From the sequence record MT446401.1: a stretch of 52,344 bases of DNA. One strand, written 5' to 3'. This document shows positions 1-52,344 of the stretch, piece after piece; positions within the stretch are counted from its first letter, which is position 1, and every line of letters starts with the position of its first letter. Under the pieces are notes generated by a model, which had not been told where the DNA came from, did not search any database, and saw only the letters and a program-made list of their open reading frames with translations. Made by a program: the position numbers and the translations under genes. This DNA is from Escherichia virus TH27.

Positions 1-402
1 CGTTTGCAATGATGTTTTCAATTGTTGCGAATTGAGCAATGATTCATTGATGGGGGGAATGATGGGGTGAGATTCGATCCCATGATCGCCTGGTGGGATT
101 TTCCCGCCACACATTTCATCTATGTACGCGTTATGGTTTGTTCAACTTTGTAGATATTTGGCAATGTCTACGCCATTCACGCGGAATTACGCGCTGGTTA
201 CAAAATAAATCCCTTATATAACAACCTTTTATCTATATTATTATTATTATTATTATTATATGTTATTCCGTAACCAAGATTAATTGGGATATTGATGATA
301 TTTTTTTTGATATTGCGCGGCGCATGAAAATTGGCATAAAGAGATGGATATGCAAGTAGGGCAAAAAAGTGATGTACATCGTTCTACGGCAATAACATCC
401 TT
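1..402. repeat. Left copy of 402-bp direct terminal repeat (matches 51943..52344)
   Basis: Sequence 1..402 reads the same as 51943..52344 by visual comparison; non-coding, contains TTGCAATGAT-like repeats. Confidence 0.85.
238..258. repeat. (TTA)7 microsatellite
   Basis: ttattattattattattatta read directly; a similar (TTA)5 occurs at 31596..31610 with a similar flank. Confidence 0.9.
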
Positions 403-473
403 GCGGCACACGGCCTGGGAGTGTAGACATTTCAAATAACAGGCCATAACTTTTTTCTACGCGTAGATAACGC

Positions 474-501
474 TTGCAATGGTTGCATTTGGTGATATGA
501 T
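474..501 (+). promoter_or_regulatory. Putative sigma70-type promoter for the left early operon
   Basis: TTGCAA, 16-nt spacer, TG-a-TATGAT extended -10, about 30 nt upstream of the first gene. Confidence 0.35.
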
Positions 502-533
502 TCATTTCACACAAACGAAATGAGGTAGTAGAT

Positions 534-1046
534 ATGACTCAAGATGAAAACAAACCATCACTCGGTGACATCGTTCGCTACATGGTACTGGAAGCGCTGG
601 CGTCTGATGACGGTACATATGCTGTACCAGTCAGGATGATTCACAAGAAGCTTGGGGGCTATACTGATAGCGAAACCTGTGACTCAGATTTCAAATCAGG
701 CGGAAAGCATGTAGTGACTAAGCTCAAGGCGTCTTATGTATCAAACACTGCTAGCCGTATGCAGGAAGTTAAGGACGCAGACAAGCGAGCCAGGTTCTCA
801 ATGGTTGAAATGGATTTCGATGGTACTCCTGGTGTGTACTGCGCAAAAATCACAATGGTAGATGGAGCGGTAAAGGTTGGCTCCCGCTCAAAGACTAACA
901 ACCAGGTTGCAGAGAAGGCTGTGAGCGACTTCAAATCTCGCATACTCAAGCTGATGCCATCCGTGACCGAGTTCGAAGGCGATGAAATTACAGGAGCCAT
1001 CAAGGCTATCAAAATGTACCAAGACATGATTAAGGAGGCTAACTAA
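534..1046 (+). CDS. Hypothetical early protein (170 aa), possible winged-helix N-terminus
   Basis: ORF with RBS-like GAGGTAG upstream; first gene of left operon. Confidence 0.7.
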   Translation: MTQDENKPSLGDIVRYMVLEALASDDGTYAVPVRMIHKKLGGYTDSETCDSDFKSGGKHVVTKLKASYVSNTASRMQEVKDADKRARFSMVEMDFDGTPGVYCAKITMVDGAVKVGSRSKTNNQVAEKAVSDFKSRILKLMPSVTEFEGDEITGAIKAIKMYQDMIKEAN

Positions 1047-1579
1047 TGTTTGATTTCAACGATCCCAATCTGACCGATGACGAGATCGCAAAGGTCGCCA
1101 GTGAAAGTAACTTGACTCCACTGCGCGTAGCAATCAACGCGAACGGATACCGCCAATCATCCAGGTACTGGCGCTCCTTGAAAGAGCTTTCCTGCGTCAA
1201 TCTTGGCGAGGAGTGTAAGTCGGTGGCTTTAGCTATTCATCGGCAGGCAAAAAACGGAAAAGGCGTTACTGGAATCCGTTCGACATACGAAGCTATCAGG
1301 AAAGTAAAGCCATTTATTGGCCGATTTGGGTTAATGTCTGATCTTAAAGAGAGCATTCTACCTTCACTACAGGACGCAGGAATCATCTGCCGAATTGGAG
1401 ATAAGGTTTATATTCATCCATGGCTTGTGGGTGTTCCACACGTTGAGTTTAAGGCTTGGTTGAGTCAGCAAAATAAAGGCGACACCAAAAAGCAAACCAT
1501 CCATGGCTATGATGCCGATGAGGTGGAGAAGGCCATCCAGTTCTACCGGAAAGCGAAATCTCTCCTGAACGGTGAATAG
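1046..1579 (+). CDS. Truncated paralog (177 aa) of the 527-aa protein at 46851..48434: N-terminal about 45 aa plus C-terminal winged-helix-like segment, central region absent
   Basis: Shares MFDFN..LPPLRVAINANGYRQS and GKNGKGV.G.RS.YEA.RKVKPF...GDK.YI.P.L.G with the 527-aa protein; ATGA coupling to upstream gene. Confidence 0.8.
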   Translation: MFDFNDPNLTDDEIAKVASESNLTPLRVAINANGYRQSSRYWRSLKELSCVNLGEECKSVALAIHRQAKNGKGVTGIRSTYEAIRKVKPFIGRFGLMSDLKESILPSLQDAGIICRIGDKVYIHPWLVGVPHVEFKAWLSQQNKGDTKKQTIHGYDADEVEKAIQFYRKAKSLLNGE

Positions 1580-1619
1580 CACGAATTGCTAAACAATAAA
1601 TCGGGTAGTCAGCTATGAT
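1577..1619 (+). promoter_or_regulatory. Palindromic box TAGCACGAATTGCTAAA plus -10-like TATGAT in hairpin
   Basis: Box 1577..1593 overlaps stop TAG; 20-nt gap; hexamer 1614..1619 inside inverted repeat gggta/taccc. Confidence 0.5.
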
Positions 1620-1643
1620 TACCCTATCAACAACGAAGAGGAA

Positions 1644-1862
1644 ATGATTATGGATACTGGAATTTTACGCATTGACGATGTTCACTTTGACCAGGCTGAG
1701 GTCAGCGTCACGGTGCAAACCGTTCGCGGTAATGTTGTAAACCTGGACTTCGATCCTGACGATTACGGCGACTGTCAAACTCTGATGCAATACTCACCGG
1801 AGCAGGCCCGCAAATTAGCGGCGGCATTAATCCTGGCAGCGGAAGAGGCCGACAAGCAATGA
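1644..1862 (+). CDS. Small protein (72 aa), paralog of 2426..2656
   Basis: Shared DF.P..Y.D...Y.P.QAR.LA segment with 2426..2656; preceded by box/-10 module. Confidence 0.7.
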   Translation: MIMDTGILRIDDVHFDQAEVSVTVQTVRGNVVNLDFDPDDYGDCQTLMQYSPEQARKLAAALILAAEEADKQ

Positions 1863-2059
1863 GTAAATTCAGGATCGCATTGGTTGACACGACTACCGCC
1901 TTCGGTCATCCGGTCAAGTGGTACGCCATCCAAAAACGTGTAGCCTTGTTCTGGTGGGTTACGGTTGGACACGCCAGCCAGTTATCCCAGGATCGCTACT
2001 GGCTGCATAAGTCCGGAGCACCGCATCGCAAAGAGAAGGTATTGAGGATTGTTGAATGA
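1859..2059 (+). CDS. Hypothetical protein (66 aa)
   Basis: ORF with start overlapping upstream stop (ATGA). Confidence 0.5.
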   Translation: MSKFRIALVDTTTAFGHPVKWYAIQKRVALFWWVTVGHASQLSQDRYWLHKSGAPHRKEKVLRIVE

Positions 2060-2346
2060 AGAAACTAATTTTATTGGCGACCATGGCACTGGCTGGGTGC
2101 GATTTTGGAAGCACCCGAGTAGATTCAGAGGCTCGGCAGAAGATGCCAGTGAACGTAAACGATCGCGTCCAGGTTGTTAAGATTCAGGAGTTCAGGGATG
2201 AACTGGCATATGAGAACGTCAGAGCGATATACGTCATCACCGATAAGGACACTGGTCAGGAATACATCGGCTTAAGCGGTGTCGGCATCGTGGAAGTTGG
2301 TCGCCATGGTTGCGGCAAAGGATGCTCCAGAGAAGATGAGCGATAG
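2056..2346 (+). CDS. Putative lipoprotein (96 aa)
   Basis: N-terminal signal peptide with lipobox LAGC; stop TAG is first triplet of downstream box. Confidence 0.7.
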   Translation: MKKLILLATMALAGCDFGSTRVDSEARQKMPVNVNDRVQVVKIQEFRDELAYENVRAIYVITDKDTGQEYIGLSGVGIVEVGRHGCGKGCSREDER

Positions 2347-2386
2347 CACTTTTTGTTAAAACTGCCGTGAGTGCATTTGCTATAGT
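2344..2386 (+). promoter_or_regulatory. Palindromic box TAGCACTTTTTGTTAAA plus TG-c-TATAGT in hairpin
   Basis: Box 2344..2360; hexamer 2381..2386 in loop of gagtgca/tgcactc. Confidence 0.5.
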
Positions 2387-2425
2387 GCACTCATTGAAGT
2401 GAAACAATCAACTAAGGGGTAATTT

Positions 2426-2656
2426 ATGAGCACGACCGCCGTACGCATCGCTGACGACTCAGGCGAACAGGCCGAGGTAATGGTAAAGAAACTGCATAGC
2501 AGCGCCCAGGGCTTTGCATTCAAGGTGTGCGTTGACTTCAATCCTGAAGAGTATGTTGACGCATCAAGTTACATGGTGTACACGCCAGACCAGGCTCGAC
2601 AGTTGGCTGTGTATCTGATGGAAGCGGCCCACCGCGCTGAGAAGGGGGTTTTATGA
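2426..2656 (+). CDS. Small protein (76 aa), paralog of 1644..1862
   Basis: RBS AAGGGG upstream; sequence similarity to 1644..1862 product. Confidence 0.7.
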   Translation: MSTTAVRIADDSGEQAEVMVKKLHSSAQGFAFKVCVDFNPEEYVDASSYMVYTPDQARQLAVYLMEAAHRAEKGVL

Positions 2657-2859
2657 TTACCGATCGCAAGCGCTTCCAGGATATGGACGATGACGATTGC
2701 TGGATTGACACGATGACCAATAGCGATAACGTCACTGTCGAAATCGTTATTGACGACTACTCTGGAGCATTCCCAATGCAAGATCCGGCGACCGTCCGCG
2801 CAATGGGTGATCACTTAATAAAAATGGCTGACTACATGGAGCGCCACAATGAACAATGA
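2653..2859 (+). CDS. Small highly acidic protein (68 aa)
   Basis: ORF, ATGA coupling; Asp/Glu-rich (DMDDDDCWID...). Confidence 0.6.
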   Translation: MITDRKRFQDMDDDDCWIDTMTNSDNVTVEIVIDDYSGAFPMQDPATVRAMGDHLIKMADYMERHNEQ

Positions 2860-3067
2860 AGAAATGGTTAAGATCCGCATTATCAAGTCACCATATAGCG
2901 GAGTGGATAAAAGCAAGCTGCCAGTGGTAGCGATGGCCTGGAAATACCAGGAAGAAGGGCTTGAACCATTTTACATGGTTGACGCTGACTTCCTTCCGGC
3001 GCTCAGCAAGAATGGAATGGCTCCTGGCGATTGGCCCTTTGCAGGTGATGAGGTAGAGGTGCTATGA
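2849..3067 (+). CDS. Hypothetical protein (72 aa)
   Basis: ORF overlapping upstream gene end; same-strand operon context. Confidence 0.55.
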   Translation: MNNEEMVKIRIIKSPYSGVDKSKLPVVAMAWKYQEEGLEPFYMVDADFLPALSKNGMAPGDWPFAGDEVEVL

Positions 3068-3162
3068 AGTTCAAATTAGTTGACGTGCTGCAATTGCTTC
3101 TTGTCGGGTTATCCTGGGTGCTTTTGTTCCTGGTGATTGCCTTCCTGGCTACTATCAAATAA
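3064..3162 (+). CDS. Small hydrophobic peptide (32 aa), possible membrane peptide
   Basis: ATG overlaps upstream TGA (ATGA); MKFKLVDVLQLLLVGLSWVLLFLVIAFLATIK; below the 60-aa ORF track cutoff. Confidence 0.4.
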   Translation: MKFKLVDVLQLLLVGLSWVLLFLVIAFLATIK

Positions 3163-3174
3163 AGGTGAAATAAA

Positions 3175-3417
3175 ATGGTTTTCAATAAACAGACAATCTT
3201 TGATTTTATGGACGACGTGAACAAGGCTATTCAGGAGTTTGCCGTTGCAATGGAAGCGGTAATCATTAGCTACTCGGTCGAATACGGAAGGATTGATGTC
3301 CGGTGCTACCCTGCTAACGCCATAGCAGATGTGCATCCAGTGATGAGCATCTTGGTCGGTGATGCAAGTGAGCTTCGACGGATTACGGCTGGTGTGAGAA
3401 AGAGCACGAATTGCTAA
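3175..3417 (+). CDS. Hypothetical protein (80 aa)
   Basis: RBS AAAGGTGA upstream; C-terminal STNC-stop encoded by the palindromic box. Confidence 0.65.
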   Translation: MVFNKQTIFDFMDDVNKAIQEFAVAMEAVIISYSVEYGRIDVRCYPANAIADVHPVMSILVGDASELRRITAGVRKSTNC

Positions 3418-3444
3418 AACGATATTCTCCCTGACTGGTATACT
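3403..3444 (+). promoter_or_regulatory. Palindromic box AGCACGAATTGCTAAA plus TG-g-TATACT
   Basis: Box 3403..3418, 20-nt gap, hexamer 3439..3444. Confidence 0.5.
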
Positions 3445-3472
3445 TCTTTCATACCAACAAGGGAGATACGAA

Positions 3473-3661
3473 ATGACTAACTACACCACGATTTACACTC
3501 ACTGCGGCAAAGCATTCACGGCACTGGCTGAGGATATTGAGTATCTGCCCTGGCACCAGGTATGGAAGATGCACAAGATTACTTCCACTGGAACGCAGGA
3601 GTGGTTCTTGAGAAAGATTTACGTGGCGGAGGTCATTCACCACAACGAAAAATTCGAATAG
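3473..3661 (+). CDS. Hypothetical protein (62 aa)
   Basis: RBS GGGAGA upstream; stop TAG is first triplet of downstream box. Confidence 0.6.
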   Translation: MTNYTTIYTHCGKAFTALAEDIEYLPWHQVWKMHKITSTGTQEWFLRKIYVAEVIHHNEKFE

Positions 3662-3701
3662 CACTTTTTGTTAAACCTTCCGCAAGGCCATTTGATATAG
3701 T
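3659..3701 (+). promoter_or_regulatory. Palindromic box plus TG-a-TATAGT in hairpin
   Basis: Box 3659..3675; hexamer 3696..3701 in loop of aggcca/tggcct. Confidence 0.5.
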
Positions 3702-3741
3702 GGCCTTATTGAAGCAAAGCAACCAATCAGAGGATTTGCAG

Positions 3742-3945
3742 ATGTTTACTGAAAAAGAGTTTGAGCAGTTTTTCCGCCTGGTCAATATGTCAGGCAGCGC
3801 GGACCAGATGGATCGCATAAACAGCCGTCTTGAAATGCCAAAGTTCATCGAGGCAGTAGGCCGCAAGACGTGCGATAAGATGTGGCACTTAATTGAGCAT
3901 TACGGCGTAACACCAGCAACACTTAAATCGGAGCATATGAAATGA
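3742..3945 (+). CDS. Hypothetical protein (67 aa)
   Basis: Internal ATG of track ORF 3562..3945 chosen because it follows the box/-10 module and has RBS AGAGGA. Confidence 0.55.
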   Translation: MFTEKEFEQFFRLVNMSGSADQMDRINSRLEMPKFIEAVGRKTCDKMWHLIEHYGVTPATLKSEHMK

Positions 3946-4331
3946 AAGTACGTTTACTTAACCCTAGCATCTATGCAGATCCTGAATACTTCAAGCTGCA
4001 TCCGAAAGAGACTAGCCCTCGCGATCCTGGCTCTTACCCGATCGTTGTGGAAGGATTCATTGTTGAGCAGACTGAGCTTGAGAAGAAATACGGAATTGAG
4101 TCAACATTTAACTCAATCAAGGTTGGCGGCGATGAACTAGATCGCGTATTCAAAAGCTATTTCAGTGACGGACGCCAGATGAACTCAATCTACGGTAGCG
4201 CTGCGGTTCTCGGTTGGTGGAATCATGAAGGAGAGCCGAAATCATGGGAGCCAGTAGGGCCGTTCGATTTCTGGAACAAATTAAAGGCATCACGCGAAGT
4301 TGGCGAAACTGTAGGGAAGGGTTACTTATGA
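3942..4331 (+). CDS. Hypothetical protein (129 aa)
   Basis: ORF with ATGA coupling. Confidence 0.7.
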   Translation: MKVRLLNPSIYADPEYFKLHPKETSPRDPGSYPIVVEGFIVEQTELEKKYGIESTFNSIKVGGDELDRVFKSYFSDGRQMNSIYGSAAVLGWWNHEGEPKSWEPVGPFDFWNKLKASREVGETVGKGYL

Positions 4332-4507
4332 TTACTTTATGCATCGTGCTTTACATCCTTGGCGCACTTCCGGTTTACACTATTGCCGACGAGGTACGCA
4401 ATAGCGAGAACAAGCAATCTGACTTATTCATCATTGCTGCCGCTTGGCCTCTGGTCATTGCGTACGGCGTGGTGAGAAAAGCCTACCGTGCCTTGAAGGA
4501 GCAATGA
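4328..4507 (+). CDS. Small membrane protein (59 aa, two predicted TM segments)
   Basis: ATGA coupling to upstream gene; hydrophobic MITLCIVLYILGALPVY... and AAWPLVIAYGVV. Confidence 0.5.
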   Translation: MITLCIVLYILGALPVYTIADEVRNSENKQSDLFIIAAAWPLVIAYGVVRKAYRALKEQ

Positions 4508-4713
4508 TTATGATCCCGTTGAAGCCAATAGTTTTTATGCGTAATGGCATGTGGTTTGCCGTAGTTTGCGGCACTGGATACACTTATTCAAAAACCGCAG
4601 GTCGATGGTTTAAGGCTTTAAGCCAGGCGTCAGTATTCACTCATTTAGTAACAGCCATTCGCACAAGAACGGCATATCAGGTTAAGGGGTTAAAAAATGC
4701 AAGTCTACACTAA
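4504..4713 (+). CDS. Hypothetical protein (69 aa)
   Basis: ATG overlapping upstream stop; RBS GGAG upstream. Confidence 0.5.
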   Translation: MIMIPLKPIVFMRNGMWFAVVCGTGYTYSKTAGRWFKALSQASVFTHLVTAIRTRTAYQVKGLKNASLH

Positions 4714-4915
4714 CAGTAAAGGCATTGAATTTTGTGCGGTCGGCGATGTGGTCCTGCGAACTGGTGGCGGATACGGGATTATTAATATCTCAGGCATTAC
4801 GCAGGAACAGTTGGTAAAGGGTATCCAGGCTGGCATCTTTACCTATCACTCATCACTGACGGCTAAGCAGTATGTCACACTTGAAACTGCAATTCGCGCC
4901 GGATTCATCGAATAG
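4697..4915 (+). CDS. Hypothetical protein (72 aa)
   Basis: RBS AAGGGG upstream; stop TAG is first triplet of downstream box. Confidence 0.65.
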   Translation: MQVYTNSKGIEFCAVGDVVLRTGGGYGIINISGITQEQLVKGIQAGIFTYHSSLTAKQYVTLETAIRAGFIE

Positions 4916-4955
4916 CACTTTTTGTTAAAACTTGCTCGGAGACATTAGCTATAGT
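4913..4955 (+). promoter_or_regulatory. Palindromic box plus TATAGT in hairpin
   Basis: Box 4913..4929; hexamer 4950..4955 in loop of ggagaca/tgtctcc. Confidence 0.5.
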
Positions 4956-4996
4956 GTCTCCTGTCAAGTGAACACAAACCAACTGAGGTATCACAT

Positions 4997-5800
4997 ATGA
5001 ACAGCATCAACCGTTATATCCATGTGTCAGTGCCAACAAGCGTCAATATTCACGGCGTCGGAATGCAATCCTGCGACGATGGAGCATGGGTATCCTACGC
5101 AATGCATAAAAAAGAAATCGAGTCCTTACAGGCACGTTTAAAGGCCTTAGAATCGACTCAAAAACATCAAATTTCTGCACCGTCGATTATCGCTGACCAT
5201 GTTGAGCAGGCAATCAAAGAAGCTGTAGGTAAGCTGGTGCACGAAGCATGTGAGCAATTGTTCAAGGATTTGCCTAAGTACAATGGCGATCCGTGTCACA
5301 GCACTGTCGATGCATTCGTGAATGAGCTTGCGGCTGGCCAAGGGAAAACCGTCGTAGATGATGGCGCAAAGTTTGATTACCTGACGAAAGATTCCAAGTT
5401 CACTTTCGGTAGCAATTTCGGTGAAGGCAATGCGCTTACCATGTCAACCACGAAAATGGAACCGCGAAGCGGCGGTTACGGTTATAGCAATCGTCACGCA
5501 TTGGCGGTGGGTGAATGTGAATCAGCACGCGATCGCAAGATGGCGGTTTGCTACCATGTTGGAGGCAATGAGTTTATCAATGGTTGCGAGTACGCGTATG
5601 AAATTGATGAATGCGAACCAGGATGTGAGCCGCGACTTATTCAAATCACGCAAGATGCCTTCTGCTCTGGATTAAAAGGTGATTACCGTTGGGAAGCCAG
5701 GAGAATTGGTAAGGTCATGAATGCCAAGGCAACGCTCGGTGACGCATACGCAATCATAAATCCTGATGGTGGCGTGGTGGCTCAGTTCTATATCAAATAG
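4997..5800 (+). CDS. Hypothetical protein (267 aa)
   Basis: RBS GAGG upstream; stop TAG starts downstream box. Confidence 0.8.
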   Translation: MNSINRYIHVSVPTSVNIHGVGMQSCDDGAWVSYAMHKKEIESLQARLKALESTQKHQISAPSIIADHVEQAIKEAVGKLVHEACEQLFKDLPKYNGDPCHSTVDAFVNELAAGQGKTVVDDGAKFDYLTKDSKFTFGSNFGEGNALTMSTTKMEPRSGGYGYSNRHALAVGECESARDRKMAVCYHVGGNEFINGCEYAYEIDECEPGCEPRLIQITQDAFCSGLKGDYRWEARRIGKVMNAKATLGDAYAIINPDGGVVAQFYIK

Positions 5801-5840
5801 CACTTTTTGTTAAAAGGGGATTCATCCTGACTGGTATAAT
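5798..5840 (+). promoter_or_regulatory. Palindromic box plus TG-g-TATAAT in hairpin
   Basis: Box 5798..5814; hexamer 5835..5840 in ggggatt/aatcccc inverted repeat. Confidence 0.55.
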
Positions 5841-5872
5841 CCCCACACCAACCACACGAAAGGAAGTTAAAA

Positions 5873-6493
5873 ATGAACCAGCTTTACACCATGATTAAGC
5901 ATCACCTTGAAACGGTAGCAGTAAACAAGAAAGTTTACATCTTTGATTACGATGGCACTCTGTCAGACGGAACTCACCGCCTGCATAAGCTGCCGACCAA
6001 GGATTTACACCTCACTGAGTCATGGCTTGAATTTAACTCTCTGAGCAAGTTCGACACGCCATTCCAGGAAACGATTGACGTAATGAATGGCCTGTTTGCT
6101 TCCGGCGCTTTCATCATCGTGCTCACTGGTCGATCGGATGCAGTCGTTGAAGAATCAACGCAGTGGCTGTATGATGCGCGCGCCAATTACAACGTTCTGG
6201 TCATGCGCCAGGCTGATGATAACCGCAAGGATACGATCATCAAGGAAGAGTTTTTACGATACATTGGATTGCACCGCATCACCGCAGCGTGGGATGATAG
6301 CCCAAATGTTATTGCGCACTTCCGAAGCCTCGGCATCACTACCTATCAGGTGTGTGACTATGGCGATAAGCTCCACGCTGGCGTAGGATCGCATGGAGTT
6401 CAGCACAAAAATGAGTGCAAACACGAATGGGAATCATTCGATGATTATGGCGTCAAATGCCGAAAATGTGGAAAAATTGAGGAGATTGAGTAA
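5873..6493 (+). CDS. HAD-superfamily phosphatase (206 aa), polynucleotide 3'-phosphatase-like
   Basis: HAD motif I DxDGT (IFDYDGTLSDG) near N-terminus; RBS AAAGGAAG; immediately followed by kinase gene. Confidence 0.75.
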   Translation: MNQLYTMIKHHLETVAVNKKVYIFDYDGTLSDGTHRLHKLPTKDLHLTESWLEFNSLSKFDTPFQETIDVMNGLFASGAFIIVLTGRSDAVVEESTQWLYDARANYNVLVMRQADDNRKDTIIKEEFLRYIGLHRITAAWDDSPNVIAHFRSLGITTYQVCDYGDKLHAGVGSHGVQHKNECKHEWESFDDYGVKCRKCGKIEEIE

Positions 6494-7114
6494 ATGTCAA
6501 AGATTATCATTCTAAACGGCCCTGCTGGAGTAGGTAAAGACACTATCGGCAATGCACTGGTAGCAGATTACAACTGCATCCCTACCAGCTTCAAACGTCC
6601 GATGTTTGAGATTGCAGCATCCATCCTTGGGGCCAGGGCTTTTTCAAAGTTCATCACAGCATACGACGACCGCGATCAGAAAGAGCAGCCTCAGAGCTTT
6701 CTCGGTGGCAAGACCTGTCGTGAGTTCATGATCTGGATTAGCGAAACAGTGGTCAAGCCGCTTTTTGGCAATCAGCAGTTCGGCAAATTGATGAGCGAAC
6801 ATATCCAGCTGTGTGATGAAGGCTTCTGCTTTGTGTGTACTGATGGCGGCTTCCCTGATGAAGTGATCAGGCTCGTTGAAGATGGTCACAATGTTACCCT
6901 GGTCCGCCTGTTCATGGATGGCAAGACTTTCGCGGGAGATAGCCGTAATTACATCCGCATCAAGGAATCGCACTTCCCTGATTACAAGAAATATAACGAG
7001 CATGATGTGCATCTGGTAAATGGTGATGTTGATGATGGCGTCCTTAAAGTAGTTCGCGCTTGCTTGGTTAGTCCTTCAATGGATGATGATTGGGCCGACG
7101 ATATTCCTTGGTAA
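6494..7114 (+). CDS. P-loop kinase (206 aa), polynucleotide or nucleotide kinase-like, with acidic DDDWADDIPW C-terminus
   Basis: Walker A GPAGVGKDT at residues 9-17; start 1 nt after phosphatase stop; SSB-tail-like C-terminus. Confidence 0.75.
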   Translation: MSKIIILNGPAGVGKDTIGNALVADYNCIPTSFKRPMFEIAASILGARAFSKFITAYDDRDQKEQPQSFLGGKTCREFMIWISETVVKPLFGNQQFGKLMSEHIQLCDEGFCFVCTDGGFPDEVIRLVEDGHNVTLVRLFMDGKTFAGDSRNYIRIKESHFPDYKKYNEHDVHLVNGDVDDGVLKVVRACLVSPSMDDDWADDIPW

Positions 7115-7115
7115 A

Positions 7116-7158
7116 TAGCACGAATTGCTAAACCCGCTCCGGCGGGTTTTGTTATAGT
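7116..7158 (+). promoter_or_regulatory. Palindromic box TAGCACGAATTGCTAAA plus TG-t-TATAGT
   Basis: Box 7116..7132, 20-nt gap, hexamer 7153..7158. Confidence 0.5.
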
Positions 7159-7187
7159 TAGTTCACACCAAACGAGAGGAAAGCAAA

Positions 7188-7346
7188 ATGATTACTATCA
7201 ACCTGTCAGATAAGCAAGCCGTCATCCTTAAGCAACTACTGGCGACTCAGACTATGCAGTGCACAGCCGATGAGTTCTCTGAGATGGTCAAAGAGGTTCG
7301 CACTCAGATCAATAATCAACAATTCGACGAAAACGAAGGGGAATAA
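7188..7346 (+). CDS. Small protein (52 aa)
   Basis: RBS GAGAGGAAAG upstream; below ORF-track cutoff; downstream of box/-10 module. Confidence 0.5.
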   Translation: MITINLSDKQAVILKQLLATQTMQCTADEFSEMVKEVRTQINNQQFDENEGE

Positions 7347-7348
7347 CC

Positions 7349-7747
7349 ATGAAATTACGTTGCGTTAAAATACATCCAGGGTTAGCGCCGCTGTTCGAAG
7401 ATCACTTTCAGGTTGGTCATGTGTACGAAGCTAAACGCAGGCCAAATCGTCACCTCAACGTGGCTGATGTTATTGATGTCGATAACGGCCTTACCTGGTA
7501 CGCCATCCAGAAAGGCAGTAAGTTTAACCTGAATCTCGCAAGCGGCCCAGCAGTCACTTTCGTGGTAGTAAAGGGTCCGCGCCGATTAGTAGTGACGGAA
7601 AAACGTGTAACTAACGTGTTCAATGACAAGCGTAAATTCCGCCGTATGTGTCGCCAGTATGGCAAGTTACGATTCACTGAGCCTGGGATGTTCTGCTTTA
7701 TCGCCTTCGCGGCAATGAAAAAGAATGCACGCAATCACCAGCGATAG
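7349..7747 (+). CDS. Hypothetical basic protein (132 aa)
   Basis: ORF; stop TAG is first triplet of downstream box. Confidence 0.7.
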   Translation: MKLRCVKIHPGLAPLFEDHFQVGHVYEAKRRPNRHLNVADVIDVDNGLTWYAIQKGSKFNLNLASGPAVTFVVVKGPRRLVVTEKRVTNVFNDKRKFRRMCRQYGKLRFTEPGMFCFIAFAAMKKNARNHQR

Positions 7748-7787
7748 CACTTTTTGTTAAAACTCAGAATCGGGGTGGCTGTATAGT
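7745..7787 (+). promoter_or_regulatory. Palindromic box plus TATAGT in hairpin, followed by CATCGAAACGAA leader
   Basis: Box 7745..7761; hexamer 7782..7787 in ggggt/acccc; leader motif 7793..7804. Confidence 0.5.
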
Positions 7788-7817
7788 TACCCCATCGAAA
7801 CGAACGAGGAAGCAGAA

Positions 7818-8030
7818 ATGAAAATTGAAATTATCGACGTTAACTATGTGACAGATGACGATGCCCTTACTCTGGAAGATTGCGGATTTAAAGTCGGCGA
7901 CGTAATCGAAGTGTCAGGTAAATACAAGGACGGCGACCTTTCAATCCAAGCTATCCGTGAAACAGAGTTCGTGCATGTTGGCAACGAAATCAGCATTAGC
8001 GAACATGAATATAAGGTGATCGAAGAATGA
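7818..8030 (+). CDS. Small acidic protein (70 aa)
   Basis: RBS GAGGAAG upstream. Confidence 0.65.
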   Translation: MKIEIIDVNYVTDDDALTLEDCGFKVGDVIEVSGKYKDGDLSIQAIRETEFVHVGNEISISEHEYKVIEE

Positions 8031-8221
8031 GCAAGGTTAAGATTAAGAGCGATGGAGCGGATCTTTATCTGCTAACCTCTCGGGCAAAGTATTACGGCGT
8101 AAAGGATGGTGACGAGCTTGATGTAATCACCGGATCTGTTGGCGGCACTATCACTGTTAGCAAAAAAGGTGGCTATCAATTCATCTTATTAGCTGGCGAA
8201 TACGAGGAAGTTAAGCAATGA
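8027..8221 (+). CDS. Hypothetical protein (64 aa)
   Basis: ATGA coupling. Confidence 0.6.
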   Translation: MSKVKIKSDGADLYLLTSRAKYYGVKDGDELDVITGSVGGTITVSKKGGYQFILLAGEYEEVKQ

Positions 8222-8544
8222 TTTACATTCACACATACGGAGTCGGCAAGTTCGGTAAAGAGATTCACCGGACCGTTCACGAAACGAAGGAATCAGCCGA
8301 AGCTGCGCAAAAAGTTCTCGGCGGTGGGTTTAAGGCTTACCGCGACGCAGATGACTCGGTTGATTGCTGGCGCGTAGAGCACATGCGCAATGTGCTGGAA
8401 AGCGAAGTGTCAGAGCTTATCGACAATATGACGTGTCACGGCCCTGGTGGCCCATGGGAAGAGCCAGGCTCACCGGAATGGGATTGTGCCAAGGTTGACA
8501 CGATGAACAAGATCAGCGAAATCATTGATGAGGTTTACGAATAA
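8218..8544 (+). CDS. Hypothetical acidic protein (108 aa)
   Basis: ATGA coupling. Confidence 0.7.
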   Translation: MIYIHTYGVGKFGKEIHRTVHETKESAEAAQKVLGGGFKAYRDADDSVDCWRVEHMRNVLESEVSELIDNMTCHGPGGPWEEPGSPEWDCAKVDTMNKISEIIDEVYE

Positions 8545-8783
8545 TGTTTGGATTAACCGATCCGCAGATGAACGCAGTAAAGGCCAAGGCCAAGCAATTA
8601 AATGCAGCGTACGCCGATCTGAGCAAGAAAGAGCGCAAAGATGACAAGCTGGTTGCCTCAATTATTACCAAGCACCATGAGGCAGTAGCGACAATCATAT
8701 CTCGCGACAAATTTGTGTGGATTGCTGGTTATCTTAAGGGGCTGGTTGGCAAACGGGAAAATGGGGAAAGTATCTATGAGTAA
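8544..8783 (+). CDS. Hypothetical protein (79 aa)
   Basis: ORF with start adjacent to upstream stop. Confidence 0.6.
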   Translation: MFGLTDPQMNAVKAKAKQLNAAYADLSKKERKDDKLVASIITKHHEAVATIISRDKFVWIAGYLKGLVGKRENGESIYE

Positions 8784-8970
8784 GATCAAGAAGGGTGATG
8801 TGATCAAGTGTATCGGCGCGAGCGGTTATGAGTTCTTTACTGGCTGTGAATACACAGTAGAAAAGGTTGATTCCCAGGGATACGTTTACACCTACAACGA
8901 CGAGGGGAATCTCGCTGCGATCGACTACCCTGTTTGCCCGACGTATGGAACTTTTAAAAAAGTTGATTGA
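8776..8970 (+). CDS. Hypothetical protein (64 aa)
   Basis: Internal ATG of track ORF 8713..8970 with RBS GGGAAAG; alternative start at 8761. Confidence 0.5.
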   Translation: MSKIKKGDVIKCIGASGYEFFTGCEYTVEKVDSQGYVYTYNDEGNLAAIDYPVCPTYGTFKKVD

Positions 8971-9155
8971 CAGCCATCTCACTGACTGGTATCTTTAATC
9001 TCGTAAACAGACGAGGCCACCAAGTGGCAACGAGCGGTTCGTAAGCCGCAAATTGAAATAGCGCATCGCCAAAAGCAAAGTGTAAGTCGCAATAAAATCG
9101 AGGCATTGTGAAAGCCTGCCGGACTCCGTAACCGGACCTAACAATGAGGTTTGAT

Positions 9156-9341
9156 ATGTTTGAGGTCAAGCTAACTATTTTGCTAATGGGGCGCACATGC
9201 GCATCGTGTAAGCAAAACTTTGAAGCAAAGGTTGAGGCCATTAGTGCCGAAGAAGCCGTTTCAAAGGTGAAGCAAATGAGCGGAGTCGATACAACGACTC
9301 ATAAATTTTTAGTTAATTATGTAAGGGGTATTCAATGCTGA
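9156..9341 (+). CDS. Small Cys-containing protein (61 aa)
   Basis: ATG with GAGG 7 nt upstream; alternative start 9144. Confidence 0.5.
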   Translation: MFEVKLTILLMGRTCASCKQNFEAKVEAISAEEAVSKVKQMSGVDTTTHKFLVNYVRGIQC

Positions 9342-9556
9342 CGTTTATTTATGGTTTTCTGTTCGCTTCCGTCCTGTTCATTTCGTTATCTTGCGCCTGG
9401 GTAGCTAAGCTAATCAAGCGCGGACAATTCGCACAAGCGCGATACGATGAGAAGAAAAAGCAGTGGCGAGTATCCGGTAAGTTCATCTCAGTGTTTAACG
9501 AGATTAACGATATTCGAGCTGGGCGGAAGCCTGGGGCCATCAAATACGTTGACTGA
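9335..9556 (+). CDS. Small membrane protein (73 aa)
   Basis: N-terminal hydrophobic segment LTFIYGFLFASVLFISLSCAWVA; followed by terminator. Confidence 0.6.
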   Translation: MLTFIYGFLFASVLFISLSCAWVAKLIKRGQFAQARYDEKKKQWRVSGKFISVFNEINDIRAGRKPGAIKYVD

Positions 9557-9564
9557 TTCATTTA

Positions 9565-9589
9565 AGCATCCTTCGGGGTGCTTTTTTTA
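9565..9589 (+). terminator. Rho-independent terminator ending the early block
   Basis: Hairpin agcatcc-ttcg-gggtgct followed by T7 tract. Confidence 0.7.
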
Positions 9590-9600
9590 TGCATGCAATC

Positions 9601-9609
9601 TGGTATAAT
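9601..9609 (+). promoter_or_regulatory. Extended -10 (TGGTATAAT) for the morphogenesis operon
   Basis: TGnTATAAT about 30 nt upstream of 9639; no palindromic box. Confidence 0.5.
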
Positions 9610-9638
9610 TCATTCCTATTCAACAAGGGGAAACAACT

Positions 9639-10175
9639 ATGAAAGATGAAAACTTCACCAGTAACGCGAACGAGAAGGTTCGAATCGGTAACTTCAAGGA
9701 GCTATACAATAAAAAGTATGGCGACATTGCCAACCTGAACCATCGTCATCCAATGACGCCTGAGACTGTATTCAACCTGGCGGTTAAGTATTTCTCATGG
9801 GCCGAGGACCAGGCAATCAAGGCCATCGAAACGGCAAGTTTCCAGGGTGTTGTCACCGAGAACTTAGTGCATAAGCCTAGAGTGTTCACGCTTAACGGAT
9901 TCCAGCTTTATTGCGGCGTTACCTCCGGTGCGATCCAAAGCTGGCGCGCGTCGCCTGGGTTCTCTGAGGTAATGGAGTTCATCGACTCGGTAATCATTGA
10001 ACAGAAATACCAGCTTGCCGCGTCCAACCTTATCAACGCCGGATTCGTAGGCAAAGACATTGGTATCGAAAAGGCGGCAGAAGTCAACGTGCAAAACAAC
10101 GTATCGGCTAGCGCGGTGTCAGTGACTACGGATGAATTTAAAGAAGCCGTTAAGGATATTTTGGGGGAATTATGA
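9639..10175 (+). CDS. Terminase small subunit (178 aa)
   Basis: Position immediately upstream of and overlapping large terminase; size typical. Confidence 0.65.
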   Translation: MKDENFTSNANEKVRIGNFKELYNKKYGDIANLNHRHPMTPETVFNLAVKYFSWAEDQAIKAIETASFQGVVTENLVHKPRVFTLNGFQLYCGVTSGAIQSWRASPGFSEVMEFIDSVIIEQKYQLAASNLINAGFVGKDIGIEKAAEVNVQNNVSASAVSVTTDEFKEAVKDILGEL

Positions 10176-11758
10176 TCCAGTGGGAAGATCTCGACCTTGC
10201 AAGAAAGCAGGCAATAAAGGCGCTCTCTGAGCAGTCATTCGAAAAGATGTTGAGAATCTGGTTCCAGATCGGGCAGGCTCAGAAGTTCCAAAGCAACTGG
10301 CACTTCACCTACCTTTGCTGGAAGGTTGAACAGATCATCAAAGGCGAGGCGCAGAACGTGATATTCAACATCACGCCAGGCTCCGGCAAGACTGAGATCT
10401 TCTCAATCCACATGCCAGTATACGGGATGTTAAAGAGTCCGAAGGTTCGAAATCTGAACCTTTCGTTCTCTGATAGTCTGGTAAAGGATAACGGGATCAG
10501 GACGCGTGAGATTATCGGTTGCGATGAGTTCCAGGAGCTATGGCCTACCAAGCTGGCTAAGGCGTCCGGTGGCGATATTACCGCGCTGAATGATAACGAT
10601 AAGGCGTGGCTGACATTAACATCACGCGCGATCGGCGGCCAGGTAACTGGTAAACGTGGCGGATACATGGAAGATCCCAATAAGCCATGGAGCTTTACCG
10701 GAATGCTGACGCTTGATGACCCTGACAAGCCGAAAGATATGTACTCATCCGTCAAGCGCAAGGCGGCGCATACCCTGCTAAAAAACACCGTGCGATCACG
10801 TCGCATGACAGACAGGACACCGTGCGTTGTTGTGCAGCAGCGGCTACACGTTAATGACTCGACGTGGTTCCTGATGAATGGCGGCATGGGTGGCATGAAG
10901 TTTGAGCAGGTAATCATTCCTGCGCTGGTAACTGAGGAATACAGAGATACGATTCCTGACTGGTTGAAAGAGGAATTTGACAGAGACGTGCTATCCTCCC
11001 CATCGGTAATGATTGACGGCGTTGAACACTTCTCTTTCTGGCCCGCGAAGGAGAGCGCAGAGAGCCTACTGGCGTTGCGCGAAGCTGACCTTTACACGTT
11101 TGAATCGCAGTATCAGCAGAAGCCCATCGCGCTTGGCGGTAACGCGTTTAAGTCGGACTGGTTCCAGTATTACGGAGACGGCGAAAAAGCCAATATGCCA
11201 AAACCGGATCGCTTCGAATACCTTTTTACCACTGCGGATACCGCGCAGAAAGTAGAGGAAATACACGACTACAGCGTATTTGTTTTGTGGGGCAAGTATA
11301 AGGATCGCATATATTTCATAGACGGCATTCGAGGTAAGTGGGAAGCGCCGGACCTTGAAACGATGGCTCTTAACTTTTATGGCAACTGCTTTAAGTGGGC
11401 GAAGGAGAACAAGACGTCACTCCGCAAGGTTTACATTGAAGATAAGGCGAGCGGTACGGGCCTGATCCAGTCAATCAACAAGAAACTTCCGATTGACATC
11501 ACGCCAGTGCAGCGAGATACCGACAAGGTTACGCGTGCAATGGATGCAGCACCAATCATGAAAGCAGGGCGAATCGTGTTTCCTGAATCACACCCAATGC
11601 TTACTGAGATGGAGGCGGAACTGGTCGGATTTACCTTTGACGATAGCCATCCTCACGATGACATCGTGGATAACGTGGTTGATGCTGGCAACTTCGAAAT
11701 GAACTTACTTGATGATCCGGTAGCACGAATGAAACGATTAGCGGGAATGCGCAAATAA
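10172..11758 (+). CDS. Terminase large subunit (528 aa)
   Basis: Walker A-like PGSGKT near N-terminus, acidic C-terminal nuclease-like region; precedes portal. Confidence 0.85.
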   Translation: MIQWEDLDLARKQAIKALSEQSFEKMLRIWFQIGQAQKFQSNWHFTYLCWKVEQIIKGEAQNVIFNITPGSGKTEIFSIHMPVYGMLKSPKVRNLNLSFSDSLVKDNGIRTREIIGCDEFQELWPTKLAKASGGDITALNDNDKAWLTLTSRAIGGQVTGKRGGYMEDPNKPWSFTGMLTLDDPDKPKDMYSSVKRKAAHTLLKNTVRSRRMTDRTPCVVVQQRLHVNDSTWFLMNGGMGGMKFEQVIIPALVTEEYRDTIPDWLKEEFDRDVLSSPSVMIDGVEHFSFWPAKESAESLLALREADLYTFESQYQQKPIALGGNAFKSDWFQYYGDGEKANMPKPDRFEYLFTTADTAQKVEEIHDYSVFVLWGKYKDRIYFIDGIRGKWEAPDLETMALNFYGNCFKWAKENKTSLRKVYIEDKASGTGLIQSINKKLPIDITPVQRDTDKVTRAMDAAPIMKAGRIVFPESHPMLTEMEAELVGFTFDDSHPHDDIVDNVVDAGNFEMNLLDDPVARMKRLAGMRK

Positions 11759-11809
11759 TGTATAATGGCTAGGCTAACAACCTAGCCATTTTTATTTGGA
11801 GAAAAGCAG

Positions 11810-13069
11810 ATGAGTAAAAAAAGCGTAAAGACCGACTCTTACAACAAGACGTTTAAGGGTGAAGGTACGGCAGGCGGCGCGCTTGCATCGCTATACGATC
11901 AGATGTATGTGACGCAGTTTTACATTGATGATCCTATGGCTAAGAAAATTGTCGATGTTATTCCAGAGGAAATGGTTTTCCCTGGATTCGGCCTGGACGG
12001 GGTGAAGGATGAGAAGGCGTTCAAATCTTTGTGGGATGGCATGAAGCTGAACAAGCAGATTGTCGAGGCGTTCTCATGGGAGCGGCTTTATGGTGGTTCC
12101 GCCATCGTCGCCGTCGTCCGTGACAACCGACTCCTGACATCACCAATCAAGGAAGGTGCGCAGCTTGAATCAATCCGCGTATACGAGAAAGAGCAGATCC
12201 GCATCAAGGACCGAGAGAAGAACGCGCGTAATCCTCGCTATGGTATGCCGAAGATTTACACCATTAACCCTGGCGGCAGCGTACCGGAATACGACGTCCA
12301 CTACACGCGAATCTATGTTAACGGAGGCGAGCGTGTCCCTGGCTCACTTCGCGCGCAGAATAACGATTGGGGCGCATCTGTACTGAGTAAGGGCTTGATT
12401 GATGCCATTCTGGACTACAACTACTGCGAGGAACTGGCGACTCAGCTATTGCGCCGTAAGCAGCAAGGTGTATGGAAAGCTAAAGGTCTGGCTGATTTGT
12501 GCGACGATGACGAAGGTCGTTATGCTGCGCGACTTCGATTAGCTCAGGTTGATGACAATAGCGGTGTGGGCCGGACGATCGGCATTGATGCCACCGACGA
12601 AGAATACGACGTTCTTAACTCTGACATTGGCGGCGTCGATACATTCCTGGATAAGAAGATGGACCGCATTGTGAACTACTCGCAGATTCATGAGATTATC
12701 CTCAAGAATAAGAACGTAGGCGGCGTTTCAGCGAGCCAGAATACAGCGCTTGAGACTTTCTACAAGATGATTGACCGCAAGCGTAATGAGTATTACAGGC
12801 CGCTTCTGGAATGGCTAGTTCCTATGATTATTCAGGAAGATGAATGGTCAATCCGATTTGAGCCTTTATCAATGCCAAGCGAGAAAGAGCAATCCGAGAC
12901 TTTGAAGAATAACGTTGAGTCGCTTTCAAAGCTGTTGGTTGAGCAGGTCATTGACCGCGACGAGGCACGTGATACACTTGAGGCAATCGCGGACTTTATC
13001 AAGATCCAAGGCCCAGCGCCTGAGCTTGAAGTCGAACCAACTGACACGCAGGTGAACAACGAGGAATAA
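11810..13069 (+). CDS. Portal protein (419 aa)
   Basis: Position between terminase and head-morphogenesis gene; acidic C-terminus. Confidence 0.8.
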   Translation: MSKKSVKTDSYNKTFKGEGTAGGALASLYDQMYVTQFYIDDPMAKKIVDVIPEEMVFPGFGLDGVKDEKAFKSLWDGMKLNKQIVEAFSWERLYGGSAIVAVVRDNRLLTSPIKEGAQLESIRVYEKEQIRIKDREKNARNPRYGMPKIYTINPGGSVPEYDVHYTRIYVNGGERVPGSLRAQNNDWGASVLSKGLIDAILDYNYCEELATQLLRRKQQGVWKAKGLADLCDDDEGRYAARLRLAQVDDNSGVGRTIGIDATDEEYDVLNSDIGGVDTFLDKKMDRIVNYSQIHEIILKNKNVGGVSASQNTALETFYKMIDRKRNEYYRPLLEWLVPMIIQEDEWSIRFEPLSMPSEKEQSETLKNNVESLSKLLVEQVIDRDEARDTLEAIADFIKIQGPAPELEVEPTDTQVNNEE

Positions 13070-13071
13070 TC

Positions 13072-13851
13072 ATGAAGGTTAACGGCATTGTAAACCAATG
13101 GAGTTACCCCGAAGCAAGTGAGCGGCAGCTTAGCCGCTCATTGTCAACATTCGCTGGCGAGATGGCAAAGAAAGCCAGATCGCTTACTGGTGGGATGAGA
13201 TTCGACGCTTCGGACGAAGAAATCAATGATGCAGAGGATGAGCTTGCGGAATATGCTGCCGGACTTATCGCGGCGATTGTCGCCACACTTCCGGCGCTGG
13301 CTCTGACTATCTACAAGTTTAACTCAAGGCAATTCCTCAACGTGGCGAAAAAGGCTGGTGGCGGAAAGAATCAATCTGTGATATTGCTTGGTGCGCTTGG
13401 GGCGAATGCCAATGAGTCATGGTATCGCGAGAAGTCATCGCAATGGCGCGGTTCGGCTGAGGCGAGTATTCTAAAGCTATCGAACGACATCATCTCTGAC
13501 TGGTCGCAAAACCTACGCGTCGAAAACGTGCGCAATAAAACCAGTCAGCAGATTGATGAAGTTTTAAAGCAGCGCTACAAGGTGTATACTGGCTGGACCG
13601 TGAATCGCTCCCGTGGAATTGTGTCCACCTGGAACAGCGTACTGATGCGCCAGCGCCTGGACGATGCTGGAGTAACTCACTATTTCTGGCATGGTAAACT
13701 GGACGAGCGCGAGCGATTGCAGCACGTAAAATGGGAAGGTAAACGTATTGAGATCTCAAGTGATCACCCTTTCCCTGGGGAACCTTACGGATGCCGTTGT
13801 TGGGCCGCGCCTGATTTCTCAACCAGTAAACAATCACAATTAATCACATAA
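13072..13851 (+). CDS. Head morphogenesis / minor capsid protein (259 aa)
   Basis: Position after portal; conserved C-terminal region (HYFWHGKLDERER...PGEPYGCRCW) typical of Mu F / SPP1 gp7-like proteins. Confidence 0.7.
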   Translation: MKVNGIVNQWSYPEASERQLSRSLSTFAGEMAKKARSLTGGMRFDASDEEINDAEDELAEYAAGLIAAIVATLPALALTIYKFNSRQFLNVAKKAGGGKNQSVILLGALGANANESWYREKSSQWRGSAEASILKLSNDIISDWSQNLRVENVRNKTSQQIDEVLKQRYKVYTGWTVNRSRGIVSTWNSVLMRQRLDDAGVTHYFWHGKLDERERLQHVKWEGKRIEISSDHPFPGEPYGCRCWAAPDFSTSKQSQLIT

Positions 13852-13860
13852 GGGTAATAT

Positions 13861-14991
13861 ATGACCACTAAGCAACGATACGATAGCGTGCAACTGAAAG
13901 CACGCTTTGACTCTAACGGATTCATGCATGATGAGCCAATCATTGCACGAATCGGCATTCAGGAATATATGCGTGCCGATGGAACAATGCAGCGTGAGTT
14001 CCGACCAGCAAACGAAGTGTTCAAGGCCGAGGCGATGGAACTGTTTCGCGGTATGCCGATCGTAGAGGGCCACCAGGAAGTAAGCACAGACAACGCGCGA
14101 AAGATTGTTGTCGGATCACTATCCGGTGCTGGTCGTCGTGATGGGATCGGCTTGAAGTGTCCGATCGTAATCCACGACAAGGAATCCATTGAATCCGCCA
14201 AGCGTGGCGACGCCGCAGAATTGTCTGTTGGTTACAAGACCAATGACATCCATCGTGAAGGGTGGGGAAACGTCAATACTGGTGAGTATGTTTTCAAGGA
14301 TGACGCTGAGGGAATGGAGGCGCAATTCCCTAACGGAACTGTCATGACTGATGAATGGGAAGAGTTCGACGTACTGCAAACGAACATCATCCCAAACCAC
14401 GTTGCCAAGGTAAAGCACGGGCGTGCAGGTATTGCCAGATTAAACCTTGACGGCTCAGAAGAAATTAAATATGATGAGCATGTTCAATTAACCAATGAGG
14501 AAAGTAACATGACCGTAAAAATCAAAATTGATTCCGCAGAAGTGGAAGTGTCCAAAGACGTAGCTGACCACATCGGCAAACTGCAAACCGCAGCAGAGCA
14601 AGCTGGTGCTAAAGTCGATGGCCTGCAAGCTGAGCGTGATGCGCTGAAAGCAAAGGTTGACGGCATTCCGGCTCAGATCGAAGCGGCCCTGGCAGAAGCA
14701 AAAGAAAAAGCTGACGCGCTGGGCGCTGTTATCGCATTAGCTTCCGGCATGGGTATCAAGTGCGACGGCCTGGACGAGAAAGCTATCAAGCTGGCAGTCA
14801 TTGACGAAGTTCTCGGCATTGACGCGAAAGAAAAATCCGACGCATACATCAATCAGTCTTATGAAATCGCACGCGATTCTGATAAGATGGCTGCTCAACG
14901 CATTAAAGTGCACGGCGACAAAGCTGATGGCGCTCAAGGCGGCAAAGATGATGACGCGATTCCTGATCCACAGGCGCGCTTCCGTAAGTAA
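13861..14991 (+). CDS. Capsid scaffolding protein, possibly protease-scaffold fusion (376 aa)
   Basis: Ala/Lys/Glu-rich coiled-coil C-terminal half; position before capsid genes. Confidence 0.55.
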   Translation: MTTKQRYDSVQLKARFDSNGFMHDEPIIARIGIQEYMRADGTMQREFRPANEVFKAEAMELFRGMPIVEGHQEVSTDNARKIVVGSLSGAGRRDGIGLKCPIVIHDKESIESAKRGDAAELSVGYKTNDIHREGWGNVNTGEYVFKDDAEGMEAQFPNGTVMTDEWEEFDVLQTNIIPNHVAKVKHGRAGIARLNLDGSEEIKYDEHVQLTNEESNMTVKIKIDSAEVEVSKDVADHIGKLQTAAEQAGAKVDGLQAERDALKAKVDGIPAQIEAALAEAKEKADALGAVIALASGMGIKCDGLDEKAIKLAVIDEVLGIDAKEKSDAYINQSYEIARDSDKMAAQRIKVHGDKADGAQGGKDDDAIPDPQARFRK

Positions 14992-15044
14992 TAAAATGGC
15001 GGTCGAAAGGCCGCTTAATCTCTAAGTGAAAAAGGAAAAATATC

Positions 15045-15557
15045 ATGGCACTAATCAAAGCTTCTTACACCGTACATCGCGCTAAAGCGTATGCTGGTCA
15101 AATCGCAGACACCTCCCTTTACAATGTTGACGGGGCTTGCGCGGCTGCTAAAGAAATTAAGGTTGGCGTGGTAGTCGCCCTCGACCCTACTGGAAAGGTT
15201 GTTGATGGTCACAAAGTCGTAACTGACACCATCTCGGCAGAAACTCCGAACCTGGTGGGCGTAGCAATCATGTCTCACGCATACTCTCCGGTGGGTGTTT
15301 ATGAAGAATGTTCCGCAATCAACGTACTGACCAACGGTCGCGCATGGGTACTGTGTGCTAAAGACCTGCCTGAAGTGAACAAAGAGTTCAATAAGCAGGT
15401 ATTCTTGACCGCTTCGGGTACTGTGGCGGCAACTGGCATTGGCACTGTTTACACCACCACCGGCGAGTGGCTAAAGACTGATGATGAGAACTTCGACATT
15501 ATCAAAATCCAGGTCACTCAAGCTCAATTCCAGCTTCCGGCAAGTCCGGCAGCTTAA
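15045..15557 (+). CDS. Putative head structural / decoration protein (170 aa)
   Basis: RBS AAAGGAAA; followed by strong terminator; position in head module. Confidence 0.55.
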   Translation: MALIKASYTVHRAKAYAGQIADTSLYNVDGACAAAKEIKVGVVVALDPTGKVVDGHKVVTDTISAETPNLVGVAIMSHAYSPVGVYEECSAINVLTNGRAWVLCAKDLPEVNKEFNKQVFLTASGTVAATGIGTVYTTTGEWLKTDDENFDIIKIQVTQAQFQLPASPAA

Positions 15558-15573
15558 TAGCTGAACCATAATA

Positions 15574-15597
15574 GGGAGCCGAAAGGCTCCTTTTTTA
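15574..15597 (+). terminator. Rho-independent terminator
   Basis: gggagcc-gaaa-ggctcc plus T6. Confidence 0.8.
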
Positions 15598-15644
15598 TTT
15601 CCAGAGAACGACATAAGCGCTTAACATAAAAAGCTGTTGCACGC

Positions 15645-15664
15645 TTAACAAAAAGTGCTATTAT
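15645..15664. promoter_or_regulatory. Palindromic box in inverted orientation overlapping TG-c-TATTAT, upstream of major capsid gene
   Basis: ttaacaaaaagtgcta then tgctattat; followed by hairpin gccgtga/tcacggc. Confidence 0.4.
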
Positions 15665-15714
15665 AGAGCCGTGAACTTAATCACGGCTTTCTAACAAACA
15701 AAGGAAAACAAATT

Positions 15715-16668
15715 ATGACTATGAAACTCGACGCTTTCGAACAGAACATGATTACTAACGGTATGCGCCAGCTTGGCGTAAGTGGCAACAAAGCTGATCA
15801 GCTTGGCATCTGGACTGTCAAACAGATGACTCAGTTACTTAAGCGCCAGTATGAAGCGGCTTACCCTGAAACATCCGCGCTGGCTCTGTTCCCTGTCACT
15901 ACTGAGATTAGCCCGACCGCTAACCTGTTCGAATATCTCAAGTTTGACGGCGTGACCATGGCGAAGATTATCGCTGACTACACCGACGACCTGCCGACTG
16001 TTGACGCTACTCACAGCCTGGAATCTGGTCGAGTTCACCGCCTCGGTAACGCGTGGCTGATCTCTATCGACGAGATCAAAACTGGTGCAGCGCTTGGTTC
16101 AAGCCTGTCGGATCGTAAAGCTACTCTGGCGCGCGAAGGTCACGAAACTCTGGTTAACCAGTTGGTTTTCAAAGGCTCCAAGCCTCACAAAATCATCTCT
16201 GTTTTCGACCATCCGAACATCACCCGCGTAACCTCCGCTACTGGCGCATGGGCTGACGCAGAGAAAGCAAGCGAAGAACTGACCGACCTGATCGAGAAGA
16301 TGGAAACCCTGACCAATGGTCAGCACAAGATCACCGACATCGTCATCCCGCCGTCCCAGCGTAAATTGCTCGCTAAGCGTATGCCGGAAACCACGATGAG
16401 CTATCTGGACTGGTTCAAGTCTCAGAACGGTGGCATCACCATCTCTTCCATCTCCGAACTGGAAGGCATCGACGGCGCAGGCACGAAAGCTGTACTGGCG
16501 TATGAGAAAAACCCGATGAACATGAGCATCGAGATCCCTGAGTCTTTCAATATGCTGCCGATGCAGGCGAAGGATTTGCACTTTAAAGTCCCGTGCACTT
16601 CCAAGACCACTGGTCTGATCGTATATCGTCCACTGACGATTATCATGCTTGTTGGCGTAGGTAAGTAA
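15715..16668 (+). CDS. Major capsid protein (317 aa)
   Basis: Size and position; own promoter region and strong downstream terminator; RBS AAAGGAAA. Confidence 0.75.
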   Translation: MTMKLDAFEQNMITNGMRQLGVSGNKADQLGIWTVKQMTQLLKRQYEAAYPETSALALFPVTTEISPTANLFEYLKFDGVTMAKIIADYTDDLPTVDATHSLESGRVHRLGNAWLISIDEIKTGAALGSSLSDRKATLAREGHETLVNQLVFKGSKPHKIISVFDHPNITRVTSATGAWADAEKASEELTDLIEKMETLTNGQHKITDIVIPPSQRKLLAKRMPETTMSYLDWFKSQNGGITISSISELEGIDGAGTKAVLAYEKNPMNMSIEIPESFNMLPMQAKDLHFKVPCTSKTTGLIVYRPLTIIMLVGVGK

Positions 16669-16674
16669 GACAAA

Positions 16675-16703
16675 GCTCCTGATTAACGTCAGGGGCTTTT
16701 TTT
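16675..16703 (+). terminator. Rho-independent terminator
   Basis: cctga-ttaacg-tcagg stem plus T8. Confidence 0.75.
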
Positions 16704-16704
16704 A

Positions 16705-16733
16705 TTGACATGCAACATCAAAACAATTACATT
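16705..16733 (+). promoter_or_regulatory. Near-consensus sigma70 promoter (TTGACA-17-TACATT)
   Basis: TTGACA 16705..16710, 17-nt spacer, TACATT 16728..16733. Confidence 0.6.
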
Positions 16734-16781
16734 GAACACCTAAGCAATGCAATCGTTAAATTAATCAAAAGGTAAATAAAC

Positions 16782-17057
16782 ATGGCTATCAAAAAAATCG
16801 TTGTTAAGAATATCGGCGCTTGTCTAATTCGTATCGAAAAGCAAGACCTAAAACCTGATGACGTACTGGAAGTGTCGGAAGCTCAAGTTAACTCCCAGGC
16901 ATTCAAATACCTTTTCTTGCGCAAAGAACTTGAGTTCGAAGACGATCCTAAGCGCACGCGTGAATACATCGCCGAAATCAAAAAGGCCGCGAAGGTTAAG
17001 CCGGAAAAAGAAGTGAAAGATATTGAAGATCTTGAAACTGGCAAGGAATACAAATAA
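16782..17057 (+). CDS. Small Lys/Glu-rich protein (91 aa) in its own promoter-terminator cassette
   Basis: RBS AAAAGGTAAATAA; flanked by consensus promoter and terminator. Confidence 0.7.
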   Translation: MAIKKIVVKNIGACLIRIEKQDLKPDDVLEVSEAQVNSQAFKYLFLRKELEFEDDPKRTREYIAEIKKAAKVKPEKEVKDIEDLETGKEYK

Positions 17058-17063
17058 CCTATA

Positions 17064-17089
17064 GGGGCGCTGATGCGTCCCTTTTTTTT
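17064..17089 (+). terminator. Rho-independent terminator
   Basis: ggggcgc-tgat-gcgtccc plus T8. Confidence 0.75.
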
Positions 17090-17106
17090 AACATGAGGAA
17101 GCTACT

Positions 17107-17520
17107 ATGAATGAAGATCAGATTAAGGCGTTCGAGTTTATGTGTCAGTTGGCACCAGCATTACGAAAGGTTGATAGCGTCACCTTCCTGGCATGGATGA
17201 TGTTGGCTGAATCCTTCGTGTGCAAGAATAAATTCGGTGCTGACTATTACAAGGCGCTAGCCCTGTATACCATGCACTTGATGTTTTTGGATGGCGCAAT
17301 GAAGGGAGAGAATGAAAGCCTGGAGAACTACTCACGGCGAGTAACGTCATTCTCCCTGAGCGGTGAATTTTCGACTGGCTACGGATCTGTAACTCAGAAC
17401 ACTGATGGGCGTCAGATTACACAAACCCCATGGGGCAAAATGTACGACGTTCTCAACAAGAAGAAAGGCGGCGGCTTCGGCCTTATCTCTGGTATTCGGG
17501 CGCGGGGGTGTGTGCGATGA
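17107..17520 (+). CDS. Head-tail connector / adaptor protein (137 aa)
   Basis: Position after capsid; RBS GAGGAAG. Confidence 0.6.
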   Translation: MNEDQIKAFEFMCQLAPALRKVDSVTFLAWMMLAESFVCKNKFGADYYKALALYTMHLMFLDGAMKGENESLENYSRRVTSFSLSGEFSTGYGSVTQNTDGRQITQTPWGKMYDVLNKKKGGGFGLISGIRARGCVR

Positions 17521-17897
17521 TTGATTATAACGAAGTCCAAAGGCTTACCGATCAGGGGATTAATGCCTTCTCTGGAAACGATGAGGTCGGATTCGACATC
17601 ATCATCTCTGGTGGCGGCGTCCAAATGGTTGACGGTGAAGAGGTGAAAGTACCGGAGGTTCTCGGCAAAGTTTTCGGCGCTGTACGAGCGATCAGCTATC
17701 ACATGATTGATGGCGAATCTATCAGGCTGGGAGACAAGCGCGCATTCTTCTCTAACGTCACGCCGATTGAGAACGGGATGATTATCATCATTGAGGGCCA
17801 GCACTGGCGAGTCGTTGACAATCGACCAGTTAACCCGACTCAATCTCACGTTATCGCATACCGTCCGATCTTGCGTAAGGTGGCGGCACATGGCTAA
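17517..17897 (+). CDS. Head closure / head-tail joining protein (126 aa)
   Basis: Internal ATG of track ORF 17430..17897 with ATGA coupling to upstream gene. Confidence 0.6.
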   Translation: MIDYNEVQRLTDQGINAFSGNDEVGFDIIISGGGVQMVDGEEVKVPEVLGKVFGAVRAISYHMIDGESIRLGDKRAFFSNVTPIENGMIIIIEGQHWRVVDNRPVNPTQSHVIAYRPILRKVAAHG

Positions 17898-18333
17898 CTA
17901 TATCGTCAGGAAATTCCAAGGCGATATAGAGAAGTGGATTAAGCGGGTTAAATCGGGCCTTGATGACGTTATTCGTGAGTTCGTCAAGGCTGTACACGCC
18001 GATTTAGTTAAAGGCTCTCCAGTCGATACAGGACGATTTAGAGCTAACTGGCAGATAACCTATAATCACATTCCAATGTACGCACTGAATGAGTATGACA
18101 AATCCGGTAACGCTACCATCGCCGCGGGCATACGAACTGCTAACGCATTGCCGTTAGGTCGTGGCGGCGCGGTAACTACCATCTATTTTTCTAACATGCT
18201 GATCTATGCAAATGCTCTGGAGTACGGACATTCACAGCAAGCTCCCGCTGGCGTGCTTGGCCTGGTGGCTATCCGGTTGAGATCTTACATGGCAGAAGCA
18301 ATTATTGAATCAAGGAATAAAAATGGTTTATGA
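17890..18333 (+). CDS. Tail completion protein, HK97 gp10-like (147 aa)
   Basis: Internal ATG of track ORF overlapping upstream stop; ANWQ...YANALEYGHS pattern. Confidence 0.6.
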   Translation: MANYIVRKFQGDIEKWIKRVKSGLDDVIREFVKAVHADLVKGSPVDTGRFRANWQITYNHIPMYALNEYDKSGNATIAAGIRTANALPLGRGGAVTTIYFSNMLIYANALEYGHSQQAPAGVLGLVAIRLRSYMAEAIIESRNKNGL

Positions 18334-18724
18334 CGATTATGACCTGGCGGTCGCGGCGCGCAAGGCGCTTTATGGTAAGTTCGGGGGTAGCTTTCCGATC
18401 ATGTGCGAGAACGTTCCATTCAAAGAGCCTGATGATGGCTCAACGTGGTTGAAGTTCGATTACATTCCGGCAGAGAAGACGTATAAATCTTTGAGCAGGA
18501 AGTGTATCAGGATTCGTGGCCTCGTACAGATTGGCATTGTGTTCTCGCCTGATACTGGCATGGACGACGCGCGCAAACTGGCAAAAGAAATTGCTAATTT
18601 CTTCGAAGATGGTAAAATCCTTTCTGTAGGTTTTATTTTTGAAGGCGCGAGCCAAAAGCCCGTGCAGAAATCACAAAGAGGCTGGTTAATTCCGATCCGC
18701 TTCACAGTACAATACGACGAATAA
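18323..18724 (+). CDS. Tail terminator / tail completion protein (133 aa)
   Basis: RBS AAGGAATAA; position immediately before major tail gene. Confidence 0.55.
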   Translation: MVYDDYDLAVAARKALYGKFGGSFPIMCENVPFKEPDDGSTWLKFDYIPAEKTYKSLSRKCIRIRGLVQIGIVFSPDTGMDDARKLAKEIANFFEDGKILSVGFIFEGASQKPVQKSQRGWLIPIRFTVQYDE

Positions 18725-18737
18725 AGGAGCATTAATT

Positions 18738-19400
18738 ATGGCACTTCCTAACGGTTCCCAAATCTTTATTGAGCAGGCCCGAGCAGCGACCGAAATCGAA
18801 GCAACCGCAGTGAGCAACGCGGAGAATCCGGTAGCAACTGTTTCATCGACCACTGGCATTGTGAAGGGCGATTACGTCCTGGTGCTGGAAAGCGTATGGG
18901 CTGCATTTAAAAATCGCGTAATGCGAGTGAAAGAAGTAACCCTGGACGCATCAATCACGCTTGAAGGTGACAAGAACACCTCTACGACTGACCTTAACAA
19001 GTTCCCAGCTGGCGGTGCTTCCACGCTGGTTAAGATCGAAAGCTGGATTGAAGTTCCGTGCGTGAGCGATATTGCAAAGTCTGGCGGCGAGCAGCAGTTC
19101 TATACCAAGCAGTGCTTGTCAGATGACCGAGAGAAGCAGATCCCGACTTTTAAATCTGCGACTTCCATCGCGTACACCTTCGACTTCGACTACTCGAATC
19201 CAATTACTCAGCTTCTGATTGGTTACGACGAAGACGGCAAAACCCGCGCAATGCGAATGTTCGTACCGAAGGCAAGCTATCCTATCCGCACCTTCTCTGG
19301 CACGCCATCTTTCGATGACATTCCTAACACGGTAATGAACGAAGATGAAACGACCATCCTGACCATCTCACTTGATGGCAAATACACGCATATGAAATAG
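18738..19400 (+). CDS. Major tail protein (220 aa)
   Basis: RBS AAGGAG; position before G/GT chaperone; strong terminator downstream. Confidence 0.75.
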   Translation: MALPNGSQIFIEQARAATEIEATAVSNAENPVATVSSTTGIVKGDYVLVLESVWAAFKNRVMRVKEVTLDASITLEGDKNTSTTDLNKFPAGGASTLVKIESWIEVPCVSDIAKSGGEQQFYTKQCLSDDREKQIPTFKSATSIAYTFDFDYSNPITQLLIGYDEDGKTRAMRMFVPKASYPIRTFSGTPSFDDIPNTVMNEDETTILTISLDGKYTHMK

Positions 19401-19410
19401 TCTGAGTAAT

Positions 19411-19435
19411 GCAAGGGGGCTATTGCCCCCTTTTT
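19411..19435 (+). terminator. Rho-independent terminator
   Basis: gcaaggggg-ctatt-gcccccttttt. Confidence 0.75.
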
Positions 19436-19481
19436 CTATTTGTGATTTAATATCACCAATTCAAACAAAGAGGAAAACACC

Positions 19482-19799
19482 ATGAGCTTTAAAGTAACCC
19501 TATCTGAACGCCTGCCAGACTTCCCGCTTCCGGTTAAATTCGTATTGCCGAACGGCGTTGAAGCTTCGTTTTCATTCACTGTCAAGGCGCTAACGTCATC
19601 CGAGCTTAACGCTACGCTGAAAGAAGCAAGCAATCAGACAGGAGCGCAGTTTATTAAATCCATGGCTAGTGGGTGGGAACTTGAAGATGAGTTCAATGAT
19701 GAAAACATCAATGAGCTTGTTGATCGCTACCCTGCCGTTGTTGGTGGCCTGATCTCAACTTACACTCAAGCGCTTGCTGGCTACCGAGTAAAAAACTAA
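19482..19799 (+). CDS. Tail assembly chaperone G (105 aa)
   Basis: RBS AAGAGGAAAA; ends at slippery heptamer. Confidence 0.8.
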   Translation: MSFKVTLSERLPDFPLPVKFVLPNGVEASFSFTVKALTSSELNATLKEASNQTGAQFIKSMASGWELEDEFNDENINELVDRYPAVVGGLISTYTQALAGYRVKN

Positions 19800-20110
19800 A
19801 ACGGGCGGTCGAGCTACTATTCAGACGAGCGCCCACCGATTCAGAGCTGGAGGCATACGGATTAACCCGTGAAGACTACGACAATGAAGAGCCGGAGATA
19901 TTGCAGTTCGACGAGGAAACATACCAGTCATGGGAAGTATTCACCGCGATGCAAACGCAATGGAGATCTGCCGGAGCCGGAGCCTACGGGCTTGATTATA
20001 ATGTCTTGCCTATGCTATTTCGAATCTATAAAATAGATTGTGAAGAAATGGCCTTAAATGATGTGCGTGTGATGGAAGCGGAAGCGCTTAAGCAGATGCA
20101 CAAAAAATAA
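19482..20110 (+). CDS. Tail assembly chaperone GT, made by -1 frameshift at A AAA AAC (19790..19796)
   Basis: Slippery heptamer directly before G stop; -1 frame open from 19793 to 20110; classic G/GT arrangement before tape measure. Confidence 0.7.
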
Positions 20111-20112
20111 TA

Positions 20113-20132
20113 GCGCCTACGGGCGCTTTTTT
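20113..20132 (+). terminator. Rho-independent terminator / attenuator
   Basis: gcgcc-tac-gggcgc plus T6. Confidence 0.6.
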
Positions 20133-20146
20133 CGTATGGGGGTTTT

Positions 20147-23050
20147 ATGACAGATAAATTTGCAGGGCTATCGCTTGGGGTTGACGTATCCCAGGTTGAC
20201 GCGGCGGTTAAATCTCTGGATGACTTATCCAGGGCAAACAACACAGCCGGAAAGAGCTTTGACAATTTCATTGATGCCGAGCAAGTAGCAAAGCAGAAGA
20301 TGAAAGAGTTCAACAACGAGGTTAAGCGCCAGAAGAAAGAATTTGCCGACGTAGAGAAAGCTATCGATCCTACAATCGGAAAAATGCGCCAATTGCAGAA
20401 GGCGAGCGTCGACCTTGACAATCTCTGGAGCAAAGGCCTAGTTCCAGACGCCGAGTTCTTCAATCTGTCAAGCATGATTGAAACTCAGATCAATGCACTT
20501 AACCGCTCCAAGATGGCGCTGACCGAAGAAGGCCGCGCGGCTATGGCTAACTCAAAAGCCAAAGATGCGGCAACAAAGGACGCTGACAGATTCCTTAAAT
20601 CACTGCAAGAACAAGCTAACGCCGCGACAATGACCAAGACTGAGCTTCTCGAATTGAAGGCGGCACAGCTTGGAGTATCGACTCAGGCCGCACCTTTAAT
20701 TGCAGCGATGAACAAGCAGGCGGCAGCGACCAACGCGGCGGGCCTTTCCGCTGGCGAGTACAAGAACGCATTGCGCATTCTTCCAATGCAGATTACTGAC
20801 GTTGTTACCTCACTTGCCTCCGGCATGCCAGTATGGCTGGTTGCAATTCAGCAGGGAGGTCAGATTAAGGATTCATTCGGAGGCGTTGGTAACACGTTCA
20901 AGGTTTTGCTTTCGTATCTGAATCCGGTAACAGTTGGAATGACGGCGATGGGCCTCGCAATGGCAGCAGTAGCAAAGGCTGGATATGACTCGTACAGCGC
21001 AATCTCTGGAATGCGAAATGCTCTTATTGAAACTGGTGGGTACGCAGCATCAACGGCTGAAGAGCTTGACGCAGTAGCAAGGTCAATAGCAGATACAAGT
21101 GACGCTACAATCGGATCAGTGAGGGATATCGCTACCGAGTTAGCTAAGAGCGGTAAGTACACGAAAGATCAGATTAGGGAAATCACCCGCGCTACTGCTG
21201 AATGGTCAACCGCTACCGGTAAGTCAACGAAGGAAATCATTAGCGACTTTGCGAAGATAACTGACGATCCTATTAAAGGATTGGCTAAACTAAATGAGCA
21301 GTACAACTTCCTTGAGAAGGGAGAGTTGACTAGGATTGAGAATATCAGGAAGACTGTTGGTGAAACAGAGGCGGCAACAGAGGCGACCAGATTGTTTGGT
21401 GACACGATGGTTGAGCGAATGAAGCTCATCGCCGACAGTGCTACACCACTTGAAAAGATGTGGACTGATATCAAGAATTGGGCTTCAGACGCATGGGGCT
21501 GGGTGGGGGATCACACGCTTGGCGCGCTAAACCTTATAGTTGACGTAGTTAGCGGTACTGTTCTTCAGGTTAAAATGATTCTCGCTAAAGGTGATGAGTA
21601 CATCTCAAACTTTATCGCCAGCGCAATTAAGGCAACTCAATCCATTCCAGGTGCAGGTGATTTTGGGAAGGAACTTCTTGCAGAGCAGGAGTCTATCGCC
21701 AAGCAGTCCCGTGACAACTACGAGCAAATGGCTAGTGAGCTTGATGCGATAAACGCCAGGGTTGAAAATGGTGAGATGGGTTATATTGACGCAATGAAGA
21801 AGCGTCAGGATATTCAGAAGGCCTACTCAGACGAAACAAAGAAATCAGTTAAGGACGAAGCCAAGGCAATAGAAGATGCCAACAAGAAGAAAACTTCAAG
21901 CGCTGGTAAGGTTAATAAGGGAGCTACAGAGCAACTTGATAAGGAGTTGTATGTTCTGAAAGCTCAATTGAAAGTGCTTCAGGAGCACAGCCAAATTGAC
22001 GAGAAGATCTCAAGACAGAGGAAAGCACTTTGGGCAACTGAGGCGCAGATCGCAATATTGCAGGAAGCGCAGACTAAGAGGAAGCTCACCTCTGAAGAAC
22101 AGTCGATGTTAACCAGTCAGCAGAAGGTGCTTTCTCTGGCGAAGGAAAAAGCCGAGCTTGGTGATCAGATTGTCGCGCAGGAGAAGATCAATAAACTCAC
22201 TGATGACTCAATGAAGTTTATACTTCAGATTGACGCTGCGAGCAAGTCCCTGAATGAGACAAGGGCTATAGGTACTCGCGAAGCGGAGCGGCAGATCCAG
22301 CTTGAGAAAATTAGAGCTGATTACATGTCTAAAGGTGGCGGCGCGGATGACTCAGCACTGTCGAACATGATTGATAAGCAGAAGGAGTATTACGCGCAAG
22401 AAGATCAGCTAAGAGGTGATTGGCTGGCAGGCGCACAGAAGGCATTCGCCGATTACGGTGACAGCGCTACAGACATGTACACAAACGTAGGAAACATCGC
22501 ATCAAGCGCCCTGACTGGTTTGTCTGATATGATGACCGAGTTTTTGATGACTGGCCAGGCCAACTTTGCCGACTTTGCAAAGAGCATTATCAGCCAGATC
22601 ATTAAGATGATCACGCAGATGGTAATCTTCAACTCACTTTCAGGAATGATGGGTGGCTCTGGTGGATTCTCATTCGCCAATATGGGATTCGCTACTGGCG
22701 GCTACACCGGAGACGGTGGGAAGTATGAGGCAGCTGGCACTGTTCATAAAGGTGAGTTTGTGATGACGAAGGAGGCGACAAAGCGCATCGGAGTTGATAA
22801 CCTGTACAGAATGATGCGTGGTTATGCAAGCGGCGGTATCGTTGGCGGTTCATCTTCTGGTGGCGCTGGTGTTAGTTATGCTGGCGGAGCATCGGTTGGG
22901 ATTAACAGTATCAACGTAAGCGTCAACAATGGCAGCGACCCGAAAGGAATGGAAAGTGGAATCAAGGCTATCTTCACGCAAATGATTCAGAAGTCCTGCT
23001 CTCAGGGTGGCGAAGTGTTCAACTATGTAAGTCAGAAAACGGGGAGTTAA
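20147..23050 (+). CDS. Tape measure protein (967 aa)
   Basis: Long coiled-coil-rich protein with Gly-rich C-terminus, between GT chaperone and minor tail genes. Confidence 0.9.
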   Translation: MTDKFAGLSLGVDVSQVDAAVKSLDDLSRANNTAGKSFDNFIDAEQVAKQKMKEFNNEVKRQKKEFADVEKAIDPTIGKMRQLQKASVDLDNLWSKGLVPDAEFFNLSSMIETQINALNRSKMALTEEGRAAMANSKAKDAATKDADRFLKSLQEQANAATMTKTELLELKAAQLGVSTQAAPLIAAMNKQAAATNAAGLSAGEYKNALRILPMQITDVVTSLASGMPVWLVAIQQGGQIKDSFGGVGNTFKVLLSYLNPVTVGMTAMGLAMAAVAKAGYDSYSAISGMRNALIETGGYAASTAEELDAVARSIADTSDATIGSVRDIATELAKSGKYTKDQIREITRATAEWSTATGKSTKEIISDFAKITDDPIKGLAKLNEQYNFLEKGELTRIENIRKTVGETEAATEATRLFGDTMVERMKLIADSATPLEKMWTDIKNWASDAWGWVGDHTLGALNLIVDVVSGTVLQVKMILAKGDEYISNFIASAIKATQSIPGAGDFGKELLAEQESIAKQSRDNYEQMASELDAINARVENGEMGYIDAMKKRQDIQKAYSDETKKSVKDEAKAIEDANKKKTSSAGKVNKGATEQLDKELYVLKAQLKVLQEHSQIDEKISRQRKALWATEAQIAILQEAQTKRKLTSEEQSMLTSQQKVLSLAKEKAELGDQIVAQEKINKLTDDSMKFILQIDAASKSLNETRAIGTREAERQIQLEKIRADYMSKGGGADDSALSNMIDKQKEYYAQEDQLRGDWLAGAQKAFADYGDSATDMYTNVGNIASSALTGLSDMMTEFLMTGQANFADFAKSIISQIIKMITQMVIFNSLSGMMGGSGGFSFANMGFATGGYTGDGGKYEAAGTVHKGEFVMTKEATKRIGVDNLYRMMRGYASGGIVGGSSSGGAGVSYAGGASVGINSINVSVNNGSDPKGMESGIKAIFTQMIQKSCSQGGEVFNYVSQKTGS

Positions 23051-23400
23051 TGATGGCACTGGATTCTTTTAAATGGTGCGTCCAGGTTCAGGATAGTGGC
23101 GGCGCAATGTCCGTCACTAACAATGACAGGCAGGTGCAGTTTGGCAACGGTTATCGACAAGTTGCATCGTCTGGATTTAACACTGAGCGACGTGAGTACA
23201 CGATCAGCTACGCTGGTTCGGATTGGGCTGAGGTTAGGGAATTTCTTAGGGGGCACAGGCTTACGCCATTCGCATTCCAGCCACCGGAGGATAGGTTGGG
23301 GGTTTTTCTTCTCAAGCCTGACACTCTAAACACGCAGCCAATTGGTCGTGGCAATCTGATTGTTAAGTGCACCATTGTGGAAGCATTCACAGCGGTGTAG
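23050..23400 (+). CDS. Minor tail protein, lambda M-like (116 aa)
   Basis: Position and size; start overlaps tape-measure stop. Confidence 0.75.
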   Translation: MMALDSFKWCVQVQDSGGAMSVTNNDRQVQFGNGYRQVASSGFNTERREYTISYAGSDWAEVREFLRGHRLTPFAFQPPEDRLGVFLLKPDTLNTQPIGRGNLIVKCTIVEAFTAV

Positions 23401-23404
23401 AATA

Positions 23405-23428
23405 AAGCCTCCTAACGGGGGCTTTTTA
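23405..23428 (+). terminator. Rho-independent terminator / attenuator
   Basis: agcctcc-taac-gggggct (one G-U) plus T5. Confidence 0.55.
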
Positions 23429-23439
23429 TTGGAGGTAAT

Positions 23440-24186
23440 ATGTCACCGAACTTTGAAAACACGCTACAGAGCCTATTCCCTGGTGAAATCATCACGCTAA
23501 TTGAAGTTGATGCCACCAAGTTTGGAGGGAATGTTTATCGGTTCCATGGGGAGAATATCCAGTTCACACCAGAAGAAATTATGGCAGCTACGCAGCCTGG
23601 CGGGAGCCTACAGCCAAAGTCAATCATCTTTCATGGGAATGAGTACGGTGCTCGGCCTTTCGGCATTTCAGGAATTGAGATGAATGGGAATGGTAAGGCA
23701 GGAAAGCCGCAGCTAACTCTATCAAACCTTGATAGTCGCGTATCTGCGCTAATTCGGTCATACAACGGCATGATGCAAGCCAAGGTGACAATATGGATTA
23801 CCGCAAAAGACCTGCTTGCAGACGACGGCTCAGTAGCTTCTGGTGACTATCGAAAATACGTTTATTACATCGAGAGGCCAAACCTTGTAAACAACAATGT
23901 CGCCAGCTTCGACCTAACTTCGCCATACGATATGGACGGCATCATGATCCCACCGCGAGTTACTCAGAGCGTGTGCTTTTGGGCCATGCGTGGTTGGTAT
24001 CGAAGCGGTCAGGGGTGTGGGTATAATGGAGCGGCAATGTTCGACAAGGATAACAAACCAGTCAGTGAACCAGGCCTTGATTACTGCGCGGGAACTGCAA
24101 CTGCTTGCAAACTGAGATTTGGCGCTGATAACGAACTCGATTTTGGCGGTTGCGCGATCGCCTCACTTGACAGGAAAAACCAATGA
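23440..24186 (+). CDS. Minor tail protein, lambda L-like (248 aa)
   Basis: Position; C-terminal cysteine cluster; RBS GGAGG. Confidence 0.8.
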   Translation: MSPNFENTLQSLFPGEIITLIEVDATKFGGNVYRFHGENIQFTPEEIMAATQPGGSLQPKSIIFHGNEYGARPFGISGIEMNGNGKAGKPQLTLSNLDSRVSALIRSYNGMMQAKVTIWITAKDLLADDGSVASGDYRKYVYYIERPNLVNNNVASFDLTSPYDMDGIMIPPRVTQSVCFWAMRGWYRSGQGCGYNGAAMFDKDNKPVSEPGLDYCAGTATACKLRFGADNELDFGGCAIASLDRKNQ

Positions 24187-24917
24187 TTAACGGCAAAATT
24201 AAGATGGCAATCTTCGAACATGCAAAATCAGTTTACCCCAATGAATGTTGCGGGGTGGTCACTCAGAAAGGACGAGTGCAAAAATACTGGCCTATTGACA
24301 ACGTTCACTCGGAACCGGAAAAAGGTTTTCAGCTTCATTCGGTACAGTACGCTTGCGTTGAGGATGACGCCGACCTAACTACAATCGCTATCGTCCATAG
24401 CCATACTGGCGACGGGGCCACCACTTTACCAAGCGCTCACGACCTGTGTATGTTAAACGAGATGGAAGTGCCATGGGTTATTGTAAGTATTCCGGAAGGT
24501 GATATGAGAATCGTTAACCCTGAAGCCATGCCTCTGATTGGTCGCCCATGGTCGCTCGGATCGTTCGATTGCTGGGGATTGGTGATGGCGTGGCACAAAG
24601 AACATGGCGTGATCCTGAATGACTTCCGAAAGCCTTACGAATGGTGGAAGCCTGAATATGGAGAGAATCTATACCAGGACAACTACATTAAGGAGGGGTT
24701 CGTTGAAACAGGAAAAGATCCAGAACCTGGTGATATGGTTATCATGAAACTACAGGCTGATGTGTGGAATCACGCTGGGATTTACCTTGGAAATAATCAA
24801 CTCCTTCACCACGCATTCGGTAAGCTGTCAAAGACGGATATTTACTCAGGCTGGTTCCAGGATCACACAGTTATGGTTTGCAGACATAAGGAATTAAAGA
24901 ATGAAATCATGCTCTAA
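24183..24917 (+). CDS. Tail assembly protein, lambda K-like (244 aa): JAMM/MPN plus NlpC/P60-like
   Basis: HSHTGDGATTLPSAHD metal-binding motif; C-terminal Cys/His; ATGA coupling. Confidence 0.8.
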   Translation: MINGKIKMAIFEHAKSVYPNECCGVVTQKGRVQKYWPIDNVHSEPEKGFQLHSVQYACVEDDADLTTIAIVHSHTGDGATTLPSAHDLCMLNEMEVPWVIVSIPEGDMRIVNPEAMPLIGRPWSLGSFDCWGLVMAWHKEHGVILNDFRKPYEWWKPEYGENLYQDNYIKEGFVETGKDPEPGDMVIMKLQADVWNHAGIYLGNNQLLHHAFGKLSKTDIYSGWFQDHTVMVCRHKELKNEIML

Positions 24918-25395
24918 GTGCGGAGAGGTTAAACCTCTAGATATGTTCTATAAAAATAGCGGTTGCGTTGGTGGATATAGGCATGACTGCAAGAGCTGCG
25001 CAAACAAAGCAAGAAAGATTGCTAGAAGTAGAGATATTGACACAACAAGGGAGTATGGTAGGAAGTATGCTAAAGAGTGGATTTCAAGAAACGCAGAGAA
25101 AACAAAAATGTATGGCTATGAAAAATTAGACAAAAAGAAAATCAGAGATAACGACCTTGATTTGGATTTTTGCATTAATGAAATGAAGAAGCCATGTATT
25201 TATTGTGGATTCACTGATAATCCATGTAACGGACTGGATAGAATTGATAATTCCATTGGTCACATAAAAGAAAACTGCGTACCATGCTGTCAGTTGTGTA
25301 ACGTAACAAGAATGGATAATTACTCACATCAAGAGTTCTTAGAATATATGGCTCCTGGTATAGTGGCGTTAAGAAAAAGTAGAGGTGAAATATAA
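24901..25395 (+). CDS. HNH homing endonuclease (164 aa) inserted between tail genes K and I
   Basis: Cys-rich zinc-ribbon segments, GLDRIDNSIGH...N motif; AT-rich relative to neighbours. Confidence 0.75.
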   Translation: MKSCSKCGEVKPLDMFYKNSGCVGGYRHDCKSCANKARKIARSRDIDTTREYGRKYAKEWISRNAEKTKMYGYEKLDKKKIRDNDLDLDFCINEMKKPCIYCGFTDNPCNGLDRIDNSIGHIKENCVPCCQLCNVTRMDNYSHQEFLEYMAPGIVALRKSRGEI

Positions 25396-25988
25396 TGTTA
25401 AAAACAATTAAGCTATCCGGTTCGCTGGGCCGTCGATTCGGTGTTTTCCATAAGTTCGACGTTGACTCATACCCCGAAGCAATTCGGGCGTTATCCTCCC
25501 AGGTGGAAGGGTTCAAGGAGTTTATGCAGAGTGAGATCGGTTCACGTATGCACTTTGCTGTGTTCGTTGACGGAAAGAATGTAGGCCAGCATGACGAGGC
25601 CGCGTTCAGTTGCGCAAAGGAGATTAGGGTAATCCCGATCCCTACAGGTTCAAAGAGTGGAGGCATGTTCCAAATCGTATTGGGTGCTGCAATGATGGTT
25701 GCCGCATTCTACACTGGCGGCGCATCACTAGCGCTTATGGGCACATTCGCAACGTCAGCATTTATGATGGGTGGGGCAATGGTTCTCGGCGGTGTAATGC
25801 AGATGATTTCACCACAACAGGGCGGAGCTAAGATGGAAATTCAGAGCAGCAAGAATAGGCCATCTTACGCATTTGGCGGGGCAGTGAACACCACGGCGGC
25901 AGGGAACCCGATACCTATCCCATACGGGTACAGAACTGTTGGCGGGGCTACTTTCTCAGCGTACAGCCTGGCAGAAGATATGGACTAA
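25395..25988 (+). CDS. Tail assembly protein, lambda I-like (197 aa)
   Basis: Gly/Ala/Met-rich hydrophobic central segment; position before J. Confidence 0.8.
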   Translation: MLKTIKLSGSLGRRFGVFHKFDVDSYPEAIRALSSQVEGFKEFMQSEIGSRMHFAVFVDGKNVGQHDEAAFSCAKEIRVIPIPTGSKSGGMFQIVLGAAMMVAAFYTGGASLALMGTFATSAFMMGGAMVLGGVMQMISPQQGGAKMEIQSSKNRPSYAFGGAVNTTAAGNPIPIPYGYRTVGGATFSAYSLAEDMD

Positions 25989-25994
25989 TTAATA

Positions 25995-26019
25995 ACCTCC
26001 CTTGTGGAGGTTTTTTTTC
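25995..26019 (+). terminator. Rho-independent terminator / attenuator
   Basis: acctccc-ttg-tggaggt plus T8. Confidence 0.65.
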
Positions 26020-26064
26020 GCCTGTATAATGAAAATCAAACAAACGCACAAAAGGTTAAACATT

Positions 26065-29000
26065 ATGAACAAATATGATGTAACGGGCCGTAAAGGTGGG
26101 AGCAGCAAGCCACATACCCCACAGGAGATGGAAGACAATCTGATCTCAATCAATAAAATCAAGGTTCTCCTGGCTGTAAGTGATGGCGAGGTTGACGGCA
26201 ATTTCTCCATGCAGGATCTGTATCTCAATGATGTGCCAGTTATCGCACCTTCTGGTGAAGTAAACTACAACGGAGTTAAAGCTGAGTTCCGACCAGGTAC
26301 GCAGACTCAGAGTTACATCCAGGGTTTCGCCGACACCGCCGCCGAGTTTACGGTAAATCGTGAGTTGAAGACCACGACACCGTATGTTATCTCAATTACC
26401 AATAAGCAACTTTCGGCGGTCAGGGTTAAAATTATGATGCCGCGCGGTGTTAAAACTGAGAGCAATGGCGATATGGTTGGCGTTAGCGTTAACTACGCGG
26501 TTGACATGGCGGTGGATGGCGGTTCCTACAGTGAAGTCCTTAACGACACGATTAACGGCAAGACAATGAGCGGATATGATCGCACTCGAAGGATTAACCT
26601 CCCGTCATTCAACAGCCAGGTTCTGTTAAGGGTTCGCAGGATTACAGCAGACTCCACTGATGCCAGGCTGGTTGACGCCATTAACATTCAGTCTTACGCA
26701 GAGGTCGTTGACGCCAAGTTCAGATATCCACTGACTGGTTTACTTTACGTTGAGTTTAACTCTGAGCTATTCCCTCAGATCCCAAGCATCAGCGTGAAAA
26801 AGAAATGGAAGCTGATTAACGTACCGACAAACTATAACCCTGAGATGCGTGAGTATAGCGGCACGTGGGATGGGAGTTTTAAAAAAGCATGGTCAAATAA
26901 TCCGGCGTGGGTGCTTTATGATTTGATCACCAATCATCGCTACGGACTCGACCAACGTGAATTAGGGATCGAGGTCGACAAATGGTCACTTTACGACGCC
27001 GGGCAATACTGCGACCAGAAAGTGCCAGATGGTCATGGTGGAACTGAACCACGCTATCTTTGCGATGTGGTTATTCAGTCTCAGGTTGAGGCGTACACCC
27101 TGGTTCGTGATATTTGCTCAATTTTCCGTGGAATGAGCTTTTGGAATGGTGAGAGTTTATCAATCGTTATCGACAGGCCGCGTGAGCCGTCCTACATCTT
27201 CACAAACGATAACGTAATTGATGGTTCGTTCTCTTACACTTTCGCCAGTGAGAAGAGCATGTACACGTCCTGTAACGTGACGTTTGATGATGAGCAGAAT
27301 ATGTATAGCCAGGACGTCGAAGGTGTATTCGACCTTGAGGCATCATTGAGGTTCGGTCACAACCCAACAAGCATCACTGCGATCGGGTGTACGCGTCGAA
27401 GCGAGGCCAACAGGCGCGGACGGTGGATTCTTAAAACAAACCTGCGTAGCACTACGGTGAACTTTGCCACAGGACTGGAAGGCATGATCCCAATGGTTGG
27501 TGACGTAGTTTCAATCGCCGACAATTTCTGGTCAAGCAACCTCACACTTTCACTTTCTGGTCGTGTGATGGAGGTTTCTGGTTTGCAGGTGTTTACGCCA
27601 TTTAAGGTTGATGCTCGCCCAGGTGATTACATAATCATCAATAAGCCGGACGGGAATCCGGTTCGCAGGACTATTGCCAGCGTGTCTCAGGACGGGAAGA
27701 CAATCCAGCTAAACGTTGGATTTGGGTTTGACGTTAAGCCTAATACAGTTTTCGCAATCGACCGCACTGACGTAGCTCTACAGCAATACGTTGTAACATC
27801 AATCGGTAAAGGAGACGGTGATGAGGAGTTTACATATAGCATCACGGCAGTTGAGTACGACCCGAATAAGTACGACGAGATCGACTACGGCGTAAACATT
27901 GATGACAGGCCAACTAGTATTGTCGATCCTGACAACATCATGCCACCAGATAACATCGACGTTTCTTCATACTCCAGGGTTGTTCAGGGGATGAGCGTTG
28001 AAACCATGGTTGTTGGTTGGGATAAGGTTCAGTACGCGAGCCTTTACGATGTGCAGTGGCGCAAGGATAATGGCAACTGGATGAACGTACCGCGCACAGC
28101 TAACTCGGAAGTTGAGGTTGAAGGGATTTATGCAGGCAATTATCACGTGCGCGTAAGGAGCGTGGCAAGTTCAGGAAATACTTCGCCATGGTCTAATATA
28201 GTTAGCGTTGCGCTGACAGGTAAGATCGGAACGCCATCATCGCCTATTAATATCACGGCGTCTGACGATGAGGTGTTTGGTATTAGGATTAAGTGGGGCT
28301 TCCCTACAGATGCAGGAGATACGGCATACACTGAATTGCAGCAGGTTAAGGATAATGGTGACGGCACATACAATCCAGAAAACGCATCGCTGCTAACGCT
28401 TATTCCGTACCCTCAGTACGAATACTGGCACTCAACCTTACCGGCAGGGATGGTCATCTGGTACAGAGCGAGACTGATAGACAGGATCGGAAACCAGTCT
28501 CCATGGACTGACTTTGTTAGAGGAATGACTTCTGACGACGTTTCTTCGATTATCGGTGATATCAAGGTTGATATTGAAGACTCTGATGGATATAAGTACC
28601 TACTACAGAACGCAATTGATAACAGCACTGATATCCAGAATCAGGCCGAATCAATCATTGAAAACGCGCTCGCGAATGATTCTGACGTGAGGATTATGAC
28701 CAAGGAGAATGGAAAGAGGAAAGCGGAATTTAGGCAGGCGGTTGTTCTTATTGCTGATGAGACACAGGCCCGAGTAGATGCTCTAACTGAGCTTAAGGCG
28801 CAGATTGATGATGAAGTGGTTGCATCAATTACTGAGGTTAAAACAGCGCTAGCAACAGAGACTGAGGCAAGAACCTCAGCTGACACGGCGTTAAACGCGA
28901 GGCTTGGTGAGAACGAGGCGGCGTTAACTCAGAAGTTAGAGTCATATGCAACAGCAGACGCTGTTGGTGCACAGTACGGAGTTAAGCTTGGCCTCAAATA

Positions 29001-29439
29001 CCAGGGGGTTGAGTATGGTGCCGGAATGAGCATGGAGCTTGTTGGCTATGGTGGCAATGTTCGCAGCCAGATGATTTTTGACGCTGGAAGGTTCGCGATC
29101 AGTAACGGGATTAGTAGTGGTTCCGGTCAGTGGTCACTGCCTTTTGTAGTGGAAAATAATCAAGTGTTTATGCAAAGCGCATTCATCCAGGACGGTTCAA
29201 TCACGAATGCGAAGATTGGTAACAGGATTCAATCTAACAATTACGTTCAAGGAAGTCAGGGATGGGCTATTGATAAGTCAGGGAGTGCGGAGTTAAACAA
29301 CGCAACAGTTCGTGGTAGTTTGTACGCCAGTAACGGTAACTTCGCCTTTAACGGAACGAACAATACTGTCGTCATAAACAACAACGGAATAACGGTTAAC
29401 TTGCCAAATGGTGGGAGGGTAGTAGTTGGTACGTGGTAA
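26065..29439 (+). CDS. Tail tip / host specificity protein, lambda J-like (1124 aa)
   Basis: Very large ORF after I; start 26065 chosen (RBS AAAAGG) because track start 26002 overlaps the terminator. Confidence 0.85.
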   Translation: MNKYDVTGRKGGSSKPHTPQEMEDNLISINKIKVLLAVSDGEVDGNFSMQDLYLNDVPVIAPSGEVNYNGVKAEFRPGTQTQSYIQGFADTAAEFTVNRELKTTTPYVISITNKQLSAVRVKIMMPRGVKTESNGDMVGVSVNYAVDMAVDGGSYSEVLNDTINGKTMSGYDRTRRINLPSFNSQVLLRVRRITADSTDARLVDAINIQSYAEVVDAKFRYPLTGLLYVEFNSELFPQIPSISVKKKWKLINVPTNYNPEMREYSGTWDGSFKKAWSNNPAWVLYDLITNHRYGLDQRELGIEVDKWSLYDAGQYCDQKVPDGHGGTEPRYLCDVVIQSQVEAYTLVRDICSIFRGMSFWNGESLSIVIDRPREPSYIFTNDNVIDGSFSYTFASEKSMYTSCNVTFDDEQNMYSQDVEGVFDLEASLRFGHNPTSITAIGCTRRSEANRRGRWILKTNLRSTTVNFATGLEGMIPMVGDVVSIADNFWSSNLTLSLSGRVMEVSGLQVFTPFKVDARPGDYIIINKPDGNPVRRTIASVSQDGKTIQLNVGFGFDVKPNTVFAIDRTDVALQQYVVTSIGKGDGDEEFTYSITAVEYDPNKYDEIDYGVNIDDRPTSIVDPDNIMPPDNIDVSSYSRVVQGMSVETMVVGWDKVQYASLYDVQWRKDNGNWMNVPRTANSEVEVEGIYAGNYHVRVRSVASSGNTSPWSNIVSVALTGKIGTPSSPINITASDDEVFGIRIKWGFPTDAGDTAYTELQQVKDNGDGTYNPENASLLTLIPYPQYEYWHSTLPAGMVIWYRARLIDRIGNQSPWTDFVRGMTSDDVSSIIGDIKVDIEDSDGYKYLLQNAIDNSTDIQNQAESIIENALANDSDVRIMTKENGKRKAEFRQAVVLIADETQARVDALTELKAQIDDEVVASITEVKTALATETEARTSADTALNARLGENEAALTQKLESYATADAVGAQYGVKLGLKYQGVEYGAGMSMELVGYGGNVRSQMIFDAGRFAISNGISSGSGQWSLPFVVENNQVFMQSAFIQDGSITNAKIGNRIQSNNYVQGSQGWAIDKSGSAELNNATVRGSLYASNGNFAFNGTNNTVVINNNGITVNLPNGGRVVVGTW

Positions 29440-29445
29440 ATGATT

Positions 29446-29470
29446 AAGCCCCTTTCGGGGCTTTTTCTTT
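29446..29470. terminator. Terminator hairpin between convergent genes (T-run on + strand only)
   Basis: aagcccc-tttc-ggggctt with T-run on + strand; - strand side has only an interrupted run. Confidence 0.75.
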
Positions 29471-30432
29471 TAGTAGAAGTTAGGAATGAATGGAAGTGCC
29501 ATTGATATGTTTGTGTCGAATGGGAATTGAGCGCCAGTCTGAGTTGAATAGTTGCCTATTACAGATCCTGGAACGGCCCTAACGGAGCCGCCAGACATGC
29601 AAACCCCCTTATACCGAAGGTTGTTATACCCACCTGTAACTCTAGTCGTAGCGCCGCATCTAAGAAGTGGGAAGAAGCCACCATTTATTGACTGGTATCC
29701 ATTGTTAATCTGGATGAATCCACCCAGAACGAAAGGTCTGCGAACACTAGAGAAAACAATCTGGCCAGATCCGTTTGACATTGTAAGTCCTGGGCCTGCT
29801 GGCGGCGGCTCATTTCTGAATATAACCAGCTGGACGTAAGTGCTAGCCCCAACGTCATCAATCCCGCCGTAGTTTGAATCCCTGCACCATATCGTACTTC
29901 CATCACTCTCAAGCGACACGTTTGGGTTATCCCACTTACCGAAAGGTATTCCGCTGACAGGAAGTGACGCAGCACCATTTACCTGAATCCCACCAACCCA
30001 TGCAGCAGACATTAGCCTTGAATTGCTTGATATTGCCAGGAAGTCAGTTGAGTTTTCGACAAGCACCCCTGGGCTTGATGAGGACGCTGCAGGTAGAATC
30101 TCAAAGCACTGACCACCAAACTGCAATATCCGACCATTCGCCCCGTTAAAGTTGCTTAAGGTAATCCTTCCGACTCCATCATTTACCTTTGAGAAGCCAT
30201 TCATATAATAAACTTCAGGAACAACATCATATGCATCAACATATACAGCCTGCGTCGGCAAGCAGAATGCAGTTGAGCCAGGAGACATGGATAACCCAAA
30301 ATCCCATGAACTAACCGGAGACGAAATCCCGCTTGTATTTATCGATCCAGTCACAGCAGGCGCTCTCAATCCTGCTGTTATTTCCATCGCTGGCCTTCCA
30401 TCGTTAAGGTCGATCAGTATACCATGCCCCAT
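29470..30432 (-). CDS. G/S/N-rich protein (320 aa), possible receptor-binding or fiber-associated protein
   Basis: Start moved to ATG at 30432 (RBS AAGGAG 7 nt upstream, just after lipoprotein stop); function inferred only from composition and position. Confidence 0.6.
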   Translation of the reverse strand: MGHGILIDLNDGRPAMEITAGLRAPAVTGSINTSGISSPVSSWDFGLSMSPGSTAFCLPTQAVYVDAYDVVPEVYYMNGFSKVNDGVGRITLSNFNGANGRILQFGGQCFEILPAASSSSPGVLVENSTDFLAISSNSRLMSAAWVGGIQVNGAASLPVSGIPFGKWDNPNVSLESDGSTIWCRDSNYGGIDDVGASTYVQLVIFRNEPPPAGPGLTMSNGSGQIVFSSVRRPFVLGGFIQINNGYQSINGGFFPLLRCGATTRVTGGYNNLRYKGVCMSGGSVRAVPGSVIGNYSTQTGAQFPFDTNISMALPFIPNFY

Positions 30433-30433
30433 C

Positions 30434-30676
30434 TTACCACTCCTTAGAACCGTGATCTGCAACCGAACCGCCGTAGCCGCCACCTGCTTTTGATTCAATA
30501 CCAGCATAGCGAATATCAACCTCACCAGCTGGAACCACCACGCCACCTTTCCACTTCGCAACGCAAACATCACCAGCCTGGGTAGCGCACCAGCCGTCAG
30601 GTCGGTGGCCGGAAGAACAACCTACAGTCATGATTACTGCTGCTGCGATGATTGCTGATTTGATGAAGTTAGTCAT
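30434..30676 (-). CDS. Lipoprotein (80 aa), possible superinfection-exclusion lipoprotein
   Basis: Signal peptide with lipobox VGCSS; RBS AAGGA; sits beside receptor-binding genes. Confidence 0.7.
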
Positions 30677-30716
30677 TTTTGAATCCTTATTAAGTATGTT
30701 TCGTTTCGATGGAGTA

Positions 30717-30756
30717 ACTATACACCAACCATTAATTTAGTTTTAGCAATTCGTGC
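30717..30756 (-). promoter_or_regulatory. Palindromic box plus TATAGT (- strand) with CATCGAAACGAA leader
   Basis: Box 30742..30756, hexamer complement 30717..30722, leader 30700..30711; overlaps end of Rha-like gene. Confidence 0.5.
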
Positions 30757-31361
30757 GTTTTACCCGTCAGTGCGATAATTGTATCTTTCGATACCTCCAG
30801 CTTCATTTGTAATCCTTCGCATTGAGCCTGATATGAATACACGTTTTCCTGCGACTCATAATATCTATTGTTTTCGATTCGAATATTAGCCACCAAATCG
30901 TCGATTTGAGAGCCAGAACCTTCAGACTCTAGAATCTTATCAAGTACCTTGCTTTGCGCGTAGTACAGGTCTTCTATGCGGTGCTGCGCTGAAATGGCTC
31001 TATACTTCTGTTGGTGCTCATCAATAACCTCGTCAATTGAAACCATTTTGGAGTTGTGAGATTTAAGAACATTAACTTCATGCTCAAGCGACTTTATTTT
31101 CTGGATCATCTTCATTCTGATTTTTGCGCTGTATTTTGCAACAAGGCATAGCGTGTGATCCTTATCCAGAATGGCTACGTTATGCATCTTTCCTTTATGA
31201 TATTCTTGCTCCTCAAATTGAGGAACAAGGTTTTCTCCATATAAATCAACATACATAGCATTGACATCCCTTATAATGTTGTCGTGACGAACTCCTGTAA
31301 TCTTGGCAATCTCAAGGCTGGTCATGGTCATTTCTTCGTTTGTGATGGTTAATTCGTTCAT
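30732..31361 (-). CDS. Rha-family phage regulatory protein (209 aa)
   Basis: N-terminal [19 protein letters not shown] segment characteristic of Rha-type regulators; RBS GGAG. Confidence 0.7.
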
Positions 31362-31903
31362 TTTTCAATCTCCATTAGTGATCGCGTGATTGCGATGCGT
31401 GTATTTTGCACACTTTAATCTGATTGTCTTTAGCTATTCGTGCTTTTTGGTGTCAAATATGCAAATGCAACGATATACGCGTAACCGATGTAACTCGATG
31501 TATACAATCTAATCCTCGGAAAATTGTATACGCCCTGTTACGCCGATTTACGCTATAGTTACATTAAAATATCTATATATATCAACCTTTTACTCTTATT
31601 ATTATTATTATATATATTACTGTGTATATCGTGTAACTACTTCTATAGAGTGTTCCGATTATAAATTTCTAATATGGTTATTTATACAGTATTTAATCAC
31701 AAATACACCAATGCACCCTCAGCGAAAAATGATATACACGATATACACACTGTTTACATTAAGCTATAGCTGGGCTGGATAGCCATTTTATGTAACTAAC
31801 GCCATTGCATACACGCAATTACAAATATCTACACGTAACCACTTGACTAACGCAACCAAGCGTGTATAGTTAGCCACATCAACAACGAACGAGGATTAAA
31901 GAG
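31362..31903. other. 540-bp AT-rich intergenic region with TATAC(A/G)C-type repeats between divergent operons
   Basis: No ORF; repeated atacac/atacgc units, tandem gatatacac x2 at 31730..31749, (TTA)5 at 31596..31610. Confidence 0.7.
31843..31870 (+). promoter_or_regulatory. sigma70-type promoter (TTGACT-16-TATAGT)
   Basis: TTGACT 31843..31848, 16-nt spacer, TATAGT 31865..31870. Confidence 0.55.
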
Positions 31904-32956
31904 ATGACAGAGCCACTGTTTCAATACTTCACCTCAGAAGAAATGAGCAACGACTTTTACCACAGCAAGGATGAGTGGACCGCCGATTATGTATCAGGTT
32001 CATCGCTGAGCAAGATTCACAGCACTTGCCCTGCGGCGTGGAAGTTTGAAATGAACTCAACGACTAAGGCGCTTGTCTTCGGTACGCAGTCGCATACCAA
32101 TTTCGAGAGTAAGGCACTGTTTGAACGCCAGTATCGTCGCGCACCAAAAGATAGCGAGATTGCAAACGTAATCACTAGCCAGGCGGCCTTGGCTACGAAA
32201 TTAAAATCATTTGGCCTGACTGGTACAAGCGGCAAGCAATATCCAGAGCTAATCAAAATGATGGTTGATTGCGGCGAAGACCTCAACGTCATGTGGCTGA
32301 TTGATATGATCGCACAATGTCAGGCGTGGGCGGATGGCGTGGAACTGGTTAAGGCGGAAGACTACGACGCTTGCGTAAGTATGCGCCAGGTTCTTGAAAT
32401 GATTCCTGAGCATAACGCTTGCATGAACAGCGAGACTGCATTCCGTGAGTATTCGTTGTTCGGCGTAATTTGTGGCGTTAAAGTCAAGGTTCGACTTGAC
32501 CATGTTGACATCATTAATGATCCAGAAGCCATCCGACGCATGGGTTACGATCCTGAGATTCACCCTGAAATTGTCGTCATCACTGATTACAAAACAACAA
32601 TGAGCGCCAACCCGACCGAGTTCCCGCGCCTGGCGTTCAACCTTGGGTATTACCTCAAGATGGCATTGCAGCGTGACCTGTTCGTCAAGTGCTTTGAGGA
32701 AACGCGACCTGTGGTTGTGCGATTACTGGCCCAGGAGAAGAAGGAGCCTTACTTGCCTATGGCGTACCGGATGAGTGGGGATCAGCTTAAGATTGGGCGA
32801 GCGCAGTACATGAGCGTGATTCACACCTTTTCAATGTGCGAAGCCAATGATGTGTGGCCTTCATACAATAATGGCGAGCCGGAAGTCGAACTGGAGACGC
32901 CGCCATGGGTAATGAAGCAATTTGAGTCAATACTATTAATTTCAATGAGAAATTAA
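31904..32956 (+). CDS. PD-(D/E)xK family exonuclease (350 aa), RecB/Cas4-like
   Basis: D..(13)..ITDYKT motif typical of PD-(D/E)xK nucleases; adjacent to Erf recombinase. Confidence 0.7.
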   Translation: MTEPLFQYFTSEEMSNDFYHSKDEWTADYVSGSSLSKIHSTCPAAWKFEMNSTTKALVFGTQSHTNFESKALFERQYRRAPKDSEIANVITSQAALATKLKSFGLTGTSGKQYPELIKMMVDCGEDLNVMWLIDMIAQCQAWADGVELVKAEDYDACVSMRQVLEMIPEHNACMNSETAFREYSLFGVICGVKVKVRLDHVDIINDPEAIRRMGYDPEIHPEIVVITDYKTTMSANPTEFPRLAFNLGYYLKMALQRDLFVKCFEETRPVVVRLLAQEKKEPYLPMAYRMSGDQLKIGRAQYMSVIHTFSMCEANDVWPSYNNGEPEVELETPPWVMKQFESILLISMRN

Positions 32957-33030
32957 AATACATAGACGGCAACCTTTACTGGATAAAAAGCGGTAAGATT
33001 GCCGGAACACCGAAAGGTAACGGGTACTTA

Positions 33031-33393
33031 ATGATCTCATTTAACTATGTGAAGCTTCTAGCTCATAGGGTTATATGGGAAATGCACTACGGACCTATAC
33101 CAGAAGGTTACGAGATAGACCACATTAACGGAATAAGAAGTGATAACAGGATTGAAAACCTAAGACTTGTAACTAGAGCCATCAACAATAAAAATAAAAA
33201 GATGCAGTCAAATAACACATCAGGATTCACAGGTGTTGTTTTTGTTAAGCAAAGATGTAAATGGAACGCAAGGGTAAAGGTAAATGGAGTGCAGAAAAGC
33301 CTTGGTAGTTTCAATACAGCAATTGAAGCGAAAGAGGCAAGGGAAAGATACATCTCAATGAATGGTGATTTTACTTTAAGGCATGGCAGGTAG
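33031..33393 (+). CDS. HNH-AP2 homing endonuclease (120 aa from ATG; in-frame N-terminal extension back to 32926 has no ATG/GTG/TTG)
   Basis: HRVIWEMHYGPIPEGYEIDHINGIRSDNRIENLR motif; upstream in-frame KYIDGNLYWIKSG matches N-termini of the HNH genes at 44399 and 49326. Confidence 0.7.
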   Translation: MISFNYVKLLAHRVIWEMHYGPIPEGYEIDHINGIRSDNRIENLRLVTRAINNKNKKMQSNNTSGFTGVVFVKQRCKWNARVKVNGVQKSLGSFNTAIEAKEARERYISMNGDFTLRHGR

Positions 33394-33432
33394 CACTTTT
33401 TGCTAAACAAGAATGCGGTGATTTGCTATAAT
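33391..33432 (+). promoter_or_regulatory. Palindromic box TAGCACTTTTTGCTAAA plus TG-c-TATAAT in hairpin
   Basis: Box 33391..33407; hexamer 33427..33432 inside cggtgat/atcaccg. Confidence 0.55.
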
Positions 33433-33469
33433 CACCGTAAATCAAACGAAGTAAACAAAGGTATATATA

Positions 33470-34126
33470 ATGCGTACATCAGAGAAGTTTTCGAATGTTT
33501 CGGCCGCTCTAATTGCAGCTAAAAAGCAGTTTGCCATCGCAAAAAAATCAGGATTCAATACTCACCTGAAAACACATTACTCAAACCTGACGGACGTTCT
33601 GGAGGCCGTAGAGCCAGCGCTAAAAGAGCATGACCTTATGGTTATCCAGTCAAACCTGGACACGTCAACCGAGAAGGTTATGCACATTGAAACACTCATC
33701 CTTCATAGTTCCGGCGAGTGGCTTGCGTTCCAGTACAACATGCCGATCGAGAAGATTAGCGCCCAGGCTTACGGTTCAACAACCTCATACGGTCGCCGTT
33801 ACGCATTGTGCGCAGCGCTTGGAATCACTCAGAGCGATGACGATGCAGAAATCGCGAAGCGCACGGCAGCAGACTACAAAAAACTGATCACAAACTGTGA
33901 AAAACTGGAAGACCTCCAGGTCATCTATAAGAGCGCGAAAGGTTCACTTGGTGCGGCGGAATGGAAGATTGCAGAAGACCACTTGCAGAAGCGCAAGGCT
34001 GAATTGAGTATCGGTAGCGCTCGCGGTTTCCAGCCAGCCAAAAAGGCCGAGGCGCAAAAGGTTGAAGACAAGGTTGCAAATGCACCGTCCGAACCTGTAC
34101 AATCTGAATCCATCGAGCAATTCTAA
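33470..34126 (+). CDS. erf: Erf-family single-strand annealing recombinase (218 aa)
   Basis: SGEW...TSYGRRYALCAALGI..DDDA pattern typical of ERF family. Confidence 0.8.
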   Translation: MRTSEKFSNVSAALIAAKKQFAIAKKSGFNTHLKTHYSNLTDVLEAVEPALKEHDLMVIQSNLDTSTEKVMHIETLILHSSGEWLAFQYNMPIEKISAQAYGSTTSYGRRYALCAALGITQSDDDAEIAKRTAADYKKLITNCEKLEDLQVIYKSAKGSLGAAEWKIAEDHLQKRKAELSIGSARGFQPAKKAEAQKVEDKVANAPSEPVQSESIEQF

Positions 34127-34166
34127 TTAACGGGGCTTCGGCCCCATCCAATAAGGAAAATAAAAA

Positions 34167-34589
34167 ATGCCACACGTAATCACTGGTCAGATCCGTAAAG
34201 CACCTTTTACCAAAGAAGGCAGTAACAACAACGGGCGCTGGAAAATGTACGCCGTTGAACTGTCAGAACGCATGAAGATTCGCAATCAGCAGGGCGAGGA
34301 TGAGACGGTTTACAGCAACTACCGCGCCACGTTCTTCGCAAAAGAAAACGTTATGCAGTGGTATGATGAAGCATTCCAGGAAGGTAAGGTTGTATCAATT
34401 TCTGCCGACACTCTTCACTTGGCGTCACGCCAGGGTAATGATGGCACTGTGTATGTAACAGCTGAAATGATCAGGCCTCAGTTGCAATTCAGCCAGCGTG
34501 AGACGTCGCAACAGCGACAGCAGCCACAACAACAACAAAGACAGCAACCGCAGCAACAAAGCCAGTTCGATGACGATATTCCTTTCTGA
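34167..34589 (+). CDS. ssb: Single-stranded DNA-binding protein (140 aa)
   Basis: Gln-rich linker and C-terminal DDDIPF, identical to the bacterial SSB acidic tip. Confidence 0.85.
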   Translation: MPHVITGQIRKAPFTKEGSNNNGRWKMYAVELSERMKIRNQQGEDETVYSNYRATFFAKENVMQWYDEAFQEGKVVSISADTLHLASRQGNDGTVYVTAEMIRPQLQFSQRETSQQRQQPQQQQRQQPQQQSQFDDDIPF

Positions 34590-34599
34590 TGTAAAAGAT

Positions 34600-34624
34600 A
34601 AAGCCCCTTTCGGGGCTTTTTTTG
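34600..34624. terminator. Terminator hairpin between convergent genes (T-run on + strand only)
   Basis: aaagcccc-tttc-ggggcttt followed by T-run on + strand; - strand side has only an interrupted run. Confidence 0.8.
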
Positions 34625-36835
34625 TTACCAGTCTGAAAAGACTAAAAGTCCTCTCATTGAGTTCCTGTAAAAATCAACAGTTCCTGAACCAAGATTAAAC
34701 TGAATATAAAAAAGGTTATCCTTAGCATTAGCTGAAAGAGATCTTGTTGCTCCAAATTTATAAGGCGAACCAGATTCAATTGGTGTATTTGTCAATAAGT
34801 TACCATCATAACCAGAACTCGTGTATCCAGTATATAAGTTACCAGACAGTGAAGCACCTCCATTTGCGTTATTCATCTGAACCCAGGCACTAAAACCTGT
34901 CCTACATTTTATCGTCGTGGCAAAAATACTACCATCACGCTTAAAACATATACCAGACATATCAATACCCGCTTGAGATGTTGAATGATCTCCATCAGCA
35001 GCGCCACTAACAACCCTTGTCGGCCATGCATTATTTGCAATAAGACCATCAGATGTAAACCTGTCAACTGGCAAAGCTTTGTCTAAAATATCACCCAAAG
35101 GCCAATGCTTCTGATTTGCATTACCTCCAAAAAGGTATGCCTCAGTAACAAGTGGCTTGACGAATTTTTTATTTGCAAGCGACTTAATCAAATCCCTAAA
35201 CTCTTGTGTATTTCTCACATTTGTAGTTATCGATGTGTCGCCTGCACCATCCCATACAAAGGCACCAAACTCACCATTCCCAACCTGACCGAATATCTTG
35301 CTTGCGATTACAGTTTGCTGAGTTGTTCCAAATAAAACAGAGTTATCCCCAAAAGATGATACTACAGGTATAACCCTACTGCAGCCAGTCATTTTCATTA
35401 CGCCGCCATAATCAAGCCTCATCCCGATAAGATCTTGCTCTACAGCGTCACTAACACTTAAACCAGGTCTGTTTAATGAGTATGAATTACACAAAACAAT
35501 ATCGTAATCAGTGCTATAAATCTGCTTAAATGGACCGGTTCCAGGCGGTAGCTGATCAACCATACTAAGACTCTTGTCAGTGAGAGATCTAAGCTGTGAT
35601 ATCTTACTATTCTGATCTGCAACACTAATACCCCTGGCTCCCGGTTCGTCATATACAGAGTAACCTATAACAGCAGGATGATCTTTAGTTGCAGCCACGA
35701 ATGCGGCTAAATCATTTTTAGCAGCATCGCTTTCAGTTCCTAGATTAACACCAAGACCAGCAGTAAGAGCGTTATCAAGTAGCTTCTGAACCGTGCCATC
35801 AGAATCGATATTGCCATTGTTGGAAAAGTAACAGTAATGGTTAATGCAGTTAATGCCAAGTGACTTAATGTAAAGTAATTCTGATAAGTCATACGCAGAT
35901 TCAAGGTAAATCATCTTAATTTTATCTACATTAATATCCCCAGAATTGAAAGGTACTGGAACCGACCCTAACCCATTTAAACCGTATCTTATGGTGGATA
36001 TCCTTCCCGGACCTAAGATTTTCTGACCTTTGCTATTTATAATTCCACTAACAAGGTAGGTGCCAGATAAGAATACCTGATTTCCAGTATCTAAAGCACT
36101 CTGCAAGGATACCGTATCGTCTGACACTCCATCACCGATGGCTCCAAATGACTCAGGGTAAACAATTGACTTTGTTATCTTGCTGTCAACTTCAGTCTTT
36201 GAGTAGACGTCAAGGTTATTCCTTGCAAGTGGCTTGTCTGTTAAGTCGGACAGTGATAAGTCCTTTCTTAATAAGTTTTCAGTATCAAGTGATGCTGCAT
36301 AATCTGCCGCCTCCTGCGCTGAAGCTGCTGCCGAATCCTTGTCAGCGGATGCGCTAATTGCACTTGCTGCGGCGGAATTCTTATCCGCAGAAACTTGAGC
36401 AGCATCATTGGCAACTTGAGCGCCAATAGATACAACATCGCCATGCTGCGTATTTACCTGGGTAACTTTTGATTCAAAATCATTAACATCAAAGTTATTA
36501 AATGCATCAACTGCATCAGCAACCTCAGTTTCACTTGACTGATAGTAACGAAGAGTCTCAGCGACGTCCTGAGCCAGACCTTGAACTGTAATCCCGTCAT
36601 GAGCCAGGATGAAATACTGAGTGCCTGCCGGAGCTATAAATCCCTTATCGTTAAATGCGCGGATGCTTGTGTCACTCAAGATCTCAGCGATTGTCACGAT
36701 GCTAATCGGTGATGTATTGAAAATCATCGTTGCACCAACGCGAATGAGCGTTAGTGGTTGTCGCCATGTTGTTCCAACACCAGTAACTGTACCATCTGCC
36801 GATAAAGAGGCAGTTCCTGCATCATAAATAGCCAT
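34625..36835 (-). CDS. Tail fiber / tailspike protein (736 aa)
   Basis: N-terminal Ala/Ser-rich repeats (SADKNSAAASAISASADKDSAAASA); large C-terminal domain; AT-rich. Confidence 0.75.
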   Translation of the reverse strand: MAIYDAGTASLSADGTVTGVGTTWRQPLTLIRVGATMIFNTSPISIVTIAEILSDTSIRAFNDKGFIAPAGTQYFILAHDGITVQGLAQDVAETLRYYQSSETEVADAVDAFNNFDVNDFESKVTQVNTQHGDVVSIGAQVANDAAQVSADKNSAAASAISASADKDSAAASAQEAADYAASLDTENLLRKDLSLSDLTDKPLARNNLDVYSKTEVDSKITKSIVYPESFGAIGDGVSDDTVSLQSALDTGNQVFLSGTYLVSGIINSKGQKILGPGRISTIRYGLNGLGSVPVPFNSGDINVDKIKMIYLESAYDLSELLYIKSLGINCINHYCYFSNNGNIDSDGTVQKLLDNALTAGLGVNLGTESDAAKNDLAAFVAATKDHPAVIGYSVYDEPGARGISVADQNSKISQLRSLTDKSLSMVDQLPPGTGPFKQIYSTDYDIVLCNSYSLNRPGLSVSDAVEQDLIGMRLDYGGVMKMTGCSRVIPVVSSFGDNSVLFGTTQQTVIASKIFGQVGNGEFGAFVWDGAGDTSITTNVRNTQEFRDLIKSLANKKFVKPLVTEAYLFGGNANQKHWPLGDILDKALPVDRFTSDGLIANNAWPTRVVSGAADGDHSTSQAGIDMSGICFKRDGSIFATTIKCRTGFSAWVQMNNANGGASLSGNLYTGYTSSGYDGNLLTNTPIESGSPYKFGATRSLSANAKDNLFYIQFNLGSGTVDFYRNSMRGLLVFSDW

Positions 36836-36860
36836 AATTGTAAATCCCTAATTTAGTTGA

Positions 36861-36889
36861 TAGCACGATTTGCTAAATGCAGTATACCA
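36861..36889 (-). promoter_or_regulatory. Palindromic box with adjacent TG-g-TATACT (- strand), upstream of tail fiber gene
   Basis: Box 36861..36877; -10-like complement at 36881..36889; here the box lies between -10 and gene. Confidence 0.4.
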
Positions 36890-36900
36890 TCTTTCTGGCA

Positions 36901-36923
36901 TAAAAAAACCCGCCGAAGCGGGT
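36901..36923 (-). terminator. Rho-independent terminator (- strand) after primase gene
   Basis: acccgc-ttcg-gcgggt with T7 on - strand. Confidence 0.7.
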
Positions 36924-36928
36924 AATTG

Positions 36929-37873
36929 TTATGAATACTTATCTATCAGATCCTGAGGCGTATATAGCTTTCTTTCAAGGCCCATTCTGAAGTTCCCTCC
37001 GTTCGGCACAACCACTTTTAAATCTCGCTCGTCAGCCATGTAAAGCGCTCGCAAATCATCTGCCAGACACGCTACTCGTAACTCCCGATCGCCACGATAC
37101 CGATAAGCAACAATCTCAAGATTCTCAGGGGAGAAAGTCACCCACACTTCCTGATTGGTTGCCATCTTCACGCGGTAGCCATCAATAAGATCGCTTGTCA
37201 TATATATGGCCGCATCGGCCTCGCCACTCCCAAGCTTAACAACTGAGCCGCGAGAATAATCGCGAGCAAGGAAAGTGTATTCGCCATTATCATAAGCAAA
37301 CATGACGTTACACATATCCTCATCAATTCCGTCAGGGTGGACCATGTAGCACGGCAGTGCGTGTATTAGCTCCTCAGTGCCATTCTGGCGCATTTTTACG
37401 CCAACGTCATATGAATCTTCGGTTAAGCACTCATACACGCTTAAATCGGTGTTCTCGCGCTTTTCTGTGCGCTCCATTACTGCTACGCACGACTCATGAT
37501 CCGCCATCTTGCCAAGTCCTTTTTCCGGTACGCGCGACGCCCTGCGGTAAGCTTTAGCTTTGTAATCCTGCGGAACTTTGCCAAGGAATCGACCAAGGAT
37601 GTTAATCACTTCACTGTAAGGCTCACCAGTCAGCTTCATCATCCAGCCAACGCCCTTGTCGTTCCCACAACCGTTACATATAGCGCCACCATCACCTGGG
37701 GAGTCGAGTTCGTCAGTCCAACGGAATCGGTCCTTGCCGCCACAGTAAGGGCATGGCTGGTGCTTTTTATTGAACACGCCGGACTGCAATCCACAAATGG
37801 ATTGTAACGCCTCACGCCATAATCCTTTCATATACGGCAGTACTTCTTCTTTCTGGTAATTAGGTTCGTTCAC
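36929..37873 (-). CDS. DNA primase-like protein (314 aa) with N-terminal zinc ribbon
   Basis: CPYCGG...(19)...CNGCG zinc-binding motif; position in replication module beside helicase. Confidence 0.6.
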   Translation of the reverse strand: MNEPNYQKEEVLPYMKGLWREALQSICGLQSGVFNKKHQPCPYCGGKDRFRWTDELDSPGDGGAICNGCGNDKGVGWMMKLTGEPYSEVINILGRFLGKVPQDYKAKAYRRASRVPEKGLGKMADHESCVAVMERTEKRENTDLSVYECLTEDSYDVGVKMRQNGTEELIHALPCYMVHPDGIDEDMCNVMFAYDNGEYTFLARDYSRGSVVKLGSGEADAAIYMTSDLIDGYRVKMATNQEVWVTFSPENLEIVAYRYRGDRELRVACLADDLRALYMADERDLKVVVPNGGNFRMGLERKLYTPQDLIDKYS

Positions 37874-37925
37874 TGCTTTAACTCCAATAAAAAAGGTTGC
37901 ACCAATTATGGCACAACCTTGATTG

Positions 37926-38399
37926 TCATTCTTTAGCTTTTCGTGCTGCTTCGTTTGCTGCTTTAATTTTTCGCCACGATCGACACTCTGGCTTTGTGGC
38001 TAGTTCAGCCTCAGTGACCACGCGCAGCATGTGACGCTTTTTGCACCGCAGAGTAAGTGGCTTACCGTTCCCGTCGAATTGCAGATCCGGTCGGCAGAAT
38101 GTAGCGCGGAACCCTTCGCCAGTTCGCTTATATCGGTTGTGCGCCAGTTGAGCGCCGCGCGCCGACATCATTCCACGCTTAAACCATTCCTCAACTGCCT
38201 GACGAGTAACCTTTAATTGTTTTGCCATGTTCGCCTTGCTGCCGTAGAACTCAAATACAATATCAAGTCGCGCTCTTAATCCGGCCTTTACTTCATCCTT
38301 TAGAACATAGTAACCTGACGGTCGCTTACGCTGCTTCTTATCTTCTGTGCGGATAGTTCCGTTGTTACCGTTAAGAGTACGCTTATCAGTTGCATTCAT
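37926..38399 (-). CDS. HTH DNA-binding protein (157 aa), candidate transcription regulator
   Basis: Helix-turn-helix-like segment ANMAKQLKVTRQAVEEWFKRG; basic; divergent from helicase promoter. Confidence 0.65.
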   Translation of the reverse strand: MNATDKRTLNGNNGTIRTEDKKQRKRPSGYYVLKDEVKAGLRARLDIVFEFYGSKANMAKQLKVTRQAVEEWFKRGMMSARGAQLAHNRYKRTGEGFRATFCRPDLQFDGNGKPLTLRCKKRHMLRVVTEAELATKPECRSWRKIKAANEAARKAKE

Positions 38400-38412
38400 T
38401 TTATCACCTCAA

Positions 38413-38454
38413 TAGCACTTTTTGTTAAACATTGGTTTCGATGGTTGCTATTAT
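38413..38454 (+). promoter_or_regulatory. Palindromic box plus TG-c-TATTAT in divergent promoter region
   Basis: Box 38413..38429; hexamer 38449..38454. Confidence 0.5.
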
Positions 38455-38491
38455 AACGTCAATCGAACGAACATGAAAGGCATTTAATACT

Positions 38492-40594
38492 ATGGCTATG
38501 CGCATTAAATCCATTAAAAAACAGATAGAAGAACTTGGCCCGCAGAAGATCAAAGAGATTCAGGATAAATTCACGTTCGGTGACATGGTTCCTTATGAAT
38601 ATCAATGCGTGATGTATGATGAGATCGGAAAGCGCATTGCTCGTTATAAGCACCCATTCATCGTCAAGGCGTCGGTGTCGGCAGGTAAAACAATCGGCTT
38701 TGCCATGATCGCATCTCGCGTAAAAGAGATGGGCCTTTCGATGATGATACTGGCGCGCCAGGGCGACATTGTTGCTCAGGATAGTGAAGAAATCTCAAAC
38801 TTCGGCGTTCCTAACTCAGTTTATTGCGCTGGCCTGAACACGAAATCAGCTTACTTTCCCATCGTTGTAGGCTCGGAGGGTTCGGTTGCAAACGGTCTGT
38901 TTAAGGCGCTTGGTGATTTTACACCTATGGTGCTGGGAATTGATGAATGTCACCAGGTGGATTGGGAAGACCTTGCCGCCGCCATCGACAACGAAGAAAC
39001 GATCGAGATGATGCTCACTGAAAAAGATGAACGTGTGTTCGTTGACTACCCGAAAAACAGCGAAGGTTATGTCAATGGATACCTTGATGGTGTAGAGGTT
39101 GGCGTCCAAGTGATGGATAAGCAATTGCTGATAAGCAGGAAGACTGGCGAACCTGTTCTTGGCACCAAGCGAAGCCAGTACACGATAATCATCACTGAAT
39201 TGATGCGCCGATGCAAAGAGAAGAACGGGAAGGAATTGCGCATCTTCGGCATGACTGGTTCTGAGTTCCGAGGTACGGCCCCGATTGTTGTCGATAATCC
39301 TAAGTTGCCTGGATTCTGGCGTGAGCAGGTGACTAATATCGACACCAGCTACCTGATTGAGTTCGGCTCTGTTGTTCCAACCATCTTCGGAAGTGTCGGT
39401 GACGCTGGATATGATCTGGATGAGTTTAAGGCGTCCAGCCAGGATGGAACGGCAGACTTCGGTCAGAAAGAAATGAAGGCGATGGAGAAGAAAATCCATG
39501 ATAACGCCAGCATGACCAAGCGAATAATGGAGATGGTTGTCGAAGAAGCGAAGAAGCGAAACGGCGTACTGATTACGTGTTCAGGCCAGCGCCACTGCAA
39601 AGAGGCAGCGAGCTACCTTCCACCTGACGCAACCTATGAGATAATCACGGAGAAGACGAACACCAAAAAGCGACAAGCGATACTGGAGGCGGCGAACCGT
39701 GGCGAGATAAAATACATATTCCAGGTTGTGGCGCTAACCACTGGCGTTAACGTTCCGTTTTGGGATTTCTCTGTAATACTTCGCAAAATAGGATCGCTTA
39801 CACTGCTAATACAGTTACTTGGTCGTGGTATGCGATTGCTTAAGCCGTGGCAAAAAGCGATGGGAATGGTGAAAGAAGATCACCTGGTGTGGGATTTCGC
39901 TGGCACGATGGATGAGCTTGGTCAGCTTTACTTTGATCCGATTCTTGAAGAGGCTCAGTACCAGCGTCGCTTTGATGGCAAGAAAGAGCCGAAAAAATGC
40001 GAACTGTGCGGAACAGAGAACAGCTTTTACGCTCGCCGCTGCATTCATAAGGACGAGAGCGGCAATCGTTGTGAGTATTTCTGGAAGTCTCGCGTATGCG
40101 AAGACCAGGTTGATGATCGCACTGGCGAGGTGCTCGTTAAAGGATGTGGCGCTGAAAATGACGTAGTGGCTAGAATATGCCGTTGCTGCGACGTAAGCCT
40201 GAAAGATCCCAATGACAATCTGACTGGTAAGGCTTACACCAAAAACGACTGGTGCACAGTTAACAGTTTTGAAGTCACTCTGACACGTAATCAGACTGGC
40301 ATTCTTTATCGGTACGACCTGACAGACTCGGTGGGAGTTAACTTCATCGCTTATGAAAAGTTCTTCCCGCAGTCAACGGCACAGGTATGCCACACGATAT
40401 GGAAACAAAAAGGGGTATTACCTCACGTGCATGACAGTAAGATCGCAAAATTAATGGCGGCTTACAGAAGTGCCAAAATGATTTTAAACAACGCTCACCA
40501 CATAGCACATCCGGTGCGGGTAACTCACCGCAAGAATGCAAAAGGTGAGGATATTATCTCACGTAAGGATTTTGGATTGGACGGTAACTTATGA
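38492..40594 (+). CDS. SF2-type DNA helicase (700 aa) with C-terminal Cys-rich zinc-finger region
   Basis: Walker A SAGKT, DEAH-like GIDECHQ motif; C-terminal CxxC clusters. Confidence 0.8.
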   Translation: MAMRIKSIKKQIEELGPQKIKEIQDKFTFGDMVPYEYQCVMYDEIGKRIARYKHPFIVKASVSAGKTIGFAMIASRVKEMGLSMMILARQGDIVAQDSEEISNFGVPNSVYCAGLNTKSAYFPIVVGSEGSVANGLFKALGDFTPMVLGIDECHQVDWEDLAAAIDNEETIEMMLTEKDERVFVDYPKNSEGYVNGYLDGVEVGVQVMDKQLLISRKTGEPVLGTKRSQYTIIITELMRRCKEKNGKELRIFGMTGSEFRGTAPIVVDNPKLPGFWREQVTNIDTSYLIEFGSVVPTIFGSVGDAGYDLDEFKASSQDGTADFGQKEMKAMEKKIHDNASMTKRIMEMVVEEAKKRNGVLITCSGQRHCKEAASYLPPDATYEIITEKTNTKKRQAILEAANRGEIKYIFQVVALTTGVNVPFWDFSVILRKIGSLTLLIQLLGRGMRLLKPWQKAMGMVKEDHLVWDFAGTMDELGQLYFDPILEEAQYQRRFDGKKEPKKCELCGTENSFYARRCIHKDESGNRCEYFWKSRVCEDQVDDRTGEVLVKGCGAENDVVARICRCCDVSLKDPNDNLTGKAYTKNDWCTVNSFEVTLTRNQTGILYRYDLTDSVGVNFIAYEKFFPQSTAQVCHTIWKQKGVLPHVHDSKIAKLMAAYRSAKMILNNAHHIAHPVRVTHRKNAKGEDIISRKDFGLDGNL

Positions 40595-41019
40595 TTACAG
40601 ACAAAGGCGACTACCTGGAGTATTACACTCCAGACAAATCGGATACATGGACCGAAAAAAAACACCAGGTCGATTGCGTGACCTGGACTAATGTAAATCA
40701 CTCTTACCTTCTGTTCTGGCACACCGTTAATGAGGGCAAGAAAACTATGCATTCGGCGCTGGTTGACGCTCAGAGCGGATTATTGAAGGGTGTTAGTGAC
40801 TTTGTATTCCTTCTCGGCCCGTTCGGTAAATATCCTTTCGGGGCCATAGAATTAAAGCGGGTGAATAAGAGTGGGAAAGGCAAAGCATCACCAGTCAGCA
40901 AGGAGCAGAAAGATTTCCTTCGTCGCGTCCGTGAGCGTGGCGGGTTCGCGGCGGTGGCGTACGGCCAGGAGGAATATAAGAAGGCCGTTGCAGACATGCT
41001 GAATAGCACGAATTGCTAA
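40591..41019 (+). CDS. VRR-NUC domain nuclease (142 aa)
   Basis: GVSDFVFL...GAIELKR matches VRR-NUC (PD-(D/E)xK) signature; ends in box-encoded STNC-stop. Confidence 0.7.
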   Translation: MITDKGDYLEYYTPDKSDTWTEKKHQVDCVTWTNVNHSYLLFWHTVNEGKKTMHSALVDAQSGLLKGVSDFVFLLGPFGKYPFGAIELKRVNKSGKGKASPVSKEQKDFLRRVRERGGFAAVAYGQEEYKKAVADMLNSTNC

Positions 41020-41046
41020 AGACGAATCGGTGAAGTGGTGTATTAT
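41004..41046 (+). promoter_or_regulatory. Palindromic box plus TATTAT in hairpin, followed by CATCGAAACGAA
   Basis: Box 41004..41020; hexamer 41041..41046 in gtgaagtg/cacttcat; leader 41052..41063. Confidence 0.5.
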
Positions 41047-41085
41047 CACTTCATCGAAACGAAGTAACAAACAAAGGAAATCAAA

Positions 41086-41358
41086 ATGAAAAAGTCAATC
41101 ATCGCTCTACTGGCAGTTGTGGCAATTGCAGGTTGTGCAGAAGATACCAAGTTTTACGATTGTGGCAAGGAATCCTTTACAGTAACCAAGTCGCAGATTG
41201 TTTCAGATAAGGGCGTTGTTATTGAGCGTGAAGGCGATCACTACGAACTTCAAACTTTCTTAGGGAAGGCGGTTTACAACGTGACTGAAAGTCAGGTTAA
41301 AGTTAGCGTCGGCGGGTTCGTCGCTGTAAACAACTGTAAAGTGACTGAGGTTAAATAA
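41086..41358 (+). CDS. Lipoprotein (90 aa)
   Basis: Signal peptide with lipobox IAGC; RBS AAAGGAAA. Confidence 0.7.
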   Translation: MKKSIIALLAVVAIAGCAEDTKFYDCGKESFTVTKSQIVSDKGVVIEREGDHYELQTFLGKAVYNVTESQVKVSVGGFVAVNNCKVTEVK

Positions 41359-41359
41359 C

Positions 41360-42088
41360 ATGATTGACTCAAACGACAAAGATACTCATGACGCATTCAT
41401 TAGCTTTGAGCAGATTGAGCGTGAAAACTTTGTTACCAATGCGCTTGTTCCTGGCAACGGTCATTACCAGGCGGTTAAGCCGGACACCTTCTATCAGGTA
41501 ACTGGAAATCGATACGCCGGAAGCAAGACGCCTGACGCTGTGCGTGACCTATGGGGAACAGACCGCGAAGTTATCTCATGGATGGAATCGCGTTATGGTA
41601 AGTATGACATTGACGCCGCCGCCAGCGCTAACAATGCTGTTTGCGAGAAGTTCTACAACGAGCAAGTGAACTGCCTCAAAATCTGGTGGGGTAGCAATAA
41701 GCACATCTGGCTTAATCCGCCGTACTCTCATCCAGATCCTTTTGTGAAGAAAGCGATTGAGCAAATGGAGCACAACAATCAGATTGATATGTTGCTTCCT
41801 GGTGATAACTCAACGGCATGGTTTGCAGAGGCTCGACGCAACTCGGCTGAAATAATCTGGATCGAGGCTGACATCACAGAGATTGACAGCCAGGAATATT
41901 GCCGGACGGGGCGACTGGCCTTCATATCTGGACTGACCGGAAAGCCCGTCGATGGCAACAATAAAGGTAGCGTGATTTTTGTCATGCGAAAACTGGAAGA
42001 AGGCGAGACGCAGAAAACTACATACGTTAGCGTCGCTGATATTTGCCCTGGCGTAAGCCGCAAGAAACCACGTAAACGGAGCGTTTAA
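41360..42088 (+). CDS. dam: DNA N6-adenine methyltransferase, Dam-like (242 aa)
   Basis: NPPYS catalytic motif (HIWLNPPYSHPD). Confidence 0.8.
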   Translation: MIDSNDKDTHDAFISFEQIERENFVTNALVPGNGHYQAVKPDTFYQVTGNRYAGSKTPDAVRDLWGTDREVISWMESRYGKYDIDAAASANNAVCEKFYNEQVNCLKIWWGSNKHIWLNPPYSHPDPFVKKAIEQMEHNNQIDMLLPGDNSTAWFAEARRNSAEIIWIEADITEIDSQEYCRTGRLAFISGLTGKPVDGNNKGSVIFVMRKLEEGETQKTTYVSVADICPGVSRKKPRKRSV

Positions 42089-42089
42089 G

Positions 42090-42320
42090 ATGAGCAGTGT
42101 ACAAATTAATTTAACCGACAAATGTCAGTATCTTTTATTCCGCGCCATCGTTTGTGAGGTGTTAACGAAGGCAGGGTTTAAGGGTGACGCCTGGGAGTTC
42201 TCAGATTTGGATATGTCATTCGAAGAAGTGCAGGATCAGCCTATTAACACATGGGCTAAAGCAATACGAAAGGATATGGAAGACTATAAGCGAGATTGCC
42301 CCGAAGATTTCGCAGAATAG
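42090..42320 (+). CDS. Small acidic protein (76 aa)
   Basis: ORF; stop TAG is first triplet of downstream box. Confidence 0.6.
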   Translation: MSSVQINLTDKCQYLLFRAIVCEVLTKAGFKGDAWEFSDLDMSFEEVQDQPINTWAKAIRKDMEDYKRDCPEDFAE

Positions 42321-42360
42321 CACTAATTGCTAAACATACCCGCCACCGCGCGGGTATACT
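42318..42360 (+). promoter_or_regulatory. Palindromic box TAGCACTAATTGCTAAA plus TATACT after hairpin
   Basis: Box 42318..42334; hairpin acccgc/gcgggt; hexamer 42355..42360. Confidence 0.5.
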
Positions 42361-42392
42361 TCCATCATACCAACTATAGACGAGGAATCACC

Positions 42393-42626
42393 ATGAAGAA
42401 GCAACCTTTTAGCACCTACAATCAGTCGGCATATCGTAATAATATTTTATTGCCGCACCTGCTTCGCCTGGCTAATGAGTGCGCAAGTGAAGCTCTGGCG
42501 CTTGGCAAAGATGGTGGGCTTGACGAAGTGATTGCCGTTACTTATCTCAAGGGCGCTTATGGTCACTTGCCGATCGCAGACTATCAAGCTATGTCAGGGA
42601 GCTTTGACATTTATGGTAACTGTTGA
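42393..42626 (+). CDS. Hypothetical protein (77 aa)
   Basis: Internal ATG of track ORF 42327..42626 with RBS GAGGAA; track start lies inside the box. Confidence 0.55.
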   Translation: MKKQPFSTYNQSAYRNNILLPHLLRLANECASEALALGKDGGLDEVIAVTYLKGAYGHLPIADYQAMSGSFDIYGNC

Positions 42627-42861
42627 GGTAGGTCGTCAGGCTGTTTGGAATCACTGCAAGGAGGCAGGAATAAGTGATGATATTGCTCTTATAGCCAAGT
42701 ATTTCGATATTAAAGATATATGCGTCATTTTCAACGGAAAGATGACGTATATACACGAAAGGCCGCGTAAGCTAATCAGGGTTCCGGCAACTCCGGTTAA
42801 GATTGACTACAAGGCTTGCATTCAAGCAACGAAAGACGCAGCGAGGCAGTACAAGAAATGA
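42613..42861 (+). CDS. Hypothetical protein (82 aa)
   Basis: Internal ATG of track ORF 42532..42861; overlaps upstream gene by 14 nt. Confidence 0.45.
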   Translation: MVTVEVGRQAVWNHCKEAGISDDIALIAKYFDIKDICVIFNGKMTYIHERPRKLIRVPATPVKIDYKACIQATKDAARQYKK

Positions 42862-43109
42862 ATTTACCAGGCCTTAATTTTGACGCTGACAAATATCCGA
42901 CTTGCAGCAATAACAATGAGACGTTCGCGATTATCCCTTTCGCTGACTGGTTGCCTTCTGACTTCGAAGATGTGCCATGTTCGCGCGGTGGCGGCTATCG
43001 CATGATGTATTTTAGCCCTTCAACTGGTATGATGGTTCCCAGCGAATCAGAGAGTGCAGGTGAAGCGGTTGAACCAGATACTTTAACAACATGGTTGAAA
43101 AAGATTTGA
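42858..43109 (+). CDS. Hypothetical acidic protein (83 aa)
   Basis: ATGA coupling to upstream gene. Confidence 0.5.
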   Translation: MNLPGLNFDADKYPTCSNNNETFAIIPFADWLPSDFEDVPCSRGGGYRMMYFSPSTGMMVPSESESAGEAVEPDTLTTWLKKI

Positions 43110-43180
43110 TGCTCTGCTTAATTCCTGTATTATTACCGCCGCTAATTGGTTTTATTATCATCTACTTACTAACACGATAA
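43109..43180 (+). CDS. Possible small hydrophobic peptide (23 aa)
   Basis: ATG overlapping upstream stop (TGATG); MLCLIPVLLPPLIGFIIIYLLTR; very short. Confidence 0.3.
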   Translation: MLCLIPVLLPPLIGFIIIYLLTR

Positions 43181-43192
43181 GGATTTACAAAA

Positions 43193-44326
43193 ATGGCTAT
43201 TCAAAAAATAAGTGACGAACAATTCATTGCTGAGCGCGAAGCTGGTAAGACACTTCGTCAAATCGCCCAAGAATATGGGATGAACCTGCGCACCGTAGAG
43301 CAACGCTCAAGTAACCTTGCTCGCAAAGGTCACGGGCATGGAAATAAAGCAGTCTCTAAATATGTTCCTGATGGCTTCATGGTTAAGGCGACTTCAACCA
43401 TGATTGACGCGGAAGGAAATGAGAAAATCCGCTGGATTAAGACCGATCAGGACAAGGAGCGTCAAGCTGAAATGATGCAAGCTGCAATCCAGGCCCTTAC
43501 TGATGAATTACCTCGCGAAAAGGCGAAGGAGCTTAAGGTTGGCAGTTATGAGAATACACTGTCACTTTATCCTGTTTTCGACTTACATATTGGGGCAATG
43601 GCTCACCATGCTGAGTGTGGAGAGAACTACAGCACCGAAATTGCTGAACGTATTCTTAATGACTACTTTGACTATGCTGTAGCTAAAGCGCCAAACTCAA
43701 AGAAAGCGGTATTGTTGATCGGTGGTGACTTCCTTCACTCTGACGGACTTGAGGCGGTGACACCAACAAGCAGGCACTGCCTTGACCAAGACAGTCGATA
43801 TCATAAACTTGTTTATGTTGCTGTAAGGGCAACACGCCGAGCAGTTAGTCGAATGCTAGATAAGCATGAAGATGTTGAGGTTCAGATTATACCTGGAAAC
43901 CACGACCTCTCAGGGATGATTTGGCTTCGAGCTGCAATGGCTGCGTTCTACATGGACGAGCCTCGAGTTAGTGTTGATGCGTCACCAGCTGCCCTTCACG
44001 TTACTAAGTTTGGTAAAACACTTCTTGGTTACTGTCATGGTCATGAGCTTAAAAAGCCAGAAACAAGACTGTCAACGTTGGCGCGAGATCATCGCAAGGC
44101 ATTTGGTGATGCCGAGTATGTTTACACACACAGCGGCCATTTCCACCACCAGACGGTTACTGAGGGAAACCTGGGCATTGATGAGTCGCACGGACAACTT
44201 GGTGCCAAGGATGCTTATAGCGCAAATGGAGGGTATCGCTCTTATCGTCAGGCATCTGTAATCATCTACTCACCAGATCACGGTGAGATTGGACGATTCA
44301 CCTGCAGACCTGAAATGTTTAAGTAA
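43193..44326 (+). CDS. Calcineurin-like metallophosphoesterase with N-terminal HTH (377 aa)
   Basis: DLHIG, GGDFLHSDG and GNHD motifs; N-terminal GKTLRQIAQEYGMNLRTVEQR HTH-like segment. Confidence 0.75.
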   Translation: MAIQKISDEQFIAEREAGKTLRQIAQEYGMNLRTVEQRSSNLARKGHGHGNKAVSKYVPDGFMVKATSTMIDAEGNEKIRWIKTDQDKERQAEMMQAAIQALTDELPREKAKELKVGSYENTLSLYPVFDLHIGAMAHHAECGENYSTEIAERILNDYFDYAVAKAPNSKKAVLLIGGDFLHSDGLEAVTPTSRHCLDQDSRYHKLVYVAVRATRRAVSRMLDKHEDVEVQIIPGNHDLSGMIWLRAAMAAFYMDEPRVSVDASPAALHVTKFGKTLLGYCHGHELKKPETRLSTLARDHRKAFGDAEYVYTHSGHFHHQTVTEGNLGIDESHGQLGAKDAYSANGGYRSYRQASVIIYSPDHGEIGRFTCRPEMFK

Positions 44327-44340
44327 TAGCATTTTATGAC

Positions 44341-44361
44341 AAAGCCCTTCGGGGCTTTTTT
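44341..44361 (+). terminator. Rho-independent terminator
   Basis: aaagcccc-ttcg-ggggcttttttt. Confidence 0.75.
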
Positions 44362-44398
44362 GATATATTAAATTTATCGAAACCAGGAGGTTAGAAAA

Positions 44399-44881
44399 AT
44401 GAATTGGAGTGATGTATTTAATTATAAAGATGGAGTTCTTTATCATGCCGCAAATCCATGCAGAAGGCATGATGTAAATGCTGGTGACGTAGCGGGCAGG
44501 GTTGCTGCTAACGGCTATCACTACGTTGTGCACAAGAACAAGTTCTACAAGCGCTCCAGGGTAGTTTGGGAAATGTTTAATGGTGAAATACCTGATGGTT
44601 TTGTGATAGATCATGTAAATCATGACACTGAGTGTGATCTCATAGAGAATCTAGAGTGCAAACCAAGGCGTGATAACATGGTTAACGTTAAGTTAAGAAG
44701 TGATAGCAGTTCTGGGGTTTCAGGGGTTAGCATGAAGAAAAATGGAAAGTGGAGAGCGTACATAACAATAATGGGAAAACAAAGGTGTAAAGTTTTTGAT
44801 AAATTTGAAGATGCGTGTTCTCAGAGGATAGAGTGGTTGGTTTCCAATGGCTTTCATGAAAATCATGGTGGGGTTTTCTAA
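44399..44881 (+). CDS. HNH-AP2 homing endonuclease (160 aa)
   Basis: DHVNHD...N HNH motif and C-terminal AP2-like segment; RBS CAGGAGG; paralog of 33031 and 49326 genes. Confidence 0.75.
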   Translation: MNWSDVFNYKDGVLYHAANPCRRHDVNAGDVAGRVAANGYHYVVHKNKFYKRSRVVWEMFNGEIPDGFVIDHVNHDTECDLIENLECKPRRDNMVNVKLRSDSSSGVSGVSMKKNGKWRAYITIMGKQRCKVFDKFEDACSQRIEWLVSNGFHENHGGVF

Positions 44882-44883
44882 AA

Positions 44884-44927
44884 TAGCACGAATTGCCTAA
44901 CACTATAGCGTCGAAAGGCGCTATATT
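44884..44927 (+). promoter_or_regulatory. Palindromic box (TAGCACGAATTGCCTAA) plus -10-like TATATT in hairpin
   Basis: Box 44884..44900; inverted repeat ctatagcg/cgctatat. Confidence 0.45.
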
Positions 44928-44954
44928 CATATCTCACTTACAGAGGATTCAATC

Positions 44955-45128
44955 ATGGTTAAATTATTTTGCGTTAAGAACACATCTAAAACCCTTCCTT
45001 TCACTGTTAACAATCCGTACAGCGCCGAGTACCAGGGCGACGGGAACTACAAGATTTACGTCGACGATATGACGTGGATTTTTGCGCCTCTAGATGGCGC
45101 TTTGGTGGAATTTATTAAAGCAGACTAA
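44955..45128 (+). CDS. Small protein (57 aa)
   Basis: RBS AGAGGA; below ORF-track cutoff; followed by terminator. Confidence 0.5.
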   Translation: MVKLFCVKNTSKTLPFTVNNPYSAEYQGDGNYKIYVDDMTWIFAPLDGALVEFIKAD

Positions 45129-45153
45129 GTTATAAAAAACATGTAGTTGCAAA

Positions 45154-45180
45154 GAGGTGGCCTTTAAGGTCGCCTTTTTT
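45154..45180 (+). terminator. Rho-independent terminator
   Basis: aggtggcc-tttaa-ggtcgcct (two G-U) plus T6. Confidence 0.55.
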
Positions 45181-45203
45181 CGTTTATGTCAAAGGTTAAT
45201 ATC

Positions 45204-45212
45204 TGGTATTAT
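45204..45212 (+). promoter_or_regulatory. Extended -10 (TGGTATTAT) for lysis cassette
   Basis: TGnTATTAT about 30 nt upstream of holin start. Confidence 0.4.
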
Positions 45213-45242
45213 TTAAACAAATAAACTTGACGAGGCCGCAAA

Positions 45243-45458
45243 ATGAAACATTTCTATGACGCAGCCGCCTTATCCGGAAGCGGGGTAGCTATGGGTGGCG
45301 GTTTATCTGACAACACAATAATCGGAATTATCGGCTTAGTGGTAGCCGTGTGCTTTGGTATCTTTGGCGCATGGCTTCGCTGGCGTGATAGCCAGGCTCT
45401 ACATCGTGCGCTGGAGGCTGGCGATATTCGGGAAGCCATGAAAATCAGGAGTAAATAA
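45243..45458 (+). CDS. Holin / pinholin (71 aa)
   Basis: Small membrane protein immediately upstream of SAR-type endolysin; RBS GAGG. Confidence 0.65.
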   Translation: MKHFYDAAALSGSGVAMGGGLSDNTIIGIIGLVVAVCFGIFGAWLRWRDSQALHRALEAGDIREAMKIRSK

Positions 45459-45941
45459 ATGAGCATAAAGAATAAGGTTATTGGCTCCGCTGTTGCTGGG
45501 GCTTTGGCAATATCAGTTCCGTTTCTGAATGAATATGAGGGGGTTGAGTACAGGCCATACAAGGATGTTGCAGGGGTGTGGACGGTTTGCACTGGTATCA
45601 CTGGCTCAGATGTTGTTCTCGGTAAGGTTTACACTCAGCGAGAATGTGACGCCCTCCTTGTGAAGCATTTATCAATTCACCAAAAGGCCGTAGATTCTGC
45701 GCTAAAGGTGGATGTTCCCGTAAGTACCAGGGCAGCGCTATACTCTCTTAGCTTTAACATTGGCGCAAATGCAATGAGAAAATCAACTGTTATCAGGCGC
45801 ATGAATAGTGGCGACCTAAAGGGTGGGTGCAATGCATTCTCCATGTGGAATAAGATTACAGTTAACGGAAAGAAAGTGGTCAGCAAGGGCTTGGTTAACA
45901 GGCGCAACGGGGAGATTGAATTATGTTTAAAGGAATTGTGA
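45459..45941 (+). CDS. SAR-type endolysin, lysozyme (160 aa)
   Basis: N-terminal weakly hydrophobic signal-anchor VIGSAVAGALAISVPF then E...D...T catalytic region (EGVEYRPYKDVAGVWTVCTG). Confidence 0.8.
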   Translation: MSIKNKVIGSAVAGALAISVPFLNEYEGVEYRPYKDVAGVWTVCTGITGSDVVLGKVYTQRECDALLVKHLSIHQKAVDSALKVDVPVSTRAALYSLSFNIGANAMRKSTVIRRMNSGDLKGGCNAFSMWNKITVNGKKVVSKGLVNRRNGEIELCLKEL

Positions 45942-46309
45942 TTGCAGCGGTGATTATGCTTTCTGGTTGCTCTGCTACACCGGCTCTGACTGGTTTAATT
46001 GGCAGTAAGCCAGAAATTAGCGCGCAGGCTGGGGCCGAGAACGTGAAGCAAACGGTAGGCGTTACCGGAAAGGTGGATAAGTCAAACGACAACGACACCA
46101 CTATAAAAGATTCAAAGGTAGGAAAGGTTGATACGTCAAACGGGAAGTCTGTCAGCACCTCAAGCATCAAGGCCGACACCATCATCGCTGATAAGATTGA
46201 GATCAGGAACGATGACTCGAAAGGTAATCTGATTGCCGGACTGGTATTCCTGTTCATCGGCATTGTGATGATTGCTCTTTCAATCTGGCTGGAACGACGC
46301 AAAAAATAA
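45923..46309 (+). CDS. Unimolecular spanin: lipoprotein with C-terminal TM helix (128 aa)
   Basis: Lipobox LSGC after signal peptide; C-terminal TM LIAGLVFLFIGIVMIALSIWL; overlaps endolysin 3' end. Confidence 0.75.
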   Translation: MFKGIVIAAVIMLSGCSATPALTGLIGSKPEISAQAGAENVKQTVGVTGKVDKSNDNDTTIKDSKVGKVDTSNGKSVSTSSIKADTIIADKIEIRNDDSKGNLIAGLVFLFIGIVMIALSIWLERRKK

Positions 46310-46311
46310 AA

Positions 46312-46337
46312 GGAGCCGAAAGGCTCCCTTTTTTTAT
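46312..46337. terminator. Bidirectional terminator between convergent blocks
   Basis: ggagcc-gaaa-ggctcc flanked by T-runs on both strands. Confidence 0.75.
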
Positions 46338-46528
46338 CCAAATCTTTGCACCAGCAGCAATAATTCACCTTCATTATTGCATAGAGTATGCTCATCACGT
46401 CGTCCGGCGCGCATGGATGAGTTAAGCATTGAAAGAAGGGCTTGGTTAAGCCCGTCCTCGCTAATCCCATTCTCAGAACTGCATCTGATTATCGCGTCGA
46501 TTACAACCTGGCTTTCCGAATAACTCAT
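46334..46528 (-). CDS. Possible small protein (64 aa)
   Basis: ORF ending at terminator; 5' end overlaps upstream gene by 56 nt; weak RBS. Confidence 0.3.
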   Translation of the reverse strand: MSYSESQVVIDAIIRCSSENGISEDGLNQALLSMLNSSMRAGRRDEHTLCNNEGELLLLVQRFG

Positions 46529-46847
46529 TATCGCTCATCTTCTCTATGTTCATCATCTCCCATGTATAGCGATCATTCTCACCGCCATAGCACCTGAAAT
46601 GAAATTCAAACGGCCTTTTTTGCGCCCCTTTGGACCAGTACCAGTTGTTTACGCCGTCAATGTATCCTTCGCCCATGCATCTTGCGATGAACTCCTTTGA
46701 GGCTGATGACGCGAAATAGCGAGGAGTAACGCCTGCGGCCTTAGCCAGTCGCTCACACTCCCTGTGCTTGTATATGAATACCGCCAGGTGCTGACGGTTG
46801 AATTTTTCATAGCCTTCGCAAAAACGGTACAGGTCCAGAAGAAACAT
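46473..46847 (-). CDS. Hypothetical protein (124 aa)
   Basis: ORF immediately downstream of the 527-aa gene on - strand. Confidence 0.6.
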   Translation of the reverse strand: MFLLDLYRFCEGYEKFNRQHLAVFIYKHRECERLAKAAGVTPRYFASSASKEFIARCMGEGYIDGVNNWYWSKGAQKRPFEFHFRCYGGENDRYTWEMMNIEKMSDNELFGKPGCNRRDNQMQF

Positions 46848-46850
46848 TAT

Positions 46851-48434
46851 TTACCCCAGCAATCTCGGATTAATGTAAATTTTATCACCAATCAGGCACG
46901 TATAGTTTTTCTCATCCAGCATAGGGATCAGGTGATCTTTGATGCGAGTCATTACACCAGCCTGGCCCTCGAATGGCTTAACCTTACGCGCCGCTTCATA
47001 TAGGGATCGGACACCTACAACGCCTTTCCCGTTCTTTCCTTGCTTTATCAGAATGTCAATCAGCTTGTTCATCTCCGCATGGTCGCCAGCGTGACCAGCA
47101 GCGTTGGCAGATGACAGATAAGTTTTACTGAGTTCCTGGAACATGATTACAGCTTCCTGCATTGTGTCAAGCTCAATCTCCCTGGACTTCTGCGGGCTTC
47201 CGCCATTTGGATTAAACCAGTTACGCACAGTGTGAAGAACTGCCGCGATCCTGATGGCCTGCTTATCGAACTTACCAAGCGCGCCGCGCAGCATTGTGTG
47301 TGAATACTTCCCGCCGTCCGCAAGGTGAGGCTCCATATCCTGACGCGCACGGTTGAGATATTTCATCGCCGACGTGCTAACTGTCAGATTCACTTCGTGC
47401 TCGCTCATGATTTCATGGACCAGCCGGAAGTAGTCCGCCTTGAGTCCGCCATCAATCGGCTCGTATGTTGATTCGCCTTTTTCGTCAACGAATACACGCT
47501 CGCCAAGGAATGACTTCTCACGCACAAGCAAGAAACGTTCTGACACACCGATACCACGCGCACCAGCATTCATGATCGCGTTGATTGTTTCATCCTGTGC
47601 AATTACAGAGATGCAACCCATCGCAATAAAGCTCATGTTATTGTCTGCGTTCGCACGCGCGATAGATACGTTACCAGCATCCCATGCTTTCAGCACAAGC
47701 TCGCTGTTCGTTTTCTTTGAGCCGTCACCATAGGTCATGCCTAAAAGTGAGTTCACGCTCGTTGCTTCATCCGAGATCACAGAGAAATTACCCTGGCGGT
47801 TGTTGATTCTCGCAAGACCTTCCGGCGTGGTGTCGGATACGGGGAATACGATGTCACAAAGGCGTTCCAGTTTTTCTTCCAGCTCTTCTTTTTCCTCAAA
47901 CAGCGCCGCCATGTCAGATGGTGATTTCTCCTGCTTCATCTCCTTGGATAGAGCGGAAAGCTTAGCCATAATCTTCTTGCGGTCGCGCTTTCTGATCTCG
48001 TTGAGTCGTTCAGTCTCTGCGATCATCGGGGCCAGCGAAAGTGAGTTAATGGCTGATTTACCCGTCGATGGCGGCTGACTGGTTACGACGTAGAGAGCGG
48101 TCGGCTGTTGTGTTCCGTGATACTCAACAGTAAAGCGGCCAAGCATGGCGGCTGATATGCATCCAAGGAAGTGCATATATGCGGACGACTCAGGGAACTG
48201 TACCGAACGAGCAGCATTGCTTGACAGCTTACCAACGACATCATAATCATTGCCAAGTGAGATAACCGGATACTTGTCACCGCCTGAGTCGATTTCTGTT
48301 GGAGCTTTCCAGAACGACTGGCTTTGCCTGTACCCGTTGGCGTTGATGGCAACGCGCAGAGGAGGCAGGTTGTCGGCAGCAGCTACAGCCATCACCTGAT
48401 CGATAGACAATTTATCTTCGTTAAAATCAAACAT
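46851..48434 (-). CDS. P-loop protein with C-terminal winged-helix-like domain (527 aa), possible replication/primase-associated protein; full-length paralog of 1046..1579
   Basis: Start 48434 chosen (RBS AAGGAG; MFDFN matches paralog start); Walker A-like PPSTGKS; function uncertain. Confidence 0.75.
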   Translation of the reverse strand: MFDFNEDKLSIDQVMAVAAADNLPPLRVAINANGYRQSQSFWKAPTEIDSGGDKYPVISLGNDYDVVGKLSSNAARSVQFPESSAYMHFLGCISAAMLGRFTVEYHGTQQPTALYVVTSQPPSTGKSAINSLSLAPMIAETERLNEIRKRDRKKIMAKLSALSKEMKQEKSPSDMAALFEEKEELEEKLERLCDIVFPVSDTTPEGLARINNRQGNFSVISDEATSVNSLLGMTYGDGSKKTNSELVLKAWDAGNVSIARANADNNMSFIAMGCISVIAQDETINAIMNAGARGIGVSERFLLVREKSFLGERVFVDEKGESTYEPIDGGLKADYFRLVHEIMSEHEVNLTVSTSAMKYLNRARQDMEPHLADGGKYSHTMLRGALGKFDKQAIRIAAVLHTVRNWFNPNGGSPQKSREIELDTMQEAVIMFQELSKTYLSSANAAGHAGDHAEMNKLIDILIKQGKNGKGVVGVRSLYEAARKVKPFEGQAGVMTRIKDHLIPMLDEKNYTCLIGDKIYINPRLLG

Positions 48435-48487
48435 TAAAAAACTCCTTAGTTGGTGCGCTAATGTTAACGCACCTATGGTAAAACCGC

Positions 48488-48503
48488 TTGCCAAAAAATG
48501 CTA
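48488..48503 (-). promoter_or_regulatory. Variant palindromic box (TAGCATTTTTTGGCAA) after stop of upstream gene
   Basis: Read on - strand directly after stop at 48505; followed by hairpin ggtgcg/cgcacc. Confidence 0.35.
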
Positions 48504-48504
48504 C

Positions 48505-48858
48505 TTATTTGTATTGCGATTCCCAGCGGTATGTTCCGCAAAGTGATACGAAACCAACATCTTCATCACGGTAAAGCTGCCATGCATGACCTTCATTGTC
48601 GAAGATGTAACCAGCATTACTGCCCAGACCAGCGTGCATATCCACTAAATATCGCTTACCTTCAGTGAAATCCTTTTTAACGGAGGACTTATGATTGACC
48701 TTTGTCACGTAAAGGGTTTTAGTCTTAATGTAGCGACCTTTGATGTCCAGGTTAACCCACTTACCATTGACTTTAATTTGCTCTACCTCATCTTTAATGC
48801 GGGCTTTAAAAAGTTTATTATCTGAACTTACAAAATTCTTGCTTATCGTGGTAGCCAT
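48505..48858 (-). CDS. Hypothetical protein (117 aa)
   Basis: RBS AAGGGAAAATAA; downstream of box/-10 module. Confidence 0.7.
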   Translation of the reverse strand: MATTISKNFVSSDNKLFKARIKDEVEQIKVNGKWVNLDIKGRYIKTKTLYVTKVNHKSSVKKDFTEGKRYLVDMHAGLGSNAGYIFDNEGHAWQLYRDEDVGFVSLCGTYRWESQYK

Positions 48859-48896
48859 GATTATTTTCCCTTAGTGTGTTTCGTTTTGATGAGATG

Positions 48897-48939
48897 AATA
48901 TACAGGAAAAGCCCCGAAGGGCTTTAGCAATTAGTGCTA
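48897..48939 (-). promoter_or_regulatory. Palindromic box plus -10-like TATATT (- strand) with CATCAAAACGAA leader
   Basis: Box 48923..48939 supplies stop TAG of the 50-aa gene; 20-nt gap; hexamer complement 48897..48902. Confidence 0.5.
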
Positions 48940-49089
48940 TTTCTTTGCTGCTTTTGCAATTGCCTTTTGCGTGATGTTGAAGCTCTCGATCAAATCTTCC
49001 TTGAAATAATCGCCAACGGGCCAACCCTTACCGCTGTACTTAGCTATGGTATCAAGATCGTAGTAGTTCAAATCGGATGGCTTGAGCAT
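48937..49089 (-). CDS. Small protein (50 aa)
   Basis: ATG right after upstream TAA; RBS AGGTGA; stop TAG is first triplet of the box; below ORF-track cutoff. Confidence 0.5.
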   Translation of the reverse strand: MLKPSDLNYYDLDTIAKYSGKGWPVGDYFKEDLIESFNITQKAIAKAAKK

Positions 49090-49329
49090 TTATTTCACCT
49101 CGTCAAACGTTGCGATTCCAGGGATAAACATTCCGACCTTCCAGCCTGCGATAGCAATCCAGCCAGAATCGTGCTTGTGCGGTCGCTCAGCGCCATTAAT
49201 CACCCACTCGTTCGGGATTGTCTTACCGTTAATGATTAGCGGATCAGCGTCGTATACAGAGCCTTTTACGAATGGCGTTAAGACCTTCTTGTCGGTGCTG
49301 CTGATGCAATTTGTGCATATCACTTTCAT
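49090..49329 (-). CDS. Hypothetical protein (79 aa)
   Basis: ATGA coupling with upstream HNH gene. Confidence 0.65.
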   Translation of the reverse strand: MKVICTNCISSTDKKVLTPFVKGSVYDADPLIINGKTIPNEWVINGAERPHKHDSGWIAIAGWKVGMFIPGIATFDEVK

Positions 49330-49844
49330 AATTTACCGCCATGATTTTCGTTAAAGTTAAATATTTTATTTGCCTCATTCCTTGCGGCAACCGCATCATC
49401 AATGTTCTTAAATGTTCCAAGTTTGCGATTTACTCCATTACTAACAACTTGAGCAACAAAAACCTCATCTCTTTTACACCAATGTATTCCAGTGTGCCCG
49501 CTTTTATTGTCACTCCTGATTTTCTGGTTTTTTGCGTTACCTGATTTATCTGTCATTGATAGATTCTCTATCCTGTTATCATCCCTGATCTTGTTATTAT
49601 GGTCTATAACCTTGGTAACATCCGGTTGTCCTTTGAATATAAACCATACAATCCTATGAGCCGTGAATCTCTCGCCCTTGAATCCCACAAGCCTATATCC
49701 AGTGGCTTTACTTATGCAGCCACACTCCCTTCCTGTTCTATCTATTTGCTTTCTTGATGGTGGTGTTTTCTTCCAATAAAGCCTGCCGTCAATGTATTCA
49801 ATATAATCAACTATATCCTCCGGTATCTGCTTTGCTACTTTCAT
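49326..49844 (-). CDS. HNH-AP2 homing endonuclease (172 aa)
   Basis: YIDGRLYW..., HRIVW, IDHNNKIRDDNRIENL motifs; AT-rich; paralog of 33031 and 44399 genes. Confidence 0.75.
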   Translation of the reverse strand: MKVAKQIPEDIVDYIEYIDGRLYWKKTPPSRKQIDRTGRECGCISKATGYRLVGFKGERFTAHRIVWFIFKGQPDVTKVIDHNNKIRDDNRIENLSMTDKSGNAKNQKIRSDNKSGHTGIHWCKRDEVFVAQVVSNGVNRKLGTFKNIDDAVAARNEANKIFNFNENHGGKL

Positions 49845-49853
49845 GGTCTCGCC

Positions 49854-50069
49854 TTAGAACGGTATTCCGTCGTCAAATTTTAAGCGGTAGTCGAAGTCAT
49901 CCCCGATTCCGTCTACTGACTGGTTGCTTTCGCTTTCAAGATCCATATCCATAACGCCCAATGCGTCATCGAGTTCAATGCATCCGTAAGCAACCTTGAG
50001 CGCCCACTCTTCATTGAGTCCGGCTTTAAGTGCCGCGCGGTGGCGGCTCCAGAAATTATCTTGATGCAC
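49854..50069 (-). CDS. Small acidic protein (71 aa) ending in SSB-like tail FDDGIPF
   Basis: GTG start 3 nt after upstream stop with GGAG upstream; C-terminal DFDYRLKFDDGIPF-stop. Confidence 0.6.
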   Translation of the reverse strand: MHQDNFWSRHRAALKAGLNEEWALKVAYGCIELDDALGVMDMDLESESNQSVDGIGDDFDYRLKFDDGIPF

Positions 50070-50072
50070 TGT

Positions 50073-50297
50073 TTAGCTCCAGGAATTGATGTAAAGTGAG
50101 TTATCGTTTAACAGGTTAACCATCTCTGCGCTGGTGAGGCTACGGATGATTGCGCCCGGATGCGTGCCAACAACGTAGCGATCGAACTCACGGCGCGTGA
50201 TGGTGATTTGGCTAACGCCTGCGGAGCGGTCCAGTTTGATGATTGCACGGCCTTTGGCTTCGATGTGAGCGACTACGTTCTGAACTTTAACTGACAT
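50073..50297 (-). CDS. Hypothetical protein (74 aa)
   Basis: RBS AAGAGGAAG; preceded by about 185-nt leader with two direct repeats. Confidence 0.7.
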   Translation of the reverse strand: MSVKVQNVVAHIEAKGRAIIKLDRSAGVSQITITRREFDRYVVGTHPGAIIRSLTSAEMVNLLNDNSLYINSWS

Positions 50298-50328
50298 TTT
50301 TACTTCCTCTTAGGTTTTGATGTGGTTT

Positions 50329-50424
50329 TCGTTGCTCCGGCCTACGTTTGCAACTTCCTGCCTTGTGGGTTTGCCACATCGTTTTGAAACGTCTTTCGTT
50401 GCTCCGGCCTACGTTTGCAACTTC
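50329..50424 (-). repeat. Two copies of a 29-bp direct repeat (50329..50357 and 50396..50424) in the leader of gene 50073..50297
   Basis: tcgttgctccggcctacgtttgcaacttc occurs twice, 67 bp apart; each copy has gttgc/gcaac inverted repeat and TTGCAA. Confidence 0.8.
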
Positions 50425-50458
50425 TCACCCTTCGTGAGTGTTTCGTTTCGATGAAATG

Positions 50459-50501
50459 ATTATGCCTCAATCCGTGAGGCTTCGTTTAGCAATTCGTGCT
50501 A
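50459..50501 (-). promoter_or_regulatory. Palindromic box plus -10-like CATAAT (- strand) with CATCGAAACGAA leader
   Basis: Box 50485..50501 directly after stop of 50503..50934; hexamer complement 50459..50464; leader 50442..50453. Confidence 0.5.
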
Positions 50502-50502
50502 T

Positions 50503-50934
50503 TTACCGATTTTTCGGTGGGCGGCGAACATAAGCGTAAAACGGCGTCGGACCGATTGGCGGCTGATAACCAGTCAGGAGGCGATTACTTGCTTCCGTGG
50601 CGCGCGAAACTGCTACGTTCTGTTGAACGGCTGCCACCTGGCCTCGGCGGAACAACCGACTTTTGCTCATTCGTTGGTTAGTGCCACATAACTCCATATA
50701 CTGATAATCCCACGGATCGAGCGCAACTCTCTTATCCATGAACACCTTGCGGCTACTGGAAACGAACACCTTACTATCCTTTAGTCGTGCAGCGCGGCGG
50801 AACATCTTATACGTCGCCTCATGCATTTGAACCTTAAAGCGCCAGGCTCCGTAAGCCCAAATATACATCCGGAATGATGTCGTGACGAAGCGGGTAGTGC
50901 CGTCAGTGTGCTTGTAAATTACGCCGTGTTTCAT
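50503..50934 (-). CDS. Hypothetical basic protein (143 aa)
   Basis: ORF ending at palindromic box. Confidence 0.7.
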   Translation of the reverse strand: MKHGVIYKHTDGTTRFVTTSFRMYIWAYGAWRFKVQMHEATYKMFRRAARLKDSKVFVSSSRKVFMDKRVALDPWDYQYMELCGTNQRMSKSRLFRRGQVAAVQQNVAVSRATEASNRLLTGYQPPIGPTPFYAYVRRPPKNR

Positions 50935-50944
50935 TTGCCTTCCC

Positions 50945-51154
50945 TCAGATTAGTGAAATTTCGACGGTGATTTTCGCCTGACCAATTACCCGCGCACCGC
51001 CAGACAACAACGCGCATTCAATGATGTGCCCATCCATCGCGGTTGTTTGTGATGGCAGACCATCCACCATGCGGAAGATTTCGGACCGTGAGTTGTCGCA
51101 ACTGATCAGATACTCGTTGCCGCTCCCGATAAATTGCACAATGTCAAACATCAT
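50945..51154 (-). CDS. Hypothetical protein (70 aa)
   Basis: Start moved to ATG at 51154, which overlaps upstream stop (ATGA). Confidence 0.55.
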   Translation of the reverse strand: MMFDIVQFIGSGNEYLISCDNSRSEIFRMVDGLPSQTTAMDGHIIECALLSGGARVIGQAKITVEISLI

Positions 51155-51336
51155 TTCTGTAGCTCCGTTTCGTAGTATTCGTAGGTATTGAACCGATCTG
51201 TTGCGTTCATCTTCTCGCAAACCTGCTCAGCCATTTGCTCACTGAGGCACACGCAGTGAAAATGAGAATCATATTCCGGCCCGCGTGGCTCAGCCATCAC
51301 GACGTAGCAATACATTTTAACAGTGGTCATGATCAT
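51151..51336 (-). CDS. Hypothetical protein (61 aa)
   Basis: ORF coupled to neighbours on - strand. Confidence 0.5.
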   Translation of the reverse strand: MIMTTVKMYCYVVMAEPRGPEYDSHFHCVCLSEQMAEQVCEKMNATDRFNTYEYYETELQK

Positions 51337-51614
51337 TTCTTCCCGTCGAATGTTAAATAGTTAGCCTGTAAAGTAATGCCGTAGTCATGAGCGATGGTCG
51401 TGTGCGGACGGACGATGATAATCACCTTATCCGTTTTCTTGTCACGCAGAACAGAGTCGCCATTCTCAAAGATGCAGACAGTTCTATCAGTAATGCCTTT
51501 AGTCACTTCAATGCATCCGTAGAATCGCTGCACTGCACGGATTACCGCGTCGTTCTGTTTAGCCTGAACCTCAACCTGCATACGGTAGGCCATTTGCTGA
51601 ATATCGTGTTTCAT
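51333..51614 (-). CDS. Hypothetical protein (93 aa)
   Basis: ORF coupled to neighbours. Confidence 0.6.
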   Translation of the reverse strand: MKHDIQQMAYRMQVEVQAKQNDAVIRAVQRFYGCIEVTKGITDRTVCIFENGDSVLRDKKTDKVIIIVRPHTTIAHDYGITLQANYLTFDGKK

Positions 51615-51796
51615 GCTTTTGCTCTCTTAGTTGTCATCCAATCGTGTAGCGCCTGAACGTCATCGGCGAATACACTCGCCTGCTTATCACTTGCGCCGCG
51701 CTTCTTCGCGTATTCAACCGCCTTGACGCGATCTCCATTGTACAGGGCAATGCAATCCTCAATGCTCAGGGAACTGGTGTCTTCAAACTTAATCAT
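51611..51796 (-). CDS. Hypothetical protein (61 aa)
   Basis: Start moved to ATG at 51796 with RBS AAGGAG; first gene of right-end leftward operon. Confidence 0.55.
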   Translation of the reverse strand: MIKFEDTSSLSIEDCIALYNGDRVKAVEYAKKRGASDKQASVFADDVQALHDWMTTKRAKA

Positions 51797-51807
51797 CTTC
51801 TTTCTCC

Positions 51808-51869
51808 TTCGTTTCGATGTGATGAATGATATCCAATTCAATCTGATCGGTCATTAGCAAAAAGTGCTA
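51808..51869 (-). promoter_or_regulatory. Palindromic box plus -10-like element (- strand) with CATCGAAACGAA leader
   Basis: Box 51853..51869; leader complement 51808..51819. Confidence 0.45.
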
Positions 51870-51897
51870 TTCGTTCGATTTATGGATTGTTGCAGCT

Positions 51898-51990
51898 ATT
51901 GCAATGATTCACTTCACTATTGCACATATAGCAATATTGCATCGTTTGCAATGATGTTTTCAATTGTTGCGAATTGAGCAATGATTCATT
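51898..51990. repeat. Cluster of TTGCAATGAT-like direct repeats spanning the start of the terminal repeat
   Basis: ttgcaatgattc, ttgcacatatagcaatattgcat, ttgcaatgatg, gagcaatgattc within about 90 bp; non-coding. Confidence 0.6.
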
Positions 51991-52344
51991 GATGGGGGGA
52001 ATGATGGGGTGAGATTCGATCCCATGATCGCCTGGTGGGATTTTCCCGCCACACATTTCATCTATGTACGCGTTATGGTTTGTTCAACTTTGTAGATATT
52101 TGGCAATGTCTACGCCATTCACGCGGAATTACGCGCTGGTTACAAAATAAATCCCTTATATAACAACCTTTTATCTATATTATTATTATTATTATTATTA
52201 TATGTTATTCCGTAACCAAGATTAATTGGGATATTGATGATATTTTTTTTGATATTGCGCGGCGCATGAAAATTGGCATAAAGAGATGGATATGCAAGTA
52301 GGGCAAAAAAGTGATGTACATCGTTCTACGGCAATAACATCCTT
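51943..52344. repeat. Right copy of 402-bp direct terminal repeat (matches 1..402)
   Basis: Visual comparison with 1..402. Confidence 0.85.

Follow-up and report, generated by a model that had tools for sequence, protein, structure and literature searches.

A small protein of T1-like phages ends in a peptide that resembles the C-terminal tip of SSB

In Escherichia coli, the last nine residues (MDFDDDIPF) of SSB, a protein that binds single-stranded DNA, form a tip that recruits at least 17 partners, that on its own accounts for peptide binding to RecO, PriA and PriC as well as to the chi subunit, and that transiently binds SSB itself at its DNA-binding domain (PMC7145534). Phage annealases likewise require the SSB tail (PMC11846896; see also PMC5928155 and PMC13490951). 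When bacteria maintain their genomes, this tip is the central signal for docking, and efforts are under way to target it with antibiotics.

Functionally, this docking peptide of SSB is the nearest counterpart of the locus analysed here, and two groups of phage proteins offer further comparisons. In phage T7, the SSB gp2.5 and the helicase-primase gp4 carry acidic, Phe-terminated tails that dock at the same sites of the T7 DNA polymerase, and gp4 is the nearest precedent for a phage replication protein other than SSB with an SSB-like tail and a shared docking site. The second group comprises Ocr and gp5.9 of T7 and Ugi of PBS2, which mimic the ligand of a host DNA enzyme by presenting a folded surface that resembles DNA.

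We analysed the 52,344-nucleotide sequence of Escherichia virus TH27 (MT446401.1), hereafter the window, which contains a gene for a 71-aa protein, the tip protein, with likenesses to each of these systems. As in SSB, the tip is an extreme C-terminal Ile-Pro-Phe-COOH preceded by Asp and with an aromatic residue at -7, and it is placed on a linker that is disordered in SSB and predicted to be so in the 71-aa protein; the same phage encodes both. Unlike SSB, with its tetrameric OB-fold domain, the tip protein has a three-helix head of about 44 residues and, in contrast with the SSB tip, the acidic run of its family is optional, the tip is often joined to a Cys knuckle, and endings in Trp or PFW occur. 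There is no sequence relationship with the T7 proteins, and the tail resides on a separate 71-aa protein encoded near a helicase, and on a kinase, rather than on the helicase itself; unlike the T7 polymerase, its receptor may be a host protein. The tip protein is, like Ocr, gp5.9 and Ugi, small, strongly acidic and encoded among small phage genes, and it may likewise mimic the ligand of a host DNA enzyme, although it would mimic a short linear peptide. Neither sequence nor fold likeness to Ocr, gp5.9 or Ugi was found with Pfam, PHROG, PDB sequence searches, Foldseek or BFVD. In the full-text literature searched, which covers a part of the journals, neither a natural mimic of the SSB tip nor the family PHROG 9085/9323 is described, and a function or structure of this family was not found either.

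The 71-aa protein and its gene

Among the records nearest to the source phage, a T1-like siphovirus of the Drexlerviridae, are those of Escherichia phages TH30, XT34 (genus Nouzillyvirus), ESCO41 and CJ19. An initial annotation of the window had reported an ORF whose product ends in FDDGIPF, and its coordinates proved to be exact (Table 1); the strand, minus, was missing from that description, and direct translation of the plus strand over the same interval gives no open frame and many stops. The ORF starts with GTG and spans 71 codons, the product being MHQDNFWSRHRAALKAGLNEEWALKVAYGCIELDDALGVMDMDLESESNQSVDGIGDDFDYRLKFDDGIPF, with the C-terminal stretch ...DDFDYRLKFDDGIPF and the stop codon directly after Phe71. 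The computed pI is 4.2 and the net charge about -10, with about -8 for the C-terminal half. The preceding 74-aa gene, whose TAA ends 3 nt before the GTG, contains a GGAG ribosome-binding site in its final codons; this position of the GGAG suggests that translation of the tip-protein gene is coupled to that of the upstream gene.

Table 1. Features of the window and of one comparison genome referred to in the text
Feature	Coordinates	Strand	Basis or remark
dNMP kinase-like P-loop protein, 206 aa	6494..7114	+	PHROG 139
Tip WADDIPW of the kinase-like protein	7091..7111	+	
Exonuclease VIII-like gene	31904..32956		Adjoins SSB region
Erf-like annealing protein	33470..34126		Adjoins SSB
Phage SSB, 140 aa, Q/P-rich linker	34167..34589	+	Translation, PHROG 44
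Tip FDDDIPF of the phage SSB	34566..34586	+	
DUF3987 / PHROG 2373 DNA helicase	46851..48494	-	Downstream anchor of ST5-ST6-(inserts)-ST7-helicase cassette
HNH endonuclease	49326..49844	-	Pfam HNH_3, PHROG 99; inserted directly after tip-protein gene
Gene of the 71-aa tip protein	49854..50069	-	ORF list, PHROG 9085/9323, T1 ST6 orthologue
TAA stop codon of the tip-protein gene	49854..49856	-	
Tip FDDGIPF, residues 65-71	49857..49877	-	Extreme C-terminus; resembles SSB acidic tip
Linker, residues 45-64, acidic, predicted disordered, hypervariable	49878..49937	-	AF2, column entropies
Head, residues 1-44, three-helix domain (predicted)	49938..50069	-	Alignment A1, AF2
Ribosome-binding site GGAG	50077..50080	-	7 nt upstream of GTG, read from sequence
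Upstream partner gene, 74 aa, T1 ST5-like	50073..50297	-	PHROG 4344; profile match, locus comparison
First direct repeat	50314-50357		
Second direct repeat	50381-50424		
Unannotated 89-aa ORF ending ...WEYVEELPF, Cronobacter phage ESP2949-1 (locus L005)	10086..10355	-	Coordinates of that locus

The AF2 model of the protein contains three helices (residues 6-15, 20-28 and 33-44, with pLDDT of about 72-76) and no strands, and pLDDT falls below 50 over residues 45-61; the C-terminal half is thus presumably disordered. Alignment A1 shows 15 invariant positions in the head (F6, R9, R11, A13, G17, L18, N19, W22, V26, Y28, G29, A36, L37, G38 and M40), after which comes a DMDMDxES motif, and for a second family member, of the Cys-knuckle type, AF2 gives the same head and a low-confidence tail. 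The reading of the initial annotation, a decoy made of a tail on an acidic body, is weakened by this conserved head, which is predicted to be folded. No OB fold was detected in the 71-aa protein, which has no match to the SSB profiles of Pfam, NCBIfam or PHROG and is modelled by AF2 as three helices, so it is not an SSB. Its succession of disordered linker and acidic IPF tip is that of SSB, and the predicted layout as a whole would correspond to an SSB with the OB fold replaced by another head.

The head itself gave no recognisable fold or family in Pfam (with strict thresholds or E up to 1), NCBIfam, a PDB profile search or a Foldseek search of the PDB (best E=3.7), and its matches in BFVD were only uncharacterised phage relatives. 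Likewise, Pfam, NCBIfam, PHROG, PDB, Foldseek and BFVD yielded no homologue of known function for the complete protein. The same head module recurs, without the tip and with different C-termini, in larger phage proteins: PHROG 4823 proteins of ~162 aa encoded next to baseplate genes, a 226-aa protein encoded beside head genes, and proteins of 217-309 aa with a C-terminal Zn ribbon. Larger proteins with the head and the DMDMDxES motif include P0068, P0076, P0086 and P0087 (L008 8001..8681; L009 2344..2832), which end, in place of IPF, in another conserved short motif, FDE[YF]LAGG..., followed by an acidic/aromatic stretch; this suggests a head with exchangeable C-terminal 'addresses'. Another multidomain relative, P0084, is labelled 'Phage_Mu_gp6', but a Pfam scan did not reproduce this label, which probably refers to its Zn-ribbon C-terminus.

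Between head and tip, family members carry one of two forms of segment: an acidic one devoid of Cys, found in the window lineage and in the T1 group, versus a commoner one with four Cys residues (CxCx5-6CxxC) that is situated directly ahead of the tip, as in ...DCGCRGSAYCNECIPF and ...CGCNFDPSCKRCFPF. Members with the Cys form are P0039-P0077 and those in loci L005, L006 and L013-L022, with an IPF or FPF tip. The Cys motif looks like a zinc knuckle that would present the tip, and the window lineage and the T1 group appear to have replaced it by the acidic segment. No ordered knuckle was seen in the AF2 model of the Cys-knuckle member, zinc being outside of what AF2 models.

Conservation of the tip and its likeness to SSB

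The tip protein belongs to the uncharacterised family PHROG 9085/9323 (E=1.9e-35 and 3.6e-23, the match with E=1.9e-35 spanning residues 1-71), which tblastn detected in 457 phage records. Their hosts are Escherichia, Klebsiella, Shigella, Salmonella, Citrobacter, Enterobacter, Cronobacter and Pantoea, and all the records inspected that have an assigned taxonomic family are Drexlerviridae. The orthologue in T1 is ST6 (YP_003939.1), with 55% identity and ending in DDYIPW. When 1.84 billion cluster representatives were searched with a profile, 38 matched; P0053 and P0082 were discarded as false positives of this search because they are tandem-repeat proteins. Plasmids gave no match in tblastn, and the family appears to be restricted to phages in the collections searched. 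Several records mislabel the small gene as 'putative cytosine DNA methylase', or have overlapping 'TamB' labels.

As a test put forward with the initial annotation, we looked for orthologues that had lost the tail, and found that it persists. Among 76 single-domain members, 64 end in IPF, four in IPW, two in IPFW and two in LPF, with one each in FPF, VPF, EPF and ISF. When the family was reduced to 26 representatives with no more than 50% identity, the terminal residue was Phe or Trp in all of them, and Pro occupied position -2 in 23 and position -3 in two more, which end in PFW. In this set, the last three columns had entropies of 0.7, 0.6 and 1.4 bits, and those from -4 to -25 had 2.2-3.8 bits; the 20-30 residues ahead of the tip are hypervariable across the family. 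Asp or Glu is present at -5 in 18 of the 26. In alignment A1, I69, P70 and F71 are invariant. The acidic run is DDG in the window protein and its lineage, and is absent from the CKRCFPF/CPRCFPF subfamily.

At the DNA level, the codons of the tip vary synonymously across 17 loci (CCA, CCG, CCC or CCT for Pro, and TTT or TTC for Phe), and the gene downstream differs, being an HNH endonuclease here, a cytosine methylase in many genomes and other ORFs elsewhere. Both observations argue for a constraint on the peptide instead of on an overlapping DNA signal, and the alignments thus indicate that selection acts at the protein level. Since the tail is kept despite the hypervariability of the segment that precedes it, comparison of the homologues further indicates that it is a selected functional element resembling the SSB tip. 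As in SSB-Ct docking peptides, the motif closes the protein with an aromatic residue that bears the free carboxylate, and purifying selection acts on Pro at -2 and on the hydrophobic residue at -3. In many genera, the gene directly 3' of the tip gene is a DNA cytosine methyltransferase gene (L014-L022, L024).

The SSB of the phage, identified as such by PHROG 44 ('single strand DNA binding protein'), ends in ...QQSQFDDDIPF, the perfect SSB tip that the initial annotation had assigned to it; its T1 orthologue, ST27, has an identical tip. Six of the seven terminal residues are identical between FDDGIPF and FDDDIPF, including Phe at -7, and a close homologue of the tip protein, P0038, ends exactly in DDDIPF.

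We also evaluated how often such endings appear in the window, where the six-frame translation has the tripeptide IPF with a frequency of 1.9e-4 per position. An ending of the type [ILVMF]P[FW] is found in three of 927 stop-to-stop ORFs with 30 aa or more and in three of 379 start-to-stop ORFs with 40 aa or more. Each of the three is a real gene whose product has acidic residues right ahead of the tip: SSB, the 71-aa protein and the dNMP kinase. The same scan of T1, ESP2949-1 and Motto retrieved only SSB, the orthologue of the tip protein and one unannotated ORF, in ESP2949-1, whose EELPF ending is probably due to chance, as its homologues in T1 and Motto lack it. The ending is not strictly copied from SSB, because ST6 ends in IPW and SSB in IPF in T1, and the kinase in IPW and SSB in IPF in the window, a comparison that involves complete genomes, the relatives with LPF or VPF endings being on contigs of 1.3-5.8 kb that do not include SSB.

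The dNMP kinase and the helicase cassette

The third tip is borne by the kinase-like protein, in which the match to PHROG 139 (deoxynucleoside monophosphate kinase) covers only residues 1-189 and is followed by an acidic extension ending in SPSMDDDWADDIPW. Among 97 closer homologues, the ending is [IL]PW in 82 (DDIPW in 60 and DGLPW in 11), in the pattern [DE][DG][IL]PW, and most of these have Trp at -7. The extension is missing from all 23 homologues of the more remote clade, and ST62 from T1 likewise lacks the tail. These sequences suggest that, in the window lineage, the kinase acquired a tail like the SSB tip, with the pattern aromatic-x-D-D-I-P-aromatic. As the role of decoy is not open to an enzyme, the tip of the kinase must, as far as can be deduced from sequence, be a localisation tag; this implies, in turn, that a receptor for such tips exists and that its occupancy would benefit the phage.

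The tip gene is part of a cassette in which the order ST5, ST6, variable inserts, ST7-like gene, DUF3987 helicase and ST10-like gene is maintained from T1 to a metagenomic relative (L004). The ST5-like gene was detected ahead of the tip gene in 12 of 14 annotated Drexlerviridae genomes examined, and visual inspection recognised it in the distant locus L004. The window has the HNH endonuclease gene and small ORFs as its inserts; the HNH gene is probably a mobile homing-endonuclease insertion, because it is absent at this position from the close relative XT34 (L025). In Enterobacter phage N5822 (MW032452.1; L013 2201..2707), the ST5-like and ST6-like sequences are annotated as one CDS of 168 aa in a single frame, a possible fusion that is a faint hint of cooperation between the neighbours and that comes from a record with an odd 78-kb 'circular' assembly and two matching places.

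The initial annotation had situated the gene downstream of a repeat leader. Direct repeats do exist, two copies of 44 nt with 89% identity and a 31-nt exact core (AAGTTGCAAACGTAGGCCGGAGCAACGAAA when read on the minus strand), each with an inverted repeat GTTGC...GCAAC, but they are in the leader upstream of the ST5-like 74-aa gene and not directly upstream of the tip ORF. Their core has no exact match in any of 25 fetched loci, and they may correspond to a promoter, an RNA structure or an iteron. A scan of positions 46500..52344 for promoters and terminators did not exceed the expectation from shuffled sequence.

The replication genes of the window include those for a primase, two helicases, SSB, Erf and an exonuclease. 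The primase maps to 36929..37873 and the helicases to 46851..48494 and 38492..40594. No DNA polymerase is annotated in T1 or was found among these genes, and the phage therefore presumably replicates with host Pol III. Host Pol III contacts SSB through chi (see also PMC3632105).

Possible roles of the tip

By analogy with SSB, docking of the tip in the pocket that receives the SSB tip would be the most economical reading, and our results suggest that the phage may employ the tip peptide as a movable tag, by which it reaches or blocks the proteins that usually dock on SSB. Several observations count against the likeness to SSB: the CKRCFPF/CPRCFPF subfamily has basic residues before the tip, the T1 protein ends in IPW, and Webervirus members end in IPFW, with the terminal carboxylate displaced by one residue. 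The reading that we prefer, to which we assign a probability of roughly one in three, is that the 71-aa protein is a tethered adaptor in two parts that docks through the SSB-tip pocket. The terminal Pro-Phe and its free carboxylate would enter the pocket of a replication or recombination protein, the candidates including the chi subunit of Pol III, PriA, DnaG, RecQ, ExoI and RecO in the host, and the Erf annealase or a helicase in the phage. The docking site would be shared with the phage SSB and, in the window lineage, with the dNMP kinase. The head would make a second, specific contact, with a partner that is conjectural because neither a fold nor a family was recognised in this domain. The most likely site of action would be the phage replication fork, where the protein would serve as an accessory of the surrounding DUF3987 helicase cassette and might connect it with the replisome or primosome of the host. 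A common transcription unit may, however, be all that the synteny with the helicase reflects, and in other phages the head domain is found in neighbourhoods unrelated to replication.

Adaptor and targeted inhibitor are not separated by sequence alone. A targeted competitive inhibitor, which we hold to be somewhat doubtful, would plug with its tip the SSB-tip pocket of a single harmful host enzyme, with its head attached to a neighbouring surface. Its candidate targets, named with equal reserve, would include exonuclease I, RecQ and RecJ, or else a nuclease or helicase of host defence that associates with SSB, and the head would lend affinity and specificity over the tails of SSB. The protein is indeed small and very acidic and is encoded among small uncharacterised genes at the genome end, features that typify proteins of host takeover; the variants of the tip and the hypervariable stretch that joins it to the head, either acidic or with a Cys knuckle, would fit an arms race or retargeting, and the bipartite build suits a plug of high affinity. 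The phage also relies on its own recombination by exonuclease VIII and Erf, and host ExoI would degrade the 3' ssDNA intermediates of such recombination (as known from sbcB and recombineering). Against an inhibitor, the same tip is present on the phage kinase and SSB, which suggests that the phage also wants the receptors usable; moreover, Pfam, PDB, Foldseek and BFVD searches showed no likeness to any known inhibitor, and the literature searched contained no report of toxicity or anti-defence activity. The tag on the kinase and the synteny tilt the choice slightly towards the adaptor.

An unlikely alternative is that the hydrophobic-Pro-aromatic end docks on a receptor outside the SSB interactome, for instance a partner specific to the phage, and that the resemblance to SSB in the window lineage is convergence or coincidence. 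Only the last three positions are conserved family-wide, many members lack the acidic run (e.g. CKRCFPF) and some end in Trp or PFW, and the commonest form joins the tip straight to a putative Zn knuckle (CxCx5-6CxxC-IPF), in contrast to the flexible tip of SSB. In the window lineage, however, the match extends to seven residues and includes Phe at -7, an acidic residue is frequent at -5 in the representatives, the kinase tail shows the same aromatic-x-D-D-I-P-aromatic pattern, and the motif is otherwise limited to SSB in four genomes.

It is quite improbable, in our opinion, that the tip binds the ssDNA-binding cleft of host or phage SSB and thereby modulates loading or release of SSB. The SSB tip is known to bind unoccupied DNA-binding domains of SSB (PMC7145534), and the strongly acidic C-terminal half would resemble a DNA mimic; such an interaction is, however, weak and displaced by ssDNA, and would leave both the conserved head and the tip of the kinase unexplained.

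The least probable role, and a very improbable one, is the main idea of the initial annotation, that of a pure stoichiometric decoy whose free tails titrate all SSB partners with an irrelevant acidic body: its small size and the identity of its tail with that of SSB would agree with it, but the head is the best conserved part and an independent module, and the abundant phage SSB already supplies the same perfect tips, so that a monovalent decoy would add little and would hinder the phage's own SSB. The adaptor that was originally offered as an alternative fits better than a decoy with the tip on the kinase and the linkage to the DUF3987 cassette, its mechanism being one that we infer.

More broadly, and still tentatively, T1-like phages might treat the SSB tip as a transferable address, appended to proteins as unrelated as a three-helix effector and a dNMP kinase, to join the SSB hub of the host. 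The 71-aa family might then be the first natural mimic of the SSB-tip peptide, acting either as a bridge between the helicase cassette and Pol III or the primosome, or as an inhibitor that plugs the pocket of a nuclease or helicase. If this reading were true, a host could not escape the mimicry without losing the contacts of its own SSB. It would also explain how T1-like phages, devoid of a polymerase, connect the host replisome with their helicase, their primase and their supply of nucleotides, and would provide a simple, searchable rule for proteins that hijack the hub, namely acidic-IPF/W at the end of any protein other than SSB. Abundant and unannotated, the family is also present in phages of Escherichia, Klebsiella, Salmonella and Shigella that are candidates for therapy, and small carriers of the SSB tip, if phages have evolved them, would be natural probes or inhibitors of the SSB hub.

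Follow-up and report, generated by a model that had tools for sequence, protein, structure and literature searches.

The putL and putR elements of phage HK022 are folded RNAs of ~65-70 nt, composed of two adjacent hairpins and located just downstream of the early phage promoters. They function as cis-acting antiterminators, require no phage protein, and are present in only some members of their phage group. The lambda nut sites (boxA plus boxB) likewise place short hairpins with a conserved loop, a GNRA-like pentaloop, in the early leader. The c4 RNAs of P1 and P7 and the CI RNA of P4 are small structured RNAs derived from the 5' leader of an early operon, and these pair with complementary sites in the same transcript. 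RNA anti-CRISPRs, pseudo-ToxI elements and anti-anticodon-nuclease phage tRNAs, on the other hand, are anti-defense elements that are protein-free, early, patchy in their distribution, horizontally exchanged and variable in copy number, as is the case for pseudo-ToxI.

Other small RNA and DNA elements are built from comparable parts. Tandem small hairpins and ACG-containing loops are found in guanidine-II (mini-ykkC) and in other tandem-hairpin or three-way-junction riboswitches, and the latter combine conserved junctions with variable stems. ToxI-type repeats of ~34-40 nt are arranged head-to-tail beside an endoribonuclease toxin, and CRISPR arrays are characterized by a repeat that matches the host and by variable spacers. 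REP elements, in which GTAG precedes an imperfect palindrome of ~30 nt, are very abundant in the enterobacterial hosts.

Described here is an intergenic region within a stretch of phage DNA of 52,344 nt, hereafter referred to as the window. A preliminary description had recorded two exact 29-bp direct repeats in this region and had offered three readings of it, namely a tandem operator for autoregulation, a structured regulatory RNA leader, or a small non-coding RNA. As will be seen, the repeats are the cores of two tandem copies of an undescribed mobile RNA, a three-way junction of ~65 nt on the minus strand. The copies are referred to below as units A and B, and together as the module.

The module works most like the protein-free leader RNAs of phages (HK022 put, the c4 and CI RNAs, and the RNA anti-defense elements) and is a member of none of these groups. 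The closing stem and the invariant 14-nt loop belong to the module and set it apart from put, and its operon shows no sign of terminators needing read-through. Homology to put was found neither in sequence nor in structure: when the whole HK022 genome was searched with our two covariance models, R1 and R2, with the filters off, the best scores stayed at chance level, 10-12 bits (E>0.3). At 14 nt, the loop is not a GNRA-like pentaloop as in nut, no N-like gene co-occurs with it, and no match to boxA (GCTCTTTA-like) was found on the minus strand between 50298 and 50460. Whereas the c4 and CI RNAs have pairing partners in their own transcripts, a complement of the module loop is found nowhere else in the window, and the Rfam C4 family was not matched in the window region. 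The loops also differ from the ACGR tetraloops of guanidine-II, and the module has neither a visible expression platform nor a consistent gene association.

With respect to the elements of immunity, the module has no similarity to host CRISPR repeats or antitoxins in the E. coli genomes and plasmids. Its period of 62-70 nt and its neighbors, which have no toxin domain, distinguish it from the ToxI-type repeats; its inter-repeat segment, conserved across phages and with no host match, distinguishes it from a CRISPR array. The module and the REP elements have a 10-nt string in common, GTAGGCCGGA, but in the module it lies in a hairpin loop and is followed by neither the REP palindrome nor a complementary arm. 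The loop may also resemble residues 1296-1306 of 16S rRNA (CGUAGUCCGGA) and the sarcin-ricin loop. A scan of window positions 49800-51000 against Rfam 15 gave no match at E<=10, and a scan of six carrier loci gave none overlapping the motif at E<=5. Literature searches by sequence string and by keyword retrieved no description of the module; the 10,006 candidates in the viral RNA catalogue of Fremin et al. 2023 (PMC10690425) lay outside this comparison.

The repeats and their genomic setting

The window derives from a T1-like siphophage (Drexlerviridae, near Nouzillyvirus). Its nearest records, TH21, CJ19 and ESCO41 (Nouzillyvirus), are ~85-94% identical to it in the flanking genes. Since the first 300 nt recur at positions 51943-52242, the window wraps a genome unit of ~51.9 kb. 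The features of the locus, in window coordinates, are the following.

50073-50297, minus strand: 74-aa ORF (phrog_4344), the first gene downstream of the module
50295-50297, minus strand: ATG start codon of the 74-aa gene
50303-50311, minus strand: Shine-Dalgarno sequence of the 74-aa gene, AAGAGGAAG
50329-50357, plus strand: repeat copy 1, corresponding to hairpin P1 of unit B plus flanks
50396-50424, plus strand: repeat copy 2, corresponding to hairpin P1 of unit A plus flanks
50459-50464, minus strand: -10-like hexamer CATAAT, with a predicted transcription start near 50452
50464-50480, minus strand: variable hairpin of the promoter cassette, GCCTCA-cggat-TGAGGC
50485-50504, minus strand: upstream box of the promoter cassette, AAATAGCACGAATTGCTAAA, overlapping the stop codon of the 143-aa ORF
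50503-50934, minus strand: upstream 143-aa ORF

The 29-nt repeat, TCGTTGCTCCGGCCTACGTTTGCAACTTC, occurs exactly twice in the window, on the plus strand and with a spacing of 67 nt, just as first reported. It gave zero matches in dinucleotide-preserving shuffles of the window, even with three mismatches allowed, and none is expected by chance. Imperfect similarity between the two copies reaches 44 nt at 89% identity (50314-50357 versus 50381-50424). The gttgc/gcaac inverted repeat and the TTGCAA palindrome that had been noted within the repeats are present, as is the palindrome cgttttgaaacg between them, at 50381-50392. The last of these is changed in phage OzMSK and missing in phage SP-126, and hence is not conserved; it is the 3' strand of the unit A closing stem together with the linker that follows it. 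Because the neighboring ORFs lie on the minus strand, the region was analyzed as its reverse complement.

The gap between the 143-aa and 74-aa ORFs measures 205 nt. Given that a promoter lies inside this gap, the untranslated leader is only ~155 nt in length, extending from the predicted start near 50452 to 50298. This figure refines the ~185 nt originally assigned to the leader.

The promoter cassette and the leader

The window contains at least 12 copies of a promoter cassette, distributed over both strands. Its layout is AATAGCAC-N4-5-TTG(C/T)TAAA, followed by a stretch of ~20 nt with, in many cases, a hairpin or terminator, and then by a -10 hexamer (TATAGT, TATTAT or CATAAT), after which come CATCGAAACGAA, a ribosome-binding site and an ATG. 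The upstream box of the cassette is conserved in 166 phage records. In the copy that precedes the module, the variable segment holds the hairpin at 50464-50480, which may serve as an end signal for the upstream gene; true terminator hairpins occupy the same position in other copies of the cassette. The CATAAT hexamer of the window aligns with the TATAGT, TATTAT or CATAAT of the other cassettes and of relatives, and on the basis of the cassette consensus, transcription is predicted to start near 50452. A simple sigma-70 consensus scan did not call this promoter because of its poor -35 region.

The region is ordered as cassette promoter, two units, and ribosome-binding site of the 74-aa gene. 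The module constitutes the first ~135 nt, as counted from the predicted start, of the transcript that would originate at the cassette promoter and run into the 74-aa gene. No terminator is predicted in the 74-aa operon until about position 48,900.

Fold of the RNA units

Each unit adopts, on the minus strand, a three-way junction of ~65 nt that is formed by a closing stem (P0), a variable hairpin (Pa) and a second hairpin (P1). The elements of the two units, all on the minus strand, are as follows.

50386-50449, minus strand: RNA unit A, three-way junction (minimum-energy fold)
50444-50449 and 50386-50391, minus strand: unit A P0, GAAACG/CGUUUC
50424-50438, minus strand: unit A Pa, CUCAC-gaagg-GUGAG
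50398-50421, minus strand: unit A P1, GUUGC[AAACGUAGGCCGGA]GCAAC, loop at 50403-50416
50319-50380, minus strand: RNA unit B, three-way junction, with which the RNAalifold consensus agrees
50374-50380 and 50319-50325, minus strand: unit B P0, GAUGUGG/CCACAUC
50355-50373, minus strand: unit B junction with mini-Pa, CAAACCCACAAGGCAGGAA
50331-50354, minus strand: unit B P1, GUUGC[AAACGUAGGCCGGA]GCAAC, loop at 50336-50349

P1 is characterized by five base pairs and a near-invariant 14-nt loop, and each 29-bp repeat is a P1 hairpin. The loop consensus is AAR-CG-UAGRM-CG-DA, within which two invariant C-G pairs are predicted to form and to close a UAGRM pentaloop. The strands of the junction are A-rich and conserved, reading AAACA, AAGCA or CAAAC, then AA, and then GAAAA. 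The same three-way junction was obtained from RNAalifold, from the minimum-energy fold of the whole leader, and from seven single-unit folds of units from six phages. When the window was searched with the covariance models, which had been built from the alignments of the units, only units A and B were found (45.8-85.6 bits), with all else at or below 12.5 bits. The score of unit A was 45.8 bits with R1 and 50.1 bits with R2, and that of unit B was 85.6 bits with R1.

The units fall into two types. Those of type A display a well-developed Pa: CUCAC/GUGAG in the window, CCCC/GGGG in SP-126, CGGC/GCCG in TS33 and AUCCA/UGGAU in K64-1. Pa is reduced in the majority of type B units to a CC/GG mini-stem inside the conserved junction CAAACCCAnnAGGnAGGAA; that of the K64_2 unit, also of type B, has 5 bp (CCCUU/AAGGG). 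P0 is absent in unit A of SP-126. An alternative hairpin in unit B, UGUGG-caaac-CCACA, was considered and rejected, for it is lost in OzMSK whereas P0 is kept there by a compensatory change from G-C to A-U.

Covariation and strand assignment

In every unit the 14-mer is flanked by 5-nt arms that are variable in sequence and retain their complementarity. The arm pairs of P1 are GUUGC/GCAAC, GCGGU/ACCGC, GCGGC/GCCGC, GCGGC/GUCGC, GGGGC/GCCUC, GCGGC/GCCGU, GUGAU/AUCAC and GCGUU/AACGC. Over 12 units, P1 pairing is 100%, as compared with 25-52% when the partners are slid, and double changes have occurred in four of the five pairs. P0 behaves in a similar fashion, with GAUGUGG/CCACAUC in the window, GAUGUGA/UCACAUC in OzMSK, GCCGGGG/CCUCGGC in F20, CUUCGGGG/CCUCGAAG in Shfl1 and GCCAGG/CCUGGC in SP-126. 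The Pa and P0 sequences of SP-126, TS33 and K64-1 differ from those of unit A, yet remain paired. In an alignment of nine type B sequences, 98% of the cells are paired versus 35-44% with slid partners, changes on both sides are found in 9 of the 12 pairs, and the observed covariation score was reached in none of 500 shuffles. Folding and covariance analysis against related phages, a check put forward in the preliminary description, has yielded a covarying three-way junction.

The wobble pairs bear upon the strand. Of the 201 base-pair cells of 16 units, 191 are Watson-Crick pairs when read on the gene-sense strand, nine are G·U wobbles and one is a mismatch; reading the opposite strand turns each of these wobbles into an A·C mismatch, for a total of 10 mismatches. 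The 16 units represent about 10 phage lineages, several of them closely related. As ~7 of the wobble pairs are independent events, the asymmetry between the strands is unlikely to have arisen by chance (about 2^-7). The folding energy is unremarkable (z = -1.65 for sense and -2.0 for antisense) and does not separate the strands, and thus the argument rests on covariation, wobble asymmetry and context. On these grounds, the module is very probably a structured RNA of the minus strand. The earlier suggestion of a structured regulatory leader or a small non-coding RNA is thereby supported in kind, given the covarying stems, the G·U wobbles confined to the gene-sense strand, and the location between promoter and gene.

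Two other possibilities were examined. A small RNA of the plus strand, prompted by three terminator-like hairpins on that strand, is rejected by the wobble asymmetry. The coding of a small peptide was likewise discarded: one frame contains a TAG in the loop, and the other two have no in-frame starts in most units. The spacings between copies, 67, 69, 62, 70, 70 and 63 nt, correspond to 1, 0, 2, 1, 1 and 0 modulo 3, and no conserved ORF covers the module among the units of the carriers. In Shfl1, ULIM2, VAC2 and K64-1, the motif has been annotated with short ORFs that conflict in strand and frame, and the one in K64-1 begins inside the -10 element; such annotations are probably spurious.

Note that the varying loop positions, 3, 9, 10 and 13, map to the pentaloop and internal loop of the predicted fold, and that the C-G pairs of the loop and CGUAG are invariant. 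This pattern of variation would favor recognition of the fold over that of a linear seed.

Distribution and mobility

BLAST and pattern scans of 50,697 phage records revealed ~13 carrier isolates. Two copies are present in Msk and OzMSK, where the module is 89% identical to that of the window and the upstream and flanking genes are different, as well as in Salmonella phage SP-126 and in each of Shfl1, ULIM2 and ECO104 4-5-2. The Klebsiella/Enterobacter phages F20, Solomon and VAC2 contain one copy each, as does Hafnia phage TS33 (Guernseyvirinae), and the jumbo Klebsiella phages K64-1, RCIP0023 and Muenster contain one canonical and one diverged copy. Pattern scans for the loop plus stem were extended to IMG/VR, to the JGI metagenomes and to one genome for each of 185,579 species. 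Beyond the known isolates, they added a single new viral contig, from IMG/VR (L117), with one copy. The JGI metagenomes and the species genomes provided no further instance with a complementary stem, the other matches there being chance occurrences in coding sequences or REP elements. A BLAST search with the module returned zero matches from 5,426 genomes of E. coli and from 72,556 plasmids, and a scan for the junction motif AAACCCANNAGNNAGGAAG retrieved only ordinary ribosome-binding regions, such as that of L201.

Comparison of close relatives reveals the module as an insertion. Both CJ19 and TH21 possess the same promoter as the window, followed after ~30 nt by the same ribosome-binding site, with AAGAGGAAG directly after the promoter leader, and by a 74-aa gene of 90% identity. 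In the window, ~125 extra nt separate CATCGAAACGAA from AAGAGGAAG, and the repeats sit in this insert; according to model R2 the module is absent from the whole CJ19 genome and from the TH21 locus. A second such pair, from an unrelated family, is provided by TS33 and Salmonella phage Ent1, which have in common a promoter, TTGCAA-17-TATAGT, and a downstream gene. An insertion of ~130 nt in TS33 holds the motif, and Ent1 is without it. The boundaries defined by CJ19 and Ent1 show no target-site duplication and no terminal inverted repeats.

In all carriers, the motif is oriented with the next gene and lies behind a sigma-70-type promoter. That of K64-1, TTGACA-16-TATAAT, matches the consensus at 12 of 12 positions and is located ~10 nt before the unit, and the contig L117 has TTGACG-17-TATCTT upstream of the module. 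In OzMSK, two copies of a promoter segment of ~70 nt bracket the module, and the next gene of K64-1 is separated from the module by a second strong promoter; in these two phages the module thus behaves as its own transcription unit. Taken together, the sequence comparisons indicate that the module is an accessory, self-contained cassette exchanged horizontally among otherwise unrelated enterobacterial phages of the T1-like, Guernsey-like and jumbo groups.

The genes downstream of the module are unrelated among the carriers, the exception being a 37%-identical homologue that the window has in common with the F20 group. The 74-aa gene, judged from these comparisons, does not appear to be specifically linked to the module. 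A gene-specific regulatory role is unlikely, since CJ19 has the gene and promoter without the repeats and since unrelated genes follow the module in other phages. No phage protein co-occurs with the module when the ORFs of the window are sought in TS33 and required to be absent from CJ19 and Ent1. The sole candidate partner, an HNH-like endonuclease-like ORF at 24901-25395, emerged through a weak zinc-finger match and was judged irrelevant. The flanking proteins have no informative domains, and no toxin domain, transposase, HUH nuclease or regulator is found among them. An HNH_3 endonuclease is encoded two genes downstream of the module and is itself an indel relative to CJ19.

Discussion

The explanation that we prefer, with a probability of roughly 0.4-0.45, is that the module is a factor-binding RNA that may act as a decoy, a sponge or a modifier of a host RNA-binding protein or machine. 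Host RNA polymerase would transcribe the module immediately after infection, and the folded RNA would offer its invariant loop and junction for recognition by a factor that has been conserved in Escherichia, Salmonella, Klebsiella and Hafnia alike. Candidates for the factor are the RNA-binding proteins and machines of the host, among them RNases, the ribosome, RNA polymerase and immune effectors, any of which the RNA would sequester or redirect; two copies would provide higher avidity for a multimeric partner. The module would thus be an RNA-only accessory element, an "RNA moron", functioning within the leader or after processing, and not a gene-specific switch. The binding step is suggested by the pattern of conservation and by the patchy distribution. 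From the phages of Escherichia and Salmonella to those of Klebsiella, Enterobacter and Hafnia, the junction and the CGUAG...CG loop do not change, whereas the remainder of the module does, and the module depends on no phage gene. Together these features point either to a factor that the hosts have in common or to an activity that the RNA itself possesses. In the majority of carriers, the 5' UTR of the following gene itself contains the module, which may influence the stability, translation or elongation of the mRNA in cis.

A broader proposal can be offered only tentatively, namely that with the module a new class of phage RNA has come to light, one that is horizontally mobile, needs no protein and targets the host directly, either as a decoy against an RNA-binding immune or RNA-decay factor common to the Enterobacteriaceae or as a new small ribozyme or aptamer. 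Just as tentative, and judged jointly with it, is the notion that such an RNA-only moron spreads among unrelated virulent phages by landing behind early promoters.

Of the other explanations, the one that survives best, although we consider it unlikely, is a sensor that acts in cis. According to this explanation, a riboswitch or a protein-operated aptamer, possibly a cooperative tandem pair, would respond to a metabolite or factor of the host by adjusting the early operon at the level of transcription elongation, translation or mRNA decay. Aptamers are typically small three-way junctions of this kind, in which the stems vary and the nucleotides of junction and loop are conserved; the module always lies between a promoter and the first gene, and tandem copies are present in five carriers. 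An expression platform is not visible, however, and neither a terminator nor anti-Shine-Dalgarno pairing was found beside P0 in the window, F20, SP-126 or Shfl1. In addition, the regulated genes would be unrelated from one carrier to the next, CJ19 and Ent1 manage the same promoter and gene without the module, a second promoter separates module from gene in OzMSK and K64-1, and there were zero matches to Rfam.

A function at the 5' end of the message is less probable still. P0 might shield the mRNA from RppH and RNase E, or the unit might be cut by a nuclease, or might cut itself as a new small ribozyme, and in this way release a stable downstream mRNA or an RNA of ~67 nt. In keeping with such a role, P0 of the first unit lies within a few nt of the predicted start in the window, OzMSK and K64-1, and the size, the three-way-junction shape and the conserved GAAA-type junction strand resemble those of small ribozymes. 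A plain stabilizer would have no need of an invariant 14-nt loop, though, and unit A of SP-126 is without P0. The hammerhead core CUGANGA is absent, no ribozyme family of Rfam was matched, and in F20, L117 and Shfl1 the unit begins 10-50 nt past the predicted start.

There is little to recommend a trans-acting antisense RNA with the loop as its seed, which could, for example, base-pair in mRNAs with the UCCGGCCUAC tail that belongs to REP elements of the host, or could mimic the REP 5' end. The idea arises from the GUAGGCCGGA of the loop, extended in some copies to AAACGUAGGCCGGA, which is identical to the 5' end of REP elements, for example AAACGTAGGCCGGATAAGCG... (L069, L080, L083, L089). 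A 10-nt match to one famous motif could be due to chance, however, and the loop variants G9A (Shfl1, ULIM2 and TS33), GUAGAACGUA (K64_2) and GGCCGAA (L117) would introduce mismatches into the middle of a duplex with REP. The variation fits a folded loop better than a linear seed, and elsewhere in the window there is no site complementary to the loop.

An element that functions as DNA is very improbable, whether it be the tandem repressor operator of the preliminary description or single-stranded hairpins serving as the ends of a mobile element or as a priming or nuclease site. The two identical sites 67 bp apart near a promoter are what one might expect of an operator, the presence/absence polymorphism has the appearance of mobility, and G·T pairs are tolerated in hairpins of single-stranded DNA as well. 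Operators, however, conserve the sequence of their arms and not their complementarity. Here the arms (GTTGC, GCGGT, GCGGC, GGGGC, GTGAT and GCGTT) vary together with compensating partners about a conserved center, and three nested covarying helices are without meaning for duplex DNA. The sites lie downstream of the -10 hexamer and the predicted start, and their orientation is always that of transcription. Autoregulation in particular does not account for CJ19, in which the same gene and promoter are found without the sites, or for the unrelated genes of the other carriers. With regard to mobility, the CJ19 and Ent1 boundaries have neither target-site duplications nor terminal inverted repeats, and the module is accompanied by no transposase, HUH nuclease or regulator.

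Finally, mimicry of an immune RNA, be it a mini-CRISPR array or solitary repeat unit (a 29-nt repeat and a 38-nt "spacer", the sum of which, 67 nt, resembles a CRISPR repeat-spacer period) or a type III pseudo-antitoxin (the copy number of one or two among phages being reminiscent of pseudo-ToxI), can be set aside as highly improbable, given that the E. coli genomes and plasmids contain no BLAST match, the "spacer" belongs to the fold and has been conserved from phage to phage, the period is not constant (62-70 nt), Tandem Repeats Finder reveals no head-to-tail array, and there is no adjacent toxin gene.

The T1-like coliphages are classic and heavily sequenced, and still the module is unannotated in public records or has been assigned short, mutually inconsistent ORFs. 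The tandem three-way-junction motif, for which both the fold and the distribution are well supported, is of greater interest than a "long leader with repeats". Compact and strongly supported by covariation, this RNA moves on its own between phage families and is transcribed from the strongest early promoters, one of which, in a jumbo phage, matches the consensus perfectly. At a minimum, several ORFs in the databases are probably spurious, and a covariance model is now available with which the module can be annotated. If the module proves to be a riboswitch or a ribozyme, it would define a new class. If, on the other hand, it does bind a host factor, it would be a protein-free addition to the tools with which phages accomplish early host takeover or anti-defense, and it would provide a small and easily tested pair of RNA and partner.

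Genome Ends

The first 300 nucleotides of the window recur exactly at 51943-52242, a spacing of 51,942 nt. The window thus covers one genome unit of ∼51.9 kb and runs on past its own starting point, which would reflect either terminal redundancy or circular permutation. Near the genome end (236-258 and 52178-52200) and in mid-genome (∼31600), an 80-nt repeat family (D2) includes an AT-rich (TTA)n microsatellite.

Open Reading Frames Near and Over the RNA Module

Two ORFs set the window apart from the close relative CJ19, which lacks the module.

49326-49844, minus strand, HNH_3 endonuclease (Pfam)
24901-25395, plus strand, cysteine-rich, HNH-like by sequence appearance

The endonuclease ORF is positioned ∼450 bp from the RNA module. 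None occurs at the corresponding position of CJ19, where the only match to its product is a paralogous AP2/HNH gene located elsewhere, and in the other carriers of the motif this endonuclease shows no linkage to the module. The cysteine-rich ORF has no match in CJ19.

In public annotations, short hypothetical ORFs overlap the RNA motif, with strand and frame inconsistent among them.

L014 (Shfl1), 1413-1643, Shfl1p06
L015 (compared locus), 1378-1587, annotated ORF
L019 (compared locus), 1459-1617, annotated ORF
L017 (jumbo Klebsiella phage K64-1), 1458-1613, gp429

The start of K64-1 gp429 falls inside the -10 element. These annotated ORFs are probably spurious.

Hairpins and Sequences Resembling the Motif

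The host REP elements in four Enterobacteriaceae genomes (L069, L080, L083, and L089) contain AAACGTAGGCCGGATAAGCG..., identical over 10-14 nt to the loop that stays invariant in the phage hairpin. The match may be coincidental or may provide a clue to the partner. A REP-like hairpin, with the string GTAGGCCGGA in common, is found in the viral contig L008 (IMGVR_UViG_3300037504_000385) as three copies of ACGTA(A/G)GCCGGAC-AGCCAT-GTCCGGCC, at ∼12267, 12590, and 12761 on the minus strand, each directly 5' of a ribosome-binding site.

In the Hafnia phage TS33, the insertion holds two more hairpins 3' of the motif, at 1533-1605 of its locus (L016). The first reads UAGCAGG...CCUGCUA followed by CUUUU. 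The second, GGGAAG-CCAAC-gccgcaaca-GUUGG, may represent another, degenerate unit whose loop differs.

In the viral contig L201, the sequence AAACCCAAAAGAAAGGAAGG(C/T)AAAC..ATG constitutes an ordinary translation-initiation region at both 1549-1580 and 2014-2045. On the basis of these regions, the type-B junction together with the 5' arm of P1, the 5-bp hairpin, resembles a ribosome-binding site and its spacer. This likeness may hint at the origin of the motif.

The Promoter Cassette

One promoter cassette is found at no fewer than 12 places across the window, including the following.

∼1573, 2343, 3658, 4912, 7112, 7740, 41000, 42314, and 44320, plus strand
∼51870, 50500, 48940, and 30760, minus strand

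The cassette has the order AATAGCAC-N4-5-TTG(C/T)TAAA, followed by ∼20 nt, frequently a hairpin or terminator, and then by a TATAGT-like element, CATCGAAACGAA, and the ribosome-binding site. Its palindromic box, TAGCA-N5-TGCTA, lies ∼22 nt 5' of the -10 element and is conserved across 166 phage records. The box could be a regulator site or, alternatively, an unusual -35/UP element.

In OzMSK (L001), a promoter segment of ∼70 nt occurs as a direct repeat on both sides of the module (1501-1560 and 1711-1770). This bracketing suggests recombination between promoter cassettes as the means by which the module moves.

What the first reader, a model, noticed from the sequence alone, without database searches (positions are those of the whole stretch)
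51898..52344. 402-bp direct terminal repeat beginning inside a TTGCAATGAT repeat cluster
1..402 matches 51943..52344, so the window carries a direct terminal repeat; this could be a true terminal redundancy or an assembly overlap of a circular or circularly permuted genome. The repeat begins in the middle of a cluster of TTGCAATGAT-like units (51898..51990). A boundary placed inside a repeated motif would be consistent with a packaging initiation (pac) site or a terminase recognition site. The hexamer TTGCAA also appears in the 29-bp leader repeats and in the putative leftmost promoter.
Basis: partly seen in the sequence, partly recalled or inferred. Interest (0 to 1): 0.5.

Follow-up and report, generated by a model that had tools for sequence, protein, structure and literature searches.

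The report
T1-like phage packaging-start region, duplicated ends
The 402-base repeat at both ends of this T1-like coliphage genome is most likely just a way of writing a circle-closing junction, not a fixed virion end. It does start inside a conserved array of four palindromes that marks where T1-like phages begin DNA packaging.

Summary
In detail: bases 1-402 equal 51943-52344 exactly, so the unit genome is 51,942 bp.

The window is a T1-like coliphage of the family Drexlerviridae, nearest the genus Nouzillyvirus. Its terminase subunits are orthologues of those of phage T1, and its small subunit belongs to the P22 gp3 family. Both phages package by the headful (pac) mechanism. An independent assembly of the same phage (run SRR11772971) carries one copy of the 402 bp and reads straight through both boundaries.

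A fixed 402-bp virion repeat is therefore unlikely (about 0.1). The repeat most likely represents the junction of a terminally redundant, partly permuted headful genome.

The "TTGCAATGAT cluster" is really four 15-bp palindromes, TTGC-N7-GCAA, at 51890, 51920, 51937 and 51967. They are conserved in register across Drexlerviridae subfamilies. The repeat starts inside the third one.

The starts or ends of the T1, Rtp, ESCO41, Sf12, Rao1, UDF157lw, SU57 and TLS records all fall within about 170 bp of this array. Three of these (UDF157lw, SU57, TLS) come from read-start or restriction mapping. The pac-region reading is supported circumstantially.

Which protein binds the palindromes is unresolved. 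Read mapping of SRR11772971 would settle the nature of the ends.

The parts
1..402 (.). Left copy of the exact 402-bp terminal direct repeat
   Evidence: Identical to 51943-52344.
51943..52344 (.). Right copy of the exact 402-bp terminal direct repeat. The unit genome is 1..51942.
   Evidence: Logan contig SRR11772971_1658 carries a single copy and reads through both boundaries with 0 mismatches over 5,594 nt.
51890..51904 (.). Palindrome site 1, TTGCAGCTATTGCAA. The ESCO41 and XT34 records start exactly here.
51920..51934 (.). Palindrome site 2, TTGCACATATAGCAA. Position 1 of the Rtp record corresponds to 51930, inside this site.
51937..51951 (.). Palindrome site 3, TTGCATCGTTTGCAA. The repeat starts at 51943 inside it. 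Position 1 of the T1 record corresponds to 51936, the dyad centre of the four-site array.
51967..51981 (.). Palindrome site 4, TTGCGAATTGAGCAA (also present as 25-39 in the left copy)
51990..52013 (+). Purine-rich GATGG/AATGA repeats, also present as 48-71. The Rao1 and UDF157lw records start at the equivalent of about 52012-52014. Position 1 of TLS lies in the homologous module.
51855..51869 (-). Palindrome TAGCAAAAAGTGCTA. It is the leftward copy of a genome-wide promoter-associated repeat family and is invariant across relatives.
51826..51854 (-). Promoter-like site for the leftward operon (ATGACC-17-TATCAT)
   Evidence: conserved in the alignment.
51611..51796 (-). First gene of the leftward operon (61 aa, no family match)
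168..203 (+). Three (T/C)ACGC repeats about 10 bp apart, followed by TTACAA. Conserved across the family.
236..259 (.). (TAT)8 microsatellite within an AT-rich tract
   Evidence: conserved with variable unit number.
474..501 (+). Promoter-like site for the rightward operon (TTGCAA-16-TATGAT with TG)
534..1046 (+). First rightward gene, DUF7174
9639..10175 (+). Small terminase subunit, P22 gp3 family
   Evidence: Pfam GP3_package; PDB 3P9A, E = 3e-15; 57% identical to T1 TerS.
10172..11758 (+). Large terminase subunit
   Evidence: 62% identical to T1 TerL over its full length; Terminase_6C.

Best explanation
The window is the complete genome of a T1-like coliphage (Drexlerviridae, near Nouzillyvirus), written with 402 bp duplicated at the two ends. 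The unit genome is 51,942 bp.

The phage most likely packages DNA as T1 does. The terminase recognises a pac region on concatemers, cuts within a zone of roughly 100 bp, and fills heads rightwards by the headful. This gives virion DNAs that are terminally redundant and partly permuted.

On this reading the 402-bp repeat is a record-level representation of the circle-closing junction, either an assembly overlap or a curated end. It is not a fixed virion repeat.

Its left boundary is not random. It lies inside a conserved, dyad-symmetric array of four TTGC-N7-GCAA palindromes followed by purine-rich GATGG repeats. This array sits in the 680-bp divergent intergenic region between the two early operons.

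I infer that this array and the adjacent repeats are the packaging-initiation (pac) region. I infer that the palindromes bind a dimeric protein, most plausibly the small terminase, and that cutting occurs in and just right of the array.

Shown: the repeat, the array and its conservation, the terminase orthology, and the clustering of relatives' termini. Inferred: cleavage at this place in this phage, the identity of the binding protein, and the origin of the 402-bp length.
For: 1. The repeat is exact.
2. TerL is 62% and TerS 57% identical to those of T1. TerS belongs to the P22 gp3 family. The T1 record annotates a 2,800-bp terminal repeat region starting at position 1.
3. The literature reports pac-headful packaging with partial permutation for T1, TLS, SU57 and UDF157lw (PMC11447400, PMC7718038, PMC10838988).
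4. The Logan assembly of SRR11772971 gives a 51,904-nt contig of the same phage with one copy of the 402 bp. Its ends lie elsewhere, at 50357/50395, and are explained by an exact 31-nt repeat equal to the assembler's k.
5. Four palindromes lie within 92 bp, P about 3e-7. They keep the same 30/17/30 spacing in 23 distinct related sequences. Half-sites are 96.7% conserved and spacers 86%.
6. Relatives' termini, in window coordinates: ESCO41/XT34 51890, Sf12 repeat boundary about 51911, Rtp 51930, T1 51936, this window 51943, Rao1 52012, UDF157lw 52014 (PhageTerm), SU57 about 52045 (PhageTerm plus a coverage step). TLS's restriction-mapped pac lies in the homologous purine-rich module.
7. The window's start matches none of those conventions exactly, so it was not copied from another record.
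8. A paralogous divergent intergenic region at 31362-31903 shares the ACGC-repeat and AT-rich module but lacks the palindromes and GATG repeats. Those two elements are therefore specific to the junction region.
Against: - No read data were available, so no physical end was observed in this phage.
- A length of 402 bp is not a usual assembler k-mer overlap, and I cannot say which process produced it. If the depositor added it from a PhageTerm 'DTR' call, both boundaries could be real.
- How position 1 of the T1 and Rtp records was chosen could not be checked, because those papers are not held. Part of the clustering of termini may be convention.
- The read-based termini (UDF157lw, SU57) lie 70-100 bp to the right of the window's start, not at it.
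- The palindromes lie 60-150 bp upstream of the leftward promoter and could be regulator sites instead.
- TLS has a different palindrome at the same position, yet its TerS shows evenly spread divergence (44% identity). This gives no sign of a swapped DNA-binding region.
Confidence: 0.55

Rival explanations
1. True short direct terminal repeat. Virion DNA has fixed ends at 51943 and 402, and each molecule carries the 402 bp twice, as in T7-type or T5-type packaging.
For: - The record carries the repeat at both ends, and 402 bp is not a typical k-mer overlap.
- The left boundary falls in a conserved, non-random place.
- The unit genome of 51,942 bp is at the top of the family's size range and about equal to T1's unit length plus redundancy (48,836 + 2,800). 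Headful redundancy would then have to be small if capsid capacity is similar to T1's.
Against: - TerL and TerS are close orthologues of the T1 headful enzymes, and TerS is of the P22 gp3 family.
- No relative shows the same pair of boundaries. Sf12's record repeat is 257 bp with different ends. ESCO41 has none.
- The right boundary at 402 lies in a non-conserved stretch with no recognisable motif.
- Published experiments on T1-like phages show permuted, redundant DNA.
Confidence: 0.1
2. Pure assembly artefact with arbitrary boundaries. The contig ends carry no biological information, and the position inside the palindrome array is coincidence or a break caused by strain variation.
For: - An independent assembly breaks elsewhere and reads through both boundaries.
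- Short metagenomic contigs of close relatives do end at the edges of this conserved block: L034 and L035 at about 51843-51849, and L032 in the microsatellite.
- The repeat starts in the most variable part of the array, the spacer of site 3.
Against: - A random break lands within the 92-bp array with probability of about 0.002.
- Sf12's record repeat also starts inside the array.
- Known variant positions (51941, 51944-46) do not coincide with 51942/51943.
- The palindromes and short repeats are far too short to break a k>=21 graph.
Confidence: 0.2
3. The palindrome array is a transcriptional operator set or a replication origin element of the divergent early region rather than the packaging signal. 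The termini cluster nearby only because pac lies in the adjacent purine-rich repeats.
For: - The array lies 60-150 bp upstream of the leftward promoter-like site.
- The phage encodes predicted regulators: 30732-31361 (Ant/Rha-like) and 37926-38399 (phrog_2856).
- TLS carries a different palindrome pair at the same position, as expected for a swappable regulator and operator pair.
- The read-based and restriction-mapped termini lie to the right of the array.
Against: - No strong promoter overlaps the sites.
- The paralogous divergent region at 31.4-31.9 kb lacks them.
- The T1, Rtp, Sf12 and window termini fall inside the array itself.
Confidence: 0.3

Closest known systems
Phage T1 pac site and terminal redundancy (Tunavirus T1, NC_005833)
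   Same: The genome layout is the same: a ~680-bp divergent intergenic region, first rightward gene at about 535, and terS/terL about 9 kb downstream. TerL is 62% and TerS 57% identical. T1 has palindrome sites 3 and 4 at positions 2-16 and 32-46, followed by a G-run. T1 position 1 aligns 7 nt from the window's start.
   Different: T1 lacks sites 1 and 2. Its record annotates a 2,800-bp redundancy but does not write it twice. The first genes on each side are not homologous.
Phage P22 pac / gp3 small terminase headful system
   Same: The small terminase belongs to the same family (Pfam GP3_package, PDB 3P9A). A spread of end positions over about 100 bp matches what I recall of the P22 series of end sites (from memory, Casjens and co-workers).
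   Different: P22 pac is a 22-bp asymmetric sequence inside the terS gene (quoted in PMC11447400). Here the candidate region is intergenic, about 9.6 kb upstream of terS, and is built of palindromes.
Phage P1 pac site
   Same: Short repeated elements lie symmetrically on both sides of the position where ends map.
   Different: The P1 elements are TGATCA/G hexamers whose Dam methylation controls cutting (from memory). The palindromes here contain no GATC, and GATC occurs at the expected frequency. The terminases are unrelated.
Phage TLS pac region (Tlsvirus, NC_009540; PMC11447400)
   Same: The order of modules is the same: the TAGCA-N5-TGCTA promoter element, then palindromes, then purine-rich GATG/GATT repeats, where the restriction-mapped pac was placed.
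   Different: TLS has two tandem TAGACCGATTGGTCTA palindromes instead of four TTGC-N7-GCAA. Its pac was assigned to AGATTT by resemblance to P22.
Shigella phage Sf12 record (MF158039)
   Same: It carries an exact terminal direct repeat at the same locus, starting inside the palindrome array.
   Different: The repeat is 257 bp, not 402. Its left boundary is about 32 nt further left. Its other boundary lies in the (AT)n tract, which looks like an assembly break.

Membership tests
pac-type headful packaging (T1/P22 type) | Small terminase of the P22 gp3 family | tested here: met
   Pfam PF16677, 34.6 bits against a cutoff of 29.4; PDB 3P9A, E = 3.4e-15.
pac-type headful packaging (T1/P22 type) | Large terminase orthologous to an experimentally headful phage | tested here: met
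   62% identity to T1 TerL over 528 aa.
pac-type headful packaging (T1/P22 type) | Virion DNA terminally redundant by several percent and partly circularly permuted | not testable with these tools
   This needs reads or virion DNA. It is reported for T1, TLS, SU57 and AHP24-type relatives.
pac-type headful packaging (T1/P22 type) | One preferred initiation region where first-headful ends map | tested here: inconclusive
   Relatives' termini cluster at 51890-52057 in window coordinates. Nothing was measured for this phage.
Fixed-end direct terminal repeat genomes (T7/T5 type) | Same sequence at both physical ends of every virion DNA | not testable with these tools
   Only the record shows the repeat. 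An independent assembly collapses it, which happens under either model.
Fixed-end direct terminal repeat genomes (T7/T5 type) | Terminase related to those of fixed-end packagers | tested here: not met
   The terminase is orthologous to the T1 and P22-type headful enzymes.
Fixed-end direct terminal repeat genomes (T7/T5 type) | Repeat boundaries conserved in relatives | tested here: not met
   The Sf12 repeat has different boundaries. ESCO41 has no overlap. The right boundary at 402 lies in non-conserved sequence.
Assembly overlap of a circular contig | Exact identity of the two copies, and a second assembly with one copy | tested here: met
Assembly overlap of a circular contig | Overlap length equal to the assembler's k, or boundaries at arbitrary places | tested here: inconclusive
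   402 is not a usual k value, and the assembler is unknown. The left boundary is in a non-random place.
P1-type pac | Repeated elements contain Dam (GATC) sites | tested here: not met
   There is no GATC in 51890-51981. The nearest are at 51845, 76 and 84.

The most novel reading that the evidence does not exclude
The dyad-symmetric array of four TTGC-N7-GCAA palindromes, together with the adjacent purine-rich repeats, is the so far undefined pac recognition site of T1-like phages. It would be bound by the P22-gp3-type small terminase far from its own gene, with the first cut made around the array's centre. TLS-type phages would then carry a swapped specificity, TAGACC-N4-GGTCTA.
Probability: 0.3. 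Interest if true: 0.5.

Novelty: new member of a known kind. Interest (0 to 1): 0.3.

Why it matters
The repeat itself changes little. It tells an annotator that the true genome is 51,942 bp and should not be described as having a fixed DTR without read evidence.

The useful by-product is a sequence-level candidate for the T1-family pac region. Recent papers still say the pac site was "not identified" (SU57, PMC7718038) or assign it by weak resemblance to P22 (TLS, PMC11447400).

A conserved, testable array would help in three ways:
- orienting Drexlerviridae genomes consistently,
- interpreting PhageTerm output,
- designing pac-carrying plasmids for T1-type transduction.

Tried and rejected
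1. Searched IMG/VR for the window's own sequence and for relatives with repeats. Two scans gave 2 and 11 loci. The only new case was Sf12.
2. Scanned metagenome contigs with the central palindrome pair. Of 106 hits, almost all were chance matches. Four were true arrays, and none lay at a contig end.
3. Looked for a protein whose type co-varies with the palindrome type.
   - The first rightward gene (DUF7174) is not shared with T1.
   - TerS of TLS diverges evenly.
   - The small leftward genes have no family matches.
   - No conclusion was possible.
4. Tested phage lambda. From memory (Drexler 1984), T1 starts packaging at a site between lambda P and Q. That region has no TTGC-N7-GCAA. There is only a 13-nt match to the T1 junction inside gene P, and the overall score is at shuffle level.
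5. Looked for known RNAs or tRNA fragments in the repeat. None were found. Folding of the array is unremarkable, z = -2.1.
6. Tried to read the T1 (PMID 14972552) and Rtp (PMC1367250) genome papers to learn how position 1 was set. Neither is held.
7. Searched papers for the run accession and the genome length. Nothing was found.
8. Considered that co-occurring strains created the repeat boundaries. The known variant positions do not match the boundaries.

Full report
**Observation**

Bases 1-402 and 51943-52344 are identical, and no other overlap length between 300 and 600 bp fits. The unit sequence is therefore 51,942 bp.

The motif cluster is also real, but TTGCAATGAT is not the best description. 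With one mismatch allowed it is not enriched genome-wide: 13 matches against 7.5 expected.

What is enriched is a 15-bp palindrome, TTGC-N7-GCAA. The genome has eight copies against about two expected. Four of them lie at 51890, 51920, 51937 and 51967, with start spacing of 30, 17 and 30 bp. Finding four in 92 bp has a genome-wide chance probability of about 3e-7.

The four sites are arranged symmetrically about 51935/51936, where GCAATATTGC is itself a palindrome. The terminal repeat begins at 51943, inside the third site (TTGCAT|CGTTTGCAA).

**What the genome is**

The ends of the window match T1-like coliphages at 85-92% identity in patches. The closest are members of the genus Nouzillyvirus: TH21, TH30, P817, 50EP and ESCO41.

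The small terminase (9639-10175) belongs to the P22 gp3 family and is 57% identical to T1 TerS. The large terminase (10172-11758) is 62% identical to T1 TerL.

T1-like phages are reported to package by the pac-headful route and to have redundant, partly permuted DNA. The T1 record itself annotates a 2,800-bp repeat region from position 1.

**Where the repeat sits**

Closing the circle gives a 680-bp intergenic region. It lies between a leftward operon (start codon at 51796) and a rightward operon (first gene 534-1046, DUF7174). From left to right it contains:

| Window position | Element |
|---|---|
| 51826-51854 | Leftward promoter-like site |
| 51855-51869 | Palindrome TAGCAAAAAGTGCTA |
| 51890-51981 | Four TTGC-N7-GCAA sites |
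| 51990-52013 | Purine-rich GATGG/AATGA repeats |
| 168-203 | Three ACGC repeats about 10 bp apart |
| 236-259 | AT-rich tract with a (TAT)8 microsatellite |
| about 300-470 | Variable stretch |
| 474-501 | Rightward promoter-like site |

The repeat covers everything from the middle of site 3 to the variable stretch. Its right boundary at 402 lies in sequence with no conserved motif.

**Conservation**

The four sites keep the same register in Nouzillyvirus, Braunvirinae (Rtp, SU57, JeanPiccard, AugustePiccard, IME542), Rogunavirinae (Opt-79, phiEB49, Sf12, e4/1c) and several metagenomic contigs. T1 keeps sites 3 and 4.

In 23 distinct sequences, half-sites are 96.7% conserved, spacers 86%, and inter-site DNA 88%. 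The spacer of site 3 is the most variable part.

TLS lacks these sites. At the same place it has two tandem copies of a different palindrome, TAGACCGATTGGTCTA, again followed by purine-rich repeats.

A second divergent intergenic region in the window (31362-31903) shares the ACGC-repeat and AT-rich module (74% identity over 80 nt). It has neither the palindromes nor the GATG repeats. Those two elements are therefore specific to the junction region.

**Termini of relatives, in window coordinates**

| Record | Window coordinate | Basis |
|---|---|---|
| ESCO41 and XT34, record start | 51890, first base of site 1 | How the start was chosen is not known |
| Sf12, boundary of its 257-bp terminal repeat | about 51911 | Record repeat |
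| Rtp, position 1 | 51930 | Not known; paper not held |
| T1, position 1 | 51936 | Not known; paper not held |
| This window, repeat start | 51943 | - |
| Rao1, record start | 52012 | Not known |
| UDF157lw, record start | 52014 | PhageTerm, classed as headful with a pac site (PMC10838988) |
| SU57, record start | about 52045 | PhageTerm end at an abrupt coverage change (PMC7718038) |
| A 44,234-nt IMG/VR genome, record end | about 52057 | Not known |
| TLS, position 1 | Homologous purine-rich module | pac mapped by restriction analysis (PMC11447400) |

These termini span about 170 bp. That is what a pac region with imprecise cutting would give.

Some of these starts may be convention rather than measurement. 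I could not read how position 1 of T1 and Rtp was chosen. The window's start equals none of them, so it was not copied from another record. A random break would fall within the 92-bp array with probability of about 0.002.

**Is the 402-bp repeat a virion feature?**

The window's proteins are held by NCBI on a 52,344-bp record and by Logan. The Logan contig from run SRR11772971 is 51,904 nt and identical to the circularised window over the 5,594 nt fetched. It carries one copy of the 402 bp and passes both boundaries.

That contig's own ends lie at 50357 and 50395. They are explained by an exact 31-nt direct repeat, equal to that assembler's k. This shows the sequence closes into a circle or concatemer. 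It does not by itself separate a collapsed true repeat from a permuted genome.

Four points argue against a fixed repeat:
- the headful-type terminase;
- the lack of shared boundaries in relatives (Sf12 has 257 bp with other ends, and ESCO41 has none);
- the featureless right boundary;
- the published biology of the family.

Three points keep it open at about 0.1:
- the odd length;
- the non-random left boundary;
- a unit genome about as long as T1's unit plus redundancy (48,836 + 2,800), which would leave little room for redundancy if the capsids are alike.

**Mechanism**

I commit to the following model, with confidence of about 0.55 for the whole and higher for its parts. The junction region is the pac region. 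A dimer-binding protein occupies the four palindromes. The terminase cuts in and to the right of the array, and packaging proceeds rightwards.

The small terminase is the most economical candidate for the binding protein, but I could not support this:
- TerS of TLS is evenly 44% identical to the window's TerS.
- The first rightward gene is not shared with T1.
- The small leftward genes have no matches.
- Two predicted regulators exist elsewhere in the genome.

The rival view, that the palindromes are operators and pac proper lies in the purine-rich repeats, remains plausible at about 0.3.

**Comparison with known systems**

The system works like T1 and P22 pac-headful packaging, and the terminase passes the membership tests for that family.

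It differs from P22 in that the candidate site is intergenic, far from terS, and palindromic. It resembles P1 pac in having repeated elements on both sides of the cutting zone, but it lacks the defining GATC content.

It fails two of three features of fixed-end DTR genomes. The third could not be tested.

**Novelty and score**

The terminal repeat is ordinary. The conserved array as a candidate T1-family pac signal appears not to be described in the papers I could read, and it can be tested directly. I rate this a new member of a known kind, with interest 0.3.

Noticed in passing
1575-1603, 3400-3428, 7114-7142, 33389-33417, 41002-41030, 42316-42344, 44882-44910 (+); 2339-2363, 3654-3678, 4908-4932, 5793-5817, 7740-7764, 38408-38432 (+); 30742-30764, 31429-31451, 48923-48945, 50485-50507, 51852-51872 (reverse orientation): About 18 copies of a repeat built on the palindrome TAGCAC-N3-TTGCTA (ATAGCACGAATTGCTAAAC or ATAGCACTTTTTGTTAAAAC) lie upstream of genes, always in the direction of transcription. 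A TATnnT hexamer follows about 22 nt after TTGCTA in the copies inspected. This looks like a phage-specific promoter or operator family and matches the '21-base repeats' reported for TLS.
   Followed up: partly
31362-31903, especially 31540-31619: A second divergent intergenic region carries a 74%-identical copy of the ACGC-repeat plus AT-rich/(TAT)n module found at 179-258. It also carries a TTACATTAAGCTATAGCTGGGCTG motif that relatives have in their junction region. The function is unknown; it could be a regulatory or origin-like module.
   Followed up: partly
50314-50357 and 50381-50424: A 44-nt direct repeat (89% identity, with a 31-nt exact core) lies 67 bp apart in an intergenic stretch. 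It explains where the Logan contig of the same phage breaks.
   Followed up: yes
1046-1579 and 46851-48494: The second rightward early protein (177 aa) and the C-terminal part of the 547-aa helicase hit the same PHROG families (7327 and 2373). The early gene therefore looks like a stand-alone copy of the helicase C-terminal domain.
   Followed up: no
33031-33393, 44399-44881, 49326-49844: Three HNH endonuclease genes of the same PHROG (99) are scattered through the genome.
   Followed up: no
L040/L045 (Shigella phage Sf12, MF158039, ends of the record): The GenBank record of Sf12 carries an unannotated, exact 257-bp terminal direct repeat at the homologous locus. One boundary lies in an (AT)n tract.
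   Followed up: yes
L023/L022 (phage TLS, last 135 nt and first 60 nt of NC_009540): TLS has two tandem TAGACCGATTGGTCTA palindromes where other T1-like phages have TTGC-N7-GCAA. This suggests a swapped binding specificity.
   Followed up: partly
whole window: The unit length of 51,942 bp is near the top of the Drexlerviridae range (relatives seen here: 43-52.1 kb). It is about equal to T1's unit plus annotated redundancy. Either the capsid holds more DNA than T1's, or the terminal redundancy is small.
   Followed up: no
236-259: The (TAT)8 microsatellite is conserved in position across the family. Its length differs between relatives, and it is a break point for some metagenomic contigs (L032).
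   Followed up: partly
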